Assembly (NCBI GenBank): GCA_017302815.1
Contig: JAFLCQ010000004.1
Span: forward strand, 492-64,491
Reading direction: 5' to 3'
Length of the DNA stretch: 64,000 nucleotides
DNA from: Planctomycetota bacterium
GTDB taxonomy: Bacteria; Planctomycetota; UBA11346
In this document: positions 1-64,000 of the stretch, piece after piece
Layout of the letters: each line of letters begins with the position of its first letter
Position numbering within the stretch: the first letter of the stretch is position 1
The notes under the pieces: model-generated
Database searches by the model: none
Told to the model about the DNA's origin: nothing
What the model saw: the letters and a program-made list of their open reading frames with translations, nothing else
Program-made: the position numbers and the translations under genes

Positions 1-1501
1 CGATGTAGCCGTCGAGGTCAGCCTTCTTGCCGGTGCCCTCGGTCATCGTGTGGGTCATCGCCTGTTCGATCTGCGCGGCGTCCTCGGGGGCGAATACGAT
101 CGTGCGTTCGCCAGCGTCGGGAGGCAGCGGCAGATCCTTGGCCCCCGCGGCGCCCTCCTGCCAGATCCGCTTGACCAGACGCGGCGGCAGCCACATGCCG
201 CGGTTGGCGATGGCGGCGTGCGCCATCACCAGCTGGATCGGCGTGACTGCGATCTCGTGGCCCATCGGCACCGACATGCAGGCACCGAGCTGGTTCCACT
301 TGTCCTTGGGATTGACGATGCCGGCTCCCTCGCCGGGCAGGCAGACGCCCAGCTTGTGGCCGAAGTTCATCTTGCGCACCCAGTCGTAGAGGCGCTCGGG
401 ACCCAGCCGCAGGCCCAGCTTGGCCATGAGGATGTTGTCCGACAGGGCGATGCCCTCGGTCACGGTCAGGTTGCCGTGGCCACCATGGGTGACGGAATGG
501 TCGCTGATGGTGCGGGCGGCCTTGCCGACGCGGTGGGTCCAGCGGCCGCGCTCGCAGAAGATCGATTCGTTCCAGCTGGTCAGCCCTTCGGCCTCGGCGG
601 CGCCGGCGATCAGCGGCTTGAAGGTCGAGCCGGGTTCGAAGACCATCTGCACGGCGCGGTTGTTCAGCGCGTCGGGGTTGAAGCTGGCGCGGTCGGTCGG
701 ATCGAAGGTGGGATAGCTGGCCATCGCCACGATCTCGCCGGTCAGCGCGCGTACCACCAGGCCGGCGACGCCCTTGGGGCGGTGCTTGGCGCCGGCCTCA
801 GCGACCGCCGCCTCGAGCTCCTCCTGTATGGCGACCTCGATGGTCAGCTGCACATTGGCGCCATGGATCGGCGGCACGGTCTCGCCGCTGGCGTCGAGGA
901 CCGGCTTGCCCAGGGCGTCGATCTGCAGGGTCTCGCGGCCGGGGGTGCCGGCCAGGCGCGCATCGAGGGTCTGTTCGAGGCCGCCGCCGCCCTTGCCGTC
1001 GGCGTTGACGAAGCCGATCACATGCGGGGCGATGGCTCCGCCCGGCCAGGCCCGGCTGGCCTCGCGGGTCAGGGTCAGGCCGGCCAGCTTCAGCGCGCGC
1101 ACCGCCTGCGCCTGCTCATCGCTGAGCCCGCGCGCCAGGGTGCGTCCATTCTTGCCGCTCTCGAACTGGCGGCGCAGGGCGTCGCGGTCGACTTCCGGGA
1201 TGATGCGCGCGAGCTCGATGGTGGCGCGCAGGCGGTCGTCCATGAACGACGGATCGGCGGCCAGCGTCCAGCCCGCCTGGCTTACCGCGATCGGGGCCCC
1301 GCTGCCGTCGTAGATCGCGCCGCGGCTGGCCGGCAGGACCCAGGTGCGCACACGCTGGCGCTCGCCGCGCTCGCGCAGCGCCGGACCCTCCTCGACCTGG
1401 AGGTGGTGCAGGCGGAAGCCGAGGACGCCGAAGAGGCCGACGAAGATCGCCAGCAGCAGCGCCGCGCGCCAGATGCGGGGAGGGGGTCCGGGATGGTTCA
1501 C
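1..1501 (-). CDS. ftsI: Peptidoglycan D,D-transpeptidase FtsI (PBP3), C-terminus cut by window edge
   Basis: Hand-translated minus frame is open from base 1 up to a GTG at 1501 that overlaps the ftsL stop (GTGA). N-terminal TM helix RIWRAALLLAIFVGLFGVLGF; transpeptidase boxes STFK and SDN; position directly after ftsL. Not in the ORF track because it has no in-window stop. Confidence 0.85.
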   Translation of the reverse strand, partial: MNHPGPPPRIWRAALLLAIFVGLFGVLGFRLHHLQVEEGPALRERGERQRVRTWVLPASRGAIYDGSGAPIAVSQAGWTLAADPSFMDDRLRATIELARIIPEVDRDALRRQFESGKNGRTLARGLSDEQAQAVRALKLAGLTLTREASRAWPGGAIAPHVIGFVNADGKGGGGLEQTLDARLAGTPGRETLQIDALGKPVLDASGETVPPIHGANVQLTIEVAIQEELEAAVAEAGAKHRPKGVAGLVVRALTGEIVAMASYPTFDPTDRASFNPDALNNRAVQMVFEPGSTFKPLIAGAAEAEGLTSWNESIFCERGRWTHRVGKAARTISDHSVTHGGHGNLTVTEGIALSDNILMAKLGLRLGPERLYDWVRKMNFGHKLGVCLPGEGAGIVNPKDKWNQLGACMSVPMGHEIAVTPIQLVMAHAAIANRGMWLPPRLVKRIWQEGAAGAKDLPLPPDAGERTIVFAPEDAAQIEQAMTHTMTEGTGKKADLDGYI

Positions 1502-1773
1502 CTGCTGGCGACCTTCGACGGCGGCTGCAGGGGCAGGCCGAGGCGGTTGACCGCCTGGTCCAGGGAGGGCGCGCTGGCCAGCCAGTCGATCTCGGCGCGC
1601 AGCTTGTCCTGCTGCACCGACAGCTCGCGCCGCTCCTTGTGGTCGAGGCCGCGCTTGCGCTCGAGGGCGGTCTTCTCGCCGCTGGCGACGGCGATGGCTA
1701 TGGCGATCCACACGCCCATGCCGATCCACACCAGGGCCAGGCAGAGGTGGAAGCGCGATTCTCCGGGGTTCAT
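1498..1773 (-). CDS. ftsL: Cell division protein FtsL
   Basis: Internal ATG of ORF 1498..1875 gives 91 aa: MNPGESRFHLCLALVWIGMGVWIAIAIAV followed by a coiled-coil-like segment. ATGA overlap with the rsmH stop; lies between rsmH and ftsI. Confidence 0.6.
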   Translation of the reverse strand: MNPGESRFHLCLALVWIGMGVWIAIAIAVASGEKTALERKRGLDHKERRELSVQQDKLRAEIDWLASAPSLDQAVNRLGLPLQPPSKVASR

Positions 1774-2642
1774 GCGACTCTCCTGGCCCAGCGCAGCTTG
1801 GCGCTGTGGGCGCGGGGGTTGGCTTCGGTCTCGGGATCCTGCGGCACGACCGGCTTGCGGGCGATCTCGGCCCACAGGCCGCGGTCGCGCTGGGCGCGGA
1901 AGGAGGTCTTCACCAGGCGGTCCTCGAGGGAGTGGAACGAGATCACCACCGCTGTGCCGCCGGTGGCGACCAGGCGCGGGAGCTGGGCCAGCAGGGTCTC
2001 CAGTTCGCCGAGCTCATCGTTCACGGCGATGCGCAGGGCCTGGAAGGTGCGCAGGGCTGGATGGCGCGGCTGATGGCCCGGGACGCAGCCGCGGATCGCC
2101 TCGGCGAGACCGGCGGCGCTGTCCACCCCGGCGGCGCGGGCGCGCTTGAGGGCCGAGGCGATGCGGCGGCTGAGGCGCTCCTCGCCGTAACGGTAGATGA
2201 TGTCGGCGAGATCCGACTCGCGGGTGCGGTCGATCAGGGCGATGGCGTCGTCGGGGCAGCCGTCGCCCATGCGCATGTCGGCGCGGGCGGTGTCGCGCAG
2301 CGAGAAGCCGCGGCCGGCGTCGTCGATCTGCATGCTGCTGACCCCCAGGTCGGCCAGGACGCCGTCGAACGTCTCGCCCTCCGCGGCCAGCTGCACGGCC
2401 GCGTCGGCGAACGTCATCGCAAGCACCTGCAGCCGGTCGGCGTATCCGGCGAGGCGCTCCCGCGCGAGGTCCCGGGCGCGCGGGTCCCGGTCTATTCCTA
2501 CGACGGCCGCGCCGGCGGCGAGCAGCGCCGCGGTGTGGCCGCCGGCTCCCAGCGTGCAGTCGAGGAACCGCCTGCCGGGAGCCGGTGCGAGCAGCCCGAC
2601 CGACTCGTGCAGCAGGACGCTGACGTGAGGGGCGGGCTGCAT
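1770..2642 (-). CDS. rsmH: 16S rRNA (cytosine1402-N4)-methyltransferase RsmH (MraW)
   Basis: Internal ATG at 2642 gives MQPAPHVSVLLHESV... with DCTLGAGGHT, DLGVSSMQID and ISFHSLEDR motifs typical of RsmH. The upstream 74 codons of the track ORF are Pro/Ser/Arg-rich extension. Confidence 0.9.
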   Translation of the reverse strand: MQPAPHVSVLLHESVGLLAPAPGRRFLDCTLGAGGHTAALLAAGAAVVGIDRDPRARDLARERLAGYADRLQVLAMTFADAAVQLAAEGETFDGVLADLGVSSMQIDDAGRGFSLRDTARADMRMGDGCPDDAIALIDRTRESDLADIIYRYGEERLSRRIASALKRARAAGVDSAAGLAEAIRGCVPGHQPRHPALRTFQALRIAVNDELGELETLLAQLPRLVATGGTAVVISFHSLEDRLVKTSFRAQRDRGLWAEIARKPVVPQDPETEANPRAHSAKLRWARRVA

Positions 2643-2646
2643 GGCA

Positions 2647-2871
2647 TCAGGCGCTCGCGGCGAGCTCGGCCGGGGCCGTCTCGCCGGCGAAGCGGCGGAG
2701 GAAGTGGAGGTAGGGGCTCTCGTCGACGCGCACGCCGGCGCGTTCGAGCGCCTCGCGGCGCAGGCGAGACTCGTCCAGCGCGGACGCGAGCTGCTCGCGG
2801 TCCAGGGCGTGGACGTCCTCGGCGGCGGCGTCGAGGGCGGTGGTGAGGGTCGCGGAGACGGCATCGCACAT
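2647..2871 (-). CDS. Small hypothetical protein (74 aa) between mraZ-like gene and rsmH
   Basis: Internal ATG at 2871 preceded by AAAGGA. Acidic helical product MCDAVSATLTTALDAAAEDVHALDREQL... No family recognised. Confidence 0.3.
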   Translation of the reverse strand: MCDAVSATLTTALDAAAEDVHALDREQLASALDESRLRREALERAGVRVDESPYLHFLRRFAGETAPAELAASA

Positions 2872-2885
2872 GGCAGGGTCCTTTC

Positions 2886-3380
2886 TCACACGAGGATGAA
2901 CTGGGAGAGGTCGGGGGCGCCGACGGGTTCCGGAGCGTCGCTCCAGCGCCGGAACTCGTCGGGATTCCACACGTAGATGAGATCGCCGGTGGTGACGAAG
3001 AAGACGTCGCGATCGAGGTGCAGGTACTCGACCATCGCCTGCGGCAGCACCACGCGGCGCTGCTCGTCGATGGCCAGCCACTCGGCGCCGGCGTTGAGCT
3101 GCAGCACGAGACGCTGCTTGTCGAAGGCGCTCAGAACCTGGTCGTCGATGATGCGGCGCTCGCGACGGCGCAGCTCGGGCTCGGTGAGCAGCAGCAGGAC
3201 CGGCGAACGGTCGGCGGGCGCGGTCTTGCCCGGCATCCAGCTCGGCAGCGCGCGCACCTGCACGGGATTTCCCGCCAGCGACGCTGCGTCGCGGGGCAAT
3301 GTCACCTGGTTCTTCGGCGACAGGCGGTTGGTGCGCGGTGGGGTGAGCACGGAGGACTGACCTAGGTGCGGGTTATGCAA
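2886..3380 (-). CDS. mraZ: MraZ-like transcriptional regulator (divergent)
   Basis: First gene of the dcw cluster. Two AbrB/SpoVT-like half-repeats: NRLSPKNQVTLPRDAA and IDEQRRVVLPQAMVEYLHLDRDVFFVTTGDLIYVWNPDEF, resembling the MraZ DxxGR-hPxxhR repeat. The match is loose. Confidence 0.55.
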   Translation of the reverse strand: MHNPHLGQSSVLTPPRTNRLSPKNQVTLPRDAASLAGNPVQVRALPSWMPGKTAPADRSPVLLLLTEPELRRRERRIIDDQVLSAFDKQRLVLQLNAGAEWLAIDEQRRVVLPQAMVEYLHLDRDVFFVTTGDLIYVWNPDEFRRWSDAPEPVGAPDLSQFILV

Positions 3381-3524
3381 CTCGGCCCTACTCTTTGCAA
3401 CTGTTAACTACCACCGCATGTCGTTACTGATACAGGGGTTACAGGCCACAAATAGAGTCATTACAAACCCATAACGACGTCAGCGATTGCCGAATGCCCG
3501 GGTCGGCCTACAAGCCCACCCGCC

Positions 3525-4778
3525 ATGTCCGATACGCCGCTGCTCGCCGATCTCCTCAAAGCGCATATCGAGAACGCCGGCACCAGCGCCCGTGCCCTGG
3601 CCGAGAAGATCGACGCGAGCTACCCCAGCGTGCTGGCATGGATGTCGAAGGGCGGCATCCCGCGCAAACCCGAGCATCGCGAAGCCCTGCGCCGCGAACT
3701 CGCGCTGGCTCCGGACGTGTTCTCGCGCGTGCTCGCGGTCAGCTCGAAGGAGTCGATCGACCTGCCCGAGGACGGCCCGCTCGACCTGCGTCAGCTGGTG
3801 CTGAAGTGCCTCGGCGAGCGCAACCTCACCGAGCGCACCTTCGCCGACCTCGCCAACATCCCGTACGCGACGCTGATGGGCGTGACCCGTCGCGGCGCGG
3901 TGCCGCGCGGCGCCACCCTCGAGCAGCTCGCGCAGGCGCTCGGCCTGCCCATCGAAGAGGTGCGCGAGGCGGCCGGGCGGACGCGTGGCGAGGCGGAGGC
4001 TGCCGGCCACGCCGTCGAGGTGACCGACGAGCATGAGACCCGTTCGCACGGCGTCGCCGACCGTCCGTTGACCGCGCAGGTGCAACCCGAGGCTGCGCAT
4101 CCGGAACCGCCCAGCGGCGAACTCGCCCGCGTCGCCAACGAGCGTGTCGCCGCCAGCGGCCTGTCCGCCGCGGCCTACGCGCGCACGCACGGCCTGCCCT
4201 ACCTGGCGCTGTCGCGACTGCTGGCGACCGGCGAGGAACCCGAGGCTCCCGAGGTGCTGGCGCAGCTGCGTGCAGCCTTCCCGGCCGCCCCTCCGGCGCC
4301 CGTCGCCGCGCCGGAGAAGCCGCAGGTGCGTGATGACGATTCGCGCGCCCTGCACCGCAGCGACGACAGCGGCCCGCAGGCCGGGCATCCCCTGCATGCC
4401 GCCCTGCTCAAGATGGTTCGCGATCGCGGCTGGAGCCAGATGCGCTTCGCGCAGGAGAGCGGGCTGGCCGTGCCGACGGCCGCCAAGCTGCTGAAGGGCG
4501 AGCTGCCAGGCCGCGGTCCGACGCACCAGAAGCTGCGCGAGCTGCTCGGCCTTGACCAGGCCGCCTACGCCGCGCTCCTGCCGCCGACTCCGCAGCCGGC
4601 CGATGACGCCCCCGTGCGCCGCGCCACGCCCAGGCCGATGCCGGCGGTGCAGCCCGCCGTGCAGTCAGCCGCTGCCGGGGACAGCGATGAGCTCCGCCTG
4701 GTGCGCGCCATCGCCGAGCTGGATGCCAGCCAGCGCGCCGCGGTCTGGCAGCTGGTGCGCACCTTCCGCAAGCAGTAG
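3525..4778 (+). CDS. Hypothetical protein with four tandem XRE-like helix-turn-helix repeats
   Basis: 417-aa ORF. Four segments of the pattern G(T/L)SxxxhAxxxxhxYxxhxxhxxGxxP...L...LGL (starting about aa 7, 88, 205 and 300), separated by low-complexity Ala/Pro/Glu linkers. Confidence 0.6.
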   Translation: MSDTPLLADLLKAHIENAGTSARALAEKIDASYPSVLAWMSKGGIPRKPEHREALRRELALAPDVFSRVLAVSSKESIDLPEDGPLDLRQLVLKCLGERNLTERTFADLANIPYATLMGVTRRGAVPRGATLEQLAQALGLPIEEVREAAGRTRGEAEAAGHAVEVTDEHETRSHGVADRPLTAQVQPEAAHPEPPSGELARVANERVAASGLSAAAYARTHGLPYLALSRLLATGEEPEAPEVLAQLRAAFPAAPPAPVAAPEKPQVRDDDSRALHRSDDSGPQAGHPLHAALLKMVRDRGWSQMRFAQESGLAVPTAAKLLKGELPGRGPTHQKLRELLGLDQAAYAALLPPTPQPADDAPVRRATPRPMPAVQPAVQSAAAGDSDELRLVRAIAELDASQRAAVWQLVRTFRKQ

Positions 4779-4789
4779 CCGACCCGTCA

Positions 4790-5479
4790 TCACGAGGTGA
4801 TGACGCGGCCCTCCGGCCAGATCACACCGCTGAGCTTCCTTCCGGGCAGGCCGCCGCTGGTGTCGCAGAGGATGCGCTGCGCTGTGACCAGCGGCTGCGG
4901 CACGGGCAGGTGGCCGCTGACCAGCACGCAGTCCTCCGGCATGCCCGGCGGCACATCGCGGACATGGATCTTGTCGTAGAGGTGCTCGGGAGCCTCGCGC
5001 AGGTTGCGCCAGCCGTCGGCGAGCAGTGCCAGCTGCGCGTCCAGCGGCAGATCCGGGCGCATGCCGGCATGCACGGCGATCCAACCCTGGCCCTGCATGC
5101 ACCAGGGCAGCGACGCCAGCCAGGCGATGAGGTCCGCGCCCAGCGCACGGCGCAGGCCGCGGACGTCGGCGACGCGGTAGCTGTGCAGCACGCAGGCCCC
5201 GCCATGGCGTTCGCGCCACAGATCGAACCAGCGCGGATCCGCCTCCAGGCCGATGGTCGGCGCGCCGATGCCGCGCAGCAGGGCGTATTCGTGGTTGCCC
5301 AGCAGGCAGCGCATGCGCCCGGCGGCGCAGCCGGCGCGCACCCGGTCGAGCACCCCGGGCGCATCCGGGCCGCGGTCGATGAGATCGCCCATCAGCACGA
5401 TGTCGCCCTCGGCCTGGGCCAGGACGGCGTCCAGTCGAACGGACCAGCCATGCACATCGCCGATGAAGGTGACGGTCAT
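4790..5479 (-). CDS. Metallophosphoesterase (ApaH/PrpE-like Ser/Thr phosphatase family)
   Basis: MTVTFIGDVHG ... MGDLIDRGPD ... GNHE motifs. Start at the ATG at 5479 is preferred; the track ORF starts at 5509. Confidence 0.75.
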   Translation of the reverse strand: MTVTFIGDVHGWSVRLDAVLAQAEGDIVLMGDLIDRGPDAPGVLDRVRAGCAAGRMRCLLGNHEYALLRGIGAPTIGLEADPRWFDLWRERHGGACVLHSYRVADVRGLRRALGADLIAWLASLPWCMQGQGWIAVHAGMRPDLPLDAQLALLADGWRNLREAPEHLYDKIHVRDVPPGMPEDCVLVSGHLPVPQPLVTAQRILCDTSGGLPGRKLSGVIWPEGRVITS

Positions 5480-5579
5480 CGCCGGCATCATGCTGCGCCC
5501 CATCCGCATGCGCCAGTGCCGCCGCGTTGTGCATGCCCTTGACGGGAGGGGGTCGGCCCTACTATCCCGCGCTCCACCT

Positions 5580-5666
5580 GCGCGGGTGGCGGAATTGGCA
5601 GACGCACTAGCTTGAGGTGCTAGCGAAGTAAAATTCGTGGGGGTTCGAGTCCCCCCCCGCGCACCA
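5580..5666 (+). tRNA. tRNA-Leu (anticodon GAG), class II with long variable arm, CCA encoded
   Basis: Acceptor GCGCGGG / CCCGCGC. Anticodon stem CTAGC / GCTAG with loop TTGAGGT. T-arm GGGGG TTCGAGT CCCCC. Ends in ACCA at 5666. Confidence 0.9.
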
Positions 5667-5668
5667 CG

Positions 5669-5701
5669 AAACCCTCGGTGAAAACCGAGGGTTTTGATTT
5701 T
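5669..5701 (+). terminator. Rho-independent terminator after tRNA-Leu
   Basis: Stem AAACCCTCGG (5669-5678) / CCGAGGGTTT (5685-5694), loop TGAAAA, followed by a T-rich tail TTTTGATTTT. Confidence 0.7.
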
Positions 5702-5723
5702 CTAGATGAGCCGGTTTCTCAAC

Positions 5724-5779
5724 AGCGCTAACACTGAATACGCTAAAATACGCTAAAATACGCTACCCAGTGTTAGCGC
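5724..5779. repeat. 12-bp perfect inverted repeat flanking three 10-bp direct repeats, next to the tRNA/integrase junction
   Basis: GCGCTAACACTG (5725-5736) and its reverse complement CAGTGTTAGCGC (5768-5779) bracket TACGCTAAAA TACGCTAAAA TACGCTA (5739-5765). A further GCTAGCGCAGT copy follows at 5786-5796. Confidence 0.7.
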
Positions 5780-5836
5780 AGTAATGCTAGCGCAGTGATC
5801 TGTGGCTCCGCAGGCCATAGGTAAAGGGAAGAGTGG

Positions 5837-5864
5837 CCGGGGAGCCCCTTGCGAGGCTCCCCGG
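5837..5864 (-). terminator. GC-rich hairpin just after the integrase stop
   Basis: CCGGGGAGCC (5837-5846) / GGCTCCCCGG (5855-5864) with an 8-nt loop. On the minus strand it is followed by a CTTCCCTTT stretch. Confidence 0.45.
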
Positions 5865-5871
5865 CAGGCGT

Positions 5872-7110
5872 TCAGGCGGGCGTGTTCACCGCGGGCTTGG
5901 CGGTGGCGAGTTCCTCGGCAGCGGGGCGGTTCAACCGGCGGATGTCGTCGTCGTAGGCGGTGAGATGGGCGTACAGTTCTGTTACTGAAGCTGTACTGTG
6001 GCCCATCCATGCGGCGATCTTGTAGAGGCTGACCCCACGCTGGGCGAGGGTGCTGGCGAAGGTGTGCCGGAGCGCATGGGGGGTGATGACGCGGACATCG
6101 AGCTTGGCCTCGATGACCATGTCCTTGAACCCCTCGCGGAACTCCCAGCGGTACCGGGCCTTGTCGCGGTACCGCTTCTTCGGCGCCATGACGAAGCCGG
6201 CGGCCTGGCGGTACCTGGTGAAGATCGCCATCATCTCATCGCAGATCGGCACCGCGCGGTACGTGCCGCTCTTCGTGGTGAAGTCCTCGGTGTTGACGAT
6301 CTGGGCGGTCTTCCGGTCGATGTTGATGTCGGTCCACTGCAACGCGTTCATCTCGGCCTTCCGCAGGCCCAGGTAGACCCCGGTGGCGACGAGGAGGTGG
6401 TAGTCCCGCCCCTTCGCCGCGGCGACGGCGAGGAGACGATCGCGCTCCTCGGGGGAGAGGTAGCGCGGCATGCGCTTGGGCACCTTCGGCAACTTGATCG
6501 TCTTCGAGGGATCCTGCGCGAGCAGGCCGTGCTCGATGGCGAAGCCGCAGAGGCGCTTCAATGCGGCGACATGCCGCCGTACCGACTCGGCCGACATGCC
6601 CTCTGACTGGACCGTGGTGATCGACGCCAACAGCATCGCCGGGGTCAGGGCCGTGATGGGCGTCGTCGGCGGGATGGTGCGCAGGACGATCTGCCACGAG
6701 TACTTGTAGGTCGTCAGGGTGGACGACCGGACGGTCGCCGTTGCATGCGTCTCCAACTGGCGCACCAGATCAGAGAGGCTGGGGATAACGCCGGTGGTCG
6801 CCCCCAACGGTGCCGACCGTGGCGACCATGCCCCCGGCGTCTGGGCCAGACGCAGGTTCCAGGACTTGACCATCTCGGCGAACAGCGCGGTGACGCCATC
6901 GGCCGTGGCATGCGGATCCGGGGGGACAATGTCGACCTGCTGCTGGTGGTCCTTGATGGATCGCTTCGGGAACAACCAGCGCAGGGTCAGTGCTGATCCG
7001 CGGGCATGGAGGGCTGTCTGTTCACCATTTCCCGTTGCACGGGCACGGAAATGCGCCGTGCCGTGTGGCGTGGTGTAGCTACCCAAGGCGGCTTTGGCAG
7101 CGCGGGGCAT
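5872..7110 (-). CDS. int: Tyrosine recombinase / phage-type integrase
   Basis: C-terminal catalytic region: ...ATGVYLGLRKAEMNALQWTDI..., HALRHTFASTLAQRGVSLYKIAAWMGHSTASVTELYAHL (R...HxxR...Y signature). Adjacent to the tRNA. The true start may be internal. Confidence 0.85.
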   Translation of the reverse strand: MPRAAKAALGSYTTPHGTAHFRARATGNGEQTALHARGSALTLRWLFPKRSIKDHQQQVDIVPPDPHATADGVTALFAEMVKSWNLRLAQTPGAWSPRSAPLGATTGVIPSLSDLVRQLETHATATVRSSTLTTYKYSWQIVLRTIPPTTPITALTPAMLLASITTVQSEGMSAESVRRHVAALKRLCGFAIEHGLLAQDPSKTIKLPKVPKRMPRYLSPEERDRLLAVAAAKGRDYHLLVATGVYLGLRKAEMNALQWTDINIDRKTAQIVNTEDFTTKSGTYRAVPICDEMMAIFTRYRQAAGFVMAPKKRYRDKARYRWEFREGFKDMVIEAKLDVRVITPHALRHTFASTLAQRGVSLYKIAAWMGHSTASVTELYAHLTAYDDDIRRLNRPAAEELATAKPAVNTPA

Positions 7111-7125
7111 AGGGTGTCCTTGTGT

Positions 7126-7419
7126 TCAGGTGGTGAGCTCATCGGCCAGAGCGGCGATGCGCCCGGAATGGGAAGGGGTGGGATCGGTCGCCGTCATCGC
7201 GTCGGGGGAGGTCCCCTGGAGCGCGGCCAGCAGGGCGCGACGGTCGAAGCGGAGATGGCCGTTTGCCAATCGCAGCGCGGGTATGCGACGGGCTTTGACC
7301 TGTCGGCGGATCGTCTTCGTGGAGTAGCGCAGCAGAGCGGCGGCCTCGTCGACGGTGAGGAGGTCGTGGTTGTCGACCTGGCCCTGAGAACCCTGAAAAC
7401 CCTGAGAACCACCGGTCAT
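7126..7419 (-). CDS. Excisionase / AlpA-like helix-turn-helix DNA-binding protein
   Basis: LLTVDEAAALLRYSTKTIRRQVKARRIPALRLANGHLRFDRRAL is the excisionase-family HTH pattern. Immediately upstream of int. Confidence 0.65.
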   Translation of the reverse strand: MTGGSQGFQGSQGQVDNHDLLTVDEAAALLRYSTKTIRRQVKARRIPALRLANGHLRFDRRALLAALQGTSPDAMTATDPTPSHSGRIAALADELTT

Positions 7420-7450
7420 GTCGGGTTTCCAGGGTTGTCAGGGTTCTCAG
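7382..7450. repeat. Imperfect long palindrome built from 9-bp units across the DUF3987 stop / xis start junction
   Basis: CCCTGAGAA CCCTGAAAA CCCTGAGAA (7382-7408), then a 13-nt spacer containing the xis start codon, then GGTTTCCAGGGTTGTCAGGGTTCTCAG (7424-7450). The second arm is the reverse complement of the first arm with about 5 mismatches. Confidence 0.75.
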
Positions 7451-8861
7451 ATGCCGGGTTGGTCGACGACAGCAGCGCCGGATTCACGGCGTAGCCCGAA
7501 CTCGGACGGCCGCCGCTTACACTGGAGTGCCAGGTCAGGGGACGGAGGTAGTGGCGGTGGCACAGCAGGTCGATGACCGGCGTCCAGTCCGCGGCCCTGG
7601 GCAGGTCGTTGCAGCGCAGGGACTGCGTGATCTCGTTGCGCGTCACTTCGGAGCGGCAGCGCTGGCGGAGCCAGTGCTCGACGCGCCTGGCGTGGAACAG
7701 CAAGAGGTCGGCCTCGCCGACGGAGATGTACAGCGCCGCGGTGTGCGCGGCGAAGTAGTCCATCCAGCGCGTCGCCGCCTGCATCGCTGCTGCCGAGATC
7801 TCGGTCGTTCCCACGTTGGAGGCGAGGGCGAGGTTGCCGGCGATGCGCAGGGCCTGGCCGTGGGCCTTCGAGTACCACTGCTGCTGAAAGGGCGACTGGT
7901 CGGGATCACGACGCCGCTGGTCGAGGCCATCGGTATACGTCGCGTAGATGGCGAAGGCGTCGGGGCTCAGCGCGATGCGCCGCGGCGCATCATCCGACCG
8001 GGGCAGGCGCAGGAGATCATGGGTGTGCGCATGCCAGCGCTGCGACAGGCGCTGATCGAGTTCGCGGACGTCGGCGTAGCGCCGCGCTCCCGGCATCGGC
8101 GGGGGATAGGAGTAGAGGAAGCGCTGCGGGAATCCGCGGCCGATGAGATCGGCTGCGGTGAACATCGATGTGGCCACGTCTGGCTGGATGATGAGCCCGA
8201 CCACGATGGCCGTCCGCGGCAGCGAGATCGGCGCCTTGGATCGGCGGATGTGCAGCGCGTCGCCGCTCCACCCCTTCAAGAAGATGTCGAGCCCACCCTG
8301 CGCCACTGACTGGCGGAACTGCGCGACGACATGTCCCTCGTCGGAGATGATGCCCTGGCGGCCCTGCCGGTACTGGACCGCACGTGCAACTCCTGCGGGC
8401 GTGGTGTCTGCCGCGATCAGCGCCTGGCCCGGGGTATCCCCGCCGAGGATCGACCGTGCCGTGAAGACCTGGAGGACCGAAGCCGCTTCCCCAGGTGCGT
8501 TGACCGGGAGTACAGTCTCCCACCAGGGCTGAAGGAGGCGACGCAGTGTCGAACTCTTCCGTTCGCTGGGCGGCGCCAGCGTGCAGGTCCAGATGACGGG
8601 GATTTCGATGTGCGATGGGCGCCCGGCGAACTCCACGGCGCCGCTGACCGCCAGCGACAGCAGCGACAGCGCCATGGGGGCCGGCAGGCAGGGATGGACC
8701 TGGACCTGGGCGGCGCATTCCGCGAGGTAGTCGCGCAGCCATGCCGCCTCATCGGGAATGATGGCGTCGAGCTGCACGTCAGGCAGCGATGGGCGTGTCG
8801 GCACCAGCGGTAGGAGCGATGCCCACCATTGGGGCTGTGCGGTATCTGTCGACGTCGGCAT
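7416..8861 (-). CDS. DUF3987-like protein (YfjI-type, island replication/helicase-loader-like)
   Basis: 481 aa. Size, position next to the AlpA-like gene and int, and segments such as FLKGWSGDALHIRRSKAPISLPRTAIVVGLIIQPDV fit the DUF3987 family as remembered. Confidence 0.55.
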   Translation of the reverse strand: MPTSTDTAQPQWWASLLPLVPTRPSLPDVQLDAIIPDEAAWLRDYLAECAAQVQVHPCLPAPMALSLLSLAVSGAVEFAGRPSHIEIPVIWTCTLAPPSERKSSTLRRLLQPWWETVLPVNAPGEAASVLQVFTARSILGGDTPGQALIAADTTPAGVARAVQYRQGRQGIISDEGHVVAQFRQSVAQGGLDIFLKGWSGDALHIRRSKAPISLPRTAIVVGLIIQPDVATSMFTAADLIGRGFPQRFLYSYPPPMPGARRYADVRELDQRLSQRWHAHTHDLLRLPRSDDAPRRIALSPDAFAIYATYTDGLDQRRRDPDQSPFQQQWYSKAHGQALRIAGNLALASNVGTTEISAAAMQAATRWMDYFAAHTAALYISVGEADLLLFHARRVEHWLRQRCRSEVTRNEITQSLRCNDLPRAADWTPVIDLLCHRHYLRPLTWHSSVSGGRPSSGYAVNPALLSSTNPASENPDNPGNPT

Positions 8862-9169
8862 GGAGACCGTGACGCGTACCGCGAAACGCGTTGCATCTCA
8901 ACTTGTGCTAGAACGGCGCAGTGCTGGTCGACCAGCGTGTTCCTAAGTTGCGCATAGATCGAGGCTTGCTGGTCTGCTGGTGACTGGCGCGATCCGCCAC
9001 TGTACGCATCGGTGCTGCGCCTGCGACGAACGTGGAAACCGATCGATCAAGCCAGTCGGTATTTCGGTGCCAACACCACCTCGGTGGTGTCTGGTGCCGC
9101 ACGTGAAAGCCGTGTCAGAACGGAGCGTATTTGTAGTAATGCAACCGGATCCTGTTCTACTCCTGGTGC

Positions 9170-9961
9170 ATGGCCAGATCCACGCGGAGCCTCAGTCAAC
9201 GGGAGCAGGATGCACTCCGCCAACGCGGCATCGCGATGGTGCGTGCGGGTACATCGCAGATCGTCGTGGCCCGCAGTCTAGGAGTTCGACCGGCGACGGT
9301 GTGCGCGTGGATGCGCCTGGCCAGGAGACCTGCGGACCTGTCGATCCGGTCCCGGCGCCGTGGACCACGGACATCGCCCCATCGCAAGCTGAAGGCCTGG
9401 CAAGCGCATCGCATTGCCGTCCATCTCGCCAACAAGGAGCCCATGCAGATGCGCTTGCCCTACCCGCTGTGGACGCCGCAGGTGGTGGCCGAACTGGTCC
9501 AGGTCCTCTACCGGGTCGAACTGTCGCGGTGGGCCGTGCACAGGTACCTGCGGCGGTGGGGATTCCTGCCGCAGGCACCGGTTCAGCAGCGTCCGCAGCC
9601 GCGACATGCCACGACGTTCGCCGAGGTGCAGGCGGCGGCCACACGGGAGCACGCCGCCATCTGGGTGCAGCGTCAAGCCGGCAAGCGGCCGGATGAACTC
9701 GCGCAGGTCCTCTTCGCATCGACGCCGCGCGGACGGTGTGCCTTCGCCGTCTACGCCGGCGTCCTGACCCCATCCGTCTTCCTGCGGTTCGTGCAGCAGA
9801 TCTGCGAACTTGAGCGTCGGAAGATCTATCTGGTCGTCGACGGTCATCCCATCCATCGAAGCCGATCGCTGGCGCAGTGGGCAACGGCGAACGCGCACCG
9901 CCTCACGGTGGTGCAACTTGCCGGATTCGGTGATCCAACTCCCCCAGTGACATCGCCGTGA
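9170..9961 (+). CDS. IS630-family transposase-like protein, probably degenerate
   Basis: N-terminal HTH (GTSQIVVARSLGVRPATVCAWM), a second wHTH (WTPQVVAELVQVLYRVELSRWAVHRYLRRWGF) and KIYLVVDGHPIHRS resemble IS630. The region that should carry the first catalytic Asp is short, and the C-terminal Pro-rich tail LAGFGDPTPP replaces the usual YSPELNPIE. Confidence 0.45.
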   Translation: MARSTRSLSQREQDALRQRGIAMVRAGTSQIVVARSLGVRPATVCAWMRLARRPADLSIRSRRRGPRTSPHRKLKAWQAHRIAVHLANKEPMQMRLPYPLWTPQVVAELVQVLYRVELSRWAVHRYLRRWGFLPQAPVQQRPQPRHATTFAEVQAAATREHAAIWVQRQAGKRPDELAQVLFASTPRGRCAFAVYAGVLTPSVFLRFVQQICELERRKIYLVVDGHPIHRSRSLAQWATANAHRLTVVQLAGFGDPTPPVTSP

Positions 9962-10185
9962 ATGCGATGATCAGGATGGGCGGCTAGTCCTGACGACCAT
10001 CCCGATCACGACCAGCACCGCAGCGACGACGAGATAGGGCCAGACCGCGTTGATGATCCAGGCGACGAGCAGTGCCGCGGCGATGATGCCAGCAACGGAT
10101 CTGCTCGCTCGGCCACCAATGTGGCTCGCCTGGAATGACGGAGACGACGGCTTACATGCTTGGCGGCGTTGGCCGCGGATCACGT

Positions 10186-11331
10186 TTAGGCAGCCAGAGC
10201 GATCACTGCGTTCCACGCCCGCTCCTTCACCTCGGCGCCGCTGCCGAAGGTCGCGCTGAACAACCGGGCCCCATCGGCGTCGCCGCCGTCGGTCGTCCTG
10301 GTCATGCGGTCGTGGTCGGCCCATTCGCCGACCGCGAACAGGGCTGACAGCAGGCTGTCCTTGGTCCCCGTCTGTTGGGACGTCGGCGATGCCATGATGG
10401 CCGCGATGCGCTCCTCGCGCGACTTCCGCAGCGCCTTGGCCCGATCGGTCTCGTCAGGTCCGGGGGTGCCGAAGACCTGCGCCATGAACGCCTGCTCCAG
10501 CTTCCGGTTCAGCGGAATGTCGGCGAGCCGGTTCCACGCCGCCTTGGTCGTGGCGTGGGAACGGATCACCGCGGCGAAGGCGTCCTTGGCCTGATTGACG
10601 CTCTCGTGGATGCCCGGCAGGTGCTTCAGGGTGAAGCCGCCGGCCAACCCGAGGCGACGGTTCGCCTTGGCCTGGGCTTCCGCCATCGCCAGGGTGTTGC
10701 GGCAGACCACGCGGATGGTCGTCGGCGCGATAATCAGGGTCTTGTTGCCTGTATGTCCATTGGATACCAATAGATACGTCTTGGATTCGTCGTCGCCGAT
10801 CCGAATCCCCAGGTCGGGCAGGTGCGCCAGCGCCCAGACGACCTTGCCGCCGTTGAAGGCCCCGGCGGTCTCAATGGTGAAGGGCAGGCCGCCGTCATCA
10901 CGGCCAACGCGAGCGAGGTCAGAGAAGACCTGGAACATGCCGGCGTTCTGAAACGGCTCGTAGTCGGGGCCGACGACGCCGAGGATTTTCCCCGTGTCCG
11001 AGCGCCGGATCGCGGCGAAGTCGGGCACGGGGTCCAAGCTGTCGGCGGTGCGCAGATCGACCCGGCTCACCGTCCAGTCGAGCCCGGCCTCGCGGATGGC
11101 GACGGCGGGGTCGGTGGCGGCGGCCGGCGACAGCGCGCGGCCCACGCGCTGCCAGGGGTTCTGGCGTGGCGGGGGCAGGCCCAGCCTGGTGGTCTGCGGG
11201 GCACGGCTGGGCTGCGGGCCGTCGGGGTGGTGGCTGGGGGTACGCACCAGGGTCGGGGCCACGGCATCGACGATGGTGCTGATGGGTACCGGTGCCGGCA
11301 GGGGTGGGAGGATGTCGGAGAATAGATCCAT
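10186..11331 (-). CDS. DUF932 domain protein (phage/plasmid-like protein)
   Basis: ATG at 11331 gives MDLFSDILP... with WTVSRVDLRT..., RRSDTGKILGVVGPDYEPFQN, FNGGKVVWALAHL, LLVSNGHTGNKTLIIAPTTIRVVCRNT, as in DUF932. The upstream 348 codons of the track ORF are Arg/Pro-rich read-through. Confidence 0.75.
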   Translation of the reverse strand: MDLFSDILPPLPAPVPISTIVDAVAPTLVRTPSHHPDGPQPSRAPQTTRLGLPPPRQNPWQRVGRALSPAAATDPAVAIREAGLDWTVSRVDLRTADSLDPVPDFAAIRRSDTGKILGVVGPDYEPFQNAGMFQVFSDLARVGRDDGGLPFTIETAGAFNGGKVVWALAHLPDLGIRIGDDESKTYLLVSNGHTGNKTLIIAPTTIRVVCRNTLAMAEAQAKANRRLGLAGGFTLKHLPGIHESVNQAKDAFAAVIRSHATTKAAWNRLADIPLNRKLEQAFMAQVFGTPGPDETDRAKALRKSREERIAAIMASPTSQQTGTKDSLLSALFAVGEWADHDRMTRTTDGGDADGARLFSATFGSGAEVKERAWNAVIALAA

Positions 11332-11390
11332 GTGGACTCCGGCCCCGGAAGCGGTCGCCCCCGGGGGATATGTAGATGTGGACGAGGACG

Positions 11391-12107
11391 TCAGGCCGCG
11401 ACGGCGGCGGCCTGAGGGAGGGCCTGGGCGTGCTGGGACAGGTCGAGCTGGCGTTCGGCGTCGCCCCGGGTGATCGGCATGACCAGGAACGCGAGTTCGT
11501 GGTCGGCCCAGTAGGCCGGGGCGGCGACGGCGGCGCGGAGATGGGCGAGGTCCAGGGTTTCGCCCGGCGCGGCCCCGGGAACGGCCCAGAGACGTTCGAG
11601 GCGCCCCGCGGGCTCGACCGGGGAGGCGAAGAGCAGGGCGTTCCGGCTGCCGCTGATTCGCTGGGCGATGGCGACGAGGCCGCCGTCGAGGCTGGACAAC
11701 GTCGGCATCCAACGCCGCCCCGCCGTCCGGCTCCAGACGTGCTCGATGCGCGGGAAGGTACCGTCGACGCGGCGGACGATGGCCGACGCGGCGCCGTTGG
11801 TGAGGCGGGCTTCCCTGGGTCCGATCTCGACCTGGATGCGGCCACCGCTCGCCTTGCTGGTTGCCTTGAGGGCGGCGGAGATCTGGTCGGCGTCGAGGAT
11901 GACGTCCCCGGGCTCCCCGGTCAGGACGTCCAGGGGCACGACGAGGCTGGCGAGCAGGCGCCCGTTGGTGGCGGCGAAGCGGGCGGCGGTCGACGTAACG
12001 CAGACGCCGACGTGGCCGAGGGGACCGTTCTCGTCGGCGCAGGCCAGGGGCAGGCGTGCGAGGCGGTCGGCGGTGATACGGGGGACGGAGAAGGTGGTCG
12101 TGGACAT
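11391..12107 (-). CDS. Hypothetical protein, possibly sliding-clamp (DnaN)-like
   Basis: ATG at 12107 preceded by GGAGG. 238 aa with GTFPRIEHVW, resembling the FPDY/RVIP element of beta-clamp domains. Such genes accompany DUF932 in islands. Assignment is weak. Confidence 0.4.
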   Translation of the reverse strand: MSTTTFSVPRITADRLARLPLACADENGPLGHVGVCVTSTAARFAATNGRLLASLVVPLDVLTGEPGDVILDADQISAALKATSKASGGRIQVEIGPREARLTNGAASAIVRRVDGTFPRIEHVWSRTAGRRWMPTLSSLDGGLVAIAQRISGSRNALLFASPVEPAGRLERLWAVPGAAPGETLDLAHLRAAVAAPAYWADHELAFLVMPITRGDAERQLDLSQHAQALPQAAAVAA

Positions 12108-12180
12108 GGGTGATCCTCCGAGGGGATTGTGAGTGGAAACGGGGATTTCTGTTGAGCGGCAGGACAGTACGCTGGGCAGC

Positions 12181-13116
12181 ATGCGCTGCCTGATCCTGGT
12201 CTGCCTCGTTGTGTGCGGATGGTCGGCGGTCAGCGATGACGGCCCCTTCCCTGTGCCGAGCATGCGACCGCAGGCCTGGCAGTGGGCTGCTCTCTACGGG
12301 AATGGTGATGGTTCCGCCGTAGTGCTGGCGATGGCGGATCGCACGGGGGAACGTGTGAATCTCGGCGTCGGTCATCCGGCACGTACGGTGTCGGTGAGCA
12401 TCGACGCGGCTGGCGTACTCAGTGATGGCCTACAGGTGTTGGACCATGCCCGGCGGATCGCGACGCCAGATATGCCGCTGGTGGCGCGGTGGGTGCGCGT
12501 CGCACGGGATACCGGCTTCGAGAGCATCTCGGTGACGGTGCCGATCCCGGAGCGACGTGATGATCCGCTCCGGGCCGTCTTCATCGGCCATCAGGCGGCG
12601 ATGCTGCGTGAGGCCCAGGAGTGGATGGAGCCCACTACGGACAGCCCGCGTACAGTGCCCGCTGAGGAACCACTGCCGCCGTTCAGTTGGCGCTACACCG
12701 ATGATCGTCTGACCGAGGTGACCTGGTGGTCGGCTGACCTCGTCAGTACCCTGGACTGGCGGGTGTACTACAGCGGCGGCGTCCACGCGAATACGACCCT
12801 CGCCGGCCATACCTGGCGTCGGGATGCGGCGGGAGCCTGGCAGCTCCTCACCCTGGTTGACGTCCTGGGTGCGGAAGCCACCTGGAGACCAGCAGTCTTG
12901 CGTGCCATCACGGATGACCTCGTCCGCCAGCAGGCTGGCTGGTATACCTCTGGAGACAGCGGACTCCAGCCGGCGGACGATGCACTGCTCAAGGTCTGGT
13001 CGGTCTCCGGCGACGGTCTGGTGTTCAACTTTGCTCCATATGTGGTCGGGCCGTACAGCGAGGGCGTGTTCCAGGTCCGCGTACCGTGGCGACAGGTCGG
13101 GCGCGAACGACCATAG
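12181..13116 (+). CDS. Secreted/lipoprotein-like hypothetical protein, C-terminal DUF3298-like segment
   Basis: MRCLILVCLVVCGWSA signal-like N-terminus. C-terminus LVFNFAPYVVGPYSEGVFQVRVPW resembles the DUF3298/PdaC-C pattern. Confidence 0.4.
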   Translation: MRCLILVCLVVCGWSAVSDDGPFPVPSMRPQAWQWAALYGNGDGSAVVLAMADRTGERVNLGVGHPARTVSVSIDAAGVLSDGLQVLDHARRIATPDMPLVARWVRVARDTGFESISVTVPIPERRDDPLRAVFIGHQAAMLREAQEWMEPTTDSPRTVPAEEPLPPFSWRYTDDRLTEVTWWSADLVSTLDWRVYYSGGVHANTTLAGHTWRRDAAGAWQLLTLVDVLGAEATWRPAVLRAITDDLVRQQAGWYTSGDSGLQPADDALLKVWSVSGDGLVFNFAPYVVGPYSEGVFQVRVPWRQVGRERP

Positions 13117-13355
13117 CCAGGCCGGCATAAGTCCCAGCCAATGCATCGCCGGATTGCGCTGCGCGCGTTGTGGTGCGGTTCGCTATCACAGACACCGCAG
13201 CTGGCGTAGCGATGTGCAACCGGAACAGCATGCGCATTCATCGCGATTTCCAGGGCGGCGTGGCGATCATGAGTCCGGTGGTAGGTGATGAGCGCGCCGA
13301 TGCCGCGCGATGCACGGCAACATGCAGGTCACGCGCTGCCGCGCGTCGACCCAGT

Positions 13356-14240
13356 TCACCGCAACGACACCGCCGGCTCGGTCGGTTCCGGAACAGACAT
13401 CGGCGTGCACGATCCGTGCGTCAGCCGGATCAGATCGAGGACATCATCACCCATCGCTGCTGCCGTGGCGGTGCTCACCGGACGCGACATGACGGCCGGA
13501 TCGATCGCGGTCTGCACCGTATCGCCGAACGCGGCGGTGAGCTGCCGACCGACTCCGAGGATGAAGGTGTTCCAGCTCCCGATCTCGGCGACCAGCGCGG
13601 GGACGTTGCGGTTGATCCAGTAACCACCTTCGTCATGGACCTCGACGTCGAAACCCGCCGAGCGCGCCGCGTCCAGCACGGCGATGACGAGGAGATGGCT
13701 GCGGAGAAAGTTCGTCACGCCGCCGTTTTCAGGAATACTGGCGTATTGGGTCTTCGTGAAGGCTGATCCGACCCAACGGAGTGGCGCATCGAGCATGAGG
13801 CGCCGAGAACCCGAGCGGTAGCCGTGCTGATCACCTTGGCACTCGGCGAGGATGCTGGCTGGGTATGCGCCGACGAACACGTTCATGGGCTCACAGCCAT
13901 CACCCGGCTTGCATGAAAACCCGATGAGGGTCAGCGGTTGAACGCGGGCGTGGATGACGCGTGCAGCCTGTGCCCCAGGCGCCAGCTTCCGGGGGATGCC
14001 GCGGTGGTCGTGCTGGTAGTGGACGGTGCGCTCATGTTGGATCACCGCCCAGCGCCACGGCGATCGGCTCCGATCAGCGTAGACGTGACGGATCCGGTCG
14101 GCATCGAGGGTGACAACGCGGGTCAGCGCCTGCATGGGGAGGACGCGGCAGCGGTGTCGGAGTGCGGCCATGGCGGCAGTAGCCTCGTCCTGACTGGCGG
14201 CGGCGGGGAGTCGCAGGGTGAAATGGATGGTAAGGCCCAT
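13356..14240 (-). CDS. Hypothetical protein (294 aa)
   Basis: Long ORF with balanced composition, in series with neighbouring minus-strand genes. No family recognised. Confidence 0.4.
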   Translation of the reverse strand: MGLTIHFTLRLPAAASQDEATAAMAALRHRCRVLPMQALTRVVTLDADRIRHVYADRSRSPWRWAVIQHERTVHYQHDHRGIPRKLAPGAQAARVIHARVQPLTLIGFSCKPGDGCEPMNVFVGAYPASILAECQGDQHGYRSGSRRLMLDAPLRWVGSAFTKTQYASIPENGGVTNFLRSHLLVIAVLDAARSAGFDVEVHDEGGYWINRNVPALVAEIGSWNTFILGVGRQLTAAFGDTVQTAIDPAVMSRPVSTATAAAMGDDVLDLIRLTHGSCTPMSVPEPTEPAVSLR

Positions 14241-14261
14241 GGTGGCGATCCGATGGTTGGA

Positions 14262-14645
14262 CTACCCGGACGCGCCGCCGCCGGAGAGGACATCCCCAAC
14301 AGGCGCGGTGTCGGCTCGGGCAGCCGTGGAGGGGCAGGCGACGGCATCACCGGCGACGCGTCGGACAACGATGCGGTCGTCTGCACCGGGGAGCGGACGG
14401 ATGTCGAGGAAGGCGAGATGGGCGGCGACCAGCGCGGTGCGTACGGCGTGGTCGCTGGGATCAATGATGAGGTAGGTCCGCGCGCCGTGAGCCATGGCGA
14501 TCAGCGCGACATCGCGCCGATGCGCGAGGGCTCTGGCGATTTGGTCGATCACCCCCGGTCCGACCTCGGCAGCGATGGCGAGGCGTCCGGGGATGTCGAC
14601 GACGGCGGGATGGAGGGAGAGGATGATGCGCGCCGCGGCCATCAC
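14262..14645 (-). CDS. Hypothetical protein (127 aa)
   Basis: ORF whose start overlaps the stop of the upstream small gene by 4 nt. No family recognised. Confidence 0.35.
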   Translation of the reverse strand: MMAAARIILSLHPAVVDIPGRLAIAAEVGPGVIDQIARALAHRRDVALIAMAHGARTYLIIDPSDHAVRTALVAAHLAFLDIRPLPGADDRIVVRRVAGDAVACPSTAARADTAPVGDVLSGGGASG

Positions 14646-14848
14646 GCCGCCGCGGCGGCACCACCGGTGTCGGTCGCCGGCGGGGCGGAGCTGGCGGTCT
14701 GATGCAGGCGGCGGTTGCAGTGCTCGGCCAGGGCCGCGGCGATGATCGCCGTCATTGGCTGGCCCGCGGATTTCGCTTCCAGGTACAGCTCGTGCATGAT
14801 GTCACGATCGAGACGGCTCGCAGGCCAGGGCAGGGGTCGACGGGGCAT
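14642..14848 (-). CDS. Small hypothetical protein (68 aa), possible ribbon-helix-helix
   Basis: Internal ATG at 14848 gives MPRRPLPWPASRLDRDIMHELYLEAKSAGQPMTAIIAAALAEHCNRR. The upstream part of the track ORF is Arg-rich. Confidence 0.3.
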   Translation of the reverse strand: MPRRPLPWPASRLDRDIMHELYLEAKSAGQPMTAIIAAALAEHCNRRLHQTASSAPPATDTGGAAAAA

Positions 14849-14952
14849 GGGATGTTCCTCGGGCTGGGGCCGTGGCGATACCGCCACGGCCGTCGTGGGT
14901 ATCGCATCAGACCCGCACGACGCCGTGCGGGTCACGTCAGGAATCGGCAGAA

Positions 14953-15444
14953 CTACGGCTGAGCGGCGGGACGACCGCGCAGCACTGCGGCGCGGATCCG
15001 CCCATAGACGGCGGCATCGGCGATGTCCTCGGGGTCGACCTCGATCCCGGTGTCGGTCACGTTCAGCCCCGCGATGGGGTAGCCGTCGGCATCGGCGCGG
15101 ATGGCGGCATGCGTGACCGTGTCGAAGGCGGCGAGGCCCGGCCCGTACTCCGCACCGGCGTTGTGGCGGTGGAGGTAGGGGATCGCGGCACATTGCAGCG
15201 CTTCCTCGTCGTCCCAGCCGCCGCGGTCGGACTCGATGTCCTCCCAGACTAGGCAGGGTACACCGTCGACCAACCGGGTGACCAGGTCATCCTGTCCCAG
15301 GGCCGGATCGGGTTGGGGTGTTTCGGCGAGGAGTGCCGACAGGACATGAGCCGCGGTGGCGGTGATCTTCGCCAGGGCGAGGAAGCGTTCAGGCGTCAGC
15401 GCGCTGAGTGGGATGGCGAACCAGGTGTAGGTGCGATCGGACAT
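14953..15444 (-). CDS. Hypothetical acidic protein (163 aa)
   Basis: ATG at 15444 lies just downstream of the Cas4-like gene stop at 15447 (2-nt gap). Product MSDRTYTWFAIPLSALTPERF... Confidence 0.4.
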   Translation of the reverse strand: MSDRTYTWFAIPLSALTPERFLALAKITATAAHVLSALLAETPQPDPALGQDDLVTRLVDGVPCLVWEDIESDRGGWDDEEALQCAAIPYLHRHNAGAEYGPGLAAFDTVTHAAIRADADGYPIAGLNVTDTGIEVDPEDIADAAVYGRIRAAVLRGRPAAQP

Positions 15445-15446
15445 GA

Positions 15447-16181
15447 TCAGCCCTCCGCCCGGCAGCGGTCGGCGAAGGGACAGCCGTCGCAGCCCCAACC
15501 GCGCACCGCGTAGCGTACCCCGGCCTCCATCGCCGCGTAGACCTCGCGGTAGTGCTGGCGGACCTGGCGATCCGGCCAGGGGGTGATCGGCTGCACCGTC
15601 ACAGTTGGCGTCTTCAGCTTGCCGAGGACGATGATCTCGTGCTGCGCCGCGGGATAGGCGAGGTCGTACAATCCGAGCTGCGCCTCGACGGCATCAGTCT
15701 CGGTGAGCAGGCGTGACGCCGCCGTCTTGATGTCAGCGACGACGAGGTTCCCGGCGGCATCGCGCCGGATCAGGTCGATCCTGCCCTCGACCCGGGGGAG
15801 TTCGGGGTCGAGATCGACGATGAAGGGCTGCTCCACGCCGATGATGTCCGGTGGTGGGACGTAGGCGGTGACCAGCGCCCGGCCCTTGGCGAGCAGATCA
15901 TCGGCGGTGTCCTTGCCGTAGTGGACCGGCACATCGCCGGCGACGGCCTGCTTCCACTGCGCCATGAACGCAGCCGTGGCATCGATCTGCTCGCCATGCA
16001 TCGAGGCCTCGTTGACCTTGGCGAGGCAGTCGTGGACGGCGATGCCGAATGCAAAGCTCGACGGGATCCGCTCGCGCGGAGCGTGCTCCTGCTTGTCGTA
16101 CCACCATTTCCGCGGACAGGCCGTGAAGGTATGGATCTGGCTGTGGCTGAGGTGGTCGATCGTGATGGTGGCGGTGGTCAC
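15447..16181 (-). CDS. PD-(D/E)XK nuclease, Cas4/RecB-like with C-terminal Cys cluster
   Basis: N-terminal SHSQIHTFTACPRKWWY; central GRIDLIRRDAAGNLVVADIKT (D..D/ExK core); C-terminal GWGCDGCPFADRC. This is the Cas4-type one-plus-three cysteine arrangement. Confidence 0.7.
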   Translation of the reverse strand: MTTATITIDHLSHSQIHTFTACPRKWWYDKQEHAPRERIPSSFAFGIAVHDCLAKVNEASMHGEQIDATAAFMAQWKQAVAGDVPVHYGKDTADDLLAKGRALVTAYVPPPDIIGVEQPFIVDLDPELPRVEGRIDLIRRDAAGNLVVADIKTAASRLLTETDAVEAQLGLYDLAYPAAQHEIIVLGKLKTPTVTVQPITPWPDRQVRQHYREVYAAMEAGVRYAVRGWGCDGCPFADRCRAEG

Positions 16182-16657
16182 GCCGGCACCGCCTGCGCCT
16201 TCAGCTCGTCGATGAGCTGCGCGGCGGCCTTGCAGGACAGGTCGCGGAGGTCGCCGACGTGGTGATGGGCGAGGATCGCCGGCAGCGACGATCGCGTGTC
16301 CGTGATCAGCTTGCCGAGGTAGCGTAGCTGGCTGTCGGTCACTGATGCGGGGCTGCGCTTCGTCGTGGGACGATAGGGATGCGAGGCGTTCGGACGGACA
16401 CCGGGTCCGCTGGTCGATGCCGGCGTCGACGAAGCGCGGGGCTGCGGTGACGACGGATCCACTGTCGCAGAACTGGTCTGGCTGGCGAGGTGTTCGTCGA
16501 CGCCGGCCTGCGCGGCCTGGAAGAGGTCACGCATGACACCGGGGATATCGGAGAGCGATCCCGCTTCGCCCTGGAGGCTGACGGTGGCGCTGATCGACCC
16601 GTACTGCTCCGTGGGATGTGGCCGTTTGGCTCCGGCGGCGACGTTGATGGAAATCAT
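16178..16657 (-). CDS. Hypothetical protein (159 aa)
   Basis: ATG at 16657 preceded by AAGGAG. 4-nt overlap with the Cas4-like gene start. Low-complexity Ser/Pro linker in the middle. Confidence 0.45.
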   Translation of the reverse strand: MISINVAAGAKRPHPTEQYGSISATVSLQGEAGSLSDIPGVMRDLFQAAQAGVDEHLASQTSSATVDPSSPQPRASSTPASTSGPGVRPNASHPYRPTTKRSPASVTDSQLRYLGKLITDTRSSLPAILAHHHVGDLRDLSCKAAAQLIDELKAQAVPA

Positions 16658-16679
16658 GGATAACTCCTTGAACGAAATG

Positions 16680-16702
16680 GCCCGCCGGGATCACCGGCGG
16701 GC
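16680..16702 (-). terminator. Perfect 9-bp hairpin between PLD nuclease gene and next gene
   Basis: GCCCGCCGG (16680-16688) / CCGGCGGGC (16694-16702), 5-nt loop. On the minus strand it is preceded by a C10 tract and followed by CATTTCGTT. Confidence 0.45.
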
Positions 16703-16739
16703 CTGGGGGGGGGGTGGAGATGGGAACGACGAGCGGCCG

Positions 16740-17270
16740 TCAGGGCGATGGTCGCGCGTCCTTGGGGATGTACGGGACAGAGAGCGCTGACCGCGTCTGC
16801 CAGTTCGCGGTGTACGCGGCGGCGAGTTCGGCCGATCGTAGGATGAGGACGTTCTCGACGTTCCTGCTCTCCGCCGAGGTGGTGAAGTTGAAGCTGCCGG
16901 TGATGATGGTGCCGCTGTCGATGATCATGACCTTCGAGTGCGCGATCGCCGGCTTCTCGTCGATGAGCACGGGGATGCCAGCATGGGCGATGAAGTCGGC
17001 GCCGCTGTAGCGCTCGGTGCGCTGGCTCTTGTCCAGGATGACGCGCACGTCGACGCCGCGCGCCTGCGCCGTGGCGAGCGCCTTGGCGATTGGAGCCGAG
17101 GTGAAGCTGTAGGCCTGCACCCTGACCGTGGACCGGGCGGCATCGATGGCGGTAACGATGGCCGTGGTGCAGCCGCCGTCGGGCGAGAAGTAGACCTGGG
17201 CGGTGATGCCAGGGATGGACTCGGCTGCTCCGACGATGCTGGCCAGTAGGACCAGGAGGACCTGGCGCAT
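16740..17270 (-). CDS. nuc: Secreted phospholipase D-family endonuclease (Nuc-like)
   Basis: Signal peptide MRQVLLVLLASIVGAAES. Single HKD motif AIAHSKVMIIDSGTIITGSFNFT. Size of 176 aa matches plasmid Nuc-type PLD nucleases. Confidence 0.85.
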   Translation of the reverse strand: MRQVLLVLLASIVGAAESIPGITAQVYFSPDGGCTTAIVTAIDAARSTVRVQAYSFTSAPIAKALATAQARGVDVRVILDKSQRTERYSGADFIAHAGIPVLIDEKPAIAHSKVMIIDSGTIITGSFNFTTSAESRNVENVLILRSAELAAAYTANWQTRSALSVPYIPKDARPSP

Positions 17271-17279
17271 TGCTGCGTC

Positions 17280-18383
17280 CTACTTCTTCCACTCAAGGGC
17301 GACGCCATAGGTCTCGGCGACGCGCATGAGTTCGGCGTAGGTCGTCTTGATCTTGCGGTCGGTCTCCTTGGCCGTTTCGTCGGCCACAGCTTCGACGAAA
17401 ATCCGCAGGTTCTCGTCGGTCTGCCTGTTCGCCGCCTCCGCCAAGGACACCCGGCGGCGGGCCCAATCCCGGATGACCTGTCGGTGTGCCTCGTATGCGG
17501 ATCGGAAATCCTCTGGGCATGCTGATACATCGACTTGTTCCATCGCTGCCAGGGACTCATCGACGTCCGCGGCTGAGAGGGCTTTGGCATGTGCTTGCAT
17601 CGCTGAGACGACGGCCGCGGTGCGCGGGTTGGAGGGTGCCTGGGTGTGTCCGGGCGACCATGGCGCCCAGAGGGTCGCCCACATCAGCATGCCGGCAGCG
17701 CCGAGGCAGACGACCTGGAGGAGGACATCGCGGCGATTGCGCGGTGCCTGGGCGGCGACCACCGCCGCACCGGCGACGCCGCGGTGGGCGTCGCGCATCT
17801 CCGTGACGCTGGCGTAGCTCCCGCAGCGACCGGCTTCGGCAACGCAGGCGATGAGCCGGCGGCGCTTCAGCAGGTAGATCGGTGTGTAGACGGGCCACAG
17901 CACGGTGGCACTGACCACCCAGGTGGACACCGGCCACCGTTCCATCCGCGACAACGACACCTTGGCCAAGGCGAGTCGGCCAACGCCGATGCGCACGGCG
18001 TCGATGGCGATGGTTATGATGCTGGCGAGCACCGGGACGGCGACGATCAACCACGGCACGGGGAAGCATGCCAGGATGAACGCGCTGATAATCAGGCCGC
18101 ACAGGAGCCACTCGAAGGGGCGGATCGAGGCCAGTGCTGACCGCCACCACGATGCGGGGCGAGGCATCGGCATCGGCGGCGGCGGAATGGCACCGGCACT
18201 CGCTGCTGGCGCGACCAACGACGCCGAAGCGGCGACCAAGGCGCCTGCGGTCAGGATCAACTCCCCGGTGGTGCTGATCACCGGGGTCTCGGCGGGGAGG
18301 TTGCCGGCGCTGACGCGCGCCGCGATCTCCGCCGCCTGGTACGGCCCTTCGCGGGAGCCGTTACGCTCGACGAACCATTCCAT
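17280..18383 (-). CDS. GYF_2 (DUF4339)-domain membrane protein
   Basis: N-terminus MEWFVERNGSREGPYQAAEIAARVSAGNLPAETPV fits the GYF_2 pattern. Several hydrophobic helices follow. Confidence 0.5.
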   Translation of the reverse strand: MEWFVERNGSREGPYQAAEIAARVSAGNLPAETPVISTTGELILTAGALVAASASLVAPAASAGAIPPPPMPMPRPASWWRSALASIRPFEWLLCGLIISAFILACFPVPWLIVAVPVLASIITIAIDAVRIGVGRLALAKVSLSRMERWPVSTWVVSATVLWPVYTPIYLLKRRRLIACVAEAGRCGSYASVTEMRDAHRGVAGAAVVAAQAPRNRRDVLLQVVCLGAAGMLMWATLWAPWSPGHTQAPSNPRTAAVVSAMQAHAKALSAADVDESLAAMEQVDVSACPEDFRSAYEAHRQVIRDWARRRVSLAEAANRQTDENLRIFVEAVADETAKETDRKIKTTYAELMRVAETYGVALEWKK

Positions 18384-18395
18384 GATGGCCTCCGG

Positions 18396-19646
18396 TCAGG
18401 GTGTTGCGGGTGATTCGGGATACGGAGACGGTTTGCCGCTGAGGTAGACCTTGGCCCAGTACAGCTCGACCAGATCCTGGTAGCTCATCTTCTTGTCGTC
18501 GATGAGCCCGGCGCGCGGCTCACCGAACCGCTCGACCAGCACATCGATCAGCACGAGGCGATCGCCGAGGCCGATGGGATCGGGGATCGCGGGCGGACGA
18601 CGGGACACTGTCTGCTGCTTCTGCTCGGCATGCGTTCGGCTCCCGCCGAGTTTGACGTCGCCGTTGGCCAGGACCTCACCAGGACCGCTGTAGATCAGTG
18701 GGCGCTGATCCGTCGGCGCGTCGTCTCGCCACACCATGGGCCGGTTGTCGCCGCCAACCTGTGTGGTGTCGGCAGCGGCGGTATCGGGGCCACCGCGGAG
18801 CAGATCCGAAACGCCCTGCGCCTGGAGGATGTCGCGTCGACGCAGGAGATCGACGAAGCTCTGGAACTGCGGCAAGCGGTCCGCGAATCCGATGAGCCGC
18901 ACGCGATCATCGTACCTGATTTTCTCACCTCCTGCATTGGTGACTGACTGCCCGGCCGTCAGCAGTAACATGCGGGTGTCGGCCTTGTCGCTTTCGGTTG
19001 TTGCCTTGGCCAGCAGGGCATCCGCAATGACCTTCATCTCGGCTTCGATCTGAGCGATCTCCGCGGCGACCTGCTGCTCCGCTGCGCTCTGCTTCGCCTG
19101 AAGACGATCGGCGACGGCCTGGAGTTCGGCATTCAACCTGATGCTCTCTGCGTTCTGGGCCGCAATGGCAGCGTCCAGTTCGGCTTGACGCCGCTTGCCG
19201 TCTTCGACGAAACCGCGATTGACGGCGTCAGCCTCGGCCTGAGAAGCTTTTACCCTAGCGGCATGCTGGGCGGCGAACTCAGCTTGCAGCCATGCATAGC
19301 CGCCCTCGGTCAACGGCACGGGCACGCAGCCCTCGGCCTTACGAGCGGCGATGAAGGCGTTGGTCTCGTCGACGCGCGCCTGCAACTCCACCGGCGACGC
19401 AGCCTCCAGCTCCATGGTCAGCGGCAGGCCGGTGACGAGGTCGGTGCCTATGGTGATGGTTGCGCGATATGTTGCTGGTGCTGACGGCGCAGCGACGGAG
19501 GCGTGAACGACAGCGGCAGTTTGACCAGACGGCCAGAATACCATGACCACAGCGGTCGCGGCCAGAGCGGCGACGACGGCAATGGTCAGGACAATGGGTT
19601 GCCACCTTCGCGGAGGCGAAGGCGGCGGAGGTGCACGGCCAACCAT
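18396..19646 (-). CDS. Membrane-anchored coiled-coil protein (416 aa)
   Basis: N-terminal TM WQPIVLTIAVVAALAATAVVMVF, then a long Ala/Glu/Gln heptad-like region (QAELDAAIAAQNAESIRLNAELQAVADRLQAKQSAAEQQVAAEIAQIEAEMK). Confidence 0.5.
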   Translation of the reverse strand: MVGRAPPPPSPPRRWQPIVLTIAVVAALAATAVVMVFWPSGQTAAVVHASVAAPSAPATYRATITIGTDLVTGLPLTMELEAASPVELQARVDETNAFIAARKAEGCVPVPLTEGGYAWLQAEFAAQHAARVKASQAEADAVNRGFVEDGKRRQAELDAAIAAQNAESIRLNAELQAVADRLQAKQSAAEQQVAAEIAQIEAEMKVIADALLAKATTESDKADTRMLLLTAGQSVTNAGGEKIRYDDRVRLIGFADRLPQFQSFVDLLRRRDILQAQGVSDLLRGGPDTAAADTTQVGGDNRPMVWRDDAPTDQRPLIYSGPGEVLANGDVKLGGSRTHAEQKQQTVSRRPPAIPDPIGLGDRLVLIDVLVERFGEPRAGLIDDKKMSYQDLVELYWAKVYLSGKPSPYPESPATP

Positions 19647-19664
19647 GATTCCTCCTCGGCGGGA

Positions 19665-19928
19665 TCACCGCCTGTTGTGGGTGTTGAGCCCGAGCCGTCG
19701 ATCGGCCCGGACATCGGGTTCGTCGTCGGTATCGGCAGTGAAGCCGGGATCCTCGCCCGAAGCGAGACAGCGTTCCAGGCGCTCCAGCTCCCGGCGCAAC
19801 GCAGACTCGGCGAACGTCGTCGGCTTCAGGTACCACGGCGCCGCGGCGCGCTCGCGAAGGAAATGCCGGATGCGTTTGTGCACATCGGCGGAGACCCTGA
19901 ACGAGATGGACTTGCGAGGGGCGGACAT
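19665..19928 (-). CDS. Small hypothetical protein (87 aa), possible DNA-binding
   Basis: Internal ATG at 19928 gives MSAPRKSISFRVSADVHKRIRHFLRERAAAP..., a ribbon-helix-helix-like beginning. Confidence 0.35.
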   Translation of the reverse strand: MSAPRKSISFRVSADVHKRIRHFLRERAAAPWYLKPTTFAESALRRELERLERCLASGEDPGFTADTDDEPDVRADRRLGLNTHNRR

Positions 19929-20457
19929 GAGTGACGCCAGCGTAGCACGTCTGCGCGTACTACGGCACCAGGAGGTGCTCGTGTACGCGCAGACGTGTCG
20001 ACGCGTAGACGAGTTTACGCTGCTCAGGCCGCCGACAGCGGTGGGCGCGGCGCCGATCGACGGGCCGAGGGGCGGGACCGCGCCGCCTGCAGTCGGGGAT
20101 TGCTGGAGTCGAGGAACCGGAGGACCGGCGACGGCCAGTCCGCGGGGACCTGGTGGCGACGGGAGGGGACGAAGCCGAGGGCGACCGACATCTCGCCGGT
20201 GGCCTCGGCGACGCTGAGCGGGGCGCCCTGGGTGAAGGGGGTTTCGCGGGGGGCGAAGTCGTGCATGGGATACTCCTGGAACGCCAGCAGCCGCCGGGGG
20301 TACCGGCGGCTGCTGCGGGGATGACGCGGATCGGGGCCGTCGACGACGGACCCGGACAGGTAAACCCCTGTCATGTATTCTACGCATTTTGTGCACCGGA
20401 TTTAGCTCAGAGGTCTCGCTTTACCCCCATTGGCGTCCTGCACCGTACTCCGGCGCC

Positions 20458-23274
20458 ATGGACTTGATCTCGGATCAGATCGCAGACCTCTTCACGGTGC
20501 GGGCGGCGGCAGACCCAGCGATGATGTCCTGGGTTGTGATGCCCTACCCCAGGACCGGACTCCAGGTGTGGTCCATGGACATCCTGCCGGGTGTGCGGCG
20601 ATCGCATCGTACCGCCAGGGGATGGCCGCGACCGTCGTGGATCGTGGCCAACATCTTCGGCGCCGCCGAGCTCAAGTCGCCAGAACGACGCCGGTCCGTC
20701 TGGTCTGGCCAGGATCTTGGGATTCCTCGTGACGATGCCCTTGCCGTCGCCATGGCATCCGTAGCACCGAAGGACATCCCCCAGGGACTTTTCGCCGTGG
20801 CGATGTATACGCGGCCTTCGCGTGATGATGTTGCAGGCATTGCGCGACGCTTCTTGGTCATGACCCGACCGGATCTGGCCCGAGGTGTAGAGCCGGTTGG
20901 CCGCGGAACTCGGACACCTCGGATTTTCAGTGCCGTGGTGGCCGCGCTGGATGGACACGTGCGTGAAGGCCACGCATCCTCGTACTGGCAACAGGATCTC
21001 ATACCACGCCGACGAATGATCGAGGTGCGGTGGGCTTTCCACCGTACCCCGGACTGCACCTGCGATCCCAAGACGTTCCTGGAAACGTGGGGATCAGCGC
21101 GGCCGGACGCTGCTCAGAGCAACGATGTCGATGATGGTGCCTTCGTCACCGTTATGCCCTTCGGCGCCGATGACCTATCGGGGCGAAGTGTTCTCGCGCA
21201 GATCCTAATGCTGCCATCCCCGGGGTTACAGGACATCGCATTGGGCGCGGACTGGTCGGCGTATCTCTGTCGAGGCCCGGAGTCCTGGTACCGGCCCCAA
21301 TACATCCATCAGTGCATGGCATGTGACCCCGCCGAGGTGAAACGACGAACGCGGGCGTATGGGCGGGGAAGCCGAGACGCCAATGACGACCCCACGACGG
21401 TGCCCCGCGAGTTCCGCCGCCTACCGACGCGATTTGCTGAGCCGCTGTCCGCGCAGGTCCTGCGCGCGCACGCCGGCGTGGGCTGCCATCCGAGTACGCG
21501 CCATGCTACCATCGGCGTCTTGGGCTGGGATGTGACGACCTGGGCATGCATCGACCTCGATAATCATTGGAGGGGGAACGGAGCTCCCACAGTAGCCGAA
21601 CGCGAGCAGGCGCATGATGACCTGATACGGAGGGTCACGGCGGTTCGGAAGGTGTACCGCGATGCCATTGCCGAGGCCAGGTATGAGCTCGTCGGCATCA
21701 ACCCCGCCCTTGGCGCCCCGATACTGGGGCTCTGGCGGATCGGCGATCGTGTCGTGCATCGCAATCCCCGGGATCCACGGCACTGGGTTGCCGGGGTGCA
21801 TTGCTGGGTAATTCTCGGGGGGTGGCGGCGCCGAGCCGAGGTCGTCGCTGAAATCCATGACGCCCTACGTGGTGCCGGGCTGGCGGCGACGGACTACGAG
21901 GTGTTTCCCGACCCCAACAAGGCAATCTCGTTGCCCCTGCGACGCGAGCCACGGCCAGGGGCGCAGCAGGGCCGAGCATCGGTCCGCGTCGATGACACCG
22001 TCGCCTCGTACGAGCTCATCGACGACGATCTCTTCCCCAGCGTGGCCATGATGTCCAGAGAACGAGCTGAACGGCTTGGGAGGTCGTGGTCGGGAAACGA
22101 CCTACTCGCGTCGACGGGCTACCGGCGCATGCTCTGGCAGGCGTTCGATCGGCTGTGGACGCGAGCGCGCCGGGATCCCAGGGCCGTCGTCGATCTCCCA
22201 GAAACCGTGCAGATCAGGGCACGAGAACTCGGGGGCGTCCCCGTGCTGGGTGCGGAATGGGAGTTGCCGGATTGGGCTCGGCCGCCTCGGCATTCCGAGG
22301 GCATGACCAAGGCGTGGACCCTGGAGGTCGACGACACGGTGCCGTGGCCCCTTGGCTGTGACGATCCCCCACCAATAGCACAGGATCCGCGGCCACATCG
22401 GAGGAGCTACCGCGCCATCCTCATCACGGCGTCGCTGGAGGCCGAATACGGTGAGCTGGCGTTACCTGCCGAAGGGGATGCCCCGGCTCGTCGACGGCGG
22501 CGTAGGCAACGGCGACGATCTCCGCTTCCGCGACCTGTTCCCCCGGCGTCGACATCCCCGGCCCTGCCAGAGGCTGCTGAAACCGTCGGCGATGATGCTG
22601 CTGGGGCTGCGACGCCGTTCACACCAGGACGTCGGAATGACGACATTCTGGCCATGGTCAGGGCGATGCATGCCTGGGGCTGTTCCGAGGCGGAGTTCCT
22701 GAGCCGCCACGACCTCCGCTACGACGCCGCACCCATGCGGACGCCCAAAGCCAAGAGCCGAGAGCAAGCCCAAGCGGCGTGGCGGCTATGGTGCGCGAGG
22801 ATGGGGCCACCGCAGCGGACCTGGACGCCGTCGTCGTTGAGCCCGACGGACCGTGAAGCCATCATCGACGCCGCCAGAGCCGGGGTGCTTCGAACGGGCC
22901 TTGTCCTGCGGAAATCCGCTGTGGAGGCCTGTGCGAGGGCGATCGCCACTATTCTCGTCGACGCCGCGGCTGATCCGGCCTCCATAGGGGTTCGTCTGCT
23001 TGCCGAGGCCTATCTCGGTCGATGCCTCGACGTGGCCAAGGGTACCGAGAACCGCCGCCCCCAGAGCCGCTTGAAGGCGGTCATCGAGTCCCTGGGGGCC
23101 AAACGCCTAACTCCCAAGGAGGCAGCCCGCCGTGTCGCCGCTGCGCACCTCGACGTTTACGTCGGCAGGGCTCCGTTTTTCGACCTCTGGGGCCTGATCG
23201 CTACCGTCGTGCCGCTGGCTCAACAGGCGTTGTTTCGGGTGGATCCGAATAGTGGCGGCGACGCCACTGTTTAA
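20458..23274 (+). CDS. Large hypothetical protein (939 aa), possible primase-polymerase/replication initiator
   Basis: First ATG of ORF 20389..23274. WACIDLDNHW and GVHCWVILGG resemble the DxD and sGxH motifs of prim-pol domains. Arg-rich linker RRRRRQRRRS, then a C-terminal helical region. Confidence 0.45.
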   Translation: MDLISDQIADLFTVRAAADPAMMSWVVMPYPRTGLQVWSMDILPGVRRSHRTARGWPRPSWIVANIFGAAELKSPERRRSVWSGQDLGIPRDDALAVAMASVAPKDIPQGLFAVAMYTRPSRDDVAGIARRFLVMTRPDLARGVEPVGRGTRTPRIFSAVVAALDGHVREGHASSYWQQDLIPRRRMIEVRWAFHRTPDCTCDPKTFLETWGSARPDAAQSNDVDDGAFVTVMPFGADDLSGRSVLAQILMLPSPGLQDIALGADWSAYLCRGPESWYRPQYIHQCMACDPAEVKRRTRAYGRGSRDANDDPTTVPREFRRLPTRFAEPLSAQVLRAHAGVGCHPSTRHATIGVLGWDVTTWACIDLDNHWRGNGAPTVAEREQAHDDLIRRVTAVRKVYRDAIAEARYELVGINPALGAPILGLWRIGDRVVHRNPRDPRHWVAGVHCWVILGGWRRRAEVVAEIHDALRGAGLAATDYEVFPDPNKAISLPLRREPRPGAQQGRASVRVDDTVASYELIDDDLFPSVAMMSRERAERLGRSWSGNDLLASTGYRRMLWQAFDRLWTRARRDPRAVVDLPETVQIRARELGGVPVLGAEWELPDWARPPRHSEGMTKAWTLEVDDTVPWPLGCDDPPPIAQDPRPHRRSYRAILITASLEAEYGELALPAEGDAPARRRRRRQRRRSPLPRPVPPASTSPALPEAAETVGDDAAGAATPFTPGRRNDDILAMVRAMHAWGCSEAEFLSRHDLRYDAAPMRTPKAKSREQAQAAWRLWCARMGPPQRTWTPSSLSPTDREAIIDAARAGVLRTGLVLRKSAVEACARAIATILVDAAADPASIGVRLLAEAYLGRCLDVAKGTENRRPQSRLKAVIESLGAKRLTPKEAARRVAAAHLDVYVGRAPFFDLWGLIATVVPLAQQALFRVDPNSGGDATV

Positions 23275-23421
23275 GCGATTGCGTGTAATGTTATTCACAG
23301 CAATGATATGCATATGGCCTGTCTCGCTTCGTGTTGTCGCATATCCACGGAAGTGGTACATAATATAAGATAGAATATATAGGCATGTTGAGCACCGCCT
23401 TGTCCATCTCGGTCGTCGCTG

Positions 23422-23814
23422 TCATGATGTGCCCTGTTGTGCGACATGCTGGCGCGATCCGCCAACAGTGGCGGAGCCGCCACTATTGGCGACATCACCC
23501 CTAACCCCTTGCAGGCGCAGCTCCGCGGCGATGAGCTCAGCCTCGATACCCGTCGCCGCCACCCCCGCAGCGCGTAGGGCCGCCCTGAACCACTTGCTGC
23601 GGCGGCCATGCTTCAGGTTGAATAGGGTAACCCGCCGAAGCCCCTCGGGCGTCCGCGGACCCGTCGACAGGCCGCCATGCATGCGGCACCTCCGCTTCCC
23701 CTGAATCGCTGGGGAATGGCATGGTCTTCCACTTCGCGTCTTCGCCCCGCAGCGGGGGCATTGCTCCAGGCCACGTAGGCGCCGCTGCGGTGCATGGGGT
23801 TCCGCGGTGTTCAC
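23422..23814 (-). CDS. HGGxSTG-motif protein
   Basis: CPRCGAKTRSGRPCHSPAIQGKRRCRMHGGLSTGPRTPEGL matches the HGGxSTG family common on mobile elements. GTG start overlaps the upstream stop. Confidence 0.6.
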   Translation of the reverse strand: MNTAEPHAPQRRLRGLEQCPRCGAKTRSGRPCHSPAIQGKRRCRMHGGLSTGPRTPEGLRRVTLFNLKHGRRSKWFRAALRAAGVAATGIEAELIAAELRLQGVRGDVANSGGSATVGGSRQHVAQQGTS

Positions 23815-24557
23815 GACGCCTGCCCCCCGTCCCGCCCGGGCTGGACGACGCCGACGACGGCCTGGCCCCCGGGCTCGACGACGACCTTCTCGACCCTGAC
23901 GACCTGCCGGGTGCCGTTCTTGAGCCGGTCGAGGACCTCGGCCTGCCGGCTGACCAAATCCATGAACTTGGCGGCGAGGCGGATGGCGCGCTCCTGGGCG
24001 GGATCAGGGCCGCCGCGGATCTCGCCGACGACCTGGAGGAGGTGTAGCGCCCAGCTCTCGGCGAGGACGAGGTTCTGGGCGATGACCCCCGAGCTCGCCT
24101 TGCCGTTATGGATGGCGGCGCCGTGGATCGCGGCGCGGTTGTAGACGTCGACTCTGGTCTTGACGTTGGGATCTCGCGGCGGGCTGACGCGGTGTGTCCC
24201 GGGCATGGCGTTGCCGATGCGCTCGATGAACTCCGTCGCCGTCAGGGGGTCGGGGCAACCTGTTGCTTCCAGAGCAGGCTCGGGCTCGTCCTGGACGACA
24301 CTCTCCAGGGTGCCGACGTCGAGGCCGAGGTGGCGGCGGTGCGGGATGGGGTAGCCGCGGGCGATGTACCACTTCTCCGAGTGGCTCCTGGGGCGGCGGT
24401 AGTCCTGGCGCTTGGCGGCAGCACGCATTTCCAACGTGACACCATCCGCATCGGCGGTGCTGTCCGGGGGCTGCTGTGACGGCACAGGCTCTATTGTGGA
24501 TGCGAGGGCATCTGTGGCGGTGGGTGGCGGCGATGCGTGCTGAGGAGCGTCGTGCAT
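23811..24557 (-). CDS. Hypothetical protein (248 aa)
   Basis: ORF in series with the HGGxSTG gene. No family recognised. Confidence 0.4.
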   Translation of the reverse strand: MHDAPQHASPPPTATDALASTIEPVPSQQPPDSTADADGVTLEMRAAAKRQDYRRPRSHSEKWYIARGYPIPHRRHLGLDVGTLESVVQDEPEPALEATGCPDPLTATEFIERIGNAMPGTHRVSPPRDPNVKTRVDVYNRAAIHGAAIHNGKASSGVIAQNLVLAESWALHLLQVVGEIRGGPDPAQERAIRLAAKFMDLVSRQAEVLDRLKNGTRQVVRVEKVVVEPGGQAVVGVVQPGRDGGQAS

Positions 24558-24883
24558 CCCCAGATCCTATGCGAACCGGGCGATCTACCGAGACCGATCT
24601 CCCCGGCGGACCCGACAGGCATCGTCACCACAGCTATGCCGGCAGCAGTCTGTAGCAGTGGGCGACGACGTCGCTGATCAGCATCGTCGACATACGCGCG
24701 GCTTCCGTGGCATACATGGAAACCCGCTTGTCGGTTCACCTACGTTTCCATAGGATCTCCAGGATACCCCGTCCGACATGACGTCGGTCGACAACCTCCC
24801 TGGAGAAGTGGCATGCCGCCCTTCGAGCGCCACGAACATCCAGTACATCGGGTCGGGATGCAGCCGGTAGTGCGGGCGGCACC

Positions 24884-25462
24884 ATGACTCCAGCTACAGA
24901 CGCTGTCGCCGCTGTGATCGATCCCGAGCCGAAACTCACGTCTCGAGTGACCGCATCCAACCCCTTGCTTACAAGTACCGCGCACTTTGACCTCTACCCC
25001 AGCGTCTACGAGGGGCCGCTCCAGGCGTTCCGTTCCCAGGACATCTGGATCTCCGAACCCATGTTGACCAAGTACCGCCGCGACTGGAAAACGTTCGCCG
25101 GCGACATCTACCGTCATCTCCCCAAAGCAGGGGTTCCTTTGAACGTCGTCGACATGGTTGGAGATCCCGTCGTCATCGTCCTCGGCGCGTGGGGCGAGAT
25201 CCGCATGCTACATGATCAGCGCGGGCCGAGAGTGTTGATCAGGATCTGCGTGCCCGAGATCCTTGGCGTGGCGTTGGCGTTTCGGCTGCCTGATTGCCCA
25301 GTGACCTTTGCCCTGGTCATGGAAAACATCGCGGACGCCAACCGCAGAGCCCACGGCATCCCCAAGCCCGTTGGTCCCGCGGCGAAGCCGACGCCGTGGC
25401 GGCGGCGCGTATATACAACGATGCAATACCTCCGGCTGCCTCCGGGAAAGGCCTGGTACTGA
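24884..25462 (+). CDS. Hypothetical protein (192 aa)
   Basis: ORF with ordinary composition. No family recognised. Confidence 0.35.
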   Translation: MTPATDAVAAVIDPEPKLTSRVTASNPLLTSTAHFDLYPSVYEGPLQAFRSQDIWISEPMLTKYRRDWKTFAGDIYRHLPKAGVPLNVVDMVGDPVVIVLGAWGEIRMLHDQRGPRVLIRICVPEILGVALAFRLPDCPVTFALVMENIADANRRAHGIPKPVGPAAKPTPWRRRVYTTMQYLRLPPGKAWY

Positions 25463-25470
25463 TTCTGAGC

Positions 25471-26181
25471 TCAGGGGTCGAGGACGTGACGGCGCAGATC
25501 CTTGAGGTTGATCTGGGCGTGGCGGCGATGCTTCCGCATGCAGCGGATGACGGCGCGGTCGTTCCAGCGCAGCTCCAGTACGGTCTGGGCAGTACCATCA
25601 AGCTCGGGCATGGGCATGTACCTCTGCTTGAGAGGTATGATGCGGACGAGGATGGTGATGTCGCCGTCCTTGAAGAGCAGCGCCGCGGGATGGCGGCATG
25701 GCAGCTCGATCCAGTCGGGGGCCCATGCGGCGATGGCGCGGCGGAGGATCCTGCGCAGTTCGATGAGGCCGGGATGGCGGAGCCGGGCGCGTGGCTTGGG
25801 TGACCGGCGCGAGGGCTCGCGGTTGGCGACGCAGGGGCGCAGGTCGGTCCACGTGGTGAACCTGGGTATGGCCTCTCGCCGCGGATAGGTCGCACGCAGT
25901 CGGAGCGCCTCGAACACCATCGACTCGTTGTAGCCTCTGCCGAGGTACTTGGCGAGGTGCTCGGCCAATGACCGTGACAGCGCCCGCCGATACGGCATCC
26001 GCGTGCGACCCTTGGGCAGGATGGCGTCGCCGAGGCGCCAGCGCAGATCGATCTCGGGGGTCATGCCGTAGCCGGGGCCGAGGCGGAGGTGATCGCCGAC
26101 GGCGCCAAGCGCGGCGACGATCATGGCCTTGAGTTCGGGGCTGAGGTTGCGATGCAGGGGACGGCGGCGGGTGGCGGCCAT
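25471..26181 (-). CDS. Hypothetical protein (236 aa)
   Basis: Internal ATG at 26181 gives MAATRRRPLHRNLSPELKAMIVAALG... The upstream part of the track ORF looks non-coding. Confidence 0.4.
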   Translation of the reverse strand: MAATRRRPLHRNLSPELKAMIVAALGAVGDHLRLGPGYGMTPEIDLRWRLGDAILPKGRTRMPYRRALSRSLAEHLAKYLGRGYNESMVFEALRLRATYPRREAIPRFTTWTDLRPCVANREPSRRSPKPRARLRHPGLIELRRILRRAIAAWAPDWIELPCRHPAALLFKDGDITILVRIIPLKQRYMPMPELDGTAQTVLELRWNDRAVIRCMRKHRRHAQINLKDLRRHVLDP

Positions 26182-26274
26182 GGCGACAGTGTCGCCAACG
26201 ATCGTCGCCGGCAACGCCCCGGTTGTTCGTGCCGGACCCCTACCAGGGGAAGGTGCCCGGCATATCCTTACGGT

Positions 26275-26940
26275 ATGCTGCTGGAGGCCGTCGACATCGA
26301 GTCCCTGCGAGCGCGGTGGCGGCGGATCTGCAACGCCTTCATCGCCACGGCCTACCTCAATGGCATCGACGCCGGTTCCATCCGCGTCTCCGGCACTCCC
26401 GAGCGGTTGGACATCGAGACGTGGTGCTCGGTGCACCTGATTGAGGGGCCGCGGATGCCCGTCATCCTGATACGGTCCCAGGCCCATGGAGCGGGAACGC
26501 TCACAGCCGCGCTCGATGGCGATGATACCGCCGTTGCTGCTGACATCGCGGATGCCGTTGATGCCCTGCGCCGCCGTCGTGCCCGCGCCATCGACCACGA
26601 CCGCATCGTCGCTGAACAGGAACTTGTCGAGATGGCAACGTCGACGGGCTGGCATTGCGATGGCGTCGGTGGTCGCATGCCGATGACGGCGGCCTTCCGC
26701 GATGCACTCGACCGCATCCGTGGCAGGCTGGTACGCACCGACCGTGCTGATGGAGATCCCTCAGCGGCGCGCTTCGCCATCGCCATCGAGGTCGGCGGGC
26801 TGACCTACGCCCAGGCGCTCGGTGCCCTGGTGGCACTGCGATGTATGCAAGTACACGGTGTGTCTACCGGCTACGGTCACATCGTATCGGTCGAGGCGCC
26901 GATTCGACGGTCTATTGCATCGGGCGAAAAGATGGTATAA
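26275..26940 (+). CDS. Hypothetical protein (221 aa)
   Basis: Internal ATG at 26275 gives MLLEAVDIESLRARWRRICNAF... Divergent from 25471..26181. Confidence 0.35.
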   Translation: MLLEAVDIESLRARWRRICNAFIATAYLNGIDAGSIRVSGTPERLDIETWCSVHLIEGPRMPVILIRSQAHGAGTLTAALDGDDTAVAADIADAVDALRRRRARAIDHDRIVAEQELVEMATSTGWHCDGVGGRMPMTAAFRDALDRIRGRLVRTDRADGDPSAARFAIAIEVGGLTYAQALGALVALRCMQVHGVSTGYGHIVSVEAPIRRSIASGEKMV

Positions 26941-27345
26941 GCGCGCTCACGGCCAATGTTGGTCGATGAATGGCGCAATGCTCGGCGCGTGGCGGGCATG
27001 TGGTGCGGACCACACAACGAAGTTGAGGCCTCGGTCATCCTGCAAGACCTTGGCCGCTGATCCACTGTGAGTCCGCCTACAGCGGCGGCAGTTCCCGTAG
27101 TGCTTATCTACTCGCTCTGCTACGGAGCTGAGCGCGCCCAGTCTCCATCACGTCATCGACGTGATGGCCGAGGGTCGCATTCGGTTCATGCGTGGGGCGT
27201 GATGTTCGCGCGGTGGACGAAGATCGCCGCGGAGTGAGTTCGTTGTCGTGCGACTGCGTGGGCATCTGCACGTGCGGATGCCGAGATGGAAGCGTCGTCG
27301 TTGAACCGTGGAACATCACTGCCGGATCAGAACCAGGAGATCAAC

Positions 27346-29235
27346 ATGCATATCGAAACCAACAGGACCTCGAAGTCATCGCCTCATTCTTCGGATCGCC
27401 TGTGCCAGGTGTTGCTGGCACTCAGCTTGCTGGCTGCCGACCAGCTCGCCAAGGCTGAGCAGGCCAAGCTCGATAAGGCTGAATCGGAGCACATCCTTGC
27501 CCAGTTCGACCGCCTCAAGGCAATCATCCGCCAACTGTTATTCGACTGGGACATCGCCAAAGCGGTGACCGTCGAGGAGTTTCGTTCGCCCAGCCTCGAA
27601 AACGTTGTGGTTCGCATCCGCTGTCAGATCACGGCCATGGATCCGCCGGTCCTCGTCGATGGTGCCCAGGAATCCACCTGTGACATCATCGCGATGCTCG
27701 GCAACCAGCCGCGGGAGACTGCTGCGAGCACGACCCGTGCCTTGCGTACCTCCTTCCGTATCATGGGCGAGTCGGGGGTGATCGAGGACGTTCTTCCCAT
27801 CACCGACCGTCAGCTCATCGAGATGGTGGCTGCCAAGCGGCTCACCTGCCCGCGCTTCGAGGTGATGGCCGTGGTCGTCACGGTGAGCGAGGTGGTCGTG
27901 CAGCATCACCGCAGCGAGGTGGTCAGTCATTTCCGCCTCCTGCCGATCGATGTACGACCCCTGACGAAGGCCATCCAGCTCGTCGGCCCGTCGCCGGGTG
28001 AACTGCAGATGGTCACTGAACTGATGACCTCCTGTCCGGCGCCGCTGGCCTACATCATGCGCTTCCTCGTGGGGTTCCTGCGCATCCAGAATCTCGATGC
28101 ACTCCCGATCCTGCGCGAGGCTCTGGAAATGCAGATCCTGAGCGCGGTCAGCGAGGTGCGCCGGCTGCATATGGCCTTGATCGGCCCTCCTGGGGTGGGC
28201 AAGAGCCTTGTCACCAAGGCCGCCAAGCTGGTGCAGCCCGTTGCCTACGAGGCGTTGCCTACGAGGGTTACCGAAGCCGGGCTCATCGGGATCGGCAGTG
28301 GCAGCACGCGCAAGGATGCTCGCCGTGCTGGCTTGATCCCCATGGCCGACCAGGGCGTTTTCATCGTGCAGGACTGGCACCAGGCCAATGGGGTCAAGAA
28401 CCAGCGCCTCTGCGCCGTTCTCGCGACGACGATGCAGGACGGCATGGTTCATGACTCGTCCGCGTCCCGCTGCTCGTACCAGGCCGAGACCGCGATTCTC
28501 ATCGACGCCAACCGCAAGAGTGATGTCGAACGTACCGCGCGGCGCGGTGACCAGAGCGGCATCGACCAGCTCATTCGCGATGTTAAGGTTCCGCTTAACC
28601 TGCTCACCCGTTTCGCCTTCATCGCTGAGATTCCCAGGGACATCGAGGCCCAGATTCGTACCTTCGGCGACATCCTCGACAGTGCCGGCGAGCAGTATAC
28701 CGAGCCCAGCCATGACCTGCTCGTCCAGGCCCGCATTATCAAGGTCTGGCTGGCCAGGCTGCGCGATCTCCATCCGACGGTCCGCATTCCTAAGGATGTC
28801 GCCGAACATCTGCGCGCCGCTACGGAGAAGGCCATCAACATCACTCATCGTCGGCTCCAGGAGAACGCCGACTACGGCGATTTCATGGTTCGTCTCAGCG
28901 AGCAGGCCGTGTCGCTGGTCCAGGCCCATGCCCGTCTGCATCATCGTGACGAAGCCGTTTTGGCGGACGTCGACGGCATCTACCCCTACATCCATCGTAA
29001 GATGATGTTTCTGAAAGGGGTGCTCTTCGGGGCAGATACGGCTGCCGCGGACGTCGATGCTGGGTCGCCGGGCCGCCGGCTGCTCATGCGGCTGCGGCTC
29101 AAGCCGGGCTTCCACACCGCCGCATCCGTCCGGCGCTTGCTGTGCCTGACGTCGTGCAGCGAGGAGACCATCGCGGCGGATCTCGCCGCGATGTATGGAG
29201 CCGCCAACGATGCCGGTGCCTTCACCGTCGGCTGA
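27346..29235 (+). CDS. MCM-like AAA+ ATPase
   Basis: ATG at 27346 preceded by AGGAG. Walker A LIGPPGVGKS; Walker B-like GVFIVQDWHQ; MQDGMVHDSSASRCSYQAETAILIDANRK and LNLLTRFAFIAEI parallel the MCM sensor-1 and Arg-finger SRFDL region. Confidence 0.6.
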   Translation: MHIETNRTSKSSPHSSDRLCQVLLALSLLAADQLAKAEQAKLDKAESEHILAQFDRLKAIIRQLLFDWDIAKAVTVEEFRSPSLENVVVRIRCQITAMDPPVLVDGAQESTCDIIAMLGNQPRETAASTTRALRTSFRIMGESGVIEDVLPITDRQLIEMVAAKRLTCPRFEVMAVVVTVSEVVVQHHRSEVVSHFRLLPIDVRPLTKAIQLVGPSPGELQMVTELMTSCPAPLAYIMRFLVGFLRIQNLDALPILREALEMQILSAVSEVRRLHMALIGPPGVGKSLVTKAAKLVQPVAYEALPTRVTEAGLIGIGSGSTRKDARRAGLIPMADQGVFIVQDWHQANGVKNQRLCAVLATTMQDGMVHDSSASRCSYQAETAILIDANRKSDVERTARRGDQSGIDQLIRDVKVPLNLLTRFAFIAEIPRDIEAQIRTFGDILDSAGEQYTEPSHDLLVQARIIKVWLARLRDLHPTVRIPKDVAEHLRAATEKAINITHRRLQENADYGDFMVRLSEQAVSLVQAHARLHHRDEAVLADVDGIYPYIHRKMMFLKGVLFGADTAAADVDAGSPGRRLLMRLRLKPGFHTAASVRRLLCLTSCSEETIAADLAAMYGAANDAGAFTVG

Positions 29236-30016
29236 GGCTTGGCGGTCGTGGTCCTGGGCCATCCTCCCCGGCTTTCCCAAGCCGGTGGATGGCCCAGCCG
29301 TCGACGCCTTGCGGCACAGCATTCATCGTGACGGCGTCCTCGTCCCCATCCTCATCGATGCTGATGGTATTGTGTGGGATGGGCGCCGCAGGCACCTCGT
29401 CTGCCTGGAGTTCGGCATTGAACCGCCCAGCCGTATAATCGGCGACGGGCCGGTAGCAGCCTGGGCATCTCTTGTTCGACGTGAAATGTCAGTTCTGGAG
29501 AGGGCCGACCTCCTCGAATCGCTGCGCCGTGAGAACCGGGAAAACTTTTCCCGGTTCTCAGGTGAGCGTGAGTCCGAACGCTTTGCGGCGTGGCTGCAGG
29601 CCAGCTTCGGATGGACCTCGGGTTTCAGTTGGAAGTACCTCGATGGTTACCGGCGCATCGCCACGGCTCCTTCCCAGATCAGGGAGAGGATTGCCATGCT
29701 CAACCCCGATAACCTGCATCAGGCCTTGTGCCTCCTCCATGGCCACCGCCATGGAGGAGGTGGTGTTGAAGTCGTGGATGTCGATCGAGCAGAGCACCTG
29801 CACCTGATCGACCTGGGCAGTCAGTTTCTCGATGCCGTGCATGCCTGCCCTGATCTGACCCAGGCCAGTGCCAGCATGCTGCGCCTCGTCGGGCGCGCCG
29901 TGAAGAAGGTCTTGCTTCGCCATGGCGATCCTCGCTACGGCGTGTGTACCCAGTCGCCAGCTGTCTCATCGTTATCCAACAATCCTTCACCTCCAACTCC
30001 CACGGTCATCCCATGA
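29195..30016 (+). CDS. ParB/Sulfiredoxin-like domain protein
   Basis: LRHSIHRDGVLVPILIDADGIVWDGRRRHLVCLEFG is the ParB N-terminal (GxRR box) pattern. The start overlaps the MCM-like gene end; an alternative ATG is at 29210. Confidence 0.6.
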   Translation: MEPPTMPVPSPSAEAWRSWSWAILPGFPKPVDGPAVDALRHSIHRDGVLVPILIDADGIVWDGRRRHLVCLEFGIEPPSRIIGDGPVAAWASLVRREMSVLERADLLESLRRENRENFSRFSGERESERFAAWLQASFGWTSGFSWKYLDGYRRIATAPSQIRERIAMLNPDNLHQALCLLHGHRHGGGGVEVVDVDRAEHLHLIDLGSQFLDAVHACPDLTQASASMLRLVGRAVKKVLLRHGDPRYGVCTQSPAVSSLSNNPSPPTPTVIP

Positions 30017-30453
30017 ACTCCAAGACCCAGCATCCCAAACTTATCCGGACCCCGCGTCCTTTCGTCCATCCCATCCCCAACTGCTTGGTCCTGCGGGACT
30101 ATTGCAGTGAGCATCTCGATGAGCGCATCCAGGTGGAGGCCACCGTCGGCGAGCGGAGGATCTACACGGCGTGCCAACGCCACACCAGGGAGGCCATCGA
30201 GGTCGACGTCACGACCATACGCATGGTGGATGTCGTCCTGATCACCGGAATCCCCATCGCCAAGTTCCTGTTCGTCAATCAGGGCATGAGGACGGCGCAT
30301 CTCACAGAAGGTCAGAGGGTTCGATTCTGCGCAACCTGCGGCGAGTATAGGTGCGGCTACGAACCGGATGAGACCTGTAGCGGACTGGGCTATATCGGCC
30401 CGGTCGTCATCCTCGATGCCGCGCCAGAAGGGGGCGTGCCGTCTACGCGATGA
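30013..30453 (+). CDS. Hypothetical Cys-containing protein (146 aa)
   Basis: ATGA overlap with the ParB-like stop. Contains CATCGEYRCGYEPDETC. Confidence 0.4.
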   Translation: MNSKTQHPKLIRTPRPFVHPIPNCLVLRDYCSEHLDERIQVEATVGERRIYTACQRHTREAIEVDVTTIRMVDVVLITGIPIAKFLFVNQGMRTAHLTEGQRVRFCATCGEYRCGYEPDETCSGLGYIGPVVILDAAPEGGVPSTR

Positions 30454-30477
30454 CGTCCAGATAAGCATCAACCGGTT

Positions 30478-31035
30478 TCACGTGGGCTGGTCCTGGGCCG
30501 CATCCAAGCTGAGATCCGTCAGCGCCGCTGTCAACCACGCTGGTAGGACCTGCCTCGGTACCAGCCCACTTGCCTGCCACGCCTTTGCCATGCATCGGCA
30601 TTCGTCTTTTGCACTCAGCAATGCTGCATCGCGCTGCCGTCGCAGCGCCGGACTGCGCGGACGGAAGCCTCGGCACCCGGCCAGGTAGACCTCCTCGGCT
30701 TCGCGCGCGATGGCGACGACGACATCGGCGGTGCGTTCGAGGTCGAGCAGCACCACCGCCGCGAATGTTGACGCTGGATCTGCTGCCCTGTCGGTCTTTC
30801 CACCAGTGCCGGCGACAAGTTGCGCCACTGCAGCGGCATCGGGGGGAGCTACAGCGACGTGCCCGCGCAGGTGGGCGAGATGGAGTCGGCCGTCGTCGTT
30901 CCAGACCTTGGTCACCCGCCACGTCTCGCCGGTCACGACGAGCCGGTAGGTTGTCGCCGTTGCAGGATTGGTGAAGGTGGTCACGGCCGGCGGCATGAGC
31001 ATCACCGGCCTACGCTGGCGAAGTGGGTCCGGCAA
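30478..31035 (-). CDS. Hypothetical protein (185 aa)
   Basis: ORF only. No family recognised. Confidence 0.3.
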   Translation of the reverse strand: MPDPLRQRRPVMLMPPAVTTFTNPATATTYRLVVTGETWRVTKVWNDDGRLHLAHLRGHVAVAPPDAAAVAQLVAGTGGKTDRAADPASTFAAVVLLDLERTADVVVAIAREAEEVYLAGCRGFRPRSPALRRQRDAALLSAKDECRCMAKAWQASGLVPRQVLPAWLTAALTDLSLDAAQDQPT

Positions 31036-31101
31036 GCCCTACGCTGCTGGTCGATGGCAGGCTTGTCCCAATGGGCTAGGTACCACGCTGCGCTGATCCC
31101 C

Positions 31102-31869
31102 ATGTTTGACACGTTCTCCGATCGCCTGCGTCAGATCATCTCCAACGCCAACGATGAGGCCGAGCGCGCCGGCAGCCCCAGCATCGACATCGATCACCTC
31201 GTCGCCGCGCTGTGCGCGTGGAAGGAGAGCGTGGCCTACGAGATGCTGCTGGCGCTGGGCGTGAAGCCGAAAGCGGTGATGAAGGCGGCACGCAGCCGCA
31301 TGTCGTCCGGGCACAATGCACAGCCTCGCACGCCGCTGCCCTTCACTGAAGCCGCCAAGGAAGCCATGCCCGCGGCGGTGGCAGAGGCGCGGGCTCTTCA
31401 GATGAGCTACACTGGCACCGAGCACCTGCTGCTCGCGATCATCACCATGTCTGCGGGCAAGGCCGATGCGCTGCTGCGCGTCGACCATGCTGATGCCGTC
31501 GCTGCGCTCACTGAGATCCTCACAGATATGCCCGTTCCTGCGGCGCCACGGTCTCAGACTGACGGGGCTGCCATCGCTGATCTCCGCCGGCGCCTCTCCA
31601 GCATCGACGTGCTTCTCGCCGCCAGTACATCCCTGGATCGCACCCTCCTTGATCGCGCCTTCGGTGCACTGGCCGGCGTCGACACCGAGGCTCTTCCGGC
31701 GATCCTCCAGCACCGCATCGAGCGCATCCTCCTGGCGATCAACGCCATCGCCGAGGAGTTCCCTGATGCCCGCGATCCCGCGAAACAGCTACCGGCGACG
31801 GCCCTGGTCGCCTACGCCTACCGACTCCAGCAACTCCGGCGCTTGGTCACCGAACTCGACGTGCAGTAG
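31102..31869 (+). CDS. Clp N-terminal repeat (Clp_N) domain protein without ATPase module
   Basis: MFDTFSDRLRQIISNANDEAERAGSPSIDIDHLVAAL and a second repeat FTEAAKEAMPAAVAEARALQMSYTGTEHLLLAII match the double Clp_N repeat of ClpA/B/C. No P-loop follows. Confidence 0.6.
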   Translation: MFDTFSDRLRQIISNANDEAERAGSPSIDIDHLVAALCAWKESVAYEMLLALGVKPKAVMKAARSRMSSGHNAQPRTPLPFTEAAKEAMPAAVAEARALQMSYTGTEHLLLAIITMSAGKADALLRVDHADAVAALTEILTDMPVPAAPRSQTDGAAIADLRRRLSSIDVLLAASTSLDRTLLDRAFGALAGVDTEALPAILQHRIERILLAINAIAEEFPDARDPAKQLPATALVAYAYRLQQLRRLVTELDVQ

Positions 31870-32007
31870 CTGCCAGATCGGACCCGGTCTGCGTGCCACC
31901 TCCGCACTCTCCTCAGCCGCCCCTGTGGCTGTCCTGGCCTCGAAGTGACAGCGTGAAGGACGACGGGGCAACGGGCCAACGGGACTTTCCTGTCCAGGTC
32001 GCACACC

Positions 32008-33093
32008 ATGATGCCGGACATGGCTGAGATTCCGCTAGTCGCGCACATCAACGAACTCATCGCTGAGGGCGTTCGCATCCGACGTGCTGGGATTCCGCGC
32101 GTGAGCCCAGCGCCGACCACGTCATGGGACTATGGCTACGCGGGCGAGCGGGAGCCCGAGCCGCATCGCTACGTCGAGTTCGATGCCGTTGCGTTGAAGC
32201 AATGGAGGAATGACATCAAGATGGTAGCTGCGGCAGCGATGCCTTCAGGCCACCATGTCATCGCCGATGCGCTCAGACTGGATGACCTCTATCACGATGA
32301 ACGTTTATTGGACGACGGAACAGCGCTACTACAGTCCTTGAAGCGCACAATCGAGCGTGGTCTGCTTGCTCCGACGCCGACTTCAGGAAGCGACACGCGA
32401 GCTGGAACCGTCGTGTACGATGACGGACTCCTGCGTCGTGTCCTCGTCGACGTCTATGACCGAGAGGGTGATGCGCCGCTGATGAACTACACCGTCTCGG
32501 GTGTCAACAGGGTCACCCTGATGCGCGCCATCCGCCGGCTGATGGATTTGGGATGGCTCGAAGCGGTGGATTGCAGTACCCGCGGCGGCATGGACTACGC
32601 GCCTCGGCGCGTCACCGCGGCAGGTTTAGATTGGCTCCAGGGGTCGCAGGCTCGGCCGTCAGGTTCCCAGGTGGTCAACCACTACCACGCTCCGGTTGCG
32701 CAGGGACAGCACGCGACCGTCGCCACGGTACACAACTCGCCTGGTGCGACTGTCACCGCCGCCTCCGGGGCTGCGACCGTCGAGCAGCGCATCCGCGTCC
32801 GCATCGAGCAGGTATCACAAGGTGACCGTGTCGTGGCCGCTGCCATCCAGCAAGTGGCTGACGCCATCGCCGCCAGTGCAGCGCTTGCTGATGGCCAGCG
32901 GGCTGAAGCCCAGGAGTTGCTGTTGGCCATTGCTGAGGAGTGCGCGAAGCCGCCTGCCGAACGCCAATCGGCAGCTCGCAGCAAAGGTCTCGCTGCTGGT
33001 ATGCGCGAGGCGCTCGGTCTTACAGCTGATGTTCTCCAGGTTTGGACGACGTGCTGGCCGAGCATTGCGCCAGTGCTTGGGATCATCGGATAG
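32008..33093 (+). CDS. Hypothetical protein (361 aa)
   Basis: ORF with a possible winged-helix segment (VTLMRAIRRLMDLGWLEAV). No family recognised. Confidence 0.4.
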   Translation: MMPDMAEIPLVAHINELIAEGVRIRRAGIPRVSPAPTTSWDYGYAGEREPEPHRYVEFDAVALKQWRNDIKMVAAAAMPSGHHVIADALRLDDLYHDERLLDDGTALLQSLKRTIERGLLAPTPTSGSDTRAGTVVYDDGLLRRVLVDVYDREGDAPLMNYTVSGVNRVTLMRAIRRLMDLGWLEAVDCSTRGGMDYAPRRVTAAGLDWLQGSQARPSGSQVVNHYHAPVAQGQHATVATVHNSPGATVTAASGAATVEQRIRVRIEQVSQGDRVVAAAIQQVADAIAASAALADGQRAEAQELLLAIAEECAKPPAERQSAARSKGLAAGMREALGLTADVLQVWTTCWPSIAPVLGIIG

Positions 33094-33170
33094 CCATCTG
33101 CTGTGGCTCGAACTACGCGCTCTCTTGGTCGATGCGTCGTTGCCCTAACGACCGTGCTGTCGCCGGCACG

Positions 33171-33890
33171 CTAATCCTTGTAGATCGGGGCCAGATCCTG
33201 CGGTAGATCCCGCGACGCGGGCCAGGACCGATCCACCTTCCGGGTCGTGGTCGGCAACTCGACAGGGGTCACGGTCGCTGTGAGCGACAAGGACAAGGAC
33301 GTTTCTCCGCGAGCGGAGATCGTCCCATCGTCCGCGATGGACTTGGGCACCTCGTAGAGCTTCACCGTCACTGCATCACCAGCAGCGAAGGCGGTTGCCT
33401 GCACAGTGACCGGGATCGTGATGCTCTCTCCCGGCGCGAGCGGTTGCTCCTTGGGGACGCTCGGTTGCACCGTGGCGGTGATCTCCGGCCGAGAGGCGGC
33501 TGCCCGCACGACGATCCCACCGAGCGGGAATGCGCGCGAGGATGTGTTCGTCACCACGATTGGGCACACCAGCGCCTCGACCGGGGTGAGCGTCGTGGCG
33601 TAGGTGACGAGGAAACTACCCTGCTTGGTTCGACCATCGCCGGATGTCAGGAGTCCGAGCTTGCTGGCCGGTCCAGCTCGTACCGCTTTCGTTGATACGA
33701 CATCCTCAGTTGTCGCGCCCGGCGACGTCACCGACACGATGCCCGGAACCGTTGGCTCTGCCGGCGCCGCTACCGTAGCTGCATAGGAGCGCTTGTCCGC
33801 CTGCTGGGCAGGCGGGTCGACGGGGGCTTGCCGATCCATGTCGCAGCCGGCGAGGCAGAGGATGACAATGGTCGCGGTAGCGATGCGCAC
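33171..33890 (-). CDS. Lipoprotein, beta-sandwich-like
   Basis: GTG at 33890 gives (M)RIATATIVILCLAGCD with lipobox LAGC. Thr/Val-rich strands follow. Confidence 0.5.
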   Translation of the reverse strand: MRIATATIVILCLAGCDMDRQAPVDPPAQQADKRSYAATVAAPAEPTVPGIVSVTSPGATTEDVVSTKAVRAGPASKLGLLTSGDGRTKQGSFLVTYATTLTPVEALVCPIVVTNTSSRAFPLGGIVVRAAASRPEITATVQPSVPKEQPLAPGESITIPVTVQATAFAAGDAVTVKLYEVPKSIADDGTISARGETSLSLSLTATVTPVELPTTTRKVDRSWPASRDLPQDLAPIYKD

Positions 33891-33984
33891 GGGTCGGATC
33901 TCCAAGAGCGCTGTAGCCTCGGTGGAGTCGCGGTCGAGGTCAACCGTCGAGTGGTGGCTGTGATGGGCGGGGCGCCAACCCCGA

Positions 33985-34332
33985 TCACCGCCGGCGTCGA
34001 CCGGGTGCAACGGGGCGCAGGCTGTCGAAGTCCAGGCCCGATACTATGGTATACGGCACCGTGCAGGACTGATGCTGCGGCCACTGCGCCGCGATGAACG
34101 CCTCCGCTGCCAGCCACTGCTGCGCGCGGAACGCTCGGTTCAGGCTGGCCCGCCGTCCAGTCCGCATCCGCATCTCGTCGCGTACGAGGTCCATGTCGAT
34201 GAAGTCGCGGTTACCCGACGGCATCGATACAGGGGTGGAGATGCTGCTGTAGGGCGTGAGATCGTCCCCGGTTCTCGCGATGTGGTCGCGGAGGACCTGC
34301 TCGGCAACTTCCAAGGACACCCGTCGCTGCAT
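33985..34332 (-). CDS. Hypothetical protein
   Basis: Internal ATG at 34332 (MQRRVSLEVAEQVLRDHIAR...). Weak. Confidence 0.3.
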   Translation of the reverse strand: MQRRVSLEVAEQVLRDHIARTGDDLTPYSSISTPVSMPSGNRDFIDMDLVRDEMRMRTGRRASLNRAFRAQQWLAAEAFIAAQWPQHQSCTVPYTIVSGLDFDSLRPVAPGRRRR

Positions 34333-34446
34333 GGAGCGGCAGCATCGAAGCGATGACGGGCTCGGCAAGGCGATGCCGAATGCTGGATCGCGATCCGGCA
34401 CCGGCACCGACCGGGTTGATCCAACAACCTGCCGTATGGGTGATCT

Positions 34447-36108
34447 ATGGCGTCCCCGACGGTGGACGTAGTGTTGATCACCATGGATCCGGCGGCACTG
34501 ATCGAGAAGAATACCCGGCGCAACCGCGTTCGTCGTGGGCGTCGTGGAGACGGCATCCTGGTCGGTATCGGGGATGCAGACCCGAACATCGATTATGCCT
34601 GTCCGGTGTGCGGCGACGCGCTACGCCAGAAACGGAGCTGTCTCGACAAGCCGTTCTTCGCGCACATCGGCGGCGATGGAACCTGCGCCGACGATGCCGT
34701 GCGCCATGCGGCAGCGGTGCGGGTGCTCGGGGATCTGGTTCACCATGCCGTGGCCGGCCGCCTGACGCTGCGGTTCGCGGGGCGGTGCATGGCCGGCCGA
34801 CATGGGGTCGACCAATGCCTCGACGTCCGCTCCGGCGACGTCATCCGCCGCGATGAGCACGGTCTGGCCATCTACCGCGATGGGGCGGCCATGGCCGTCC
34901 TGGTTGTCCATCAGGCGCATGAGCAGGCGGTCCATGCCGATGCGTTAGCGCGCTACGCCGTCGACGCGGATGAGGTCTTGGGGTGGGATGCCGATGCGGC
35001 CCTGGAAGCCTGTGGAAACGGTGGGAATGCGACGCTGGTCCTGGTCGCGACGTTGATGAGCGGCGGGGTGTCGTGCCCGACGTGCGCCAGGGAACGTGAG
35101 GCCGAGCAGCGGAAGGCCGACAAGGCCGCCGCCACCGAGGCCAGGGAACGGACGGAGCGGTGCCAAGCGTTCGCTGATGCCCTGATGCGCAGCGGGGGAC
35201 TGTTCGAGACAGGTTTCTGCGCCGCGCATCCGGATGTCCGCCGGACGATCGACATCAGCGGGCGCTACGATGGCATGGAGGTCGACGCCGTGCTCGATGG
35301 CGAGCGCTGGGACGTTGCCCTGACCCGAAAGAGACGGCTGGCGCTGGGGATTCTCCTGGTGCGGCCAGACGGCATGACCAATCCGGGCGACCTGGGCCAC
35401 CGGTGCCGCGATCCTGGGAACGCGCATTTCGTCGCCGTTCCGGAGGATGCCGAGGTCCAACCGGCGACCGGCGCATGGCCCACGAACACCTGGCACTTAC
35501 GGTCGGAGGGACGATGCCCACGCTGCGACGACCTGCCGCGGCTGGTTAAGCAGATCGACGCCGAGGAGGCCGCGTTCGCCACCCGCTTCGAGGTCGGCAA
35601 GCGCGAGATCCGGCCAGCCGACATCCGGACCGGGTTCAGGGCCGTGGTCGACGAGCGGCTACCCTGGTATCCGGCGGTGATCGAGACCGATGTGGACGCG
35701 GCCACGGCGGCGGCTGTAGAGCGGTTGCTGGCCGCGGCGGCCCGGGTGTGGCCGCCGTCGACGGCGGAGGCCAGACGTGCCTTGGAAACCAAGGCCCTGA
35801 CAGGCGATGTGAATCGGATGTGCGCCGGCTATGCCCGGAAGCATCTGGTGGTCGGCATGCCACCGAAGTCCGCGGCCGAGATTCACAGGGCGATCCACTA
35901 TCTTCTGGATCGTGGTGATGGCATGTCTCGGGCGGATCAGGCTGCCATCGAAGTCCATATCGCCAGCAGTATCGAGAGACTGGTCAAGATGGCGTGGGCG
36001 CTCTGGTCTGGTCATGAGAACCGAGCCAAGGCAGGACGCCAGATGCGGCAGGACGAGCAGGACATGGGACTGCGGCGCCGGTGGGGGCGGAGGAGGTCCG
36101 GCTGGTAA
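34447..36108 (+). CDS. CoiA-like zinc-ribbon/nuclease-like protein (553 aa)
   Basis: YACPVCGDALRQKRSCLDKPFFAHIGGDGTC resembles the CoiA N-terminal CxxC...FAH...C signature. Further CxxC pairs: CPTCARE and CPRCDD. Confidence 0.45.
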   Translation: MASPTVDVVLITMDPAALIEKNTRRNRVRRGRRGDGILVGIGDADPNIDYACPVCGDALRQKRSCLDKPFFAHIGGDGTCADDAVRHAAAVRVLGDLVHHAVAGRLTLRFAGRCMAGRHGVDQCLDVRSGDVIRRDEHGLAIYRDGAAMAVLVVHQAHEQAVHADALARYAVDADEVLGWDADAALEACGNGGNATLVLVATLMSGGVSCPTCAREREAEQRKADKAAATEARERTERCQAFADALMRSGGLFETGFCAAHPDVRRTIDISGRYDGMEVDAVLDGERWDVALTRKRRLALGILLVRPDGMTNPGDLGHRCRDPGNAHFVAVPEDAEVQPATGAWPTNTWHLRSEGRCPRCDDLPRLVKQIDAEEAAFATRFEVGKREIRPADIRTGFRAVVDERLPWYPAVIETDVDAATAAAVERLLAAAARVWPPSTAEARRALETKALTGDVNRMCAGYARKHLVVGMPPKSAAEIHRAIHYLLDRGDGMSRADQAAIEVHIASSIERLVKMAWALWSGHENRAKAGRQMRQDEQDMGLRRRWGRRRSGW

Positions 36109-36210
36109 CCGCTGCCCTTGGCCTATCGCAGGACGGGGCCGCCGCTGGATGCAGCGCCGGGTGCGCGTAGGACTGCCTCCGGCCGGCAGGATGCCGCCAC
36201 GAGGACCGCC

Positions 36211-37188
36211 ATGCCCACACCCCAACTCGGCCGTTTGCGGCGCATCGACGACCTGCGAAAGTATTGGGAGCGCGAAGACACGGATTTCACGCCGTGGCTC
36301 GCCAAGCCCGAGAATATCAAGCTCATCAGCGAGGCGACCGATCTGGATCTGGAAGTCGTGGCCGAGGAGAAGGATGTCGGCCCGTTCCGTGCTGACATCC
36401 TCTGCCGCGACACCCTCAGCGGTCATTGGGTCGTGGTGGAGAACCAGTTGGAGTGGACAGACCACACGCACCTCGGGCAGATCGTCACGTACGCCGCCGG
36501 TCTCGATGCGCGGGCCGTGGTGTGGATTTCATCCCGAATCACCCCCGAGCATCGGGCCGCGATCGACTGGCTGAACTCCATCGCATCAGCCAAGGTCGGG
36601 TTCTTCGCCCTCGAACTGGAACTGTGGGCCATCGAGGGGTACGACAAACCGGCTCCTCATTTCACGGTCGTGGCCAGGCCGAACGATTGGCAGCGCGCTG
36701 TGGCCGAGGCCGGCGAAGCCGCCGAACGCAGCGATCTGTCCGACCTCCGGAAGTCGTATGTGGAATACTGGACGGCATTCGCGGCGCTCTGCATGCAGCG
36801 CAAGACGCCGTTCAACATGCGGAAGCCCGGACCCTACCACAACACCGATGCATCCATCGGTCGGAGCGGGTTCACGATCTCGCCCCAGCTCTACCCTGAG
36901 TCGAAGTCCATCTGCGTGTCTCTGACCGTGCGCGGTGATCCACAGGGGACCGTGTTCAAGGCGATCATGGACCAACGATCCATGATCGAGCGCGACCTCG
37001 GTATGACGCTCGAATGGGATCAGAAGCCGGGCCGGGCGCAGAACTACATCACCTGCGCCAAGGACGTGACGGACGTCCTCGACAGGTCCGGATGGTCGTC
37101 CCAGCAGGCATGGATGGCCGACACCATGACCGCGTTCCATCGCGTATTCCAACCGATCGTGCGCGGCCTCGACATCGGTGACCAGTGA
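36211..37188 (+). CDS. DUF4268-family protein with N-terminal PD-(D/E)XK-like domain
   Basis: ATG at 36211. DLRKYWEREDTDFTPWLAKPENIKLISEATDLDLEVVAEEKDVGPFRADILCRD...VVVENQLEWTDHTHLGQIVTYAAGLDA...WISSRITPEHRAAIDWLN is the characteristic N-terminal block of DUF4268 proteins often embedded in type I R-M loci. Confidence 0.7.
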   Translation: MPTPQLGRLRRIDDLRKYWEREDTDFTPWLAKPENIKLISEATDLDLEVVAEEKDVGPFRADILCRDTLSGHWVVVENQLEWTDHTHLGQIVTYAAGLDARAVVWISSRITPEHRAAIDWLNSIASAKVGFFALELELWAIEGYDKPAPHFTVVARPNDWQRAVAEAGEAAERSDLSDLRKSYVEYWTAFAALCMQRKTPFNMRKPGPYHNTDASIGRSGFTISPQLYPESKSICVSLTVRGDPQGTVFKAIMDQRSMIERDLGMTLEWDQKPGRAQNYITCAKDVTDVLDRSGWSSQQAWMADTMTAFHRVFQPIVRGLDIGDQ

Positions 37189-37481
37189 TGGCCGGCGCCC
37201 GCAAGCCGTCCACGGCCGAAGAGACGGCGGCCAATCGCCACAACGGCTCTGCCCAGGTGAAAGCTACGCTAGGGCCAGCGAAGTCCCTGGAGCCCTACCA
37301 AGCCGCAGCCAAGGCCCCAAATTTCTCGTTCTTCATCTGGTCGGTGGCCAATCTACTGCGCGGCGATTACAAGCAGTCTGATTTCAGCAAGGTCATCCTA
37401 CCATTCACGTCACTGCGTTGCTTCATTTGCGCGTTAAAATCCACAAAGCAGCTGGAGGGAACCAATGATTCCGACTATTGA
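37188..37481 (+). pseudogene. hsdM: Truncated N-terminal stub of a type I R-M methyltransferase (hsdM-like)
   Basis: FSFFIWSVANLLRGDYKQSDFSKVILPFTSLR matches the HsdM N-terminal domain motif. Similarity stops near 37425, exactly where base composition switches to AT-richer DNA. The reading frame then ends after unrelated residues. No methyltransferase domain anywhere downstream. Confidence 0.6.
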
Positions 37482-40400
37482 TTTCAGCAAAGTTCGGGCG
37501 ATCGATGGAGATCAGCAGAAAGGGTTCGAGGAATTAGTCTGCCAGTTATTTAATGATCCGCAGCGTCCAACCGCTATTCGCAGGATTGAAGGAAGCGGAG
37601 GTGATGGTGGAGTTGAGTTGATTGAGATCGATGCCAAGGGAACTGCGATTTCCGGATGGCAGGCGAAATGCTTCTTCAAGGTCGATAACGCGCAATGGAT
37701 GCAGATTTACAAGTCTATTATCACGGTACTGAAGGTGCATCCCAGCCTGACCTCGTACACTATCTGTCTTCCAATCGACCTTACCGGGGCAAAAAATGGC
37801 AAAAAAGGAAGAAGAATCAAAGGCCAGTGGGGAAAGTGGCAGGAGGTTCTTAGAAAAATCACGAAGGGAAAGCCAAGGGGGATCGTTCGCTTGCTGACAA
37901 GAAAAGACCTTGTCAGTTCCCTTCTGGAAAAGGACGGCCAGATCCCTGGATTCATCAGTTATTGGTTCGGTGAAGGTGTCCTTGATCAAAAATGGTGGTC
38001 CTCCCACAGAGATCGAACCCGCGCAGCGTTCCATTGGAGTTATGATCCATCGTTGTCGGTCTGGACGCCGCTTCGGGCCGCCTTAGACGCCTGGGCGGAG
38101 ACGGCCACTTGGCGAAAAAGCGTCGTCTCTCTTTCCTCCAGTCTTCAAAACGCCATCAATTCAACGTGTGCACTGCTCGTTTCAACCGACAGCAAGGTCA
38201 TACGGGCGATTACAGACCTGAAATCTCTCGGAAACAGAATTGAACAGATGGTCAGTCGACAGAGTTCAGGAGACAGTCCCTCTGCGTATGTCGATCTATG
38301 TTCAGAAATTGTTGAAGTGATTGAATATGCCAGAGACTTTGGTGATGATTACAAAGTAAGGTGCTACAATCAGTGTCTTGAGCGGTGCACTACGATCGCA
38401 TCAGCATTTATGGAGAAAAACCCCCATGCCGTGCATATATCGTCCAACAAGAAGTTGTTGATTATCTCCGGTGGTTCAGGTACGGGGAAGAGTCACCATG
38501 TGGCTGCCTTCGCGGATGCAGAGTGCGTCGCTTCACAAACAGGGGTTGGTGCAACGGTCGTGCTGACTGCGTCCAAGGGCAACGAGAGACGCAGTCTTGA
38601 TCTTCTGAACGGAGTTTGCGATGGCTGTTCTTGGAGTCAGGATCTTGATGGTCTGCTCACGGCCCTGTCGTGTGAAGCCGCTTTGAGAGGTGGATACGCC
38701 GTTCTCATGATCGATGCGCTCAACGAAGCGGCTTATTGGCGAGAATGGCCGGAAGCGCTCGCTCTTCTGTTGGCGAGGATCAAGATTACCCCTCGTGTCC
38801 GTATCGTCATTACGCTTCGTCCAGAATATCAAGACGCCATATGCAAGACAATCGCACAAGATCCAGCAGTGGCCCGTGTCTTCCACCGAGGCTTTCGGGG
38901 ACAAGCCGATCGCGCCATCGACGCCTACATGGATCACTACCGCATCTCCCGGCCAGCGACCGTGGCGCTCCGAGAGTTAGCCGATCATCCACTTTTCCTC
39001 AAGTTGTTCTGTATGGCCTTCGCAGGCCGCTCCATAGCAGCTAGTGATGTATGCAATTCCCTCTTTGGGATCGTCGGACTCATCGATCTCTGGATCGAAT
39101 GGCTTGAAGAACGGCTCGCGGAGAAATGTGACGTCGATAAGAAAGCGAAAATTGCACGACGTTCCATTGAGGCTCTCGCTTCGTTGATGATGCGACAGGG
39201 CAGGGAGCATGTGGAGCGGGACCTAGTCTCGACCGAGTTGCAGCGTCTGCATCCTACAACCACACATCAGAAAAGTCTGCTAGCCTTCCTTTTGGGGGAA
39301 TGCGTGATTGAGGAGTACCTCGCTCTGATTGGGTCGCAGGAAGTCGATTGCATCCGCTTTTCGTTTCAACGACTCACAGAACTGACTATTTCGCGGATCC
39401 TGGTCGGTAACTGGACCAAGGCTGGTGATTGTGTCTCGGATACAACACTGCCGCATCTCCTGGACGGCAATCGCGCGGAGGGGGGCAATCGACTGTCGCT
39501 TCCTGGATGTCTGGACATCCTCACTCTGCTTTTTTCCGAGAAATTCTCTACTGAGATATTTGAGGTGATGCCGCAGATTGGGTGCCCAGCCACGCAGATG
39601 GACTGGTATGTAGGTCCACCGATCACAGCGATGGATGCCGCTTTGGCGGCGGGGATAACGAGCCGGTCACATCGGTCACTGACCGCTGCATTCAGAACAT
39701 GGCTCGACTCACGATTGAAAGACGGTGATCTGCTGGTGTGGAATGAAGTCATCCGCAGCGCATGTTACGAGAAGCACCCACTAAGTGCGACGACCTGGCT
39801 TCATCCCCACCTGCATGTCATGCCGGTTTTGAAGCGTGATGCGTATTGGTCGGTTCCACTTGGAAATCTGTACGATCCGGTTCGGAAAGACAGGTACTCA
39901 CATCGACCAGTAGGCATGTATGATCCTCGGGTTGGGCATTCGGTCGTCAAAGAACTCCTGGGATGGATCGAGGGACTTAGCCCAACCACCCTTCAAAGCA
40001 TCAATACTGGTGCTATCGGAGAGGTGGCGCTGGTCTTGTGCTGGTTCTTCACCTCAAGTCATCGTTTCCTGCGGGACCGGTCCTCAATGGCCCTCGCTAA
40101 GGTCCTGCTGCATCACCCCGGGTTGTTTGCCGATGTGACCCGGCTCTCATCCACCTGCAATGATGTTTACGTCATTGAGCGGGTGCTCGCAGCGCTGTAT
40201 GGCGCCATGCTGCGCAACGCTGCTCTCCGGCACGATGACATCCTGTCCTGGATCCAAGCCAACCATGCCTCAAGAACGTGGTCGAGTGATGTGGTCATAC
40301 GTGACTACTGCCTGTCGATTGAAGCCTTCTGTCGCTTGCGAAGTGGTCTTCCGCCCGGATCAACCCTCTCCTTCCCGAAGCTACCAAGCATCGATTTTAA

Positions 40401-41982
40401 AAAGCTGAAGAGCCGCAAGCATCTCGATGCGAAGGTCAGAAAATTTGAAAAGACAACTGCGCAACGGACAAGCATCGAAGAGATCAACCGCTCCCTTACC
40501 TGCCAAGCTGGTGACTTCACCAACTACTGCCTCGGTGACACGGACAAATTCACACAGCATCTACGCACGAAGGCTCCTCCTGCCATACGGCCTAAACTCA
40601 CCGAGCTGTCGAACGAAGCTCTTGCGGTGCTGAAAAATATGCTCTCAGAAACAAGATTAAAGAGCATTACCAGAAGCAAAAAGTTAGATGCGTTTCAGGA
40701 GGCATTGGATTATCTCCATGCGAAGAACGGGGTATTGAAGGACGCCCTGATGGTATCGTCCGATATCGTCCAGAGGTGGATGATGACCGATATCATGCGT
40801 CAATATACCGAAGCCGGACCGGTTATTTCAAAAATCGATGTCTACGATGCGACCTGGAACTCAGGAGGGCGAGAGAGCCATAAGGCAGAACGCTTGGGGA
40901 AGAAGTATCAGTGGATCTCGCTTAGATCGCTCCTGTCTCGACTCTGCGACAACTACTGGCAAAGAAATGGATATGGAAGCCGGGCCACGTGGGAGGTGGC
41001 GCCGCCTCCGTACGAATTCGGCATGCGGGAAATTGATTGCAGCCTCTCCCATGAAGCGGTTCATCCGCAGACTGATAGCGAAGGTGGGGAGTCCTCGTCA
41101 CTCGGTTTCTGGTGGTCGGGGATGACGTTTGACGAGTCCATCCTGCAGGGAACCGCGTTAGCGGATGAATGGCGACGCAATGCTGGTTGCTGCTTGGTCA
41201 AACGGTGGACTCCCGTGCGGCAGGAGTCCAGGCACACGCCTCCACAGGTTGTGCTGTCGCAACATGGGAATTCAAATGGGGAATTGATTGGAGATAACGG
41301 TGTCGCCTTGAAGCGGATGGAATTTGCCATCGCCTCGTTCCTAGTGAAGGAAGCCAATGTTTCCGATGTCCTCGAAACTCTGGGTTCGTGTAGCTTCATG
41401 AATCGCGACCTTTTCCGATGGTATCAGCAGATGCCTCAATGGATTGGTGAATGGCCATGGCATCCTGCTCTGGCTGAGAACGATGAGTCCGCCCGCATAA
41501 CGAAAAACCGTGCCACCAGAGATCAGGGTATTCTCTGTATTCCCACGACCTATGACCTTCTCCATGAGCCTGGATATGACTGCTCTCTTTCGGAGAGTTT
41601 TTCTGTCGATCTTCCCTGCCAAAGTCTGATCCGTGACGGTTCGCTCACGTGGAGTGGATATCCCGGCGAGTACGTGCATGACGACCTGGTTGTTATCTCG
41701 GACCCCGCACTACGCAATGGAGCCGGACCTCGCGGATTGGTGATGCACGAAGAGTTCCTGCGAGGTTACTTGATAAAGAATCGACAGTCTCTAATCACTA
41801 TCGGTATTGCCGAGTGGTGGTATGGAACCGAGGAGGCCGGACGAAATGTGGCTTGGGGAGTGACCTGCCTTGCCAATGCGATGATGGCCAATGGAAGAAA
41901 AGTCGGATATGCCCAACAATGGGCATTGCTAACTAACGGAGGCCGCGAAGAACTTGTAAAACGAATTGCTTGGAATCGGTAA
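37465..41982 (+). CDS. Avs-like antiviral STAND NTPase with N-terminal Mrr-like PD-(D/E)XK nuclease (1505 aa)
   Basis: RBS GGAGGG 7 nt before the ATG. N-terminus GSGGDGGVELIEID...GWQAKCF resembles the Mrr_cat D-E-QxK core. Walker A GGSGTGKS at 38470-38493; Walker B VLMIDALNEA from 38701. About 1000-aa C-terminal region without recognisable repeats. Markedly lower G+C than its flanks. Confidence 0.65.
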   Translation: MIPTIDFSKVRAIDGDQQKGFEELVCQLFNDPQRPTAIRRIEGSGGDGGVELIEIDAKGTAISGWQAKCFFKVDNAQWMQIYKSIITVLKVHPSLTSYTICLPIDLTGAKNGKKGRRIKGQWGKWQEVLRKITKGKPRGIVRLLTRKDLVSSLLEKDGQIPGFISYWFGEGVLDQKWWSSHRDRTRAAFHWSYDPSLSVWTPLRAALDAWAETATWRKSVVSLSSSLQNAINSTCALLVSTDSKVIRAITDLKSLGNRIEQMVSRQSSGDSPSAYVDLCSEIVEVIEYARDFGDDYKVRCYNQCLERCTTIASAFMEKNPHAVHISSNKKLLIISGGSGTGKSHHVAAFADAECVASQTGVGATVVLTASKGNERRSLDLLNGVCDGCSWSQDLDGLLTALSCEAALRGGYAVLMIDALNEAAYWREWPEALALLLARIKITPRVRIVITLRPEYQDAICKTIAQDPAVARVFHRGFRGQADRAIDAYMDHYRISRPATVALRELADHPLFLKLFCMAFAGRSIAASDVCNSLFGIVGLIDLWIEWLEERLAEKCDVDKKAKIARRSIEALASLMMRQGREHVERDLVSTELQRLHPTTTHQKSLLAFLLGECVIEEYLALIGSQEVDCIRFSFQRLTELTISRILVGNWTKAGDCVSDTTLPHLLDGNRAEGGNRLSLPGCLDILTLLFSEKFSTEIFEVMPQIGCPATQMDWYVGPPITAMDAALAAGITSRSHRSLTAAFRTWLDSRLKDGDLLVWNEVIRSACYEKHPLSATTWLHPHLHVMPVLKRDAYWSVPLGNLYDPVRKDRYSHRPVGMYDPRVGHSVVKELLGWIEGLSPTTLQSINTGAIGEVALVLCWFFTSSHRFLRDRSSMALAKVLLHHPGLFADVTRLSSTCNDVYVIERVLAALYGAMLRNAALRHDDILSWIQANHASRTWSSDVVIRDYCLSIEAFCRLRSGLPPGSTLSFPKLPSIDFKKLKSRKHLDAKVRKFEKTTAQRTSIEEINRSLTCQAGDFTNYCLGDTDKFTQHLRTKAPPAIRPKLTELSNEALAVLKNMLSETRLKSITRSKKLDAFQEALDYLHAKNGVLKDALMVSSDIVQRWMMTDIMRQYTEAGPVISKIDVYDATWNSGGRESHKAERLGKKYQWISLRSLLSRLCDNYWQRNGYGSRATWEVAPPPYEFGMREIDCSLSHEAVHPQTDSEGGESSSLGFWWSGMTFDESILQGTALADEWRRNAGCCLVKRWTPVRQESRHTPPQVVLSQHGNSNGELIGDNGVALKRMEFAIASFLVKEANVSDVLETLGSCSFMNRDLFRWYQQMPQWIGEWPWHPALAENDESARITKNRATRDQGILCIPTTYDLLHEPGYDCSLSESFSVDLPCQSLIRDGSLTWSGYPGEYVHDDLVVISDPALRNGAGPRGLVMHEEFLRGYLIKNRQSLITIGIAEWWYGTEEAGRNVAWGVTCLANAMMANGRKVGYAQQWALLTNGGREELVKRIAWNR

Positions 41983-42441
41983 CCCGTTGATCAGTCATGT
42001 GAAAATCTATTCGTTTTCCAAAATTAACGTGCACCACCGGTCAAGACTGGCGCGGCTGGCCATCTAACATATCCGGAGAGGCGTCAGATCAGATGATGGG
42101 ATCTGTGTAGATGGTTACCCATTCCGGCGCAGGCGTTGCGGTGGGCGGCGGCCAGGGAGCCATTGAACAGCCAATAGCCTACGTCTTTGCCGAACGCGAT
42201 CTCCTCGTCAGCTCAGGCCTTTGCCTGGGCCGGTCCTAGGCAGCAGCAAACCGACCGTTTTGGACGACTAGGATGCAGATGCGGCGATCCTGGTCGCGGA
42301 TAAGCTAGGAAGCGCAGGCGGGGTCCGCGGTCATGCGTGAGCGCGAAAGAAGAACCAGCCTTGCTCTCGCTGCTGAGAATCGGTTGATGGACACAGGATT
42401 AGGAACGAGGAGATTATTCTTGTGCGATATACACGGGTGGC

Positions 42442-43326
42442 CTACGAAGCCGGAAATCTATCGTTGAAAACCATGTCCCAATACCGGTGCGCTGTCTCCT
42501 GGTCGCGGCTGAGTTCAGCCGCGAGCGCACGTTCGGCCTTGTCCAAGGCGGTCGCGGCATGTTCGGTCGCCAACCTGGCCTTTGGCCCTGAATCGGCCGC
42601 CTGAACGCGGCCGGAGACGCCCATCGGATCGTTAATCGCGCGGCATCCCCGATGTCGCAGGGTTCTGAACGCGGCAATGAGGCACTCCTGATAACTTTTG
42701 ACCCCGGAAAACGTCCGTTCGCTGGCAAAAAGAATCTCCATGTGGAAGGATGAGATGGGGGTGCGCGGACGGCGGCAATCGCGCCAAAATTTCAAGATTT
42801 GGATGCAGGCCGCGAACTTGTGCCCGCTGCTGGCGTGGGCTTCCTCGATGAGGACGCCGTGCGCCTCTGGTGATGTAGGCATCCAATCCCCTGCCGCCGA
42901 CGGGATTAGGAAGAGAGGCCGATTCACGCCCTTGGCGGGATGCATGCCTTGGAAAATTGCCGGCACCACGTCAACGTCCCCGTCATCGAAACGGCAAACG
43001 ACGGCTTGGCCGTCCCGATTGCTGTCGGTCTTCGGGAAGCGCGTTCCGAGGGCGCCCCGAACGCGATTCAGCATGGTTGTACCGGAAACGTACCCATTCC
43101 CCCAACGTGCCGATTCGCGGGTAAATACCGCAAGCAGGTCCATGTCGCTGATTCCGCGAACGGCGCTACCGCGGGAATAGCTCCCGATCCGGCGGACGCC
43201 CTTGATTCCGCGAGCGGACCTCAAGCAGGCGTCGATTTCCGCTGCATGGCGAGACTTCGCCGTGAGTTCAGCCGCGGTGGGTTGGATCCTCCGTATGAGG
43301 GATTGGAAGCGGTCGGCGATCGACAC
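42442..43326 (-). CDS. SMODS/CD-NTase-like nucleotidyltransferase, paralog C (last gene of operon)
   Basis: Pol-beta NTase signature RIGSYSRGSAVRGISDMDLL plus third carboxylate in DGDVDVVPA. C-terminal tail YWDMVFNDRFP is shared with the two paralogs. Confidence 0.65.
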   Translation of the reverse strand: MSIADRFQSLIRRIQPTAAELTAKSRHAAEIDACLRSARGIKGVRRIGSYSRGSAVRGISDMDLLAVFTRESARWGNGYVSGTTMLNRVRGALGTRFPKTDSNRDGQAVVCRFDDGDVDVVPAIFQGMHPAKGVNRPLFLIPSAAGDWMPTSPEAHGVLIEEAHASSGHKFAACIQILKFWRDCRRPRTPISSFHMEILFASERTFSGVKSYQECLIAAFRTLRHRGCRAINDPMGVSGRVQAADSGPKARLATEHAATALDKAERALAAELSRDQETAHRYWDMVFNDRFPAS

Positions 43327-43333
43327 GGGCTGG

Positions 43334-44335
43334 TCAACCGACTACCTTGGCCGCTTCGGCCACCATCTGCTCGACTGAAAAAGCCGCTCGGCGTTCCAAT
43401 TTGTTCCGCATCGCGTTGTACACCGAGTCGAAAACCAGCGGGCTGCTGCGCCGGTGCTCAAATATCTCGTCCTGGATCTGCCTCGAACGGGCCGCCAGCG
43501 TGGCCTCGTCGAGACCGGCGAGGGCCTCCGCCCAGACGCGCTCCAAGGCGTCCTTGATGCGTTGGGACCGGTCACCGGCGGCGCGGTTCTCCCTGAAATT
43601 CCTGATGCCCAACAAGAGCAGCGGGGCTGCCGGCGCAAGGCTCGCCAGGATGAGCGTCTTGGCGTCGAAGCCCTTCGTGACGGGAATGAGGACGATCGCG
43701 AGCGCCAGGATGATGGTGCAGGCGAGGACAGTGTTGGCGTACCTGCGCCGGATGCACATGTCGTATGCGCAGTTCTCCCGCTGGCAGACGATCCGCCCGA
43801 ACCGCTCCGGGATACGATCGACTGCGGGCGAATACCAGTTTTCCAGTCCCTGCTTCGACGGCGCGATCCCGAACCGGGCCAATACCCAGGACGCGCCCCT
43901 GATCGCAGCGGACACCGGTTTTCCAAGCACCGACCACACCGTTCGGCCCGGTACGTCCGGGGAGACGGCGGCGTACGCGTCGGCCAGTGAGACGACCGCC
44001 TCCGGATCGGGTCGACGCCCGATTTTAACCGGGTTCCACTCGATGCCCAGGACGTAGGCGTCGAAGGCCTCCTGAATCCTGGCCGAATCCTCGCGCATCT
44101 TCTGCAAGGCCGGGGCGATGAGCAGGAGATCGAGGACCGCGAACGCGAATCCCCAAATGGCCAGGTAGGGCTTGGGACTTGGGTCGAGCCAAAGCCAGAC
44201 GCTCCCAGCGAGAGCGACTGGGCCGGCGACGAACATCTGGAGACCGAACAGGCGCTTCGCCGCAGTGTAGCCGTGGCGCTGGGCGGAGAGCCAAGTGAGC
44301 GGGAGAGTCTCGTTCTGGCGGGATGCGATGGGCAT
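43334..44335 (-). CDS. Four-TM effector, S-4TM-like (SMODS-associated)
   Basis: TM pairs LFGLQMFVAGPVALAGSVWLWL / YLAIWGFAFAVLDLLLIAPAL and VLACTIILALAIVLIPV / LILASLAPAAPLLLLGI. Between them lies the soluble segment ARIQEAFDAYVLGIEWNP. Embedded between NTase genes with 3-nt and 7-nt gaps. Confidence 0.55.
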   Translation of the reverse strand: MPIASRQNETLPLTWLSAQRHGYTAAKRLFGLQMFVAGPVALAGSVWLWLDPSPKPYLAIWGFAFAVLDLLLIAPALQKMREDSARIQEAFDAYVLGIEWNPVKIGRRPDPEAVVSLADAYAAVSPDVPGRTVWSVLGKPVSAAIRGASWVLARFGIAPSKQGLENWYSPAVDRIPERFGRIVCQRENCAYDMCIRRRYANTVLACTIILALAIVLIPVTKGFDAKTLILASLAPAAPLLLLGIRNFRENRAAGDRSQRIKDALERVWAEALAGLDEATLAARSRQIQDEIFEHRRSSPLVFDSVYNAMRNKLERRAAFSVEQMVAEAAKVVG

Positions 44336-44338
44336 GAG

Positions 44339-45211
44339 CTAATAATAGTAAGTCGGGAACTCGTAGTTATAGACGAGACGCCACCAGTCGAACGCTTCCG
44401 AGACGTTGCTCGCCTCGGCGGCGGCCCGCGCCTTCTCGGCACGCCCCAAGGCGGTTCCCAGCTTGGACAGCGCATCCGTCCGTTGATCGGCGGTCTTGCA
44501 GGCCCGGATCAGCCCCGACACTCCCATCGGGTCCTGCATGTCGGCAAGGCCGACGTCAGACAGGAGCTTCAACACTCGTTTGACGTCCATATCGTAAATA
44601 ATCGCCTTCTCACCCTCGGCGTACTTGGCGACCCGTAGTTCCAGATAGAAGCTGGAGACGGGCACGTTGCAGAAATATTTCCAAGCCTTGATGAACCTGA
44701 CGAGGGGCTTGACCTTCCCGCCGAGTCGGCCGTCGACGTCCGCCACGTATGCGTTGTGAGCATCCGGGCTGGCGCGCATCCACCCGCCAGCGCAGTCCGC
44801 GATGTCGTAGACCTTGCGGTCGCGCTCGTCCCCGATGTAGTGGGCCGGGACTACTTCGGTCCGGTCTGCGGCCGTGCCTCCGAAGGGGACGCAGACCGCC
44901 GGGCAATCGACCCGGACGCCCGTGTTCGGGAACCTCGCGTCCAGCGCTTCTCGGATTTTTCGCAAGGAGTAGTCCGAATTGGACGACAGCTTGTCCCCAG
45001 GGATGCTCGCGAGGTAATCGACGTCACTGTAGCCGGAAATGCTCGTGCCGTTCCCGAACGAGCCGATTCGCGCGAACCTCCGGAGCCCGAAATTGTCTTT
45101 CAGGCACGCCTCGATGGAGGCCCGGTGTGAACTGGCCGCCGCCGACTCCGAATCGGTTGGCGTCAGGCGGGAGAGAAAATCGCGGAAACCCTCGTCGATA
45201 GTTCTTGGCAT
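44339..45211 (-). CDS. SMODS/CD-NTase-like nucleotidyltransferase, paralog B
   Basis: RIGSFGNGTSISGYSDVDYL. The third acidic position reads DRTEVVPA (Glu instead of Asp). C-terminal tail WWRLVYNYEFP. Confidence 0.65.
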   Translation of the reverse strand: MPRTIDEGFRDFLSRLTPTDSESAAASSHRASIEACLKDNFGLRRFARIGSFGNGTSISGYSDVDYLASIPGDKLSSNSDYSLRKIREALDARFPNTGVRVDCPAVCVPFGGTAADRTEVVPAHYIGDERDRKVYDIADCAGGWMRASPDAHNAYVADVDGRLGGKVKPLVRFIKAWKYFCNVPVSSFYLELRVAKYAEGEKAIIYDMDVKRVLKLLSDVGLADMQDPMGVSGLIRACKTADQRTDALSKLGTALGRAEKARAAAEASNVSEAFDWWRLVYNYEFPTYYY

Positions 45212-45220
45212 AGATGTGCG

Positions 45221-46078
45221 TTATCCGAAGGTCGGGAACGGGTCCCCGAACACGGCGCGCCATGATCGGACGGCGTCCGCTTCGTTCCCTTGACGACCGG
45301 CGTACCACGCGTCCCTCGCGCCGTCCCTGGCTTTCTCAAGGCGGTCGACTGCTTGGTCCCTGTCGGACTGGGACAAGTAGGAATCCGCGTACCCGAGCCG
45401 GTTCCACAGGCTCGACTTGGCGAGCGCCGACGCCTTGTCGAAGAACTGGAAGACGCTCCACGGCAGGTCGTCCAGGGACGAGGTGAGCGCCTTGAGCGCC
45501 ATGACCTCGATGTGGTAGGACTGGAGGTAGTCGCTGTGGCCCTTGTTCCAAGCCTTGGCCATCTTCACGATCTTGCGGAAGTTCCCGCCACAGGTCGACG
45601 CGGCGTGATCGATGTCGTCGCCGTGGTCCTTTGGGTTCGTCGAGATCCAGTTGCCCGACGAAGCGTCGGGAATGTCGTAGTGGGTCACGGCCCCGGCGCC
45701 GTTTATGCACTGGGCTGCGGGGACGATGTCGACGTTGGGCCACGAATCGTAATAGAGGGTGACGGCCTGGCCGTTCTTCCGGACGTTGGTCTTGTCTTCG
45801 CCGAGCGCGTCCCGCACGTCTTGGAGCAGGTCCTTCGGGCTCTTCCCCTTGATGTGCTTCCCGTAGTGGAGGGCGACCATGACGTCGACGTCCGCGTGCT
45901 TCTTGATCGCCGTGAACCTTGGGATGGAGCCGGAGGGGAACGCCTCCAGTACCTCGAACTTCTTCTTCATCAGGCCGACGATGTGGTCTTTGCGGGCGTT
46001 GGCGTCGCTGCGGCGGTCGCCGTCCAGGTTGATGGCGTCGAAGTAGGCTGAGAATGCGGAATCCACCGTGAGCGCCAT
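45221..46078 (-). CDS. SMODS/CD-NTase-like nucleotidyltransferase, paralog A (first gene of operon)
   Basis: PSGSIPRFTAIKKHADVDVMV, NVDIVPA, C-terminal tail SWRAVFGDPFP. Confidence 0.65.
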   Translation of the reverse strand: MALTVDSAFSAYFDAINLDGDRRSDANARKDHIVGLMKKKFEVLEAFPSGSIPRFTAIKKHADVDVMVALHYGKHIKGKSPKDLLQDVRDALGEDKTNVRKNGQAVTLYYDSWPNVDIVPAAQCINGAGAVTHYDIPDASSGNWISTNPKDHGDDIDHAASTCGGNFRKIVKMAKAWNKGHSDYLQSYHIEVMALKALTSSLDDLPWSVFQFFDKASALAKSSLWNRLGYADSYLSQSDRDQAVDRLEKARDGARDAWYAGRQGNEADAVRSWRAVFGDPFPTFG

Positions 46079-46157
46079 ATGGGTGTCTGTTACTGGTCCC
46101 CGTGCCGCCGTCCAGGCTGGGGGCTGTCTATCTTTGGGGCTGGAACTGGCGCCAACC

Positions 46158-46517
46158 TTAACGACCGGCGGACGCCTTGATCTGGGCCCAGACGCGGCGC
46201 CAGGATTCCTGGGGCAGCTTGGCTAGTCTGCAGATCGCGTAGCACTCTAGCACTTGCGTCACCTCCTGTCCGCTGGGGTCAACGGCTTGCGTCGTAAATA
46301 CTGACATTGCAAAGGCTCGGACACCAACCCTGAGCCATTTTGCCATACTGTAGGTCGTGAGCATGGCGCATGGCAGGGGTGCAGCGGTTCTTGTCCGATA
46401 AGACCACGATGCGTCGCGACCGCGATCCCTCGCGCTCTGCACCATCTGGACCCACGAGGCGTTGGACTCGGCCTGTGGCGACGAGCCAGACATGAATGGA
46501 TGTGATCTCATGCTCAT
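46158..46517 (-). CDS. Doubtful ORF (119 aa) abutting the tauE stop
   Basis: Start codon directly follows the tauE stop. Lower G+C than its flanks. No family recognised; may be a remnant or non-coding. Confidence 0.2.
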   Translation of the reverse strand: MSMRSHPFMSGSSPQAESNASWVQMVQSARDRGRDASWSYRTRTAAPLPCAMLTTYSMAKWLRVGVRAFAMSVFTTQAVDPSGQEVTQVLECYAICRLAKLPQESWRRVWAQIKASAGR

Positions 46518-47261
46518 TCAAGTCGCCACCAGTTTCGTTGCTGCTATCAGCAGCACGACAGCCAGCATTCGCCGAAAGACCAATGGCGCGAGGCGGCGGC
46601 TGCCCATCCATGCGCCGAGGGCTCCGCAGAGGGCTACGACGATGGCCCAGATGGGGAGAGCGGCTGGTAGTTGGGTCAGATCAGGGCGATGGCCGACGAG
46701 ACCAGCCGTGCTGTTCACAAGGATGAATGCCGCCGCAACGCCGCCGGTTTCGCGGGCTTCGCCCCACCGGCAGAAGATGAGCAGCGGGGACAGATAGATG
46801 CCACCACCCGTACCCGTGATCCCGGCAACCAGGCCGATTGCGGCGCCACTGGTGGCAGCGGTCAGCGGCGCGGGGTGGCGCCGGGGCTGTGGTGATGCCG
46901 ATTGCGTGGGCGGGAGGGCCAGTCGTGCGGCTGCCGCCAGCAGTCCGAGGGCGACCAGGAGCCGGTATACGGTGCCCGAGACGGTCAGGCTACCACCCAG
47001 GAAAGCGAAGGGTGCTGCCGCCAGGGCGAAGGGCCAGAACAACCGCCACGAAAAGCAGCCGGCGCGGGCGAACTGGATCAAGGCGATCGTGCCCACGACG
47101 AGGTTGAGCACCAAGGCGGTGGGCTTCATCTGCTCGGGAGCCATGCCGAGCAGGGCCATGGCCGCCAGGTAGCCCGAGGCTCCGGCGTGGCCAACCGAGG
47201 CGTAGAGGAAGGCCGCGATGGCGAAGGCGCCGGTCAGGATCAGTTCGGAACTGCTCAGCAC
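46518..47261 (-). CDS. tauE: Sulfite exporter TauE/SafE-family membrane protein
   Basis: GTG at 47261 gives (M)LSSSELILTGAFAIAAFLYASVGHAGASGY... Multi-TM, with GITGTGGGIYLSPLLI motif. The upstream 139 codons of the track ORF are Arg/His-rich and overlap mobB. Confidence 0.7.
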   Translation of the reverse strand: MLSSSELILTGAFAIAAFLYASVGHAGASGYLAAMALLGMAPEQMKPTALVLNLVVGTIALIQFARAGCFSWRLFWPFALAAAPFAFLGGSLTVSGTVYRLLVALGLLAAAARLALPPTQSASPQPRRHPAPLTAATSGAAIGLVAGITGTGGGIYLSPLLIFCRWGEARETGGVAAAFILVNSTAGLVGHRPDLTQLPAALPIWAIVVALCGALGAWMGSRRLAPLVFRRMLAVVLLIAATKLVAT

Positions 47262-47749
47262 GCGGTGCCAGCCAAACGCAGCAACTGCATGGCGATCGCC
47301 GGGAGATCCTCTCGCGACCAGCGCGGGATGGCGGTTCCGGGTTGGTCGTCGGTGATGATCGCGCTGATGTCCGTGCGACCGGTGGCCAAGGGCGGAGTGC
47401 CGAGACCTGCTCGCCACACCTCGACCTTGGGAGCGATGGCATCCACATCGCCTTCGACCAGGACCAGGGCGCAGTCGGCGTAGTGCGGAGCAAGGATGGC
47501 GTATGGGGCGTCGGTCGGCTGGAGCGGCAAATGCAGCGCCAAGCGGTCGCCGGCGATGATGGCGGCTGGATGGGCGCCGGCCTGGCGTTGCCGCCAGGAG
47601 TCCTTGCCCGGGGTGTCGAGTTCGTGGATGTGGCCGGTGTGCTTGATCGAGCCGACACGCAGGCCGGACGCAGACCAATGTGCGATCAACGCCACTGCCA
47701 GGGTGGTCTTGCCGTGTCCGCTATACCCGACGAGGTGCACCCGGCGCAT
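47255..47749 (-). CDS. mobB: Molybdopterin-guanine dinucleotide biosynthesis adapter MobB
   Basis: P-loop VGYSGHGKTTL and GSIKHTGH motif. 164 aa. Confidence 0.85.
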   Translation of the reverse strand: MRRVHLVGYSGHGKTTLAVALIAHWSASGLRVGSIKHTGHIHELDTPGKDSWRQRQAGAHPAAIIAGDRLALHLPLQPTDAPYAILAPHYADCALVLVEGDVDAIAPKVEVWRAGLGTPPLATGRTDISAIITDDQPGTAIPRWSREDLPAIAMQLLRLAGTAC

Positions 47750-47750
47750 G

Positions 47751-48287
47751 TCAGGTCCGTGGCCGGAAGGCGACGAGGACGCCAGGATCGGTCTCCAACC
47801 GGGCGCCGCCGATCAGATCCAGGCAGTAGGGCACGGCCGGGAAGACGGCGTCGAGGCTGGTGCGGATGGCGCTGGGCTTGCCAGGCAGGTTGATGATCAG
47901 GCAGGAGCCGCGCAACCCGGCGGTCTGGCGGGAAAGGATGGCGGTGGGGACCTCGCGGAGACTGACCGTGCGCATCAGTTCGCCGAAGCCGGGCATGAGG
48001 CGCGAGCACACGGCGACCGTGGCCTCCGGGGTGACGTCTCGTGGTGACGGGCCGGTGCCGCCGGTGGTCACGACCAGCGAACAGCCCTCCTGATCGACGA
48101 GTTCGCAGAGCGTCCGCTCGATCAGCGGCTGTTCGTCGGGAATGACGCGGCGCACCGCGTCCCAGGGACTGGTCAGGTAGGCGGTGAGGGTGTCGACGAT
48201 GGCGGGGCCGCCGCGGTCCTCGTAGATCCCAGCGCTGGCCCGGTCGCTGACCGTGAGGATGCCGATCCGGGCCGATGGGTTGGTCAT
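47751..48287 (-). CDS. mog: Molybdopterin adenylyltransferase Mog (MoaB/Mog family)
   Basis: IGILTVSDRAS and VVTTGGTGPSPRDVTPEA motifs. 178 aa. Confidence 0.85.
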   Translation of the reverse strand: MTNPSARIGILTVSDRASAGIYEDRGGPAIVDTLTAYLTSPWDAVRRVIPDEQPLIERTLCELVDQEGCSLVVTTGGTGPSPRDVTPEATVAVCSRLMPGFGELMRTVSLREVPTAILSRQTAGLRGSCLIINLPGKPSAIRTSLDAVFPAVPYCLDLIGGARLETDPGVLVAFRPRT

Positions 48288-48319
48288 GGCGTCTCCGCTT
48301 CCTGGCCGATCCTGTACGC

Positions 48320-48874
48320 ATGCAGATCGCGGGCGCCATCATCGCCGGTGGACGTGGAAGTCGGATGGGCACGCCGCACAAGGCCGCCATCCGGCTTGGT
48401 GACGGCAGGACGTCGTCGGAACGTCTGGCGACCGCATTGCATGGCGCTGGCTGTGCCCCGGTCGTGATCGTCGCCAACGAGTCCTCGCCGTACCTCGGCA
48501 TGGGTCTGTGCACCGTGGCCGATCGCAGGCCGGGTCTTGGTCCCTTGGCCGGCATCGAATCCGCCTTGCTGGCCGTGGCGCCTCTGCCGGTCTGCGTGGT
48601 GGCAGGCGACATGCCCAGGTTGGGTGTTGAGGATCTCCGGCGGTTGATCGCCGCCTGGGATGGCCGGCTGGCCGTCGCCTGGACCGACCGCATGCAGCCG
48701 CTGTGTGCGGTGGTGGCGGCGAACCTGGTCGTGGAGGTCTCGGCAGCACTCGATCGTGGGGAGCATGGAGTCTACCGGCTCTGGGAACGCCTAGGCGCCG
48801 TTCCGGTGCGCTTCACCGATGACGCTACTTTTGTCGATCTTGACACGCCCGAGGACCTGGCCCGCTGCCAGTGA
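48320..48874 (+). CDS. mobA: Molybdenum cofactor guanylyltransferase MobA
   Basis: Internal ATG at 48320 gives MQIAGAIIAGGRGSRMG (LAGGxxxRMG motif), GPLAGIESAL, and VVAGDMP. Confidence 0.8.
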   Translation: MQIAGAIIAGGRGSRMGTPHKAAIRLGDGRTSSERLATALHGAGCAPVVIVANESSPYLGMGLCTVADRRPGLGPLAGIESALLAVAPLPVCVVAGDMPRLGVEDLRRLIAAWDGRLAVAWTDRMQPLCAVVAANLVVEVSAALDRGEHGVYRLWERLGAVPVRFTDDATFVDLDTPEDLARCQ

Positions 48875-49332
48875 CCGCTGCGGCCACCGGACTTCTCCTC
48901 CAGTTGAACCGCCTCGATCACCATGCCCCGGTCGAGGGCCTTGCACATGTCGTAGACCGTCAGCGCTGCCGCCGTGGCGGCCACGAGCGCCTCCATCTCG
49001 ACGCCCGTGCGACCCTCCAGACTGGCGGTGGCGCGGATGCGGACCTCTGCGCGTCCCAGGACCAGAGCGACGTCGACCGCATCGAGGGGCAGGCTGTGGC
49101 ACAGTGGGATGAGTTCGTCGGTGCGTTTGGCCGACTGGATGCCGGCGATGCGCGCCACCGCCAGGACGTCTCCCTTGGCGACCGCCTGTCGGCGGATGGC
49201 GCGGATGACGGCCGGAGTCGTCGTGACTACGGCGCTAGCGGTCGCGCTGCGCCGGGTGACCGTCTTGCCACCGACATCGACCATGCGGGCGTGGCCGCGA
49301 CCATCGAGATGGGTGAATCTCAGCGTGCCCAT
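48772..49332 (-). CDS. moaC: Cyclic pyranopterin monophosphate synthase MoaC
   Basis: THLDGRGHARMVDVGGK, ELIPLCHSLPL, TGVEMEAL, VYDMCKA motifs. Has a basic C-terminal extension of roughly 30 aa that overlaps the mobA 3-prime end. Confidence 0.9.
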   Translation of the reverse strand: MGTLRFTHLDGRGHARMVDVGGKTVTRRSATASAVVTTTPAVIRAIRRQAVAKGDVLAVARIAGIQSAKRTDELIPLCHSLPLDAVDVALVLGRAEVRIRATASLEGRTGVEMEALVAATAAALTVYDMCKALDRGMVIEAVQLEEKSGGRSGHWQRARSSGVSRSTKVASSVKRTGTAPRRSQSR

Positions 49333-50516
49333 GCGTCGACTCCAATGCGGGTGTAGGTGATCTCGGTCCCGGCAGGCGCTTCAACAGCGCCAGGGTCGAG
49401 ACGGAGATAGGCGTTGGCCTGATGCGGTTGCACCAGGTCCGCGCTGGAGAACGGCAGCAACGGCAGGACCGAGCCGCCCTCGATCAGGGCCGGTAGGAAC
49501 CAGGTGTGCTCGCTGTTGGCTGGCAGGGTGGTGCGCAGGACGCCCCGACCGCTCACCGGAATATGCGGCAGCCTCGCCAGGCGACGCAGGGCTGGGAGAA
49601 CATACCGACAGGCGCACAGATGCGCCGCAAGCGGATTGCCGGGCAGTCCGAACAGCAGGTGCCGTCCCAGACGCGCCACCAGGAGCGGCTTGCCCGGACG
49701 CTGGGCAACCTTGTGGAACAGCACCTCGGCGCCCAGGCGGCGCAGAACACCTGGGACCTCGTCGTGGGTGCCAGCGGAGACGCCGCCGGTCAGGACTACG
49801 ACATCGGCATCGCTGATCGACTGGAGGCCAGCGAGCAGAGCCTCGGCATCGTCACCGATCACCTGACGTTGGACCGATGCGCCTGCCTCTTGGAACATGG
49901 CGCCAAGCATCGGGCCATTGGTGTCCCGGATCTGGCCGGCAGCACTGGGATCGGCCGCCAGTTCGCTACCAGTGGCGATCACCGCCACCCGTGGCCGCGG
50001 ATGGACCTCCAGGTGCGCGGCACCGACGCCCAGGGCTGCGGCCAGGGTCATCGGCGTCACCACCGCACCTGCCCTCGCCCACGCGTGGCCGGCACGGCAC
50101 TCGCCAGCCCGGGGCACAATGTTGGCTCCCGGACGGATGCGTTCGGGCAGGCATATCTGCTGGCCCTGACGCCTGGTCTGCTCGTGTGGCACGACCGCCT
50201 CGGCTCCCGGCGGAACCGGGGCGCCGGTCATGATCGGGTAGGCCTGGCCCACCTGCAGGGGCACCCGGTCCGCGCCATCGCCGGCGGCGATCTCCCCGAG
50301 GAGTTCCACCGCCGCGCCGGCATCGGCGAGGCGGATCGCATACCCGTCCATCATCGCCCGGTCGAAGGGCGGAAGGTCGGTGCAGGCCGTGGCATCCGCA
50401 GCCAGCACTAGGCCCAGGCAGTCGCCGGGGGGTAGGCTGACGGATCGGGCGGGCGGAACGGCGGCGAACACCTGCGCCAATGCGGCATCTGGTTCCAGGA
50501 GTCCAGCCATGCTCAT
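49320..50516 (-). CDS. moeA: Molybdopterin molybdenumtransferase MoeA
   Basis: ATG at 50516 (ATGA overlap with the moaE stop). PPFDRAMMDGYA, IMTGAPVP, VVLTGGVSAG motifs. Confidence 0.85.
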   Translation of the reverse strand: MSMAGLLEPDAALAQVFAAVPPARSVSLPPGDCLGLVLAADATACTDLPPFDRAMMDGYAIRLADAGAAVELLGEIAAGDGADRVPLQVGQAYPIMTGAPVPPGAEAVVPHEQTRRQGQQICLPERIRPGANIVPRAGECRAGHAWARAGAVVTPMTLAAALGVGAAHLEVHPRPRVAVIATGSELAADPSAAGQIRDTNGPMLGAMFQEAGASVQRQVIGDDAEALLAGLQSISDADVVVLTGGVSAGTHDEVPGVLRRLGAEVLFHKVAQRPGKPLLVARLGRHLLFGLPGNPLAAHLCACRYVLPALRRLARLPHIPVSGRGVLRTTLPANSEHTWFLPALIEGGSVLPLLPFSSADLVQPHQANAYLRLDPGAVEAPAGTEITYTRIGVDAWAR

Positions 50517-50953
50517 TCCGGCGCCGCGCTGCGCATGATGGTTCCCTGGCTCCATTCCACCGTCCCGTCGGCGAAGGTCTCCTGCTTCCACACCGGAACG
50601 CGGGCCTTGACCTCATCCATGATCCAGGCGCAGGCGGCGAAGGCCTCGGCGCGGTGGGCCGCCGCCGTACCGATCCACACCGCCGCCTCGCCGACCTCCA
50701 GATGGCCGACGCGGTGGCAGCCGAGAGCCGCCAGAAGCGGCCAGCGGGTGCGAGCGGCGACGAGGATCTCGCTGCCCACCCGCACCGCGAGCGGGGCGTA
50801 GCCCTGGTAGTCGAGGTGGCGAACGGCCCGGCCCTGGTGGTGGTCGCGGACGACGCCCTCGAAGATGACCAGGCCGCCGGCCTGGGGGTGATCAAGACGC
50901 CGACGCCAGGCGGCGAGGTCGATGGGGCGGTCGGTGACCTGGAAGTCCTCCAT
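50513..50953 (-). CDS. moaE: Molybdopterin synthase catalytic subunit MoaE
   Basis: ATG at 50953 lies just after the moaD stop. GGLVIFEGVVRD, HRVGHLEVGE, PVWKQE motifs. Confidence 0.85.
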   Translation of the reverse strand: MEDFQVTDRPIDLAAWRRRLDHPQAGGLVIFEGVVRDHHQGRAVRHLDYQGYAPLAVRVGSEILVAARTRWPLLAALGCHRVGHLEVGEAAVWIGTAAAHRAEAFAACAWIMDEVKARVPVWKQETFADGTVEWSQGTIMRSAAPE

Positions 50954-50954
50954 G

Positions 50955-51197
50955 TCAGCCTCCCGAGACCGGCGGCAGGAACACCACGGTATCACCATCG
51001 GCAAGCGGCGCGTCCCAGCGCACCATCGCCTCGTTCACCGCCACGATGAGGGTCCGCTCCGGTAGGGTCAGACCATGCCGCTGCACCAGTTCCCGGTACA
51101 GGTAGCGGGCCGTGGTTGCCGTCGAGGTGATGCGTTCGCTGTCCAGGCCACGCTGGTCGCGCAGATGGGCGAAGTAGAGGACGGTAAGTTCCGGCAT
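50955..51197 (-). CDS. moaD: Molybdopterin synthase sulfur carrier MoaD
   Basis: 80 aa ubiquitin-like protein ending in PPVSGG. Confidence 0.85.
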   Translation of the reverse strand: MPELTVLYFAHLRDQRGLDSERITSTATTARYLYRELVQRHGLTLPERTLIVAVNEAMVRWDAPLADGDTVVFLPPVSGG

Positions 51198-51198
51198 G

Positions 51199-52119
51199 TC
51201 AGCCTCCGATGCCGGCCATCATGCCGGAACGCTGGAATCGCAGAGGTGGAGCCTTGGCGCCGATCGCTCGTCGGATGGCGATGTCGAGACCGGCGAGATT
51301 ACCTGCGCGCAGCAGGGGCAGCAGGTCGGTGCCCCGCTCGTCGAAGAGACAGGTGTGCAGCCGGCCCTGGCTGGTCAGGCGGATGCGGTCGCAGGTGGCG
51401 CAGAACGGGTTCGTGACCGTGGTGATGAAGCCGAGGGTGGTGGCCGAGGGATCGACGCCGTCCACGGTCCACACGCGGCTGGTCGGCTCGTCGCGATCTG
51501 AGTCCTCGGTGATGGCGAGGCCGGCACTGGCCAGGCGTTCCCGAAGGACCTCGGCGGTGATATGGCGCTCGCTCCAATCGGCATGGGCGATGCCGATGTC
51601 CATGAGTTCGATGAAGCGGAGGTGCGCGCCCTCGGCGATCGCCAGGCGGGCCAGGGCGGCGGGATCGGTGTCCATCGTCGCCACAGCGTTGAGTTTGAGT
51701 GGCGTGAAGCCGGTACGGCGCGCTGCGCGGATCGAGGCCAGCACTGCCATGAAGTGGTCGTGGCGGGCGGCGCGGCGAAAGCCGTCGGCATCGGCCGCAT
51801 CCAGGCTGATGTTGAGCCGGGTCAGCCCCGCGTTGCGCAACTCAGGCAGCAGGCGTTCCAGCGCCACGCCGTTGGTGGTCATGCCGACTGTGGGCACCAG
51901 CCATGCGGCGGTACGGATGTGTTGCAGGAGGCTCGGGCAGATGGTCGGTTCGCCGCCGGTCAGCCGGATCTTGGTGACCGGCGCAGAGGCGCAGACTGCC
52001 GCCATGAGGCGGTCGAGCTCCTCGGCCGTCGCGCGGGACGGCGCGAAGCGCGCGTCCTCGGGCAGGCAATAGGTGCAACGCAGGTTACAGCGGTCGGTGA
52101 CCGACACGCGGAGGTACAT
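51199..52119 (-). CDS. moaA: GTP 3',8-cyclase MoaA (radical SAM)
   Basis: ATG at 52119 gives MYLRVSVTDRCNLRCTYCLPE (CxxxCxxC), LTGGEP, and the C-terminal CATCDRIRLTSQGRLHTCLF cluster. Confidence 0.9.
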   Translation of the reverse strand: MYLRVSVTDRCNLRCTYCLPEDARFAPSRATAEELDRLMAAVCASAPVTKIRLTGGEPTICPSLLQHIRTAAWLVPTVGMTTNGVALERLLPELRNAGLTRLNISLDAADADGFRRAARHDHFMAVLASIRAARRTGFTPLKLNAVATMDTDPAALARLAIAEGAHLRFIELMDIGIAHADWSERHITAEVLRERLASAGLAITEDSDRDEPTSRVWTVDGVDPSATTLGFITTVTNPFCATCDRIRLTSQGRLHTCLFDERGTDLLPLLRAGNLAGLDIAIRRAIGAKAPPLRFQRSGMMAGIGG

Positions 52120-52240
52120 TGCAGGTCCTTTCCTCGGCCTGCGGTGTGCAGGCGTCATGGGAGACCGGCCCGTTTCCAGGCTGGCCCCGTCTCCAGCACC
52201 ATGGCCCGGATGGGCGGTAGGCGCTGGAGATCGGATTCAA
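52120..52240 (-). promoter_or_regulatory. Candidate Moco (molybdenum cofactor) riboswitch in moaA leader
   Basis: The minus-strand leader contains, in order, AUCUCCAGCGCC ... GCUGGAGA (8-bp stem), CUGGAAAC, GGUCUCCC, hairpin GCCUGC-ACACC-GCAGGC, and GAGGAAAGGAC just before the AUG. These resemble the conserved CUCCGAGCC / GCCUCCC / GGAAAGG blocks of the Moco RNA motif as I remember it. Confidence 0.5.
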
Positions 52241-52256
52241 TACAGACAAAGAGCGA

Positions 52257-52661
52257 TCAGGCTATCGAACTGCACTGACAGAGGAGGCTGGATAGGCTGG
52301 TTTGACGCAGTGCATGGTCCTCATCGGACTGGATTCGAACCAGCAGTCGGTTGACAGAACAGTCCGTTTGCGGATTACCTAACCGGCAACTGGAGCAAGT
52401 GCTGAAGGAGGAAGGCGGATCGATCGCTCGGACGATAGCGAAGGCACTGACTTCGTCTGGGTCACGGTTGAATTGGAATCCACCGTTCAGACCTCGTTGC
52501 GATACCAGGATGCCTGCGTTGCATAAGGAACTGAGTATCTTCGCGACGTACCCTCCTGGAATGCCGGTTGCGAACGAAACTTCCTTTGCCGTGCACCAGC
52601 ACCCGCGCTGTGCGATGTGGGTAGTTGCCCGTAGTGCGTATTGTGCCGTGACGCTCAGCAT
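52257..52661 (-). CDS. Rrf2-family transcriptional regulator (NsrR/IscR-like)
   Basis: MLSVTAQYALRATTHIA, wHTH AKEVSFATGIPGGYVAKILSSLCNAGILVSQRGLNGGF, C-terminal Cys residues. Start overlaps the stop of the upstream NrfD gene. Confidence 0.8.
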   Translation of the reverse strand: MLSVTAQYALRATTHIAQRGCWCTAKEVSFATGIPGGYVAKILSSLCNAGILVSQRGLNGGFQFNRDPDEVSAFAIVRAIDPPSSFSTCSSCRLGNPQTDCSVNRLLVRIQSDEDHALRQTSLSSLLCQCSSIA

Positions 52662-54262
52662 AGGCGCTGCTTCAGGAAAACGCCGTAAGCACGGTCCTCG
52701 ACCTGGATGTGACGAAGCAGCCAGTCGCGCATCGACAAGTGTAGACGCTCGGCCAGGTCCTGGCGATCCGCCTGCGGCGACGCGAGTCCGGCCCGCACCG
52801 ATTCGAGTTCGGCGGTGAAGCCCGCATGCATGCGGCGGTGTCCTTCGAGTCCTGGATAGCCTGCATCGGTCAACAGCTTTTCCTCGTCGGCGAAGTGCTC
52901 GCGCACGTAGCTATCGAGGAAGTCCATGGTCCGGTCCAACTCGGTGGCGCCGCAACCGCTGCGGATCGCCACCACCAGGGCGTTGAGCCGATCGAAAAGT
53001 TGGCGGTGCTGCGCATCCATCGCCTCGACTCCGACGGATAAGCCTGGCGTCCAGCCCGACAGCAATGGCAGGGCGATCTTGAGCAGCAGGGTGTAGATGA
53101 TCAAACCTCCGGCGACGATGCCGAGGGTTATCTTCCATTCGGTCAGCGATGGCACGTATTCGACCATCTCGTGCAGCGTGCTGGGAATGAAGCCGGGAAC
53201 CACCAGACCCATGCCCTTCTCGATCCAGATGCCGACGAAGGTCATCAGGCAGGCGGTGGCGAGCAGTGCCGGACGACGAATCAGTCCCGGCCACAGGAAC
53301 AGTCCGGCTGCGACGACGTTCAGCGCGATCGCGCTCCACATCCACGGCACTAGAGCGTAGTGGCCGTGAGCTCCGAAAAGGAGGTAGCGCAGGCTCGCGG
53401 CGTGCGTACTGCCGGCATAGAGTGCGGTAAAGCATTCCACGGCCAGCATGAAGAGGTTGATCAGCGCTGTGATCTGCACCACGCGTAACAGCAGGCGCAC
53501 AGGCTTATCGCCGAATGGATAGCTGCCTAACCGCTGAAGCACTAGCAGAACGACGATGATGAGAGCCGGTCCGGCGACGAAGGCGCTGGCGAGGAAGCGC
53601 GGCGCGAGCAGCGCGGTGTTCCAGAACGGCCGGCCGCCGAGGCCGCAATAGAGGAAGGCGGTGACGGTGTGGATCGACACCGCCCAGATGATCGAAAGGA
53701 AGACGAAGGGCAGGTACAGGCGCGGCGACGGGGCAGTCCCGCGCCAGCGGCTCCACAGCAGGTAGCCGCAGATCCAGGCGTTCAGGCCGAGATAACCGTT
53801 GAGCACGATGACGTCCCAGGTCAGTAGCGAAATCGGCCAGTTGAACCGGCCGATGCCGGGCATCATGTGCCAAAAACGATCTGGCCGTCCGAGATCGACC
53901 GTCACCGACAGCAGACAGACGATGATGGCACTGATTGCCAGCAGTTCGCCAACAATGACGGCGTCGTGCATCTCATGATCGTGGTACAGGTAGGCCGGGA
54001 TGACCATCATCACCGCCGCTGCTGCGACGCCGACGAAGAAGGTGAAGTTGGAGATATACAGGCCCCACGAGACATGGTCACCCATGCCGGTCACCTGCAT
54101 GCCGGAGACGACCTGGTTGGCCCAGGCGTTCACCCCGACCAGGGCGATGCAGGTCAGCAGGGTCATCCAGGCATAGAACAACGGACCGCCATCGGTGGCA
54201 TGGCCGAAGGCCTGGCGGAGGAAGGGCAGCAGGCCGGGACGATGCAGGGCGATGGCTGCCAT
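52655..54262 (-). CDS. NrfD/PsrC-type polytopic quinol-interacting membrane subunit fused to a C-terminal bacteriohemerythrin domain
   Basis: ATG at 54262. About 400 aa of multi-TM sequence typical of the NrfD family. C-terminus LSVGVEAMDAQHRQLFDRLN...SYVREHFADEEKLL...GHRRMHAGF...WLLRHIQVEDRAY is a hemerythrin metal-binding pattern (H, HxxxE, HxxxH, HxxxxD). Confidence 0.8.
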   Translation of the reverse strand: MAAIALHRPGLLPFLRQAFGHATDGGPLFYAWMTLLTCIALVGVNAWANQVVSGMQVTGMGDHVSWGLYISNFTFFVGVAAAAVMMVIPAYLYHDHEMHDAVIVGELLAISAIIVCLLSVTVDLGRPDRFWHMMPGIGRFNWPISLLTWDVIVLNGYLGLNAWICGYLLWSRWRGTAPSPRLYLPFVFLSIIWAVSIHTVTAFLYCGLGGRPFWNTALLAPRFLASAFVAGPALIIVVLLVLQRLGSYPFGDKPVRLLLRVVQITALINLFMLAVECFTALYAGSTHAASLRYLLFGAHGHYALVPWMWSAIALNVVAAGLFLWPGLIRRPALLATACLMTFVGIWIEKGMGLVVPGFIPSTLHEMVEYVPSLTEWKITLGIVAGGLIIYTLLLKIALPLLSGWTPGLSVGVEAMDAQHRQLFDRLNALVVAIRSGCGATELDRTMDFLDSYVREHFADEEKLLTDAGYPGLEGHRRMHAGFTAELESVRAGLASPQADRQDLAERLHLSMRDWLLRHIQVEDRAYGVFLKQRLC

Positions 54263-54266
54263 TGAC

Positions 54267-54680
54267 TCAGGCCTTCTCAAGCCGGTCGACGGCCGCGTAG
54301 AGCTCACTCTCCTCTGCCTTCACCCGAGCGACGATCGCAGCAACTATGCCGTTGAACGCCTTGGTGAAACCGGGCCGGTCGGCATCGATAGCTACACCTG
54401 CGTTGTAGGTGTGGTTGAACGCCTTGAAGGCAGTTCCCAGACCTCCCATCTCACTGGCGAAGCGCTTGGCCATGGCTGCGATCGCGCTGTCCTGCGAGGA
54501 TTGCAGTTGCGGGTACACCATGCGGTCCTCGGCGGCAAGGTGGATGGTCAGCTTGCCGCTGAACTCGATCAGCATTTTACGCAAATCAGTACCTGGCCTG
54601 CCGGCTTTGATGGCTTGGTCGATGGCTCCGAGTTGGGATGCGAGACCAACGTGCTGTTCGCGAAGGGAGGCTGTGAGCAT
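54267..54680 (-). CDS. Hemerythrin HHE-like cation-binding domain protein (137 aa)
   Basis: Four-helix pattern REQHVGLASQL ... LTIHLAAEDRMVYPQL ... AEESELYAAV. Sits between the FeS and NrfD genes. Confidence 0.55.
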   Translation of the reverse strand: MLTASLREQHVGLASQLGAIDQAIKAGRPGTDLRKMLIEFSGKLTIHLAAEDRMVYPQLQSSQDSAIAAMAKRFASEMGGLGTAFKAFNHTYNAGVAIDADRPGFTKAFNGIVAAIVARVKAEESELYAAVDRLEKA

Positions 54681-54689
54681 AGTGGCTCC

Positions 54690-55592
54690 TTATTTGTCGA
54701 AGAAGTAGAAGAACCGCGGCTTGGTGCCGAGGTCGTCCTTGAGGATGAAGACGCGCTTGTTCGCCAGTACCCAGCGGATGTCACTGTTCGGATCGGCTAG
54801 GTTCCCGAACACGCGCGCGCCCGTTGGGCAGGCCTCAAGGCAGGCGGGCAGCCGCCCCTCACGGGTGCGATGCAGACAGAAGGTGCATTTCTCCATCACG
54901 CCTTGCGGCCGAACGCGGTTGCTCAGATAGCCCTGGTCGGGATTGATCTCTTCAGGCCTGATCTCCGGCTTCTTCCAGTTGAAGCGGCGGGCGTGGTAGG
55001 GGCAGGCGGCCTCACAGTAACGGCAGCCTATGCACCAATTGTAGTCGACGACGACGATGCCGTCCTGCTCTTTCCATGTCGCTTCGACCGGGCAGACCTT
55101 GACACACGGTGCGTTGTCGCACTGGTGGCACTGCACCGGCATGTAGTACTTGCCCTTGGCCGGTACCGGATGGTCGTAGGTGGCGTCGCCCGTGGCCAAG
55201 TCGATCGATCCGTTATCCAGTTCGAACACGCGGATGTAGCTGTTGTGCGATGTCCGATCGTGGTTGTTCTCTTGGTGGCAGGCCTCGGCACAGCGTCGGC
55301 AGCCGACGCAAATGGACAGGTTGAGGGCGTAGCCGAACTGTACGCCCGGCATCGGCTGTGGTGCCGCGACGTGCACGTCGATGCCATGGCTGACCTTCGT
55401 GTCGGCCTCGATCCGACGACAGATGGCAGCAAGGTCTTCGGCGGTCAGTTCCTTGTAATGCCGGCGCAGGAACTCGTCGACGCTCTCAGCCGGCTGCCAT
55501 TGCGTCAGTGGGGCGATGGCAGCAGCGAATGCGCTGGCACCAAGCGTTGCACCGGCCGCCTTCAGTACCGTGCGCCTTGTCAAGTCACTCAT
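54690..55592 (-). CDS. Tat-exported 4Fe-4S ferredoxin subunit (NrfC/PsrB/HybA-like)
   Basis: ATG at 55592 gives MSDLTRRTVLKAAGATLGASAFAA (twin-arginine). Clusters CVGCRRCAEACHQEN, CHQCDNAPCVKVCP, CIGCRYCEAACP, CTFCLHR...CLEACP. Confidence 0.85.
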   Translation of the reverse strand: MSDLTRRTVLKAAGATLGASAFAAAIAPLTQWQPAESVDEFLRRHYKELTAEDLAAICRRIEADTKVSHGIDVHVAAPQPMPGVQFGYALNLSICVGCRRCAEACHQENNHDRTSHNSYIRVFELDNGSIDLATGDATYDHPVPAKGKYYMPVQCHQCDNAPCVKVCPVEATWKEQDGIVVVDYNWCIGCRYCEAACPYHARRFNWKKPEIRPEEINPDQGYLSNRVRPQGVMEKCTFCLHRTREGRLPACLEACPTGARVFGNLADPNSDIRWVLANKRVFILKDDLGTKPRFFYFFDK

Positions 55593-56178
55593 GCGCGGCT
55601 CCGTTCTGGAATCGGTCGTGTGCGTGCGGGGCCGGATGTACCGACTGGTACTTCGGTACATGGGCATCGTGGCAGTCGATGCAGGTGTTGCGCACGCGAC
55701 CGCCACGAGTCAGGTCCCAGTAGCCGTTCATGCCGCCATGTGCACCACGATCGTAGTCGCGACGCTGCGGCCCGTGGCACTGGCTGCAGAGTTCGATGGA
55801 GTCCTCAAAGGCGACCTTGCGTCCGTCGGCGAGCTTGAGCGAGTCGTAGTTGCCGGCATCGTGGCAGCTCAGGCATGTGTTCGTCCCGTGCGCGATCTGC
55901 AGGCCTTGATGGAACTGATCGAGGTCTGCGCTGGTGCGGTTCTTCGGATCGGGCTGACGCACGGCATGGCAGGTGCCGCAGGCGATGGTTGCCGGCCGAC
56001 CAGCGTGATTGATCGCACCGCTGGCGACACGAGGAGCCGGGTGGCGATTGATCTCCACCGGATGCGTCGCGGGAAGCGTGGTTGATCGCACTACGGGCCG
56101 CTGTCCGACTTCTGCGGCGAAAGCCGCAATAGCGAGGACGGCAGCGACGACCGCAAGCGCGCTCAGAGGAGGTGACAT
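55585..56178 (-). CDS. Membrane-anchored tetraheme cytochrome c
   Basis: ATG at 56178 gives MSPPLSALAVVAAVLAIAAFAA. Four CxxCH sites: CGTCH, CLSCH, CSQCH, CIDCH. Confidence 0.75.
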   Translation of the reverse strand: MSPPLSALAVVAAVLAIAAFAAEVGQRPVVRSTTLPATHPVEINRHPAPRVASGAINHAGRPATIACGTCHAVRQPDPKNRTSADLDQFHQGLQIAHGTNTCLSCHDAGNYDSLKLADGRKVAFEDSIELCSQCHGPQRRDYDRGAHGGMNGYWDLTRGGRVRNTCIDCHDAHVPKYQSVHPAPHAHDRFQNGAAHE

Positions 56179-56211
56179 GTAGACATAATGGCGGCTCCGG
56201 GCCGAACTCCC

Positions 56212-56225
56212 TTGATCTGGATCAA
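56212..56225. promoter_or_regulatory. FNR/CRP-family box 1 (TTGAT-N4-ATCAA)
   Basis: TTGATCTGGATCAA, a perfect match to the FNR-type half-sites, in the divergent intergenic region between the cytochrome operon and napD. Confidence 0.7.
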
Positions 56226-56258
56226 CTTGCAGCATCAGGGAATCCCCGATGTCGGCTG

Positions 56259-56272
56259 TTGATCCAGATCAA
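56259..56272. promoter_or_regulatory. FNR/CRP-family box 2 (TTGAT-N4-ATCAA)
   Basis: TTGATCCAGATCAA, a perfect match, 47 bp centre-to-centre from box 1. With flanks, the 16-mers at 56211-56226 and 56258-56273 are exact reverse complements. Confidence 0.7.
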
Positions 56273-56305
56273 GGCAAAGCCATCGCCGACGTGGATCCTG
56301 TCTGC

Positions 56306-56572
56306 ATGTCCATTAGCAGTCTGGTCATCGATGCCGCCACGGATGAACATGGCCGGCAGGCACTCGCCTCCATCGCAGCCGATCCGCGATTCACCCTCGG
56401 ACCGTCGTACGGTAACCGCCACGCCGTCGTGATCGACACGCCATCGGTTGCCGAGGACACCGACGCCTTCGCGTGGTTGAGCGACTTGCCCGGCGTCCGT
56501 CTGGTGACGCTGGTGCGCGCCTATCTCGACGACGAGGCGCTACCTGCCGGCGCTGCCGCCAACTACCTCTAG
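56306..56572 (+). CDS. napD: NapD, NapA maturation chaperone
   Basis: Internal ATG gives MSISSLVIDAATDEHGRQALASIAADPRF...VVIDTPSVAEDTDAFAWLSDLPGVRLVTLVRAYLD, the NapD pattern, immediately upstream of napA. The alternative start at 56249 would place FNR box 2 inside the coding sequence. Confidence 0.65.
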   Translation: MSISSLVIDAATDEHGRQALASIAADPRFTLGPSYGNRHAVVIDTPSVAEDTDAFAWLSDLPGVRLVTLVRAYLDDEALPAGAAANYL

Positions 56573-56579
56573 GAAGCCC

Positions 56580-59018
56580 ATGAACGATCTCGACCGCCGC
56601 GCCTTCCTCAAGACCTCGGCCATGGCTGCGGCCGCCGCCATGATCCTGCCGCAACTGGGGTCGGCCGTCGAGGGCGATGCACCGGCCGCCGACGGCATCC
56701 GCTGGGACAAGGCGCCGTGCCGCTTCTGCGGCACCGGCTGCGGCGTGCTACTGGGGGCCAAGGACGGCAAGATCGTTGCCATGCAGGCCGACAAGGAGGC
56801 CTCGGTCAACAAGGGCCTGTGCTGCGTCAAGGGCTACCACGTCGGCCTCATCCTCTACGGCCAGGACCGCCTGACCGTGCCGCAGAAGCGGGTCGATGGC
56901 AAGCTGGTGCCGATCTCCTGGGAGGAGGCGATCGCCATCATCCGCGACCGCATATCCGCCTCGCCGGCCAAGTTCGCCATGTACGGCTCCGGCCAGTGGA
57001 CCATCCCCGAAGGCTACGTCGCCAACAAGTTCGTGAAGGGCGGCCTGGGCCACAACCACATCGATCCCAATGCCCGCCTGTGCATGGCCAGCGCCGCCGC
57101 CGGTTTCAACGCCACCTACGGCGTCGACGAGCCGGCCGGTTGCTACGATGACCTCGACCACTGCACCGTGCTGATCGACTGGGGCAACAACCCGGCCGAG
57201 ATGCATCCGGTGCTGTTCTCGCGGGTCATGGACCGCCGGCTCAAGGGCGACAAGGTCCTCTACATCGACCTGACCACGCGGCGCACCCGCTCCAGCGAGC
57301 AGGCCGACCACGTCGCATTCTTCAAGCCGAACAGCGATCTCGCGATCGCCAACGGCATCGCCCATCTGTTGGTCAAAGCCGGCTTCCTCGACAAGCCGTG
57401 GGTCGACAAGTTCTTCCGCCTGCGCCAGCGGGTAGCGGAATACGCGCCGGATCCGACCAAGCGCGACGTCTACGATGCCGAGGCGATCCATCCGAAGAAC
57501 CTCAACGGCAAGGACATCACCCGCGAGGAGTACGTGAAGAACCTGGAGTTCTACACCCCCGAGAAGGTCGAGGAGATCAGCGGCGTCCCGGCCTCGCTGA
57601 TCAGGCTGATGGCGGAGAAGATGGCCGATCCGAACGAGCGCGTGCTGTCGTGGTGGTGCATGGGGCCGAACCAGCACACCCGCGGGACAGCGATGAACTC
57701 GCTGCTGCATTCGATCCACCACCTGAGCGGCCAATGGGGCAAGCCGGGTGCCAGCGCGTTCTCGCTCACCGGCCAGCCCAGCGCCTGCGGCACCGCGCGC
57801 GAAGTCGGCACGTTTTCGCACCTGTTGCCCGGTCACTTGCCGGTGCTCAACCCGCACTACCGCGAGGTCACCGAGGATCTGTGGCACCTGCCCAAGGGCC
57901 GCATCTCGGACAAGATCGGGTTCCACACGGTCAAGATGTGGGAGGAGTTCTGCACGGAGGGCGGCGCGATCGACACCATCTGGGTCCAGGTGACCAACCC
58001 CGGCCAGACTTTGCCGCACCAGAACAAGCTGTTCCTGGCCAAGAAGGACCGGAAGGACAAGTTCCTCATCGTCAGTGACGTCTATCCGACGGCGACCACG
58101 GCCCTGGCCGACCTCGTCCTGCCCTCGGCGATGTACGTCGAGAAGAACGGCATGTACGGCAACGCAGAGCGCAAGCAGCAGCAGTGGTTCAAGATGGTCG
58201 AACCGCCCGGCCAGGCCCGCCCGGACGCCTGGCAGGTGTTGGCGGTCGCCAAGGCAATGTTCGACGCCGGCTTTCCAGGCATGAAGGACAAGGACGGCGA
58301 GTGGATCTTCGCCAAGACGCTAAAAAAATCCGACGGTTCGCTGATCCCGGCCTGGGATTTCGCGCACTATTACGATGTCAACGTGGACGAACGGATGTTC
58401 GAGGAGTACCGCCCCTTTACCAAGATCAAACACAAGGATCTGGCGCCCTACGCCGTGTACGCCAAGGCGCATGGCCTGCGCTGGCCGGTGGTGGAGAAGA
58501 CGCCGGGCAATTGGGAGGAGACGCTGTGGCGCTTCGTCGAGGGCAAGGATCCCTACGTCAAGCCCGGCACTGGCCTGCAGTTCTACCACTCCAACACCAA
58601 GGACGACAAGGCCTTCATCTGGTGGCATCCGTACGAGGCGGCACCGGAGGAGCCCGATGCCGAGTACCCGTTCTGGCTGTGCACCGGCCGCGTGCTCGAG
58701 CACTGGCATTCCGGCACGATGACCATGCGCGTGCCGCCGCTGCAGCGCTCGATGCCGCACGCCTACATAGAGATCCACCCCGACGATGCGGCAGCGATGA
58801 ACGTCAGAAGCGGCGACAAGGTGATCGTCGAGTCGCGACGCGGCGCGCTGACCCTGCCGGCCTGGATCAAGGGCCGTGGCCAACCGCCCAAGGGGAGCTG
58901 CTTCGTGCCGTTCTTTGACGAACGCCTGCAGATCAACCTGGTGACCAAGGACTACCACGATCCCTTCTCCAAGCAGCCCGACTTCAAGAAGTGTGCCGTC
59001 CGGCTGCGGAAGGCCTGA
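56580..59018 (+). CDS. napA: Periplasmic nitrate reductase catalytic subunit NapA
   Basis: Tat signal DRRAFLKTSAMAAAAA. 4Fe-4S motif CRFCGTGCGV...CCVKG. 812 aa molybdopterin oxidoreductase ending DFKKCAVRLRKA. Confidence 0.95.
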   Translation: MNDLDRRAFLKTSAMAAAAAMILPQLGSAVEGDAPAADGIRWDKAPCRFCGTGCGVLLGAKDGKIVAMQADKEASVNKGLCCVKGYHVGLILYGQDRLTVPQKRVDGKLVPISWEEAIAIIRDRISASPAKFAMYGSGQWTIPEGYVANKFVKGGLGHNHIDPNARLCMASAAAGFNATYGVDEPAGCYDDLDHCTVLIDWGNNPAEMHPVLFSRVMDRRLKGDKVLYIDLTTRRTRSSEQADHVAFFKPNSDLAIANGIAHLLVKAGFLDKPWVDKFFRLRQRVAEYAPDPTKRDVYDAEAIHPKNLNGKDITREEYVKNLEFYTPEKVEEISGVPASLIRLMAEKMADPNERVLSWWCMGPNQHTRGTAMNSLLHSIHHLSGQWGKPGASAFSLTGQPSACGTAREVGTFSHLLPGHLPVLNPHYREVTEDLWHLPKGRISDKIGFHTVKMWEEFCTEGGAIDTIWVQVTNPGQTLPHQNKLFLAKKDRKDKFLIVSDVYPTATTALADLVLPSAMYVEKNGMYGNAERKQQQWFKMVEPPGQARPDAWQVLAVAKAMFDAGFPGMKDKDGEWIFAKTLKKSDGSLIPAWDFAHYYDVNVDERMFEEYRPFTKIKHKDLAPYAVYAKAHGLRWPVVEKTPGNWEETLWRFVEGKDPYVKPGTGLQFYHSNTKDDKAFIWWHPYEAAPEEPDAEYPFWLCTGRVLEHWHSGTMTMRVPPLQRSMPHAYIEIHPDDAAAMNVRSGDKVIVESRRGALTLPAWIKGRGQPPKGSCFVPFFDERLQINLVTKDYHDPFSKQPDFKKCAVRLRKA

Positions 59019-59020
59019 GT

Positions 59021-59794
59021 ATGGTCGTCCCGTCCAAGATTCTGGTGATCGGCGCCCTGGGCGTCGTCGCCGTCGCGCTGGTAGGCATGGTGGTCGGATT
59101 CGGCCATCCTGCGCCCGGATGGCAGCCGGCAACCGGGGCGTCAAGCGACCGGCTCAGTGCAGCTTTGCCAGCTGTCCACTATCGTGACATGGATGGCAAG
59201 GCGCGGGGTCCGAACCGTGCATACACGAGCACCTTGGCCACGCTCGTTGGCCATGGGCCGGCCTTGATGGATGCGGTGCCCTTTGATCCCAAGCTGCGCG
59301 CCGAGGCGGTGGCGCGACGGGCCGCGCGTCGGGCGTACAACGGTGCTCCGCCGATCATTCCGCATCCGGTCGATGCCAACGATGTCACGAGCTGCTACCA
59401 GTGCCATGGCGAGGGCAAGGTCATCGGTCCCTTGATCGCCCCGAAGATCAGCCATCAGCGGTATACCAACTGTACGCAATGCCACGCCCCGGTCGTGACC
59501 GAAACGCCCGGCGGCAGTCAGGGCCTGGAGGTGAAGAACGAGTTCGTCGGCGTGGTCTCGGGCGGCCGTGGCAGCCGCGCCTACATCGGCGCCCCGCCGA
59601 CCATCCCGCATGCCACCAGCATGCGTGAGAACTGTACCAGCTGCCACGGCACGCTCGGTCTCACCGGACTACGCTCGTCGCATCCCTGGCGGGTGAACTG
59701 CACGCAGTGCCATGCGCCCAGCGCGGTGCTGGAGCAGGCGCGCTTCGATGATCCCAGCCCGCCGCCATGGGCCGGCGAGACGACCGGCAAGTAG
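59021..59794 (+). CDS. napB: NapB-like cytochrome c with internal duplication (four CxxCH), N-terminal membrane anchor
   Basis: ATG at 59021. Repeat 1: RAYNGAPPIIPH...CYQCH...SHQRYTNCTQCHAP. Repeat 2: RAYIGAPPTIPH...CTSCH...SHPWRVNCTQCHAP. Each repeat equals one diheme NapB module. Confidence 0.75.
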   Translation: MVVPSKILVIGALGVVAVALVGMVVGFGHPAPGWQPATGASSDRLSAALPAVHYRDMDGKARGPNRAYTSTLATLVGHGPALMDAVPFDPKLRAEAVARRAARRAYNGAPPIIPHPVDANDVTSCYQCHGEGKVIGPLIAPKISHQRYTNCTQCHAPVVTETPGGSQGLEVKNEFVGVVSGGRGSRAYIGAPPTIPHATSMRENCTSCHGTLGLTGLRSSHPWRVNCTQCHAPSAVLEQARFDDPSPPPWAGETTGK

Positions 59795-59795
59795 C

Positions 59796-61394
59796 ATGGC
59801 CTGCGCCACGGCACCCTGGTGGCGGCGCTGGAGCGCGTGGCGCCGCACGGTGCAACTCCTGTGCCTGGCGGGGTTCGTCGTGCTGATCATCGCCACCGCG
59901 ACCTCGGCCGAGCAGGCCTACGCCGTGCCGGATGTCGCCTGGTTGCCGTTCAGCCTCGATCCGTTGGTTGCCTTGCTCGCCATGGTCGCTGGCACCGCAA
60001 CCATGGCGGTGGTGCTGTGGGGATTGGCCGCCGTCGCATTCACCCTGGTATTCGGCCGCGCCTTCTGCGGCTGGATCTGCCCGCTGGGTACGGCGATGGA
60101 CACGGTGCGACGTATTGGCGGTGCGATCCCGCCCCTGCGGCGCGCGCAAGCCAGACTCAACCGTCGCACCGTCGGTTTACTCGGGGCCATGGGGCGCTGG
60201 CCGCTGGCCGTGCTCATCGCCCTGCTGCTGGCCACCGCCCTGGGCAGTCCGCTGCTCGGCGTGCTGGAGCCGCTGGCAATCGGCGAGCGGGCGGTGGCCA
60301 CTGCGATCGGACCGTGGAGCAGTCAGCTCGGCCAGCGCTGGCACGATGCCGGACGCCAGGCCGAACGCGAACCGGCACCGGGTTTCATCGACGACTACCG
60401 CTTCATCGGTGCGCCGGTGCGACAGGTTGAGCACTCCTACCCCTGGGGTTGGATCGGTGCCGCTGTGCTTGGCGGCATCCTGATCGCCGAACTGGTCATG
60501 CCGCGTTTCTGGTGCCGGAGCCTCTGCCCGACCGGAGCCGCCCTCGGCCTGCTGTCGCGCTGGTCGCTGATCCGCCGTCTGCCCGGGAAGACGTGCGGAT
60601 CCTGCCACGCCTGCGTCGACCGCTGTCATCTCGGCGCCTTCACCGCGGAGGGGAAGCTGATCCCCAGCGCCTGCACCGCCTGCATGTCCTGCCTCGATGT
60701 CTGCCCGAGCGGTGCCGCCCAGTTGCGTCCCGCTCCAACGATCCCGCGTGGCGGCCCGGACATCACCCGGCGCGGTCTGCTGGCCGCTGGCATAGTCGGA
60801 GCGGCGCTGCCATTGGCCGGCCGCATCGGCACGGCCACGCCCGATCCGCACGGCATCCGCCCGCCGGGCGTCGCTGATGGAGCGCGCTTCCTCGACGCTT
60901 GCATCCGCTGCGGCGCCTGCGTCCAGGCCTGCCCGACCCATGGCCTCGTTCCCGCTCTGTTCGAAGATGGTCTGCCCGGTCTGTTCGCCCCGCGCCTGGT
61001 GCCGCGCCAGGGCCCGTGCGAACACGGTTGCAACGCCTGCGCCGAGGTCTGCCCCACCCATGCCATACCGTTGGTGGAACTCGCAGATAAGTTCCGCACC
61101 GCGATGGGGGTGGCGGTGCACGATCACCACCGTTGCATCCCGTGGTCCGGCGGCGGCGAATGCCGGGTCTGCTGGGAGCACTGCCCGGTCGAGGGCAAGG
61201 CCATCACCCTCAAGCTGGCCTTCGCCCCCAACGGCCAGGCCATCCCCATGCCGGGTGTCGATGCAGCCGCCTGCGTCGGCTGCGGCACCTGCGAGTTCGT
61301 CTGCCCAATCGAAGGCGCGGCCGGCATCCGCGTCGCGACCACCGCCCAAGCCGACACCGTCCGGGCTCGGCTCCAGCCGAAAGCACGGGCATGA
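59796..61394 (+). CDS. napH: NapH-NapG fusion protein (membrane ferredoxin-type quinol dehydrogenase)
   Basis: ATG at 59796. N-terminal half: TM helices with GRAFCGWICP and FWCRSLCP (NapH CxxxCP motifs) plus CGSCHACVDRC / CTACMSCLDVCP. C-terminal half: a Tat-like ITRRGLLAAG segment, then CIRCGACVQACP, CNACAEVCP, CRVCWEHCP, CVGCGTCEFVCP (NapG-like). Confidence 0.7.
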   Translation: MACATAPWWRRWSAWRRTVQLLCLAGFVVLIIATATSAEQAYAVPDVAWLPFSLDPLVALLAMVAGTATMAVVLWGLAAVAFTLVFGRAFCGWICPLGTAMDTVRRIGGAIPPLRRAQARLNRRTVGLLGAMGRWPLAVLIALLLATALGSPLLGVLEPLAIGERAVATAIGPWSSQLGQRWHDAGRQAEREPAPGFIDDYRFIGAPVRQVEHSYPWGWIGAAVLGGILIAELVMPRFWCRSLCPTGAALGLLSRWSLIRRLPGKTCGSCHACVDRCHLGAFTAEGKLIPSACTACMSCLDVCPSGAAQLRPAPTIPRGGPDITRRGLLAAGIVGAALPLAGRIGTATPDPHGIRPPGVADGARFLDACIRCGACVQACPTHGLVPALFEDGLPGLFAPRLVPRQGPCEHGCNACAEVCPTHAIPLVELADKFRTAMGVAVHDHHRCIPWSGGGECRVCWEHCPVEGKAITLKLAFAPNGQAIPMPGVDAAACVGCGTCEFVCPIEGAAGIRVATTAQADTVRARLQPKARA

Positions 61395-62008
61395 GCTGGT
61401 TCGCAAGCCTTCTCAGCCGATCCGTCAAACCGCAGGCTGATGATGCCCGCGTGCTCAGTCGTCGCGCCTTCTTCACCGGCGGGTTCCTCCGCCAGGCTGC
61501 CGCCGCCCCTGCGCCTGCACCTGCACGCCCACGACCAGCCTTCCCTGTCCTGCGTCCGCCAGGAGCCGTCGCCGAAGCCGACTTCCTCGCCGGCTGCACC
61601 CGTTGCGGCGACTGCATCCGCGCCTGCCCGCACCAGGCCATCCGTCTGGCGCCAGACCGCCTGCGCGCCGCCGCCGGCACGCCGATCATCGATCCGACCG
61701 TGCAACCCTGCCTGATGTGCACCGACACGCCGTGCATCACCGCCTGCGTCCCGGCGGTGCTGCGACGAGCGCCTGAAGCGCCGGTGCCGGCCATCGGTCT
61801 GGCCCGCATCGCCACCGTCGACTGCCTCGCCCATCAGGGCACGACCTGTACGACCTGCAGCGAACGTTGTCCGGTCGAGGGCGCCATCCGCCTGACCGGC
61901 AACCGTCCCCAGGTCGTGCCGGATGCCTGCACCGGCTGCGGCATCTGTCACCACGTCTGCCCGGCCCCGCGCAATGCGGTCCTGGTCATGCCCAGGGTGC
62001 GCTCATGA
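61391..62008 (+). CDS. napF: NapF-like 4Fe-4S ferredoxin
   Basis: ATGA overlap with the upstream stop. MSWFASLL...RRAFFTGG. CTRCGDCIRACP, CLMCTDTPCITAC, CTTCSERCP, CTGCGICHHVCP. Confidence 0.7.
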   Translation: MSWFASLLSRSVKPQADDARVLSRRAFFTGGFLRQAAAAPAPAPARPRPAFPVLRPPGAVAEADFLAGCTRCGDCIRACPHQAIRLAPDRLRAAAGTPIIDPTVQPCLMCTDTPCITACVPAVLRRAPEAPVPAIGLARIATVDCLAHQGTTCTTCSERCPVEGAIRLTGNRPQVVPDACTGCGICHHVCPAPRNAVLVMPRVRS

Positions 62009-62310
62009 CCATCCCGCTGGCCCGCCTCACCACGGCCGACCTTGATCCAATGACGCTTACCGCGCTGTTCAGCGATCTCGCCACGTTGGTCGAGATCGAT
62101 GAGGTGCTGATCAAGGGTGATGCCACCGCCTATGCTGGCGCGACCGGGCTGGGCGAGGCGCAGCGAGCCCTGGCGGCAGGCGCCCGTGGCATCCAGATCC
62201 GCTATCGCTGGGCTGGCGAAGGCTGGCTCGACACCCTCATGAGCGGCCCCGGCGGCATCCGCCTGGTGCGCTCGCAGACGTCCCCGACCCCATCCCAGGA
62301 GCAGCCATGA
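62005..62310 (+). CDS. Hypothetical protein (101 aa) in nap operon
   Basis: ATGA overlap with the napF-like stop. No family recognised. Confidence 0.4.
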   Translation: MTIPLARLTTADLDPMTLTALFSDLATLVEIDEVLIKGDATAYAGATGLGEAQRALAAGARGIQIRYRWAGEGWLDTLMSGPGGIRLVRSQTSPTPSQEQP

Positions 62311-63146
62311 CCACCCTCGCCGACCTGCGCCGTGAGCACCAGATTCTCACCTCCCTCATGGCCTCGCTCGCGCTGCCAGAGCAGGCCGGTCCGAAGGAAG
62401 CTGAGCGCGCCCGCCAGAATCTCATCCTGTTCGCACGGCATGTGATCGAGCATTTCGCACATGAGGACCCCGTGCTGGCCGAACTGACGGCGGCACCGGT
62501 CGGCACGGCCATGCGCACTGCCGGCGATGCGCGAATCCGTGAATCGCAGGCCCTGGCTGAGGGGTGCGCATCGTTCTCCCGGCATTGGACTCATCCCGGA
62601 GCCATCGAACGGGACCCGAAGACCTTCGGCTCCGCGCTGGGCATCCTCCAGGCAGCGGTAGCCCGCCTCGTGCGCCGGGAGGAGACCGAGGTGTATCCGT
62701 TGGCGGTAACCGGCTGGGCCCCGCATCCCGTCCTGGCACCACCGCTGACCGGCATTGCCGAACTCGACGATGACCACATCGAGATATTCAGCATGATCGG
62801 CGGTCTGCGGGCGATCGTCGACGACCGGCTGTCCGCCGTCGATGGAGCGCATGTAGCGGCTTTGGCGGCCTATGCCGAGCGGCATTTTGCGCGCGAAGAG
62901 TCCATCATGGAAGCGACCTCGTATCCTGGCTTGGAGGACCATCGGCAGGAGCACCATCGCGCGCGGGCGATCTTGATGGGGTTTCGCAATGACTACCTCG
63001 ATGGGCGTCGCCTTGACGCCATCACCGTGCTCAAGTTCCTGGAGAGCTGGCTGTCCTCGCACATCGCCGAAGTGGACCAACGCATGGTTGCGCATGTGCG
63101 CCATTGCGGTTCTGGAATCGTGTCCAGCGACCAGACGCTCGCCTGA
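62307..63146 (+). CDS. Double hemerythrin-domain protein
   Basis: N-terminal HHE-like half (LRREHQILTSL...HVIEHFAHEDPVL). C-terminal bacteriohemerythrin half (IAELDDDHIEIFSMI...YAERHFAREESIM...DHRQEHHRA...WLSSHIAEVDQRM). Confidence 0.7.
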   Translation: MTTLADLRREHQILTSLMASLALPEQAGPKEAERARQNLILFARHVIEHFAHEDPVLAELTAAPVGTAMRTAGDARIRESQALAEGCASFSRHWTHPGAIERDPKTFGSALGILQAAVARLVRREETEVYPLAVTGWAPHPVLAPPLTGIAELDDDHIEIFSMIGGLRAIVDDRLSAVDGAHVAALAAYAERHFAREESIMEATSYPGLEDHRQEHHRARAILMGFRNDYLDGRRLDAITVLKFLESWLSSHIAEVDQRMVAHVRHCGSGIVSSDQTLA

Positions 63147-63155
63147 TCCGTTCCA

Positions 63156-64000
63156 TCACCGCAATCCTAAACGCCCAGCCAAACGCTGCAGGTTGCTGGC
63201 AGTCAGGCCGAGTTCGCGCGCGGCGGGCGTCCAACGGCCAGCGTGGCGTGCAAGTGCAGCCTGCACTTCGTTCCGGGCCGCGCTGTCGAGGCGCTGGCGC
63301 AGCGTGCCGCTGAGTGTTGCTGCGGGCGCGCCTGTAGTCGGGACGGAGGCCTCGCCCAGACCGAGGTGGTCAAGCCCGACGATCACGCTTTGGCGTCGGC
63401 CAGCAGGACCGGCGGCGCGAACCACTGCGCGCATGAGGACATGCTCCAGTTCCCGGACATTGCCCGGCCAGGGATAGGCGACCAGCGCGCTGCGCGCCGT
63501 GGCGTCGAGGCGGGCCGAGGAGCAACCCAGCCGGATCGCCTCGCGATCGAGGACGTGTCCGGCCAGGAGGGTGATGTCCTCACGGCGTTCCCGCAGCGGC
63601 GGGACATGCAAGGGGTACACGGCAAGGCGGTGGTAGAGGTCGGAACGGAAGCGTCCGCCGGCCTGCTCGGCGACGAGGTCGCGGTTGGTCGCCGCGATCA
63701 CCCGCACGTCGACTTTCAGCACGCGGTCGGCGCCGACCCGCTGGATCTCGCCCTGCTGGAGCGCGCGCAGCAGCTTCGGCTGCACGGTCGCGGGCAGTTC
63801 ACCGACCTCGTCGAGGAACAGCGTACCGCCGTCTGCTACCTCGAACTTGCCGGCGCGGTCGGCGCTGGCCCCGGTGAAGGCGCCGCGCAGGTGGCCGAAC
63901 AGTTCGCTCTCGGCGATCTGCTCGGGCAGGGCGGCGCAGTTCACCTGCACCATCGGCTCGTCGGTGCGGCGGCTGCCGGCGTGCACCGCGCTGGCGACCA
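63156..64000 (-). CDS. Sigma-54-dependent transcriptional activator (NorR-like), N-terminus outside window
   Basis: AAA+ sigma-54 interaction domain: [15 protein letters not shown] (GAFTGA loop), [31 protein letters not shown]-terminal Fis-type [24 protein letters not shown]. The frame remains open to base 64000. Confidence 0.85.

What the first reader, a model, noticed from the sequence alone, without database searches (positions are those of the whole stretch)
37465..41982. AT-richer single-gene cassette: 1505-aa STAND NTPase with Mrr-like nuclease head (Avs-like), dropped into a decayed R-M locus
Seen in sequence:
- Base composition changes abruptly near 37425 and again near 42035. Inside, A/T-rich codons and runs such as GGCAAAAAATGGCAAAAAAGGAAGAAGAATCAAAGG occur that are absent from the flanks.
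- The ORF has a strong RBS.
- N-terminus GGDGGVELIEID...WQAK is a PD-(D/E)XK core of the Mrr_cat type.
- Walker A GGSGTGKS is at aa 336-343 and Walker B MIDALNEA near aa 415.
- About 1000 aa of non-repetitive C-terminal sequence follow.

Established knowledge: nuclease head + STAND NTPase + large sensor is the architecture of Avs (antiviral STAND) proteins. Avs4-type members use an Mrr-like nuclease.

Inference:
- The gene was recently acquired from a lower-GC donor.
- The C-terminal sensor has no repeat pattern I can recognise, so its specificity may differ from described Avs classes.
- A weak 10-bp inverted repeat (TGCGCGTTAA at 37428-37437, TTAACGTGCA at 42024-42033, one mismatch) brackets the cassette. 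It could mark the insertion boundaries or be chance.
Basis: partly seen in the sequence, partly recalled or inferred. Interest (0 to 1): 0.7.

Follow-up and report, generated by a model that had tools for sequence, protein, structure and literature searches.

The report
Divergent Avs2 anti-phage sensor gene
This is an intact but divergent member of the known Avs2 family of bacterial anti-phage sensor proteins, with a DNA-cutting head, that arrived by horizontal transfer into a cluster of other defence genes, so it is an ordinary find with a few unusual details.

Summary
The ORF (37465-41982, +, 1505 aa), the GC drop (0.527 against 0.664 for the rest of the window) and all quoted motifs are real. 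The protein is Avs2, not Avs4-like. It is collinear with a PADLOC Avs2 model over positions 2-1458 of 1504 (E 8e-185). It matches the solved EcAvs2 (PDB 9o4e), and its family's C-terminal profile covers EcAvs2 residues 1100-1482 (E 6e-89). The claim of a new sensor specificity is therefore unsupported. The head is a divergent Mrr-like PD-(D/E)xK nuclease. Catalytic and Walker residues are nearly invariant across 108 relatives. Likely mechanism, inferred by homology: binding of the phage large terminase, ATP-dependent tetramerisation, DNA degradation and abortive infection. The "decayed R-M locus" is only about 45 codons of the hsdM 5' end. The same stub-Avs2 junction lies in an unrelated contig (L002, 96% identical gene), so the stub most likely travelled with Avs2. 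No HsdS, HsdR or other HsdM remnant is in the 64 kb. The 10-bp inverted repeat is at chance level (13% of shuffles). The gene sits between PDC-S11 and a three-cyclase CBASS, at the far end of a probable tRNA-Leu integrative island. Apart from one near-identical copy, relatives are at most about 30% identical. Verdict: new member of a known kind, low to moderate interest.

The parts
37237..37451 (+). hsdM' stub: about 45 codons of the 5' end of a type I R-M methylase gene plus about 70 nt of its upstream region. It lies within ORF 37185..37481 and reads through into the Avs2 start.
   Evidence: Pfam HsdM_N E 7e-7. tblastn with two full HsdM proteins hits only 37320-37451 (HsdM aa 5-48, 70-71% identity). 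The homologous stub in L002 has the same junction. Stub-to-stub identity is 80%.
37453..37457 (+). Ribosome-binding site GGAGG, 7 nt before the ATG
   Evidence: Read directly from the sequence.
37465..41982 (+). avs2 gene, 1505 codons plus stop
   Evidence: PADLOC Avs2 PDLC02164, E 8e-185. PDB 9o4e EcAvs2, E 1.3e-27. omega 0.34 against the L002 copy.
37465..38064 (+). N-terminal Mrr-like PD-(D/E)xK nuclease effector, aa 1 to about 200. Candidate catalytic residues: D47, E51, Q66, K68.
   Evidence: D47, E51, Q66 and K68 are present in 106 of 108 relatives. The AF2 model (pLDDT 81.8) has an alpha-beta-beta-beta-alpha-beta core. Best Foldseek hit is EcAvs4 8dgf, prob 1.00, E 1e-2. The family profile hits EcAvs4 residues 5-117 at E 1.6e-5. 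Pfam Mrr_cat is not detected in this protein.
38065..38424 (+). Helical linker between effector and NTPase, aa 201-320
   Evidence: AF2 model helices 202-292. EcAvs2 has an equivalent helical extension that contributes to the terminase interface (PMC13601566).
38425..39531 (+). STAND NTPase module, aa about 321-689. Walker A is aa 336-343 (nt 38470-38493) and Walker B is aa 415-422 (nt 38707-38730). The C-terminal limit is approximate.
   Evidence: Weak Pfam NACHT, E 0.014. G336, G339, G341, K342 and D417 are invariant in 108 of 108 relatives. It aligns to the EcAvs2 ATPase from residue 332.
39532..40764 (+). TPR-like helical-repeat sensor domain, aa about 690-1100 (limits approximate)
   Evidence: AF2 model pLDDT 80.9, pTM 0.88, all-helical. 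Aligns to EcAvs2 up to residue 962. omega 0.86 for aa 651-1100 against the L002 copy.
40765..41979 (+). Beta-rich C-terminal sensor domain (CTD), aa 1101-1505
   Evidence: The family profile A6, which includes this protein, hits EcAvs2 residues 1100-1482 at E 6e-89. PADLOC Avs2 E 4e-44 for the last 463 aa. Beta-rich fold in the model. The equivalents of EcAvs2 R1132, E1362 and E1444 are kept as R1136, E1368 and E1450.
41983..42100 (+). Low-GC 3' tail of the imported segment. The GC step back to host values falls at about 42100.
   Evidence: 100-nt GC bins are 0.47, 0.49, then 0.61. The right end cannot be confirmed from L002, whose copy breaks at window 41576.
36118..37188 (+). Context: PDC-S11 (DUF4268) candidate defence gene directly upstream
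   Evidence: PADLOC E 8e-106. Pfam DUF4268.
42442..46078 (-). Context: CBASS operon with three cyclase paralogues and a 4TM effector, convergent with avs2

Best explanation
The gene encodes an intact, divergent member of the Avs2 (AVAST type 2) family of antiviral STAND NTPases. It is a single-protein pattern-recognition receptor. By homology with EcAvs2 and KpAvs2, the helical-repeat domain and the beta-rich C-terminal domain form a pocket that binds a conserved phage protein, most likely the ATPase domain of the large terminase. Binding would allow ATP-dependent tetramerisation through the STAND module. That would bring the four N-terminal Mrr-like nuclease heads together, and they would degrade DNA indiscriminately and abort the infection. 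Shown here: family membership, domain layout, intact catalytic residues, purifying selection, and foreign composition. Inferred: the ligand, oligomerisation and DNA cleavage. The gene reached this genome by horizontal transfer, most likely together with a short stub of an hsdM gene that now forms its 5' leader. It lies in a defence cluster (PDC-S11, Avs2, CBASS) at the far end of a probable tRNA-Leu integrative island.
For: Family: PADLOC Avs2 PDLC02164 E 8e-185, collinear over positions 2-1458 of 1504, with each third of the protein matching separately. NCBIfam Avs2 E 1e-111. EcAvs2 structure 9o4e E 1.3e-27. CTD family profile against EcAvs2 1100-1482, E 6e-89. The sensor model's best solved fold is terminase-bound SeAvs3 8dgc, prob 1.00, E 9.5e-4. 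Integrity: 1505 aa against a family norm of about 1400-1550. Walker A/B and D47, E51, Q66, K68 are near-invariant. omega is 0.34 overall and about 0.2 in the nuclease, NTPase and CTD. Nuclease head. K68 and K342 sit at positions similar to the K71 and K337 whose mutation abolishes KpAvs2 defence (PMC11564622); this rests on residue numbering, not on an alignment. Mechanism of relatives: PMC13601566, PMC11564622, 10.64898/2026.08.25.746987. Transfer: GC and GC3. A 96% identical copy lies in a contig with unrelated flanks. Relatives span many phyla. Solitary homologues sit in defence neighbourhoods. Context.
Against: The score is below NCBIfam's equivalog cutoff (374.6 against 1000 bits). Identity to any characterised Avs2 is only about 20-25%. 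Of the EcAvs2 contact residues examined, R1130, W1266, E1364 and E1462 are not conserved, T1128 aligns with N1132 or S1133 depending on the alignment, and D981 was not mapped. KpAvs2 is also triggered by non-terminase proteins and needs a partner, Avap2, for some phages. No partner gene is evident here. Pfam does not call Mrr_cat in this protein, and Foldseek E-values for the head are weak. No experiment was done, and the host is unknown.
Confidence: 0.78

Rival explanations
1. One reading: an Avs4-like or unclassified Avs whose sensor has a new specificity, different from the described Avs classes.
For: The head's best solved match is EcAvs4. Identity to characterised Avs2 proteins is low. 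Several EcAvs2 contact residues are not kept. omega is 0.86 in the helical-repeat domain. KpAvs2 shows that Avs2 sensors can take on additional ligands (PMC11564622).
Against: No Avs4 model hit at E <= 1. The sensor matches Avs2 models to the last residues and matches the EcAvs2 CTD at E 6e-89 at profile level. The Avs2 sensor type is reported as clade-specific (PMC13581612). Effector heads are known to be swapped between Avs families.
Confidence: 0.1
2. Insertion in place: a resident type I R-M operon decayed at this spot and Avs2 landed in it here. The L002 copy would then descend from this locus.
For: An hsdM 5' fragment abuts the gene. Type I R-M operons commonly hold embedded genes, for example AbiEii and VapC genes inside the operons fetched. 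The direction of transfer between the two contigs cannot be determined.
Against: tblastn finds no HsdS, HsdR or further HsdM sequence in the 64 kb. The GC step lies at about 37300, so the stub's hsdM-coding part shares the low GC of Avs2. The same junction sits between unrelated flanks in L002.
Confidence: 0.12
3. A decaying relic: the gene is no longer functional and is kept only by recency of transfer.
For: Its only close relative (L002) is truncated by about 135 aa. The surroundings are a mosaic of fragments. No promoter-like site lies upstream (though this is an E. coli-type consensus).
Against: The ORF is full-length with every catalytic residue intact. omega is about 0.2 in three domains. 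It has a good RBS.
Confidence: 0.06

Closest known systems
KpAvs2 (Klebsiella pneumoniae Avs2; PMC11564622)
   Same: Same architecture: Mrr-family nuclease head, STAND NTPase, long Avs2-type C-terminal sensor. The mutated lysines are at similar positions (K71 and K337 there, K68 and K342 here; by numbering, not alignment). KpAvs2 degrades DNA non-specifically and works by abortive infection.
   Different: KpAvs2 sits in a three-gene operon with a radical-SAM protein and Avap2. Here the gene is solitary, as are five sampled homologues. Triggers here are unknown.
EcAvs2 (PDB 9o4e; PMC13601566)
   Same: The NTPase, helical-repeat and CTD sensor regions are homologous. The equivalents of R1132 (bridging ATP), E1362 and E1444 (terminase contacts) are retained. 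Both are single-gene systems.
   Different: EcAvs2 carries an uncharacterised non-nuclease effector. The equivalents of R1130, W1266, E1364 and E1462 are not conserved here. Identity is about 20-25%.
EcAvs4 (PDB 8dgf)
   Same: The N-terminal Mrr-like nuclease head is the closest solved relative of this head by both fold and profile.
   Different: The Avs4 sensor recognises the portal protein. No Avs4 model matches this protein.
SeAvs3 (PDB 8dgc)
   Same: It is the best solved fold for the sensor region in the Foldseek library. It shares the C-terminal sensor that binds the terminase ATPase (PMC13601566).
   Different: It has a Cap4-type nuclease head and a different TPR domain. TM-scores are low (0.28).

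Membership tests
Avs2 (AVAST type 2) | Tripartite layout: N-terminal effector, central STAND NTPase, then TPR-like domain plus beta-rich CTD sensor | tested here: met
   Segment-wise PADLOC matches. AF2 models of aa 1-320 and 651-1505. The layout matches the VcAvs2 and EcAvs2 descriptions (10.64898/2026.08.25.746987; PMC13601566).
Avs2 (AVAST type 2) | Full-length match to curated Avs2 profiles | tested here: met
   PADLOC PDLC02164 E 8e-185, positions 2-1458 of 1504. Five further Avs2 models score E 1e-101 to 2e-68.
Avs2 (AVAST type 2) | Score above NCBIfam NF041813 equivalog cutoff (1000 bits) | tested here: not met
   374.6 bits, matching aa 302-1043 only. That model represents a subgroup with a different head, so this protein lies outside that narrow equivalog.
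Avs2 (AVAST type 2) | Avs2-type C-terminal sensor homologous to the solved EcAvs2 CTD | tested here: met
   Family CTD profile against 9o4e residues 1100-1482, E 6e-89. Direct phmmer reaches residues 1119-1287. The last 260 aa alone give no pairwise hit.
Avs2 (AVAST type 2) | [quoted passage not shown] | tested here: met
   GGSGTGKS 336-343 and D417 in MIDALNEA. Both are invariant in 108 of 108 relatives.
Avs2 (AVAST type 2) | EcAvs2 terminase and bridging-ATP contact residues conserved | tested here: inconclusive
   R1132, E1362 and E1444 are kept (R1136, E1368, E1450). T1128 aligns with N1132 or S1133, depending on the alignment. R1130, W1266, E1364 and E1462 are not kept. D981 was not mapped. 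In EcAvs2 single mutants are tolerated (PMC13601566).
Avs2 (AVAST type 2) | Activated by the phage large terminase, tetramerises, and protects by abortive infection | not testable with these tools
   Needs co-expression toxicity assays, plaque assays, and size-exclusion chromatography or cryo-EM.
Avs4 | Avs4-type (portal-sensing) sensor and NTPase matching Avs4 profiles | tested here: not met
   No Avs4 model at E <= 1 in PADLOC or NCBIfam. Only the head (aa 5-120) resembles EcAvs4.
Mrr-like PD-(D/E)xK nuclease | Match to Pfam Mrr_cat or Mrr_cat_2 | tested here: not met
   No hit in aa 1-200 at E <= 1. Among 24 family heads, 2 hit Mrr_cat_2 (best 0.0066) and 2 hit Mrr_cat (best 0.015). One homologue carries a precomputed PF04471 hit.
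Mrr-like PD-(D/E)xK nuclease | alpha-beta-beta-beta-alpha-beta core with D...E...QxK catalytic residues | tested here: met
   Model elements H17-28, E37-40, E52-55, E61-67, H75-91, E97-101. D47, E51, Q66 and K68 are present in 106 of 108 relatives.
Mrr-like PD-(D/E)xK nuclease | Similarity to a solved Mrr-type nuclease | tested here: met
   Profile against EcAvs4 residues 5-117, E 1.6e-5; LlaBIII at a non-significant E of 0.18. Foldseek: 8dgf prob 1.00 at E 1e-2, then EcoO109I and YaeQ. No hit reaches E <= 1e-3.
Type I R-M locus (resident, decayed) | Remnants of hsdM body, hsdS or hsdR around the insertion | tested here: not met
   tblastn with HsdM (two sources), HsdS and HsdR finds only HsdM aa 5-48 at 37320-37451.
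Transposon-like cassette with terminal inverted repeats | Significant terminal inverted repeats or target duplications at the composition borders | tested here: not met
   The 10-bp repeat is at chance level (13% of shuffles) and is not conserved in L002.

The most novel reading that the evidence does not exclude
The hsdM stub may be more than debris. It could be a portable leader. Avs2 would have captured the promoter and first ~45 codons of a type I R-M operon. This stretch of hsdM is 73-87% identical at the DNA level among unrelated bacteria. It could therefore act as a homology anchor that lets the stub-Avs2 unit recombine into resident type I R-M operons and replace them. This would be a homologous-recombination route for exchanging defence genes. 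The mosaic identity pattern and the near-neutral omega (0.86) in the helical-repeat domain would then reflect ongoing recombination and sensor diversification.
Probability: 0.1. Interest if true: 0.55.

Novelty: new member of a known kind. Interest (0 to 1): 0.25.

Why it matters
It adds a deep-branching, apparently intact Avs2 with a nuclease head from an unsampled high-GC lineage. That is useful as a diversity point for testing how far terminase recognition extends within the family. It also gives a clean example of defence-gene turnover: one gene, foreign in composition, found in two unrelated neighbourhoods with the same R-M stub attached. It does not change what is known about Avs proteins.

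Tried and rejected
(1) Inverted repeat as a cassette boundary: chance level and not conserved.

(2) Pfam Mrr_cat on the head: no hit in this protein and only weak hits in the family.

(3) Pairwise search of the last 260 aa against PDB sequences: nothing. A family profile was needed.

(4) EcAvs2 as a fold match: 9o4e is absent from the Foldseek library (cut-off April 2026), so only SeAvs3 appears.

(5) Empty site and host identity through the neighbouring core gene TauE: the best relatives are 68% and 57% identical Myxococcota MAGs with no synteny.

(6) Donor lineage: no phage hit, best plasmid hit 23.6% identity, and DNA-level hits only to the hsdM stub.

(7) attR for the tRNA-Leu island: no repeat of the tRNA 3' end.

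(8) The conserved 100-nt segment at 46328-46434 as an RNA or a repeated element: no Rfam family, folds no better than shuffles, and metagenome matches limited to the seed.

(9) Sigma-70 promoter and intrinsic terminator scans: counts equal to shuffles, nothing upstream of the gene.

(10) A general link between this family and type I R-M: none of five sampled homologue contexts has hsdM.

(11) Stub identity as proof of common descent: rejected, because the stub region is equally similar to unrelated hsdM genes. The argument rests on the shared junction instead.
Full report
OBSERVATION. The ORF is real: 37465..41982 on the + strand, ATG start, 1505 aa. GGAGG lies 7 nt upstream of the ATG. The N-terminus agrees with the family consensus MxxxIDFxxIR. 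The compositional anomaly is also real. The gene has GC 0.527 and GC3 0.57. The rest of the window has GC 0.664, and neighbouring genes have GC3 0.68-0.89. The two 2-kb bins inside the gene are the lowest of all 32. The left step lies within the upstream hsdM fragment. All quoted motifs are at the stated residues. The 10-bp inverted repeat exists but is unremarkable. It is not among the 25 longest of 62 inverted pairs in the region. 13% of shuffles produce an equivalent pair. Its left arm differs at two positions in the second copy of the element.

WHAT IT IS. PADLOC places the whole protein in Avs2. The best model, PDLC02164, scores E 8e-185 and is collinear over positions 2-1458 of 1504. When the protein is split, each part matches separately: head E 1e-44, NTPase E 3e-54, last 463 aa E 4e-44. 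NCBIfam's Avs2 model also matches (E 1e-111), but only over aa 302-1043 and below its equivalog cutoff of 1000 bits. No Avs1, Avs3, Avs4 or Avs5 model appears in either library. Pfam sees only a weak NACHT signal. Among solved structures the single significant sequence match is EcAvs2, PDB 9o4e (E 1.3e-27).

A search of 5.8 billion proteins returned 119 relatives. Of these, 116, 119, 113 and 106 share the head, the NTPase, the helical-repeat domain and the C-terminal domain respectively. This is one coherent full-length family. Except for one 95% identical partial copy, all relatives are 19-38% identical in local BLASTP alignments and 21-32% over the head. The protein is therefore a deep branch.

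DOMAINS. Head: D47, E51, Q66 and K68 are present in 106 of 108 aligned relatives. An AlphaFold model of aa 1-320 (pLDDT 81.8) has the alpha-beta-beta-beta-alpha-beta core of PD-(D/E)xK nucleases, followed by a helical linker. Its best structural match is the EcAvs4 chain 8dgf (prob 1.00, E 1e-2), then EcoO109I and YaeQ. No hit reaches E 1e-3. A profile of 24 family heads matches EcAvs4 residues 5-117 at E 1.6e-5, aligning FE...G(V/I)E...GWQ(A/S)K; the type ISP enzyme LlaBIII follows at a non-significant E of 0.18. Pfam Mrr_cat is not detected in this protein, and only weakly in 2 of 24 relatives. The head is therefore Mrr-like but divergent.

NTPase: the Walker A residues G336, G339, G341 and K342, and the Walker B residue D417, are invariant in all 108 relatives.

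Sensor: the model of aa 651-1505 (pLDDT 80.9, pTM 0.88) is a helical-repeat array followed by a beta-rich domain. That is the layout described for EcAvs2 and VcAvs2 (PMC13601566; 10.64898/2026.08.25.746987). Its best solved fold is terminase-bound SeAvs3 (8dgc, prob 1.00, E 9.5e-4). EcAvs2 is not in that Foldseek library. A profile of the family's last ~400 residues covers EcAvs2 1100-1482 at E 6e-89. Of the EcAvs2 residues that contact the terminase or the bridging ATP, R1132, E1362 and E1444 are retained here (R1136, E1368, E1450). T1128 aligns with N1132 or S1133, depending on the alignment. R1130, W1266, E1364 and E1462 are not conserved.

HOW IT MOST LIKELY WORKS. This is inferred by homology with EcAvs2, KpAvs2 and VcAvs2. 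The sensor binds a conserved phage protein, most probably the ATPase domain of the large terminase. The ATP-bound STAND modules tetramerise. The clustered Mrr-like heads become active and degrade DNA. The infected cell dies before phage are released. K68 and K342 sit at positions similar to the KpAvs2 residues K71 and K337, whose mutation abolishes defence (PMC11564622); this correspondence rests on numbering, not on an alignment.

Comparison with the 95% identical copy shows purifying selection: omega 0.34 overall, 0.21 in the nuclease, 0.19 in the NTPase and 0.20 in the CTD. The helical-repeat domain is an exception at omega 0.86. Counts there are small, and the other copy is truncated, so this is only a hint of sensor diversification.

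GENOMIC SETTING. Directly upstream lies ORF 37185..37481, which matches Pfam HsdM_N. tblastn with full HsdM, HsdS and HsdR proteins from two plasmid operons finds only HsdM residues 5-48, at 37320-37451. No other R-M sequence is detectable in the 64 kb.

The only close relative of the gene lies on another public contig, L002. Homology between L002 and the window runs from 37306 to 41576 at 95.8% identity, with weaker similarity back to about 37237. Both flanks are unrelated. L002 carries the same hsdM stub joined to the same RBS and ATG. The junction therefore predates the split of the two copies. Given the absence of other R-M debris here, the stub most likely came in with Avs2 rather than being a local relic.

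Two caveats apply. First, the stubs are only 80% identical to each other, and the L002 stub is equally similar to unrelated hsdM genes. The case for common descent therefore rests on the shared junction, not on identity. The stub's divergence is statistically compatible with dS at the 5' end of Avs2. Second, the direction of transfer between the two contigs cannot be determined. L002's copy ends at window position 41576 and lacks the last ~135 aa, so it cannot define the right boundary.

Neighbours are defence genes. PDC-S11/DUF4268 is upstream (E 8e-106). Downstream is a convergent CBASS with a 4TM effector and three cyclase paralogues. Further left lie a tRNA-Leu gene, a tyrosine integrase, and DUF3987, DUF932 and MCM-like genes. 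To the right, a Moco-riboswitch-controlled operon ends at 46518. The defence cluster thus appears to occupy the distal end of a ~40-kb integrative island, although no attR was found.

Five sampled homologues are solitary genes next to other defence systems: an MmeI-type R-M, UvrD/PD-(D/E)xK, Wadjet and another NACHT giant. None is beside hsdM.

The host is unsampled. The nearest TauE relatives are Myxococcota MAGs at 68% and 57% identity, without synteny. No empty site and no donor lineage could be identified, and nothing close exists on plasmids or phages.

COMPARISON AND VERDICT. It works like Avs2, and it is a member of the Avs2 family as defined by PADLOC models and by homology to the solved EcAvs2. 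It lies outside NCBIfam's narrow equivalog. Its head is of the type seen on KpAvs2 and EcAvs4, and swapping of heads between Avs families is already known. The Avs4 analogy, the suggestion of a new sensor class, the insertion-in-place scenario and the inverted repeat are not supported. Novelty: a new, divergent member of a known kind. Interest is low to moderate. The only thread with wider potential is whether the conserved hsdM stub serves as a promoter or as a homology anchor for moving the gene between type I R-M loci. I rate that at about 10%.

Noticed in passing
window 42442-46078 (- strand): A CBASS operon with three CD-NTase (SMODS) paralogues (45224-46078, 44342-45211, 42445-43326) and one S_4TM effector (43337-44335). 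The paralogues are only 25-33% identical to the first of them. All keep the catalytic G48, S49, D61, D63 and D119, so none looks like a dead copy. Three cyclases for one effector looks unusual.
   Followed up: partly
window 46328-46434; L002 9080-9174: A ~100-nt segment at the island-chromosome junction is 78.5% identical to a segment 166 nt past the truncated Avs2 of L002. It matches no Rfam family, shows no significant fold, and has no other copy in metagenomes. It may be an island terminus, or the far edge of a deletion that removed CBASS from L002. It remains unexplained.
   Followed up: yes
window 37465-41576 vs L002 4796-8910: Identity between the two Avs2 copies is mosaic: 98-100% in 38485-40084 and 0.87-0.95 toward both ends. 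dS is about 0.04 in the centre and 0.13-0.15 at the ends. This suggests recombination within the gene. omega is 0.86 in the helical-repeat domain and about 0.2 in the nuclease, NTPase and CTD.
   Followed up: partly
window 5580-12375 and 27286-29232: tRNA-Leu(gag) at 5580-5666 is followed by a tyrosine integrase (5875-7110, -), DUF3987 (7419-8861), DUF932 (10189-12375) and later an MCM-like P-loop protein. This looks like an integrative island of about 40 kb whose far end holds the defence genes. No attR repeat was found.
   Followed up: partly
window 36118-37188: A PDC-S11 (DUF4268) candidate defence gene (PADLOC E 8e-106) ends where the hsdM-stub ORF begins.
   Followed up: partly
window 52109-52248 (- strand): A Moco (molybdenum cofactor) riboswitch scores 45.9 bits against a gathering score of 36. 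It heads the minus-strand Moco operon (MoCF_biosynth, MobB, TauE) that ends at 46518 and marks core chromosome.
   Followed up: no
L002 4434-4545 and 951-4360: In L002 the stub ORF begins MKLARLRIFNFQSFG..., which resembles the N-terminus of an ABC/OLD-type ATPase, fused in frame to the hsdM stub. Upstream are CTD9- and MC5-domain proteins and a 682-aa coiled-coil ATPase-like protein in a low-GC (0.41-0.50) block. This is another mosaic of conflict-system fragments.
   Followed up: no
window 30820-36108: Several sizeable genes between the MCM-like gene and PDC-S11 have no significant family match in Pfam or PADLOC: 361 aa at 32008-33093, 279 aa at 33171-34010 (-), and 553 aa at 34447-36108. 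A 349-aa protein at 30820-31869 has a Clp_N domain. Given the neighbourhood, these are possible uncharacterised defence genes.
   Followed up: partly
window 19946-19997, 29530-29560, 56210-56274: Self-BLAST shows three palindromic stretches of 31-65 nt at 80-97% identity. They were not examined.
   Followed up: no
window 30619-30711: A weak tblastn match to the C-terminal 31 aa of an HsdS protein (45% identity, E 0.004 against the window only). It is probably noise, but it is the only other R-M-like signal in the window.
   Followed up: no

Follow-up and report, generated by a model that had tools for sequence, protein, structure and literature searches.

A mobile Planctomycetota cassette of three CD-NTases and one S_4TM effector, a candidate multi-cyclase type I CBASS

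By definition, a type I CBASS operon has two genes, one for a CD-NTase and one for an effector (bioRxiv 10.1101/2023.05.21.541620), and the locus described here raises the question of what three cyclases do beside a single membrane effector. It lies in a 64,000-nt stretch of DNA from a Planctomycetota bacterium (GCA_017302815.1, JAFLCQ010000004.1:492-64491), which is referred to below as the window. A first-pass annotation had proposed an atypical CBASS-like module in which three SMODS-type nucleotidyltransferases surround a single 4-TM effector, and this proposal was supported by profile searches, by solved CD-NTase structures, by a model of one of the cyclases (cyclase C) and by conservation of the gene order. 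Our analysis encountered none of the outcomes that the annotation had named as counting against it (enzymes other than CD-NTases, a transporter family, or a gene order already catalogued, this last as far as the literature searched goes).

Locus layout and cassette limits

An ORF check returned the four minus-strand genes exactly as first described, with gaps of 9, 3 and 7 nt, the effector gene starting 3 nt after cyclase B. The features of the locus are as follows:

42436..46212, minus strand: whole mobile cassette (leader, cyclase A, cyclase B, S_4TM effector, cyclase C), delimited by the blastn block shared with metagenome contig L001
46079..46212, minus strand: leader of 134 nt upstream of cyclase A, presumed to have a promoter or regulatory role (conserved with L001)
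45221..46078, minus strand: cyclase A, accessory CD-NTase of 285 aa (Pfam SMODS, PADLOC PDLC00823 and PDB match to P. aeruginosa CdnD, PaCdnD)
44339..45211, minus strand: cyclase B, CD-NTase of 290 aa, the canonical S_4TM partner (PADLOC PDLC00776, clade neighbourhoods)
43334..44335, minus strand: S_4TM effector of 333 aa with 2+2 TM helices, putatively pore-forming or membrane-disrupting (PF18159, PDLC00721)
43853..43951, minus strand: 33-aa effector insertion, residues ~129-161, GRTVWSVLGKPVSAAIRGASWVLARFGIAPSKQ (S_4TM sequence comparison)
42442..43326, minus strand: cyclase C, accessory CD-NTase of 294 aa with a GTG start, after the effector (Pfam SMODS, PADLOC, AF2)

The cassette is 3.8 kb in size and holds only these four genes between its homology limits. 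A single blastn alignment of 3,779 nt to L001 (88.3% identity) covered exactly positions 46212-42436 of the window, while the flanks of the L001 copy were unrelated to those of the window and identity collapsed beyond the cassette limits (blastn and sliding-window comparison). Because homology to this closest copy ends at the limits of the cassette, the cassette is mobile and moves as a unit. The leader falls within the same block (94% identity over 46142-45993), and further upstream homology is lost. As no sigma-70-like consensus site was found in the leader, its role as a promoter is presumptive, and a scan for promoters and terminators gave nothing above shuffled expectation. The four genes are probably co-transcribed, although an operon call unsupported by a recognisable promoter or terminator counts against the reading that we prefer below.

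The identifiable neighbours make up a defence islet: the Avs-like gene pointed out earlier matches PADLOC Avs2 (37465-41982, 615 bits) and is accompanied by the PADLOC candidate system PDC-S11, and a TauE-family membrane protein also flanks the cassette. A restriction-modification remnant claimed for the same vicinity was not borne out, no R-M domain being detected in the neighbouring ORFs scanned. The effector had no match in phage records or IMG/VR.

Identity of the cyclases and the effector

Profile searches with Pfam SMODS, S_4TM and the PADLOC models assigned all four proteins as proposed. The three cyclases exceeded the gathering score of Pfam SMODS (A 1.8e-17, B 3.2e-12, C 6.4e-13) and matched PADLOC cyclase models from end to end, with 324 bits for A (PDLC00823, positions 1-285 of 285), 406 for B (PDLC00776) and 183 for C. 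Scores against NCBIfam CBASS_cyclase_b were 110-157 bits, under the 200-bit cut-off, and the nearest solved structure of each cyclase was a CdnD; PaCdnD was matched with E = 3e-26 (A), 8.5e-13 (B) and 4.5e-9 (C), and the AF2 model of C (pLDDT 93.7) aligned on it with a TM score of 0.84 and an rmsd of 2.9 Å (E = 1e-19). Matches to the Pfam families of MNT/aminoglycoside-type or poly(A)-polymerase-type NTases were weak and sub-threshold, those to CD-NTases full length, and the former identities were rejected.

The Pol-beta motifs read at first pass in A, B and C (GSIPRFTAIKKHADVD, GSFGNGTSISGYSDVD and GSYSRGSAVRGISDMD) were confirmed, as were a third acidic residue in each protein (VDIVPA in A, TEVVPA in B, VDVVPA in C) and a C-terminal W-x-x-V-[FY]-x-x-x-FP tail common to all three. 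Each protein combines the SMODS domain with the G-S ... D-x-D ... D/E pattern of a CBASS cyclase, intact as GS...DVD...VDIVPA in A and GS...DMD...VDVVPA in C, and as GSFGNG...SDVDY...TE[VI]VPA throughout the B clade. All three are full length with intact active sites and, judged by motif, should be catalytically competent. The suggestion that Glu at the third metal ligand of B altered its catalysis was not upheld, since Glu occurred in every B-like cyclase sampled, of which about 55 are sole cyclases beside S_4TM; B as a degenerate, altered or decoy enzyme was rejected on the same ground.

The effector lies adjacent to the cyclases and belongs to a family associated with CD-NTases, as indicated by Pfam S_4TM (PF18159, E = 2.1e-72, 244 bits) and the PADLOC 4TM effector model PDLC00721 (278 bits). 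Hydropathy placed TM helices at residues ~29-50, 55-78, 198-220 and 225-247, with a soluble region of ~120 aa between TM2 and TM3, and the AF2 model (pLDDT 88.7) agreed with this layout, the 2+2 helices around a soluble helical region being that of the S_4TM family. The earlier description of 2+2 helices around a soluble insert therefore stood, while the soluble C-terminal tail was shortened from ~100 to ~85 aa. No solved structural relative of the effector was found by sequence or by fold. A transporter was rejected as its identity, S_4TM being the sole family matched and Foldseek matches to transporters being non-significant (E of at least 0.28, TM ~0.2).

Residues invariant in the S_4TM family were kept in the alignment, and the departure from the family is the 33-aa insertion. 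It was present in 6 of the 129 S_4TM sequences sampled, exactly the six from loci with the order A-B-4TM-C, and was missing from the effectors of two-cyclase operons. When the effector was compared with 1.84 billion cluster representatives, only an 84% relative aligned unbroken among the matches listed (best 150), the other 149 being split in two stretches around the insertion segment. AF2 placed a low-confidence helix at 139-154, inside the insertion. That the insertion is private to these loci hints at something beyond a simple convergence of sensors.

The cassette has no Cap2/Cap3 E1-E2-JAB, HORMA/TRIP13 or type IV genes, as expected of type I, and departs from the two-gene type I layout in having three CD-NTase genes per effector; automated classifiers would still label it type I CBASS. 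By gene content it is probably a type I CBASS of the usual kind to which two cyclases have been added. A full-text literature search, with two key surveys beyond its reach, found no description of a multi-cyclase CBASS, CD-NTase or SMODS operon or of this gene order.

Origin, conservation and distribution

The three cyclases had been called paralogs of one family, but recent paralogs they are not, as they share only 24-31% pairwise identity and fall into three deep clades; recent tandem duplication was rejected on comparing this mutual identity with the 60-70% found between B and cyclases of other phyla. B shares 47-72% identity (mostly 59-71%) with the lone cyclase that immediately precedes S_4TM in about 55 species-representative genomes. 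The A clade, with more than 600 homologues, usually partners a different 4TM effector of ~256 aa (PDLC00719), and A-type enzymes also occur as sole cyclases, beside S_4TM in L038 (50%) and beside a second 4TM family in L096. A metagenome scan with a 9-sequence C alignment found C-type enzymes as sole cyclases with S_4TM at about 23 loci, of which 15 are complete clusters; very frequently, in 11 of 26 complete clusters, a C-type enzyme is a second cyclase. In other operons, then, each clade supplies the only cyclase for a 4TM-type effector. As A, B and C belong to three deep clades that each work without the others elsewhere, the operon was probably assembled by recruitment rather than by duplication.

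Gene-order conservation, proposed at first pass as a check, was found: at least two further lineages carry A-B-4TM-C. The loci that have it are L001-3 and L179, with protein identities of 92% for A, 97% for B and 84% each for TM and C, and L088, with 67% for A, 71% for B, 52% for TM and 59% for the start of C; L007 carries B-4TM-C on a truncated contig. The shared order persists in different genomic contexts. A scan of genome contigs with the single effector protein as query returned no match, and an alignment-based scan was successful. The three cyclases and the effector are all under purifying selection, as dN/dS against L001 was 0.18 for A, 0.06 for B, 0.17 for the effector and 0.12 for C. 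Synonymous divergence from L001 was 0.22 for A and B and 0.50-0.73 for TM and C, a gap that shows module exchange within the cassette.

Effectors of three-cyclase operons fall into one 50%-identity cluster, and with such rarity the advantage of this form may be narrow. Operons with two cyclases and a 4TM effector occur fairly often (~7% of S_4TM loci, ~40% of C-clade loci), with examples on plasmid pJ349-116 of Arthrobacter sp. J3.49 (NC_019339.1), in a Terriglobia MAG (L009), in Poribacteria (L053 and L058) and on many peat and soil contigs. Their extra cyclases pair freely (C+B, C+A-like, B+B', B+other) and stand before or after the effector, which fits interchangeable sensor modules. As RefSeq gives the genes of these two-cyclase operons no label beyond 'nucleotidyltransferase', the class can easily be missed, and our literature search found no description of two-cyclase S_4TM operons as a class.

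Candidate signalling logic and comparison with known systems

The reading we prefer, to which we give about an even chance, is that three independent infection sensors converge on one pore-forming S_4TM effector in a mobile type I CBASS cassette for abortive infection. The core would be a B-type CD-NTase paired with S_4TM, a widespread combination, to which A (upstream) and C (downstream) would have been recruited from other deep clades, all four genes being transcribed together from the conserved leader. Each cyclase would be kept inactive until its own infection cue is detected, and any one active cyclase would then make a cyclic oligonucleotide recognised by the single effector, which would permeabilise the inner membrane and abort the infection; independent sensing and the membrane-disruption outcome are what we infer. 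The mutations by which phages escape are effective only against CD-NTases that are closely related (bioRxiv 10.1101/2023.05.21.541620), and three sensors on one executioner would broaden the phage range and demand several simultaneous escape mutations. The effector of the window is 35-41% identical to B-partnered effectors, 32% to A-partnered and 28-31% to C-partnered ones; this greater closeness to the first counts against the preferred reading, in which it would also read signals from A and C, shared or cross-recognised.

We consider it unlikely that the cyclases instead divide the labour, an extra cyclase making a constitutive nucleotide that restrains or primes the effector, so that its loss to a phage sponge or nuclease leads to death, or acting as a decoy for anti-CBASS proteins. 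Such a guard has a precedent in Panoptes, where a constitutive cyclic-nucleotide synthase and a TM effector protect CBASS from sponges, Acb2 among them (PMC12657218); the insertion private to three-cyclase effectors could be an added regulatory surface, and the C-type is unusually often the second cyclase, as counted above. However, the Panoptes components mCpol and S-2TM-beta are both absent from the cassette, A- and C-type enzymes also serve as sole cyclases with 4TM effectors, implying ordinary activating signalling, and two-cyclase operons do without the insertion. A further reading, which we also hold to be rather unlikely, is a self-guarded or logic-gated CBASS in which one CD-NTase would give a standing or distinct nucleotide, read by the insertion-bearing effector alongside the alarm; sponges and nucleases that beat ordinary CBASS would then trigger it, and CBASS with supernumerary cyclases would be a widespread subtype, as yet without a name, that signals by a logic of its own.

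A hetero-oligomeric synthase, in which only a complex of A, B and C makes the signal, or makes a mixed or longer oligonucleotide, would suit the tight and conserved gene order and spacing, the matched protein lengths and the common C-terminal tail. It is nevertheless improbable, as every clade is the sole cyclase in many operons, so that none needs the others, partner combinations differ freely among loci, and the unequal dS of the A-B and TM-C halves argues against a tightly co-evolving complex. That the locus is the debris of three adjacent type I CBASS with two effectors lost and the leftover cyclases neutral passengers, as an islet that accumulates systems (Avs2 and PDC-S11 adjacent) and the three clades of origin might suggest, is very improbable and already disfavoured, given that catalytic residues are kept in all three, A and C have dN/dS values of 0.12-0.18, the order is still found in different contexts where protein identity has fallen to 51-71%, gaps of 3-9 nt are too small for decayed effector genes and the cassette moves as a unit.

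To our knowledge, infection recognition by type I CD-NTases is still largely an open question. Three divergent cyclases on one effector offer a natural test of whether bacteria stack sensors to widen their range and block escape, and the same operon tests whether one 4TM effector reads signals from several enzyme clades. Extra cyclases beside 4TM effectors are not rare, and a cultured Arthrobacter has one two-cyclase case on a plasmid. If the cyclases do form a complex, or if one of them guards, this would be a new CBASS signalling logic.

Among systems already known, the 4TM-effector form of type I CBASS, represented by the E. coli CdnD12-4TM operon, which gives strong defence in E. coli (bioRxiv 10.1101/2023.05.21.541620), has the architecture of the B-4TM part of the window, the CD-NTase gene standing immediately before that of a four-helix membrane effector. 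Both are without Cap2/Cap3, HORMA/TRIP13 or other ancillary genes and are recognised by the same PADLOC and Pfam S_4TM models, whereas the window has two more intact CD-NTases of other clades, one on each side of B-4TM, and the private insertion. Two-cyclase S_4TM operons likewise have extra intact CD-NTases of the same clades flanking one 4TM effector, but carry two cyclases rather than three and effectors without the insertion. Of the solved structures, P. aeruginosa CdnD (PDB 6P82, 6P8U, 6P8J) is the best full-length relative for each of the three cyclases, at only ~21% identity, and belongs to a type III CBASS regulated by HORMA/TRIP13 with the nuclease NucC as partner, none of which the window has. 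Panoptes (mCpol OptS and S-2TM-beta OptE), which is often encoded beside CBASS and adds a second signalling layer (PMC12657218), shares with the window the combination of a nucleotide synthase and a TM effector; it differs in its mCpol fold, its effector family and its inhibitory logic, the synthases of the window being SMODS and its effector S_4TM, and profile searches found no homologous component. VvCdnG09-CapV-Cap5, a type I system with two effectors (bioRxiv 10.1101/2023.05.21.541620), is like the window in that one component is multiplied, yet is its mirror image, with one sensor and two executioners where the window has three sensors and one executioner.

A four-gene operon encoding three CD-NTases and a 4TM effector

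The operon encodes three CD-NTase/SMODS cyclases (A, B and C) and one S_4TM effector in the order A-B-4TM-C, with intergenic gaps of 9, 3 and 7 nt:

45221-46078, minus strand: cyclase A, ORF of 285 aa
44339-45211, minus strand: cyclase B, ORF of 290 aa
43334-44335, minus strand: transmembrane protein (S_4TM effector), ORF of 333 aa
42442-43326, minus strand: cyclase C, ORF of 294 aa with a GTG start

These ORF coordinates match exactly the placement in the first-pass annotation, and all of the nucleotidyltransferase motifs that it quoted were found in the A, B and C sequences. Its 2+2 layout of the transmembrane protein was borne out by hydropathy, which revealed four hydrophobic helices (~29-50, ~55-78, ~198-220 and ~225-247), the two pairs being separated by a soluble region of ~120 aa; the soluble C-terminal tail, proposed at roughly 100 aa, is present but measures ~85 aa by hydropathy. 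The same analysis detected a hydrophobic segment in none of the three nucleotidyltransferases. Long ORFs in other frames overlap A, B, the effector and C, a usual by-product of the G+C content of ~63%, and a scan for a consensus promoter or terminator of the four-gene operon found none. A gap of 439 nt (46079-46517) separates cyclase A from a TauE-family gene and contains a 119-aa ORF (46158-46517, minus strand).

Profile searches with Pfam SMODS (PF18144) matched A (E = 1.8e-17), B (3.2e-12) and C (6.4e-13), and S_4TM (PF18159) matched the transmembrane protein (E = 2.1e-72). PADLOC placed A in cyclase model PDLC00823 (324 bits) and B in PDLC00776 (406 bits), both end to end, with C matching the latter model more weakly than B (183 bits) and the transmembrane protein matching 4TM effector PDLC00721 (278 bits), while NCBIfam CBASS_cyclase_b matched all three cyclases, each under the model cut-off. 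Full-length matches to Pseudomonas aeruginosa CdnD were obtained for A (E = 3e-26), B (8.5e-13) and C (4.5e-9), and the AlphaFold2 model of C (pLDDT 93.7) superposed on CdnD with a TM score of 0.84, followed by CdnC, CdnB, CdnE, CdnG and cGAS. For the effector (AlphaFold2 pLDDT 88.7), no solved relative was found by sequence or by fold (best Foldseek E = 0.28). These profile and structure matches identify the operon as a CBASS-like module, as had been proposed from the sequence; the alternatives named with that proposal, nucleotidyltransferases other than CD-NTases and an unrelated transmembrane transporter, were excluded by the same searches.

Conservation, mobility and surroundings of the cassette

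The A-B-4TM-C order was found again in JGI metagenome contigs L001-L003 and ENA run contig L179 (identity to the window: A 92%, B 97%, effector 84%, C 84%) and in genome locus L088 (GCA_965190125.1; A 67%, B 71%, effector 52%), where C is cut by the contig end after 58 residues, which are 59% identical. Contig L007 carries B (72%), the 4TM gene (50%) and C (58%) and ends upstream. The dN/dS values against L001 (A 0.18, effector 0.17, C 0.12 and B 0.06, the most constrained) indicate purifying selection on each of the four genes.

DNA homology to L001 extends from 46212 to 42436, that is, from 134 nt before the start of A to 6 nt beyond the end of C, so that only the last ~134 nt of the TauE-to-A gap (46079-46212) is common to both, and it stops sharply at either end in unrelated flanks (integrase and toxin-antitoxin-like genes in L001; Avs2 and the TauE-family gene in the window). 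The four genes therefore move as one 3.8-kb cassette. Within it (window 42436-46212 against L001 6129-9900), identity is 93-95% over A and B and 78-87% over the effector and C, with dS of ~0.22 and 0.50-0.73, respectively; the cassette itself is thus mosaic, which suggests recombination swapping operon halves.

The effector carries a 33-aa insertion between TM2 and TM3 (residues ~129-161; window 43853-43951, minus strand), for which AlphaFold2 gives an amphipathic helix at low confidence. Of the 129 S_4TM sequences examined, six have the insertion, exactly those from A-B-4TM-C loci; it is missing from the effectors of one- and two-cyclase loci and is absent in 121 other S_4TM proteins. Searched with phmmer, 1.84 billion cluster representatives yielded 1,510 S_4TM clusters, and among the best 150 of these only an 84% relative aligned in one piece, the rest being split around the insertion; the next best match was 41% identical. 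By this private insertion and the phmmer result, the three-cyclase lineage is one rare sub-family, marked by an effector variant of its own.

The window derives from a Planctomycetes MAG, and the effector has the same sequence as NCBI protein J0M02_01395. The cassette has a G+C content of ~63%, the Avs2 region 53% and the surrounding genome ~67%, such that the Avs2 region looks recently acquired. The following genes lie on the Avs2 side:

37465-41982, convergent to the cassette: Avs2-like gene, 1,505 aa, PADLOC 615 bits, under the NCBIfam cut-off
36118-37188, directly before Avs2: PDC-S11 candidate defence gene (DUF4268), PADLOC 352 bits
30820-31869: Clp_N-domain protein
27286-29235: MCM-type P-loop protein

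The Avs-like neighbour of the first-pass annotation is thus Avs2 by PADLOC, and together with the cassette and PDC-S11 it forms a small defence islet; the restriction-modification remnant also reported there was not recovered, no such domains being detected among the neighbouring ORFs tested. Window 27286-36108 has a lower G+C content (61-66%) and large ORFs mostly without family matches, and might belong to an integrated element or to an extended defence island; the ORFs tested within it likewise contained no restriction-modification domains. On the cassette's other side, the TauE-family gene is followed by what we read from ORF translations as a putative molybdenum-cofactor gene cluster.

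Origin of the three cyclases and multi-cyclase operons elsewhere

Every cyclase ORF was scored at 80 S_4TM loci from species-representative genomes. B represents the usual S_4TM partner, with ~55 loci having a sole cyclase (47-72% identical) directly upstream of the effector. An A-type enzyme is the sole cyclase beside S_4TM at L038 (50% identical to A), and the sole cyclases at L042, L044, L046, L050 and L059 best match A at only ~31%; the usual neighbour of the A family (603 matches) is a second effector family of ~256 aa, PADLOC 4TM PDLC00719, unrecognised by Pfam (L089 3462-4241, L093 4854-5633 and L096 4869-5633; 305 bits). C-type sole cyclases accompany S_4TM at L037, L070, L091 and ~23 metagenome loci. 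On these comparisons A, B and C are deep paralogs, each clade being autonomous elsewhere, and their mutual identity is only 24-31%. The operon was thus built from three lineages and did not arise by duplication.

Two further features of the A family were observed. An extra SMODS gene often lies upstream of the PDLC00719-type protein, one of which occurs on at least 24 contigs beside a serine recombinase and a PemK/RHH toxin-antitoxin pair. A-type C-termini (window 45221-45229 in A, and homologues) end in a conserved FP(T/A)(F/Y)G; a terminal glycine is typical of CD-NTases conjugated by Cap2 in type II CBASS, and the cassette contains no Cap2-like gene.

The third metal ligand in every B-like cyclase sampled, sole cyclases included, is the glutamate of T/H-E-[IV]-[VT]-P-A, while A-like and C-like enzymes have aspartate. 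The glutamate, from which it had been proposed that B may be catalytically altered, is uninformative on that point here and is a clade trait, compatible with being a system's sole cyclase.

Among complete S_4TM-anchored clusters of species-representative genomes, 50 had one cyclase and four had two (with three more at contig ends), and complete C-clade-anchored metagenome clusters included 15 with one cyclase and 11 with two (seven cyclase-4TM-cyclase, three cyclase-cyclase-4TM and one with the second 4TM family). No further three-cyclase operon was present in either set. The two-cyclase combinations were C+B, C+A-like, B+B' and B+other, and the extra cyclases in multi-cyclase loci all kept their catalytic motifs. 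Multi-cyclase 4TM operons are not confined to this cassette. One of them (L178, NC_019339.1 73138-75730), on conjugative plasmid pJ349-116 of the cultured strain Arthrobacter sp. J3.49, encodes two cyclases, a B-like one (40% identity to B) and a divergent one, along with an S-4TM effector, both cyclases being labelled only 'nucleotidyltransferase' in RefSeq, and offers a tractable model of two-cyclase CBASS. At L092 (2-3337), a large cyclase (PDLC00780) from a different clade and a small E2-CBASS protein precede a C-like cyclase and S_4TM; this layout is either a pair of neighbouring systems or a two-cyclase 4TM operon to which a type II-like regulator has been joined.

Proposed working and relation to type I CBASS

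The best-fitting model, to which we give about an even chance, is that three independent sensor-synthases feed one membrane effector, since it accommodates the intact active sites, purifying selection, autonomous clades and free partner combination. The four genes would be co-transcribed, each cyclase would respond to a distinct trigger, and their nucleotide would be shared by, or cross-read at, the single S_4TM effector, with membrane disruption as the probable outcome. A CdnD12-4TM operon strongly defends E. coli, and the phage mutants that escape do so only from operons whose CD-NTases are closely related (bioRxiv 10.1101/2023.05.21.541620), such that stacking divergent cyclases would broaden the range and make escape harder.

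The effector insertion is the sole observation that a simple three-sensor model leaves unexplained. That one cyclase is instead a guard or antagonist, in the spirit of Panoptes (PMC12657218), is a minor possibility. An obligate hetero-complex of A, B and C appears unlikely; each clade serves alone elsewhere. Extra cyclases as neutral remnants of merged systems are very improbable, contradicted by selection and synteny.

A full-text literature search for CBASS operons with several cyclases found none, with a passing mention possible in Millman 2020 or Burroughs 2015. The three-cyclase architecture is conserved, selectable and experimentally tractable, and bears on phage sensing by CD-NTases and on the reading of signals by effectors. 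No new principle is involved: all component families are already known and automated tools would assign type I CBASS, although that type is defined as a two-gene system of cyclase and effector (bioRxiv 10.1101/2023.05.21.541620), and this cassette departs from its one-cyclase feature in having three.

Follow-up and report, generated by a model that had tools for sequence, protein, structure and literature searches.

A predicted cytoplasmic bacteriohemerythrin domain fused to the NrfD-type membrane subunit of a Nap-linked quinol dehydrogenase in Planctomycetota

NrfD-type subunits couple quinol to many enzymes of anaerobic respiration, among them Nrf, Psr, Ttr, Hyb, Dsr, Qrc and alternative complex III (ACIII), and they are, to our knowledge, regarded as unregulated, cofactor-less coupling elements. 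In a stretch of 64,000 nucleotides from a Planctomycetota bacterium (here called the window), one gene appears to continue from a subunit of this family directly into a hemerythrin domain. Is this a genuine protein, to which complex does it belong, and what might a di-iron domain do on a respiratory membrane subunit? In this paper we address these questions by comparison of sequences, predicted structures and gene neighbourhoods.

The fusion gene and its two domains

The gene and the two parts of its product are located as follows.

52655..54262, minus strand: NrfD-hemerythrin fusion gene, 535 aa, stop included in the coordinates; a single ORF with both domains above curated HMM cut-offs
53057..54262, minus strand: membrane domain of the NrfD/DsrP-like type (residues 1-402); its ten transmembrane helices are TMH A, 1-8 and B
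52658..53056, minus strand: bacteriohemerythrin domain, predicted to be cytoplasmic, residues 403-535, identified by curated HMMs and a fold match

The original prediction was of an uninterrupted 535-residue protein made up of an NrfD-type subunit and a complete bacteriohemerythrin, and both domains do lie in one ORF and exceed their HMM cut-offs. Read from the first GTG, the ORF spans 52655..54307 on the minus strand (550 aa) and has an N-terminus 15 residues longer than in the 535-aa numbering; the N-termini of homologues, which read MAxIALHRPG, support the ATG at 54262 as the start. On the 550-aa ORF, Pfam places NrfD at 72-363 (PF03916, E 1e-36) and Hemerythrin at 426-541 (E 2e-15), and the fusion protein scores 411.9 bits against the NCBIfam DsrP model NF045798 (cut-off 350). 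The hemerythrin part scores 98.5 bits with bact_hemeryth NF033749 (cut-off 84), 106.7 bits with hemeryth_dom TIGR02481 (cut-off 51.75) and 57.7 with PF01814 (cut-off 25.3).

Two genes could in principle have been joined by a frameshift, by an overlooked stop or by chimeric assembly, and the source MAG is fragmented (567 contigs, 72% complete) and holds three versions of the locus. The same NrfD plus Hemerythrin architecture, however, recurs in approximately 20 protein clusters of 67-96% identity from independent NCBI, JGI, ENA and Logan assemblies, with the same unbroken frame and junction there and in seven further genome loci. Unfused orthologues stop exactly where the hemerythrin would start, and the hemerythrin part is under purifying selection, with a dN/dS of 0.07-0.2 among unsaturated pairs. 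An artefact therefore has negligible probability, and a frameshift or chimeric origin is ruled out by the recurrence across independent assemblies. The arrangement had been put forward as one not known to be characterised, and no description of an NrfD-hemerythrin architecture was found in the literature searched; exact-sequence look-ups of the window protein and of the homologue P0019 returned no match.

In a tree built on the NrfD columns only, all 21 fused rows form one clade (SH-aLRT 100), and from this single clade we conclude that the fusion arose once. Among 401 Planctomycetota genomes it was seen in four genera of one family and in none of the others; the carriers are uncultured, and their MAGs come from groundwater and freshwater samples. 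The top 150 matches of a HMMER search contained no second NrfD-plus-hemerythrin lineage, though distant ones are possible, and a region search aimed at relatives of the hemerythrin domain within other long proteins brought up no family but this one. Since unfused orthologues that are 70-75% identical do without the hemerythrin, the domain is an accessory one.

The four motifs on which the hemerythrin assignment was first based, DAQHRQLF, REHFADEE, GHRRMHAGF and RHIQVEDRAY, sit at residues 416-423, 454-461, 474-482 and 517-526. They are part of a complete ligand pattern of five His, one Glu and one Asp (H...HxxxE...HxxxH...HxxxxD), in which all seven di-iron ligands are present: H419, H456, E460, H475, H479, H518 and D523. 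The AF2 model of this part has helices at 413-434, 439-466, 472-494 and 500-534. A sequence search of the PDB matched it to DcrH-Hr (E 3e-12, approximately 31% identity), and Foldseek aligned the C-terminus with the DcrH-Hr fold at a target-normalised TM-score (TMt) of 0.83-0.85 and an rmsd of 2.0 A, so that a hemerythrin fold, on which the original prediction depended, is well matched. Among solved structures, those nearest to the fused domain are the sensor domain DcrH-Hr and McHr; judged by sequence, it belongs to the bacteriohemerythrin/DcrH and not to the YtfE/RIC type. Local duplication was rejected as its source, as it resembles the other two hemerythrins encoded in the locus only distantly. 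In isolation the domain is small and soluble.

The membrane part was modelled by AF2 with ten helices (pLDDT 84.7, pTM 0.87), and its match in Foldseek is ActC of alternative complex III (TMt 0.66-0.69, approximately 430 columns). Membership of the NrfD family is thus indicated by the PF03916 match and the ten-helix, ActC-like fold, as well as by the adjacent gene for an NrfC-type FeS subunit (54690-55706), a pairing kept in all loci examined. The family fold consists of two four-helix bundles, to which 10-TMH members add TMH A and B. In the NrfD family quinol is bound at the P-side and there is no redox cofactor; in ActC and ActF the two termini face the N-side, and the 10-TMH NrfD proteins have TMH A and B in common (PMC8076601). 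By family knowledge, we infer that the membrane part of the fusion is likewise a quinol-interacting, cofactor-less subunit.

On which side of the membrane the hemerythrin lies was asked with the original prediction, and the AF2 model, the fold similarity to ActC and the published topology of ActC together place the C-terminus, and hence the hemerythrin, in the cytoplasm. The same side is indicated by relatives of the subunit, as in one with a cytochrome attached an additional TM helix, the 11th, is required, whereas one fused to a CBS pair has none. A positive-inside count from a crude hydropathy script (approximately 10 versus 7 K+R) does not decide the topology. The junction SGWTPGLSVG follows directly after TMH B and the hemerythrin starts without a linker; SGWTPG(L/M) is conserved among the fused sequences, and the nearest unfused homologues end right after TMH B. 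Four residues, too few for statistics, are fixed in the fused clade only, and three of the four are at cytoplasmic helix ends.

The complex and its pairing with nap

The genes and sites that surround the fusion are given below.

52257..52661, minus strand: Rrf2-family regulator (PF02082, E 5e-24; TIGR00738 above cut-off)
54267..54680, minus strand: stand-alone HHE/hemerythrin-like protein, 137 aa (PF01814, E 2e-13), between the FeS and NrfD genes
54690..55706, minus strand: Tat-exported 4x[4Fe-4S] subunit, NrfC/DsrO/CbcT-like (Fer4_11; twin-arginine leader, four Cys cluster motifs)
55585..56235, minus strand: membrane-anchored tetrahaem cytochrome c, CbcS-like (four CXXCH motifs, N-terminal hydrophobic helix)
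56212..56272, no strand: divergent promoter region with two perfect FNR/CRP-type boxes, TTGAT-N4-ATCAA, at 56212-56225 and 56259-56272
56580..61394, plus strand: divergent nap operon, with NapA (56580-59018), a tandem NapB-like tetrahaem protein (58991-59794) and a NapH/NapG-like ORF (59712-61394)
62307..63146, plus strand: 279-aa protein that closes the nap operon and has a pair of hemerythrin-type domains (PF01814 in two stretches)

An anchored tetrahaem cytochrome, a four-cluster FeS protein and an NrfD-type subunit are the three parts that define Cbc4 and the DsrOhPh-tetrahaem modules, and all of them are encoded here. From its sequence and neighbours, the fusion protein is the membrane subunit of such a trio. 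The FeS subunit scores 189 bits against the DsrO model, slightly below the cut-off of 200, and the tetrahaem cytochrome has weak Pfam matches to NapC/NirT, NrfB-like and c7 families. A separate HHE protein immediately upstream in the same operon had also been claimed, and it is found with its stop 4 nt ahead of the fusion ATG. This gene occurs only in the closest relatives (contigs C524 and C539 of the same MAG, and locus L011) and is absent from the fused loci L003, L006 and L012-L015.

The identity of the divergent operon is clear, as NapA scores 884 bits against NF010055 and models for NapB, NapG and NapH match too. The pairing of the trio with nap was also found in loci L001-L009 and L038, and in Planctomycetota and Verrucomicrobiota the cytochrome/FeS/NrfD module stands back to back with napAB. 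Several relatives have neither NapC nor NapH; the window also has the NapH/NapG-like ORF, in which the two are fused, so that it may have two electron input routes. None of the structural genes of the fusion operon has a molybdopterin domain; NapA, on the opposite strand, has one. We conclude that the complex is a Nap-linked, Cbc4/DsrOhPh-like quinol dehydrogenase and not an Nrf, Psr or Dsr enzyme.

The boxes TTGAT-N4-ATCAA between the two operons are the sole two matches in 64 kb, where 0.01 would be expected, and none of 100 shuffled sequences reached two. One box falls within the longest ORF of the tetrahaem cytochrome, the true start of which is probably an internal ATG near 56178. At the other end of the operon, the start of the Rrf2 gene and the stop of the fusion overlap by 7 nt (ATGCTGA). 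A sigma-54 activator is also present in the locus. In the 279-aa protein, the C-terminal half exceeds the bact_hemeryth cut-off.

Possible roles of the fused domain

As was originally predicted, the fusion may gate, protect or regulate electron flow in response to O2 or NO; this fits the evidence and is a view that we infer rather than observe. The arrangement suggests a respiratory enzyme on which oxygen or nitric oxide would act directly as a switch. In the form that we favour, and that we consider nearly evenly balanced between right and wrong, the domain is a DcrH-like switch, responsive to O2/redox state or NO, by which the Nap-linked quinol dehydrogenase would be gated allosterically. 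The module would oxidise menaquinol at the periplasmic face and pass electrons from the FeS subunit to the tetrahaem cytochrome, then to NapB and NapA, while the di-iron domain would be a cytoplasmic sensor of O2 or redox state, and possibly of NO, of the DcrH-Hr type. Oxidation or ligand binding would, as is proposed for DcrH-Hr, alter the order of the N-terminal loop, which in the fusion is the direct continuation of TMH B, and the change would be passed into the membrane domain to open or close a proton path or the quinol site. In this way the supply of electrons to nitrate could be tuned within seconds, a fast gating that would supplement what the FNR-type boxes, the Rrf2 regulator and the sigma-54 activator of the locus achieve more slowly through transcription. 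The signal for the fused domain may be O2, redox state, NO or iron, among which the sequence does not discriminate. Several points weigh against gating. Because the quinol site and the FeS partner are periplasmic, it would have to be allosteric across the membrane; we know of no allosteric regulation of any NrfD-type subunit; at the protein level the hemerythrin part has changed 2-3 times faster than the membrane part; close orthologues do without the domain; and one fused lineage (P0011) has Gln where a His ligand is expected.

Alternatively, the domain could protect or buffer and not signal, with a membrane-tethered di-iron site that scavenges or buffers O2 or NO, or helps to keep Fe-S clusters intact; these would be either those of the Tat substrates during loading in the cytoplasm (the FeS subunit, NapA and the NapG part) or those that the NapH part has on its cytoplasmic side. 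Protective di-iron proteins of the NorA/YtfE type and the Campylobacter hemerythrins are precedents, and the surroundings are rich in proteins of this kind: the stand-alone HHE and the 279-aa double-domain protein in the locus itself, hemerythrin proteins, weakly YtfE/RIC-like, with which the nap operon of relatives ends, and 32 PF01814 matches in the source MAG, 3 of which are within approximately 2 kb of genes for NorB-like haem-copper oxidases. The fused domain, however, is of the bacteriohemerythrin/DcrH and not the YtfE/RIC type, one domain per complex makes a poor stoichiometric sink, and scavenging does not call for a domain fixed rigidly and without a linker to one particular helix through a conserved SGWTPG. 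The CBS and cNMP modules that relatives carry at equivalent cytoplasmic positions also point to regulation, and we regard protection as rather unlikely.

A structural or assembly role, in which the domain is a platform for docking or oligomerisation (for example with the other hemerythrins of the locus or a regulator) and the metal site serves folding only, seems improbable. Hemerythrins commonly oligomerise, the closest sub-clade has gained a second HHE gene beside the fusion, and one fused lineage (P0011) tolerates Gln in place of one His ligand; yet all seven ligands are kept in 20 of the 21 fused sequences, and the adjacent HHE partner is missing from most of the fused loci.

The gating reading can be extended to relatives of the subunit. 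A C-terminal CBS pair is present on NrfD-type relatives in MAGs of Desulfuromonadales, Nitrospirota and Desulfobulbaceae, and three clusters of relatives, found by a protein search, carry a cNMP-binding domain as an insert within the cytoplasmic TM5-TM6 loop. Taken jointly, these suggest to us, tentatively and at somewhat below an even chance, that the NrfD subunit of the Cbc4/DsrOhPh type is a regulated gate to which cytoplasmic sensors (hemerythrin, CBS pair and cNMP-binding domain) have been added on at least three separate occasions, each sensor exerting allosteric control that would open or close the proton path or quinol oxidation. The proposed signals would be O2, redox state or NO for the hemerythrin, adenine nucleotides for the CBS pair and cyclic nucleotides for the cNMP-binding domain. 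The hemerythrin fusion would in that case be the first example of a gas sensor built into a respiratory quinol dehydrogenase, switching nitrate respiration post-translationally when O2 or NO appears.

If this is true, transcription would not be the only level of control over electron flow, which could also be set at the quinol dehydrogenase itself, an argument that draws on the conserved gas/redox sensor together with the CBS and cNMP modules of relatives. The fusion also gives a handle on the gating of NrfD proton and quinol pathways, and on the working of the widespread Nap-linked cytochrome/FeS/NrfD module.

Comparison with known systems

The fusion passes the NCBIfam cut-off for DsrP of DsrMKJOP, and public records of its homologues bear that name. 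A true DsrP was nevertheless rejected, as there is no adjacent dsrMKJ and the neighbours are the tetrahaem cytochrome, the FeS protein and nap; no dsrA above the cut-off was found in the 72%-complete MAG. The name 'DsrP' is an over-annotation. ActC is the best structural match to the membrane part and is similar in its ten TMHs and in having both termini in the cytoplasm, but sequence identity is only 18-20% and ActC has no sensor domain. Alternative complex III itself was rejected, since the locus is without the pentahaem ActA, ActB with its molybdopterin-like domain, ActD, ActE and the second NrfD-like subunit ActF, and has only three structural genes in the operon. The canonical Nap quinol dehydrogenases NapC and NapGH share with the module the presumed role of delivering quinol electrons to NapAB, but they belong to different protein families.

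The same three parts make up Cbc4 of Geobacter sulfurreducens (CbcS/CbcT/CbcU, GSU0068-0070) and the DsrOhPh-tetrahaem loci of cable bacteria and others (bioRxiv 10.1101/2025.04.14.648717; PMC13047784). Loci in Geobacter MAGs have the same gene order and an NrfD 47-49% identical to that of the fusion. The present module differs from Cbc4 and DsrOhPh in that it is paired with nap and its membrane subunit has a C-terminal hemerythrin; a sensor domain on such modules is mentioned in neither of the two sources (bioRxiv 10.1101/2025.04.14.648717; PMC13047784).

Like the fusion, an ATP-driven metal pump is a polytopic, energy-transducing protein with a cytoplasmic, C-terminal hemerythrin-type domain that is thought to be regulatory (PMC9388753), but it is not a quinol dehydrogenase and its membrane part is unrelated to NrfD. 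DcrH-Hr is the C-terminal, cytoplasmic hemerythrin of another membrane protein, the Desulfovibrio vulgaris chemotaxis receptor DcrH, and it has been proposed to signal as its N-terminal loop passes between order and disorder with the redox state (PMC9388753). In DcrH, however, the signal goes to a methyl-accepting signalling domain, whereas here the hemerythrin is connected directly to a TM helix of a respiratory subunit.

The fusion gene and the side of its hemerythrin

The fusion gene lies in a single 550-aa open frame (window 52655-54307, minus strand) when counted from the first GTG, and the N-termini of its homologues (MAxIALHRPG...) favour a start at the ATG at 54262, which is preceded by GAGAAGG, lies 4 nt past the stop of the upstream gene, and gives a product of 535 aa. 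Domain matches were numbered on the 550-aa ORF from the GTG at 54307, that is, with 15 N-terminal residues added to the 535-aa numbering. On this scale Pfam places NrfD at 72-363 (E 1e-36) and Hemerythrin at 426-541 (E 2e-15), and the NCBIfam models for DsrP (412 bits, cut-off 350), bacteriohemerythrin (98.5 bits, cut-off 84) and the hemerythrin domain (106.7 bits, cut-off 51.75) also match. The original prediction of one 535-aa protein joining an NrfD-type subunit to a hemerythrin is thus borne out; the four hemerythrin motifs that it quoted are all present, as are 7 of 7 canonical ligands (H419, H456, E460, H475, H479, H518 and D523).

In an AlphaFold2 model made from a 121-sequence alignment (pLDDT 84.7, pTM 0.87), ten long membrane helices lead into a four-helix bundle. 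By Foldseek, the membrane part aligns with ActC from alternative complex III (8k9e_C, 6btm_C, 6lod_C, 6f0k_C; TM-score normalised by target length 0.66-0.69) and the C-terminal part, as had been anticipated, has a hemerythrin fold, matching DcrH-Hr (2avk, 2awc; 0.83-0.85, rmsd 2.0 A, about 31% identity). A PDB sequence search agrees. Both termini of ActC and ActF are on the N-side (cytoplasm), and the extra helices A and B are common to NrfD-like proteins with ten membrane helices (DsrP, QrcD, HybB and others) (Calisto and Pereira, PMC8076601). The fold match and the shared helices therefore place the hemerythrin, whose side of the membrane had been left to topology analysis, in the cytoplasm. 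The positive-inside count on the fusion protein was not decisive for topology. Independent support for a cytoplasmic C-terminus comes from two fused relatives: in the homologue carrying a tetrahaem cytochrome, NrfD part and cytochrome are separated by an additional, eleventh hydrophobic helix, and no such helix is present in the homologue carrying a CBS pair, which is a cytoplasmic nucleotide-binding module. Where the last helix of the quinol-handling subunit ends in the cytoplasm, an intact DcrH-type di-iron domain is attached.

Recurrence, origin and conservation

Among 5.8 billion proteins searched, 20 clusters hold both Pfam domains at 67-96% identity to the fusion protein and are drawn from NCBI, JGI, ENA and Logan assemblies; the next-best homologues, whose identity across the membrane part of about 420 aa is 75% at most, have no hemerythrin and end just past the tenth helix. 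In whole genomes, an uninterrupted fused frame occurs in four genera, all of the window's own family, and is absent from every other genome of 401 evenly sampled across the phylum, where each match covers only one of the two, membrane part or hemerythrin. The range of the fusion is narrow, one family of uncultured Planctomycetota. Recurrence of the frame across these clusters, several assembly sources and four genera makes it practically out of the question that the fusion is an artefact, such as one produced by a frameshift.

In a tree built from NrfD columns only, a branch with SH-aLRT 100 separates 21 of 21 fused sequences from the others (one change), which fits a single fusion event. The junction, SGWTPG(L/M)SVG, is conserved among fused sequences, and since a bacteriohemerythrin usually begins at this Trp there is no linker. 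All ligands are retained in 20 of the 21; in the other, P0011, Gln replaces one His. Pairwise dN/dS is 0.07-0.2 in the hemerythrin part (pairs with unsaturated dS) and 0.02-0.16 in the membrane part, with protein-level change 2-3 times faster in the former. Selection acts on the hemerythrin domain, which is conserved.

In public records the homologues go by automatic names only (for example bacteriohemerythrin, DsrP or hemerythrin-like metal-binding protein), and a 2022 review gives MCP, GGDEF, HD-GYP and P-type ATPase as the only partners of hemerythrin sensor domains (PMC9388753). In the full-text literature 'hemerythrin' and 'NrfD' occur together in one, unrelated, paper, and a Nap-hemerythrin link of this kind was not found. 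Although each part is well known, no description of the combination or of what it implies was found in the literature searched.

The operon, the nap genes and other hemerythrins

Genes of the fusion operon, the nap genes and related loci
First in operon, minus strand: membrane-anchored tetrahaem cytochrome c gene
Second in operon, minus strand: Tat-exported 4x[4Fe-4S] protein gene
54267-54680, minus strand, third in operon: HHE protein gene
52655-54262, minus strand, fourth in operon: NrfD-hemerythrin fusion gene
52257-52661, minus strand, last in operon: Rrf2 regulator gene, its start overlapping the fusion stop by 7 nt (ATGCTGA)
Plus strand: napA, tandem NapB-like tetrahaem gene, fused NapH/G-like ORF, NapF-like gene, 279-aa double-hemerythrin gene
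62307-63146, plus strand: the 279-aa two-domain hemerythrin protein, its C-terminal half a bacteriohemerythrin
Beyond the nap genes, minus strand: sigma-54 activator gene, end only
Fused-clade locus L003, 1373-2137, minus strand: nap-closing, weakly YtfE/RIC-like protein, different from the 279-aa one
Fused-clade locus L006, 2984-3625, minus strand: likewise nap-closing, weakly YtfE/RIC-like and different from the 279-aa one

The separate HHE protein noted upstream of the fusion is a real gene, and from the overlap the Rrf2 regulator and the fusion gene are predicted to be translationally coupled. The regulator has a C-x2-C-x8-C group where IscR and NsrR bind their cluster; in unfused relatives the Rrf2 gene is found elsewhere near nap (L001, L008, L036), and L008 also has an alginate-export-like porin gene next after its NrfD gene.

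Within 58991-61394 (plus strand), the NapB-like protein is a tandem NapB module with four CXXCH motifs, and NapH-like and NapG-like halves are combined in a single 560-aa ORF. Given this ORF and the trio of cytochrome, iron-sulfur protein and NrfD-type subunit, the locus may have two quinol-input routes to NapA. The divergent promoter region holds the sole two perfect TTGAT-N4-ATCAA boxes in the 64 kb (56212-56225 and 56259-56272); the first falls within the cytochrome gene's longest ORF, so the gene probably starts at an internal ATG near 56178 (MSPPLSALAVV...). Wherever a Planctomycetota or Verrucomicrobiota locus has enough flank, fused or unfused, the trio and napA stand back to back, and several of these trio-napA loci have neither NapC nor NapH. 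Such a cluster beside nap was noted in tunnel-biofilm MAGs and left uncharacterised (PMC10732223).

In fused-clade loci the last gene of the nap operon is of hemerythrin type; in the unfused loci examined it is not. The window's own MAG has 32 PF01814 matches, and a hemerythrin gene lies within about 2 kb of each of three NorB-like haem-copper oxidase genes (contigs C545, C557 and C445; about 200 bits to COX1, open frames of 789-859 aa), so that in this organism there seems to be a general link between hemerythrins and N-oxide respiration. With so many hemerythrin-type genes in locus and genome, a domain that protects or buffers would also fit, a reading that we consider unlikely but worth keeping in mind.

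The whole locus is present in three versions in this fragmented MAG, nucleotide identity to the window being about 89% and 80%. Compared with window 50000-64000, the copies on contigs C524 and C539 run from the Rrf2 gene to the nap genes, C524 reaching the double-hemerythrin gene and C539 stopping within NapHG, and the fusion and the inserted HHE gene are present in 3 of 3 versions. These are either a composite bin of related populations or paralogous nap loci.

A possible sensor and its relation to known systems

In NrfD-type subunits quinol binds close to the periplasmic face, beside the FeS subunit, and proton pathways have been proposed (PMC8076601). The characterised bacterial hemerythrin sensors (DcrH, Bhr-DGC, Bhr-HD-GYP and P1B-5 ATPases) respond to O2 or redox state, and the N-terminal loop of DcrH-Hr undergoes a redox-dependent order/disorder change (PMC9388753). 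In the fusion a loop of this type would be continuous with TMH B, the last membrane helix, so that di-iron oxidation or ligand binding could reach the membrane domain. The transmitted change might gate quinol oxidation or proton movement, with O2, NO, redox state or iron as candidate signals, and could adjust the electron supply to Nap more quickly than control by FNR, Rrf2 and sigma-54 at this locus. We tentatively propose, then, that the hemerythrin is a sensor gating the Nap-linked quinol dehydrogenase via TMH B; that it is attached there for a structural or docking purpose appears quite improbable. Three of the residues fixed in the fused clade only (W170, L182 and Q243) are at cytoplasmic helix ends, which is suggestive and in line with gating, four such residues being too few for statistics.

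Other cytoplasmic signalling modules have been added to the same NrfD subfamily, as seen in an exhaustive HMMER search (best 150 of 20,412 matches) and its follow-ups. A C-terminal CBS pair (P0122, about 566 aa) is full-length in at least 12 MAG loci of Desulfuromonadales, Geoalkalibacter, Nitrospirota/Thermodesulfovibrio and Desulfobulbaceae; most of the CBS-pair loci (L016-L023, L028, L037, L039) have cytochrome and FeS genes upstream, and in most napA was not found within 8 kb. In three clusters (P0121, P0271, P0272; 562-564 aa) the cytoplasmic TM5-TM6 loop contains an inserted cyclic-nucleotide-binding domain; next in the operon (L043, L044) come a 156-aa ORF and a multicopper gene of 512 aa (Cu-oxidase plus cupredoxin, NirK-like). 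The CBS and cyclic-nucleotide modules are, in our view, the strongest indirect argument for a regulatory role of the additions. Also among the homologues, P0125 (616 aa) has the cytochrome subunit attached at its C-terminus, as an eleventh TM helix plus a tetrahaem cytochrome, and P0128 (859 aa) ends in a hydrophobic segment and a domain of about 440 aa with no Pfam match.

NCBI labels P0010, P0040, P0052 and other public records of such Nap-linked NrfD subunits 'sulfate reduction electron transfer complex DsrMKJOP subunit DsrP'. No dsrMKJ lies near the fusion gene and no dsrA above cut-off was found in the 72%-complete MAG, so true DsrP identity was rejected; together with the trio and nap context this makes the automatic name misleading. 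The trio also occurs without nap in Geobacter, Desulfuromonadales, Desulfobulbaceae and Nitrospirota MAGs. Its composition corresponds to that of Geobacter Cbc4 (CbcSTU) (bioRxiv 10.1101/2025.04.14.648717) and of the 'DsrOhPh-tetrahaem' locus of cable bacteria (PMC13047784), and the equivalog model NF045798 evidently also captures this Cbc4/DsrOhPh-type subfamily.
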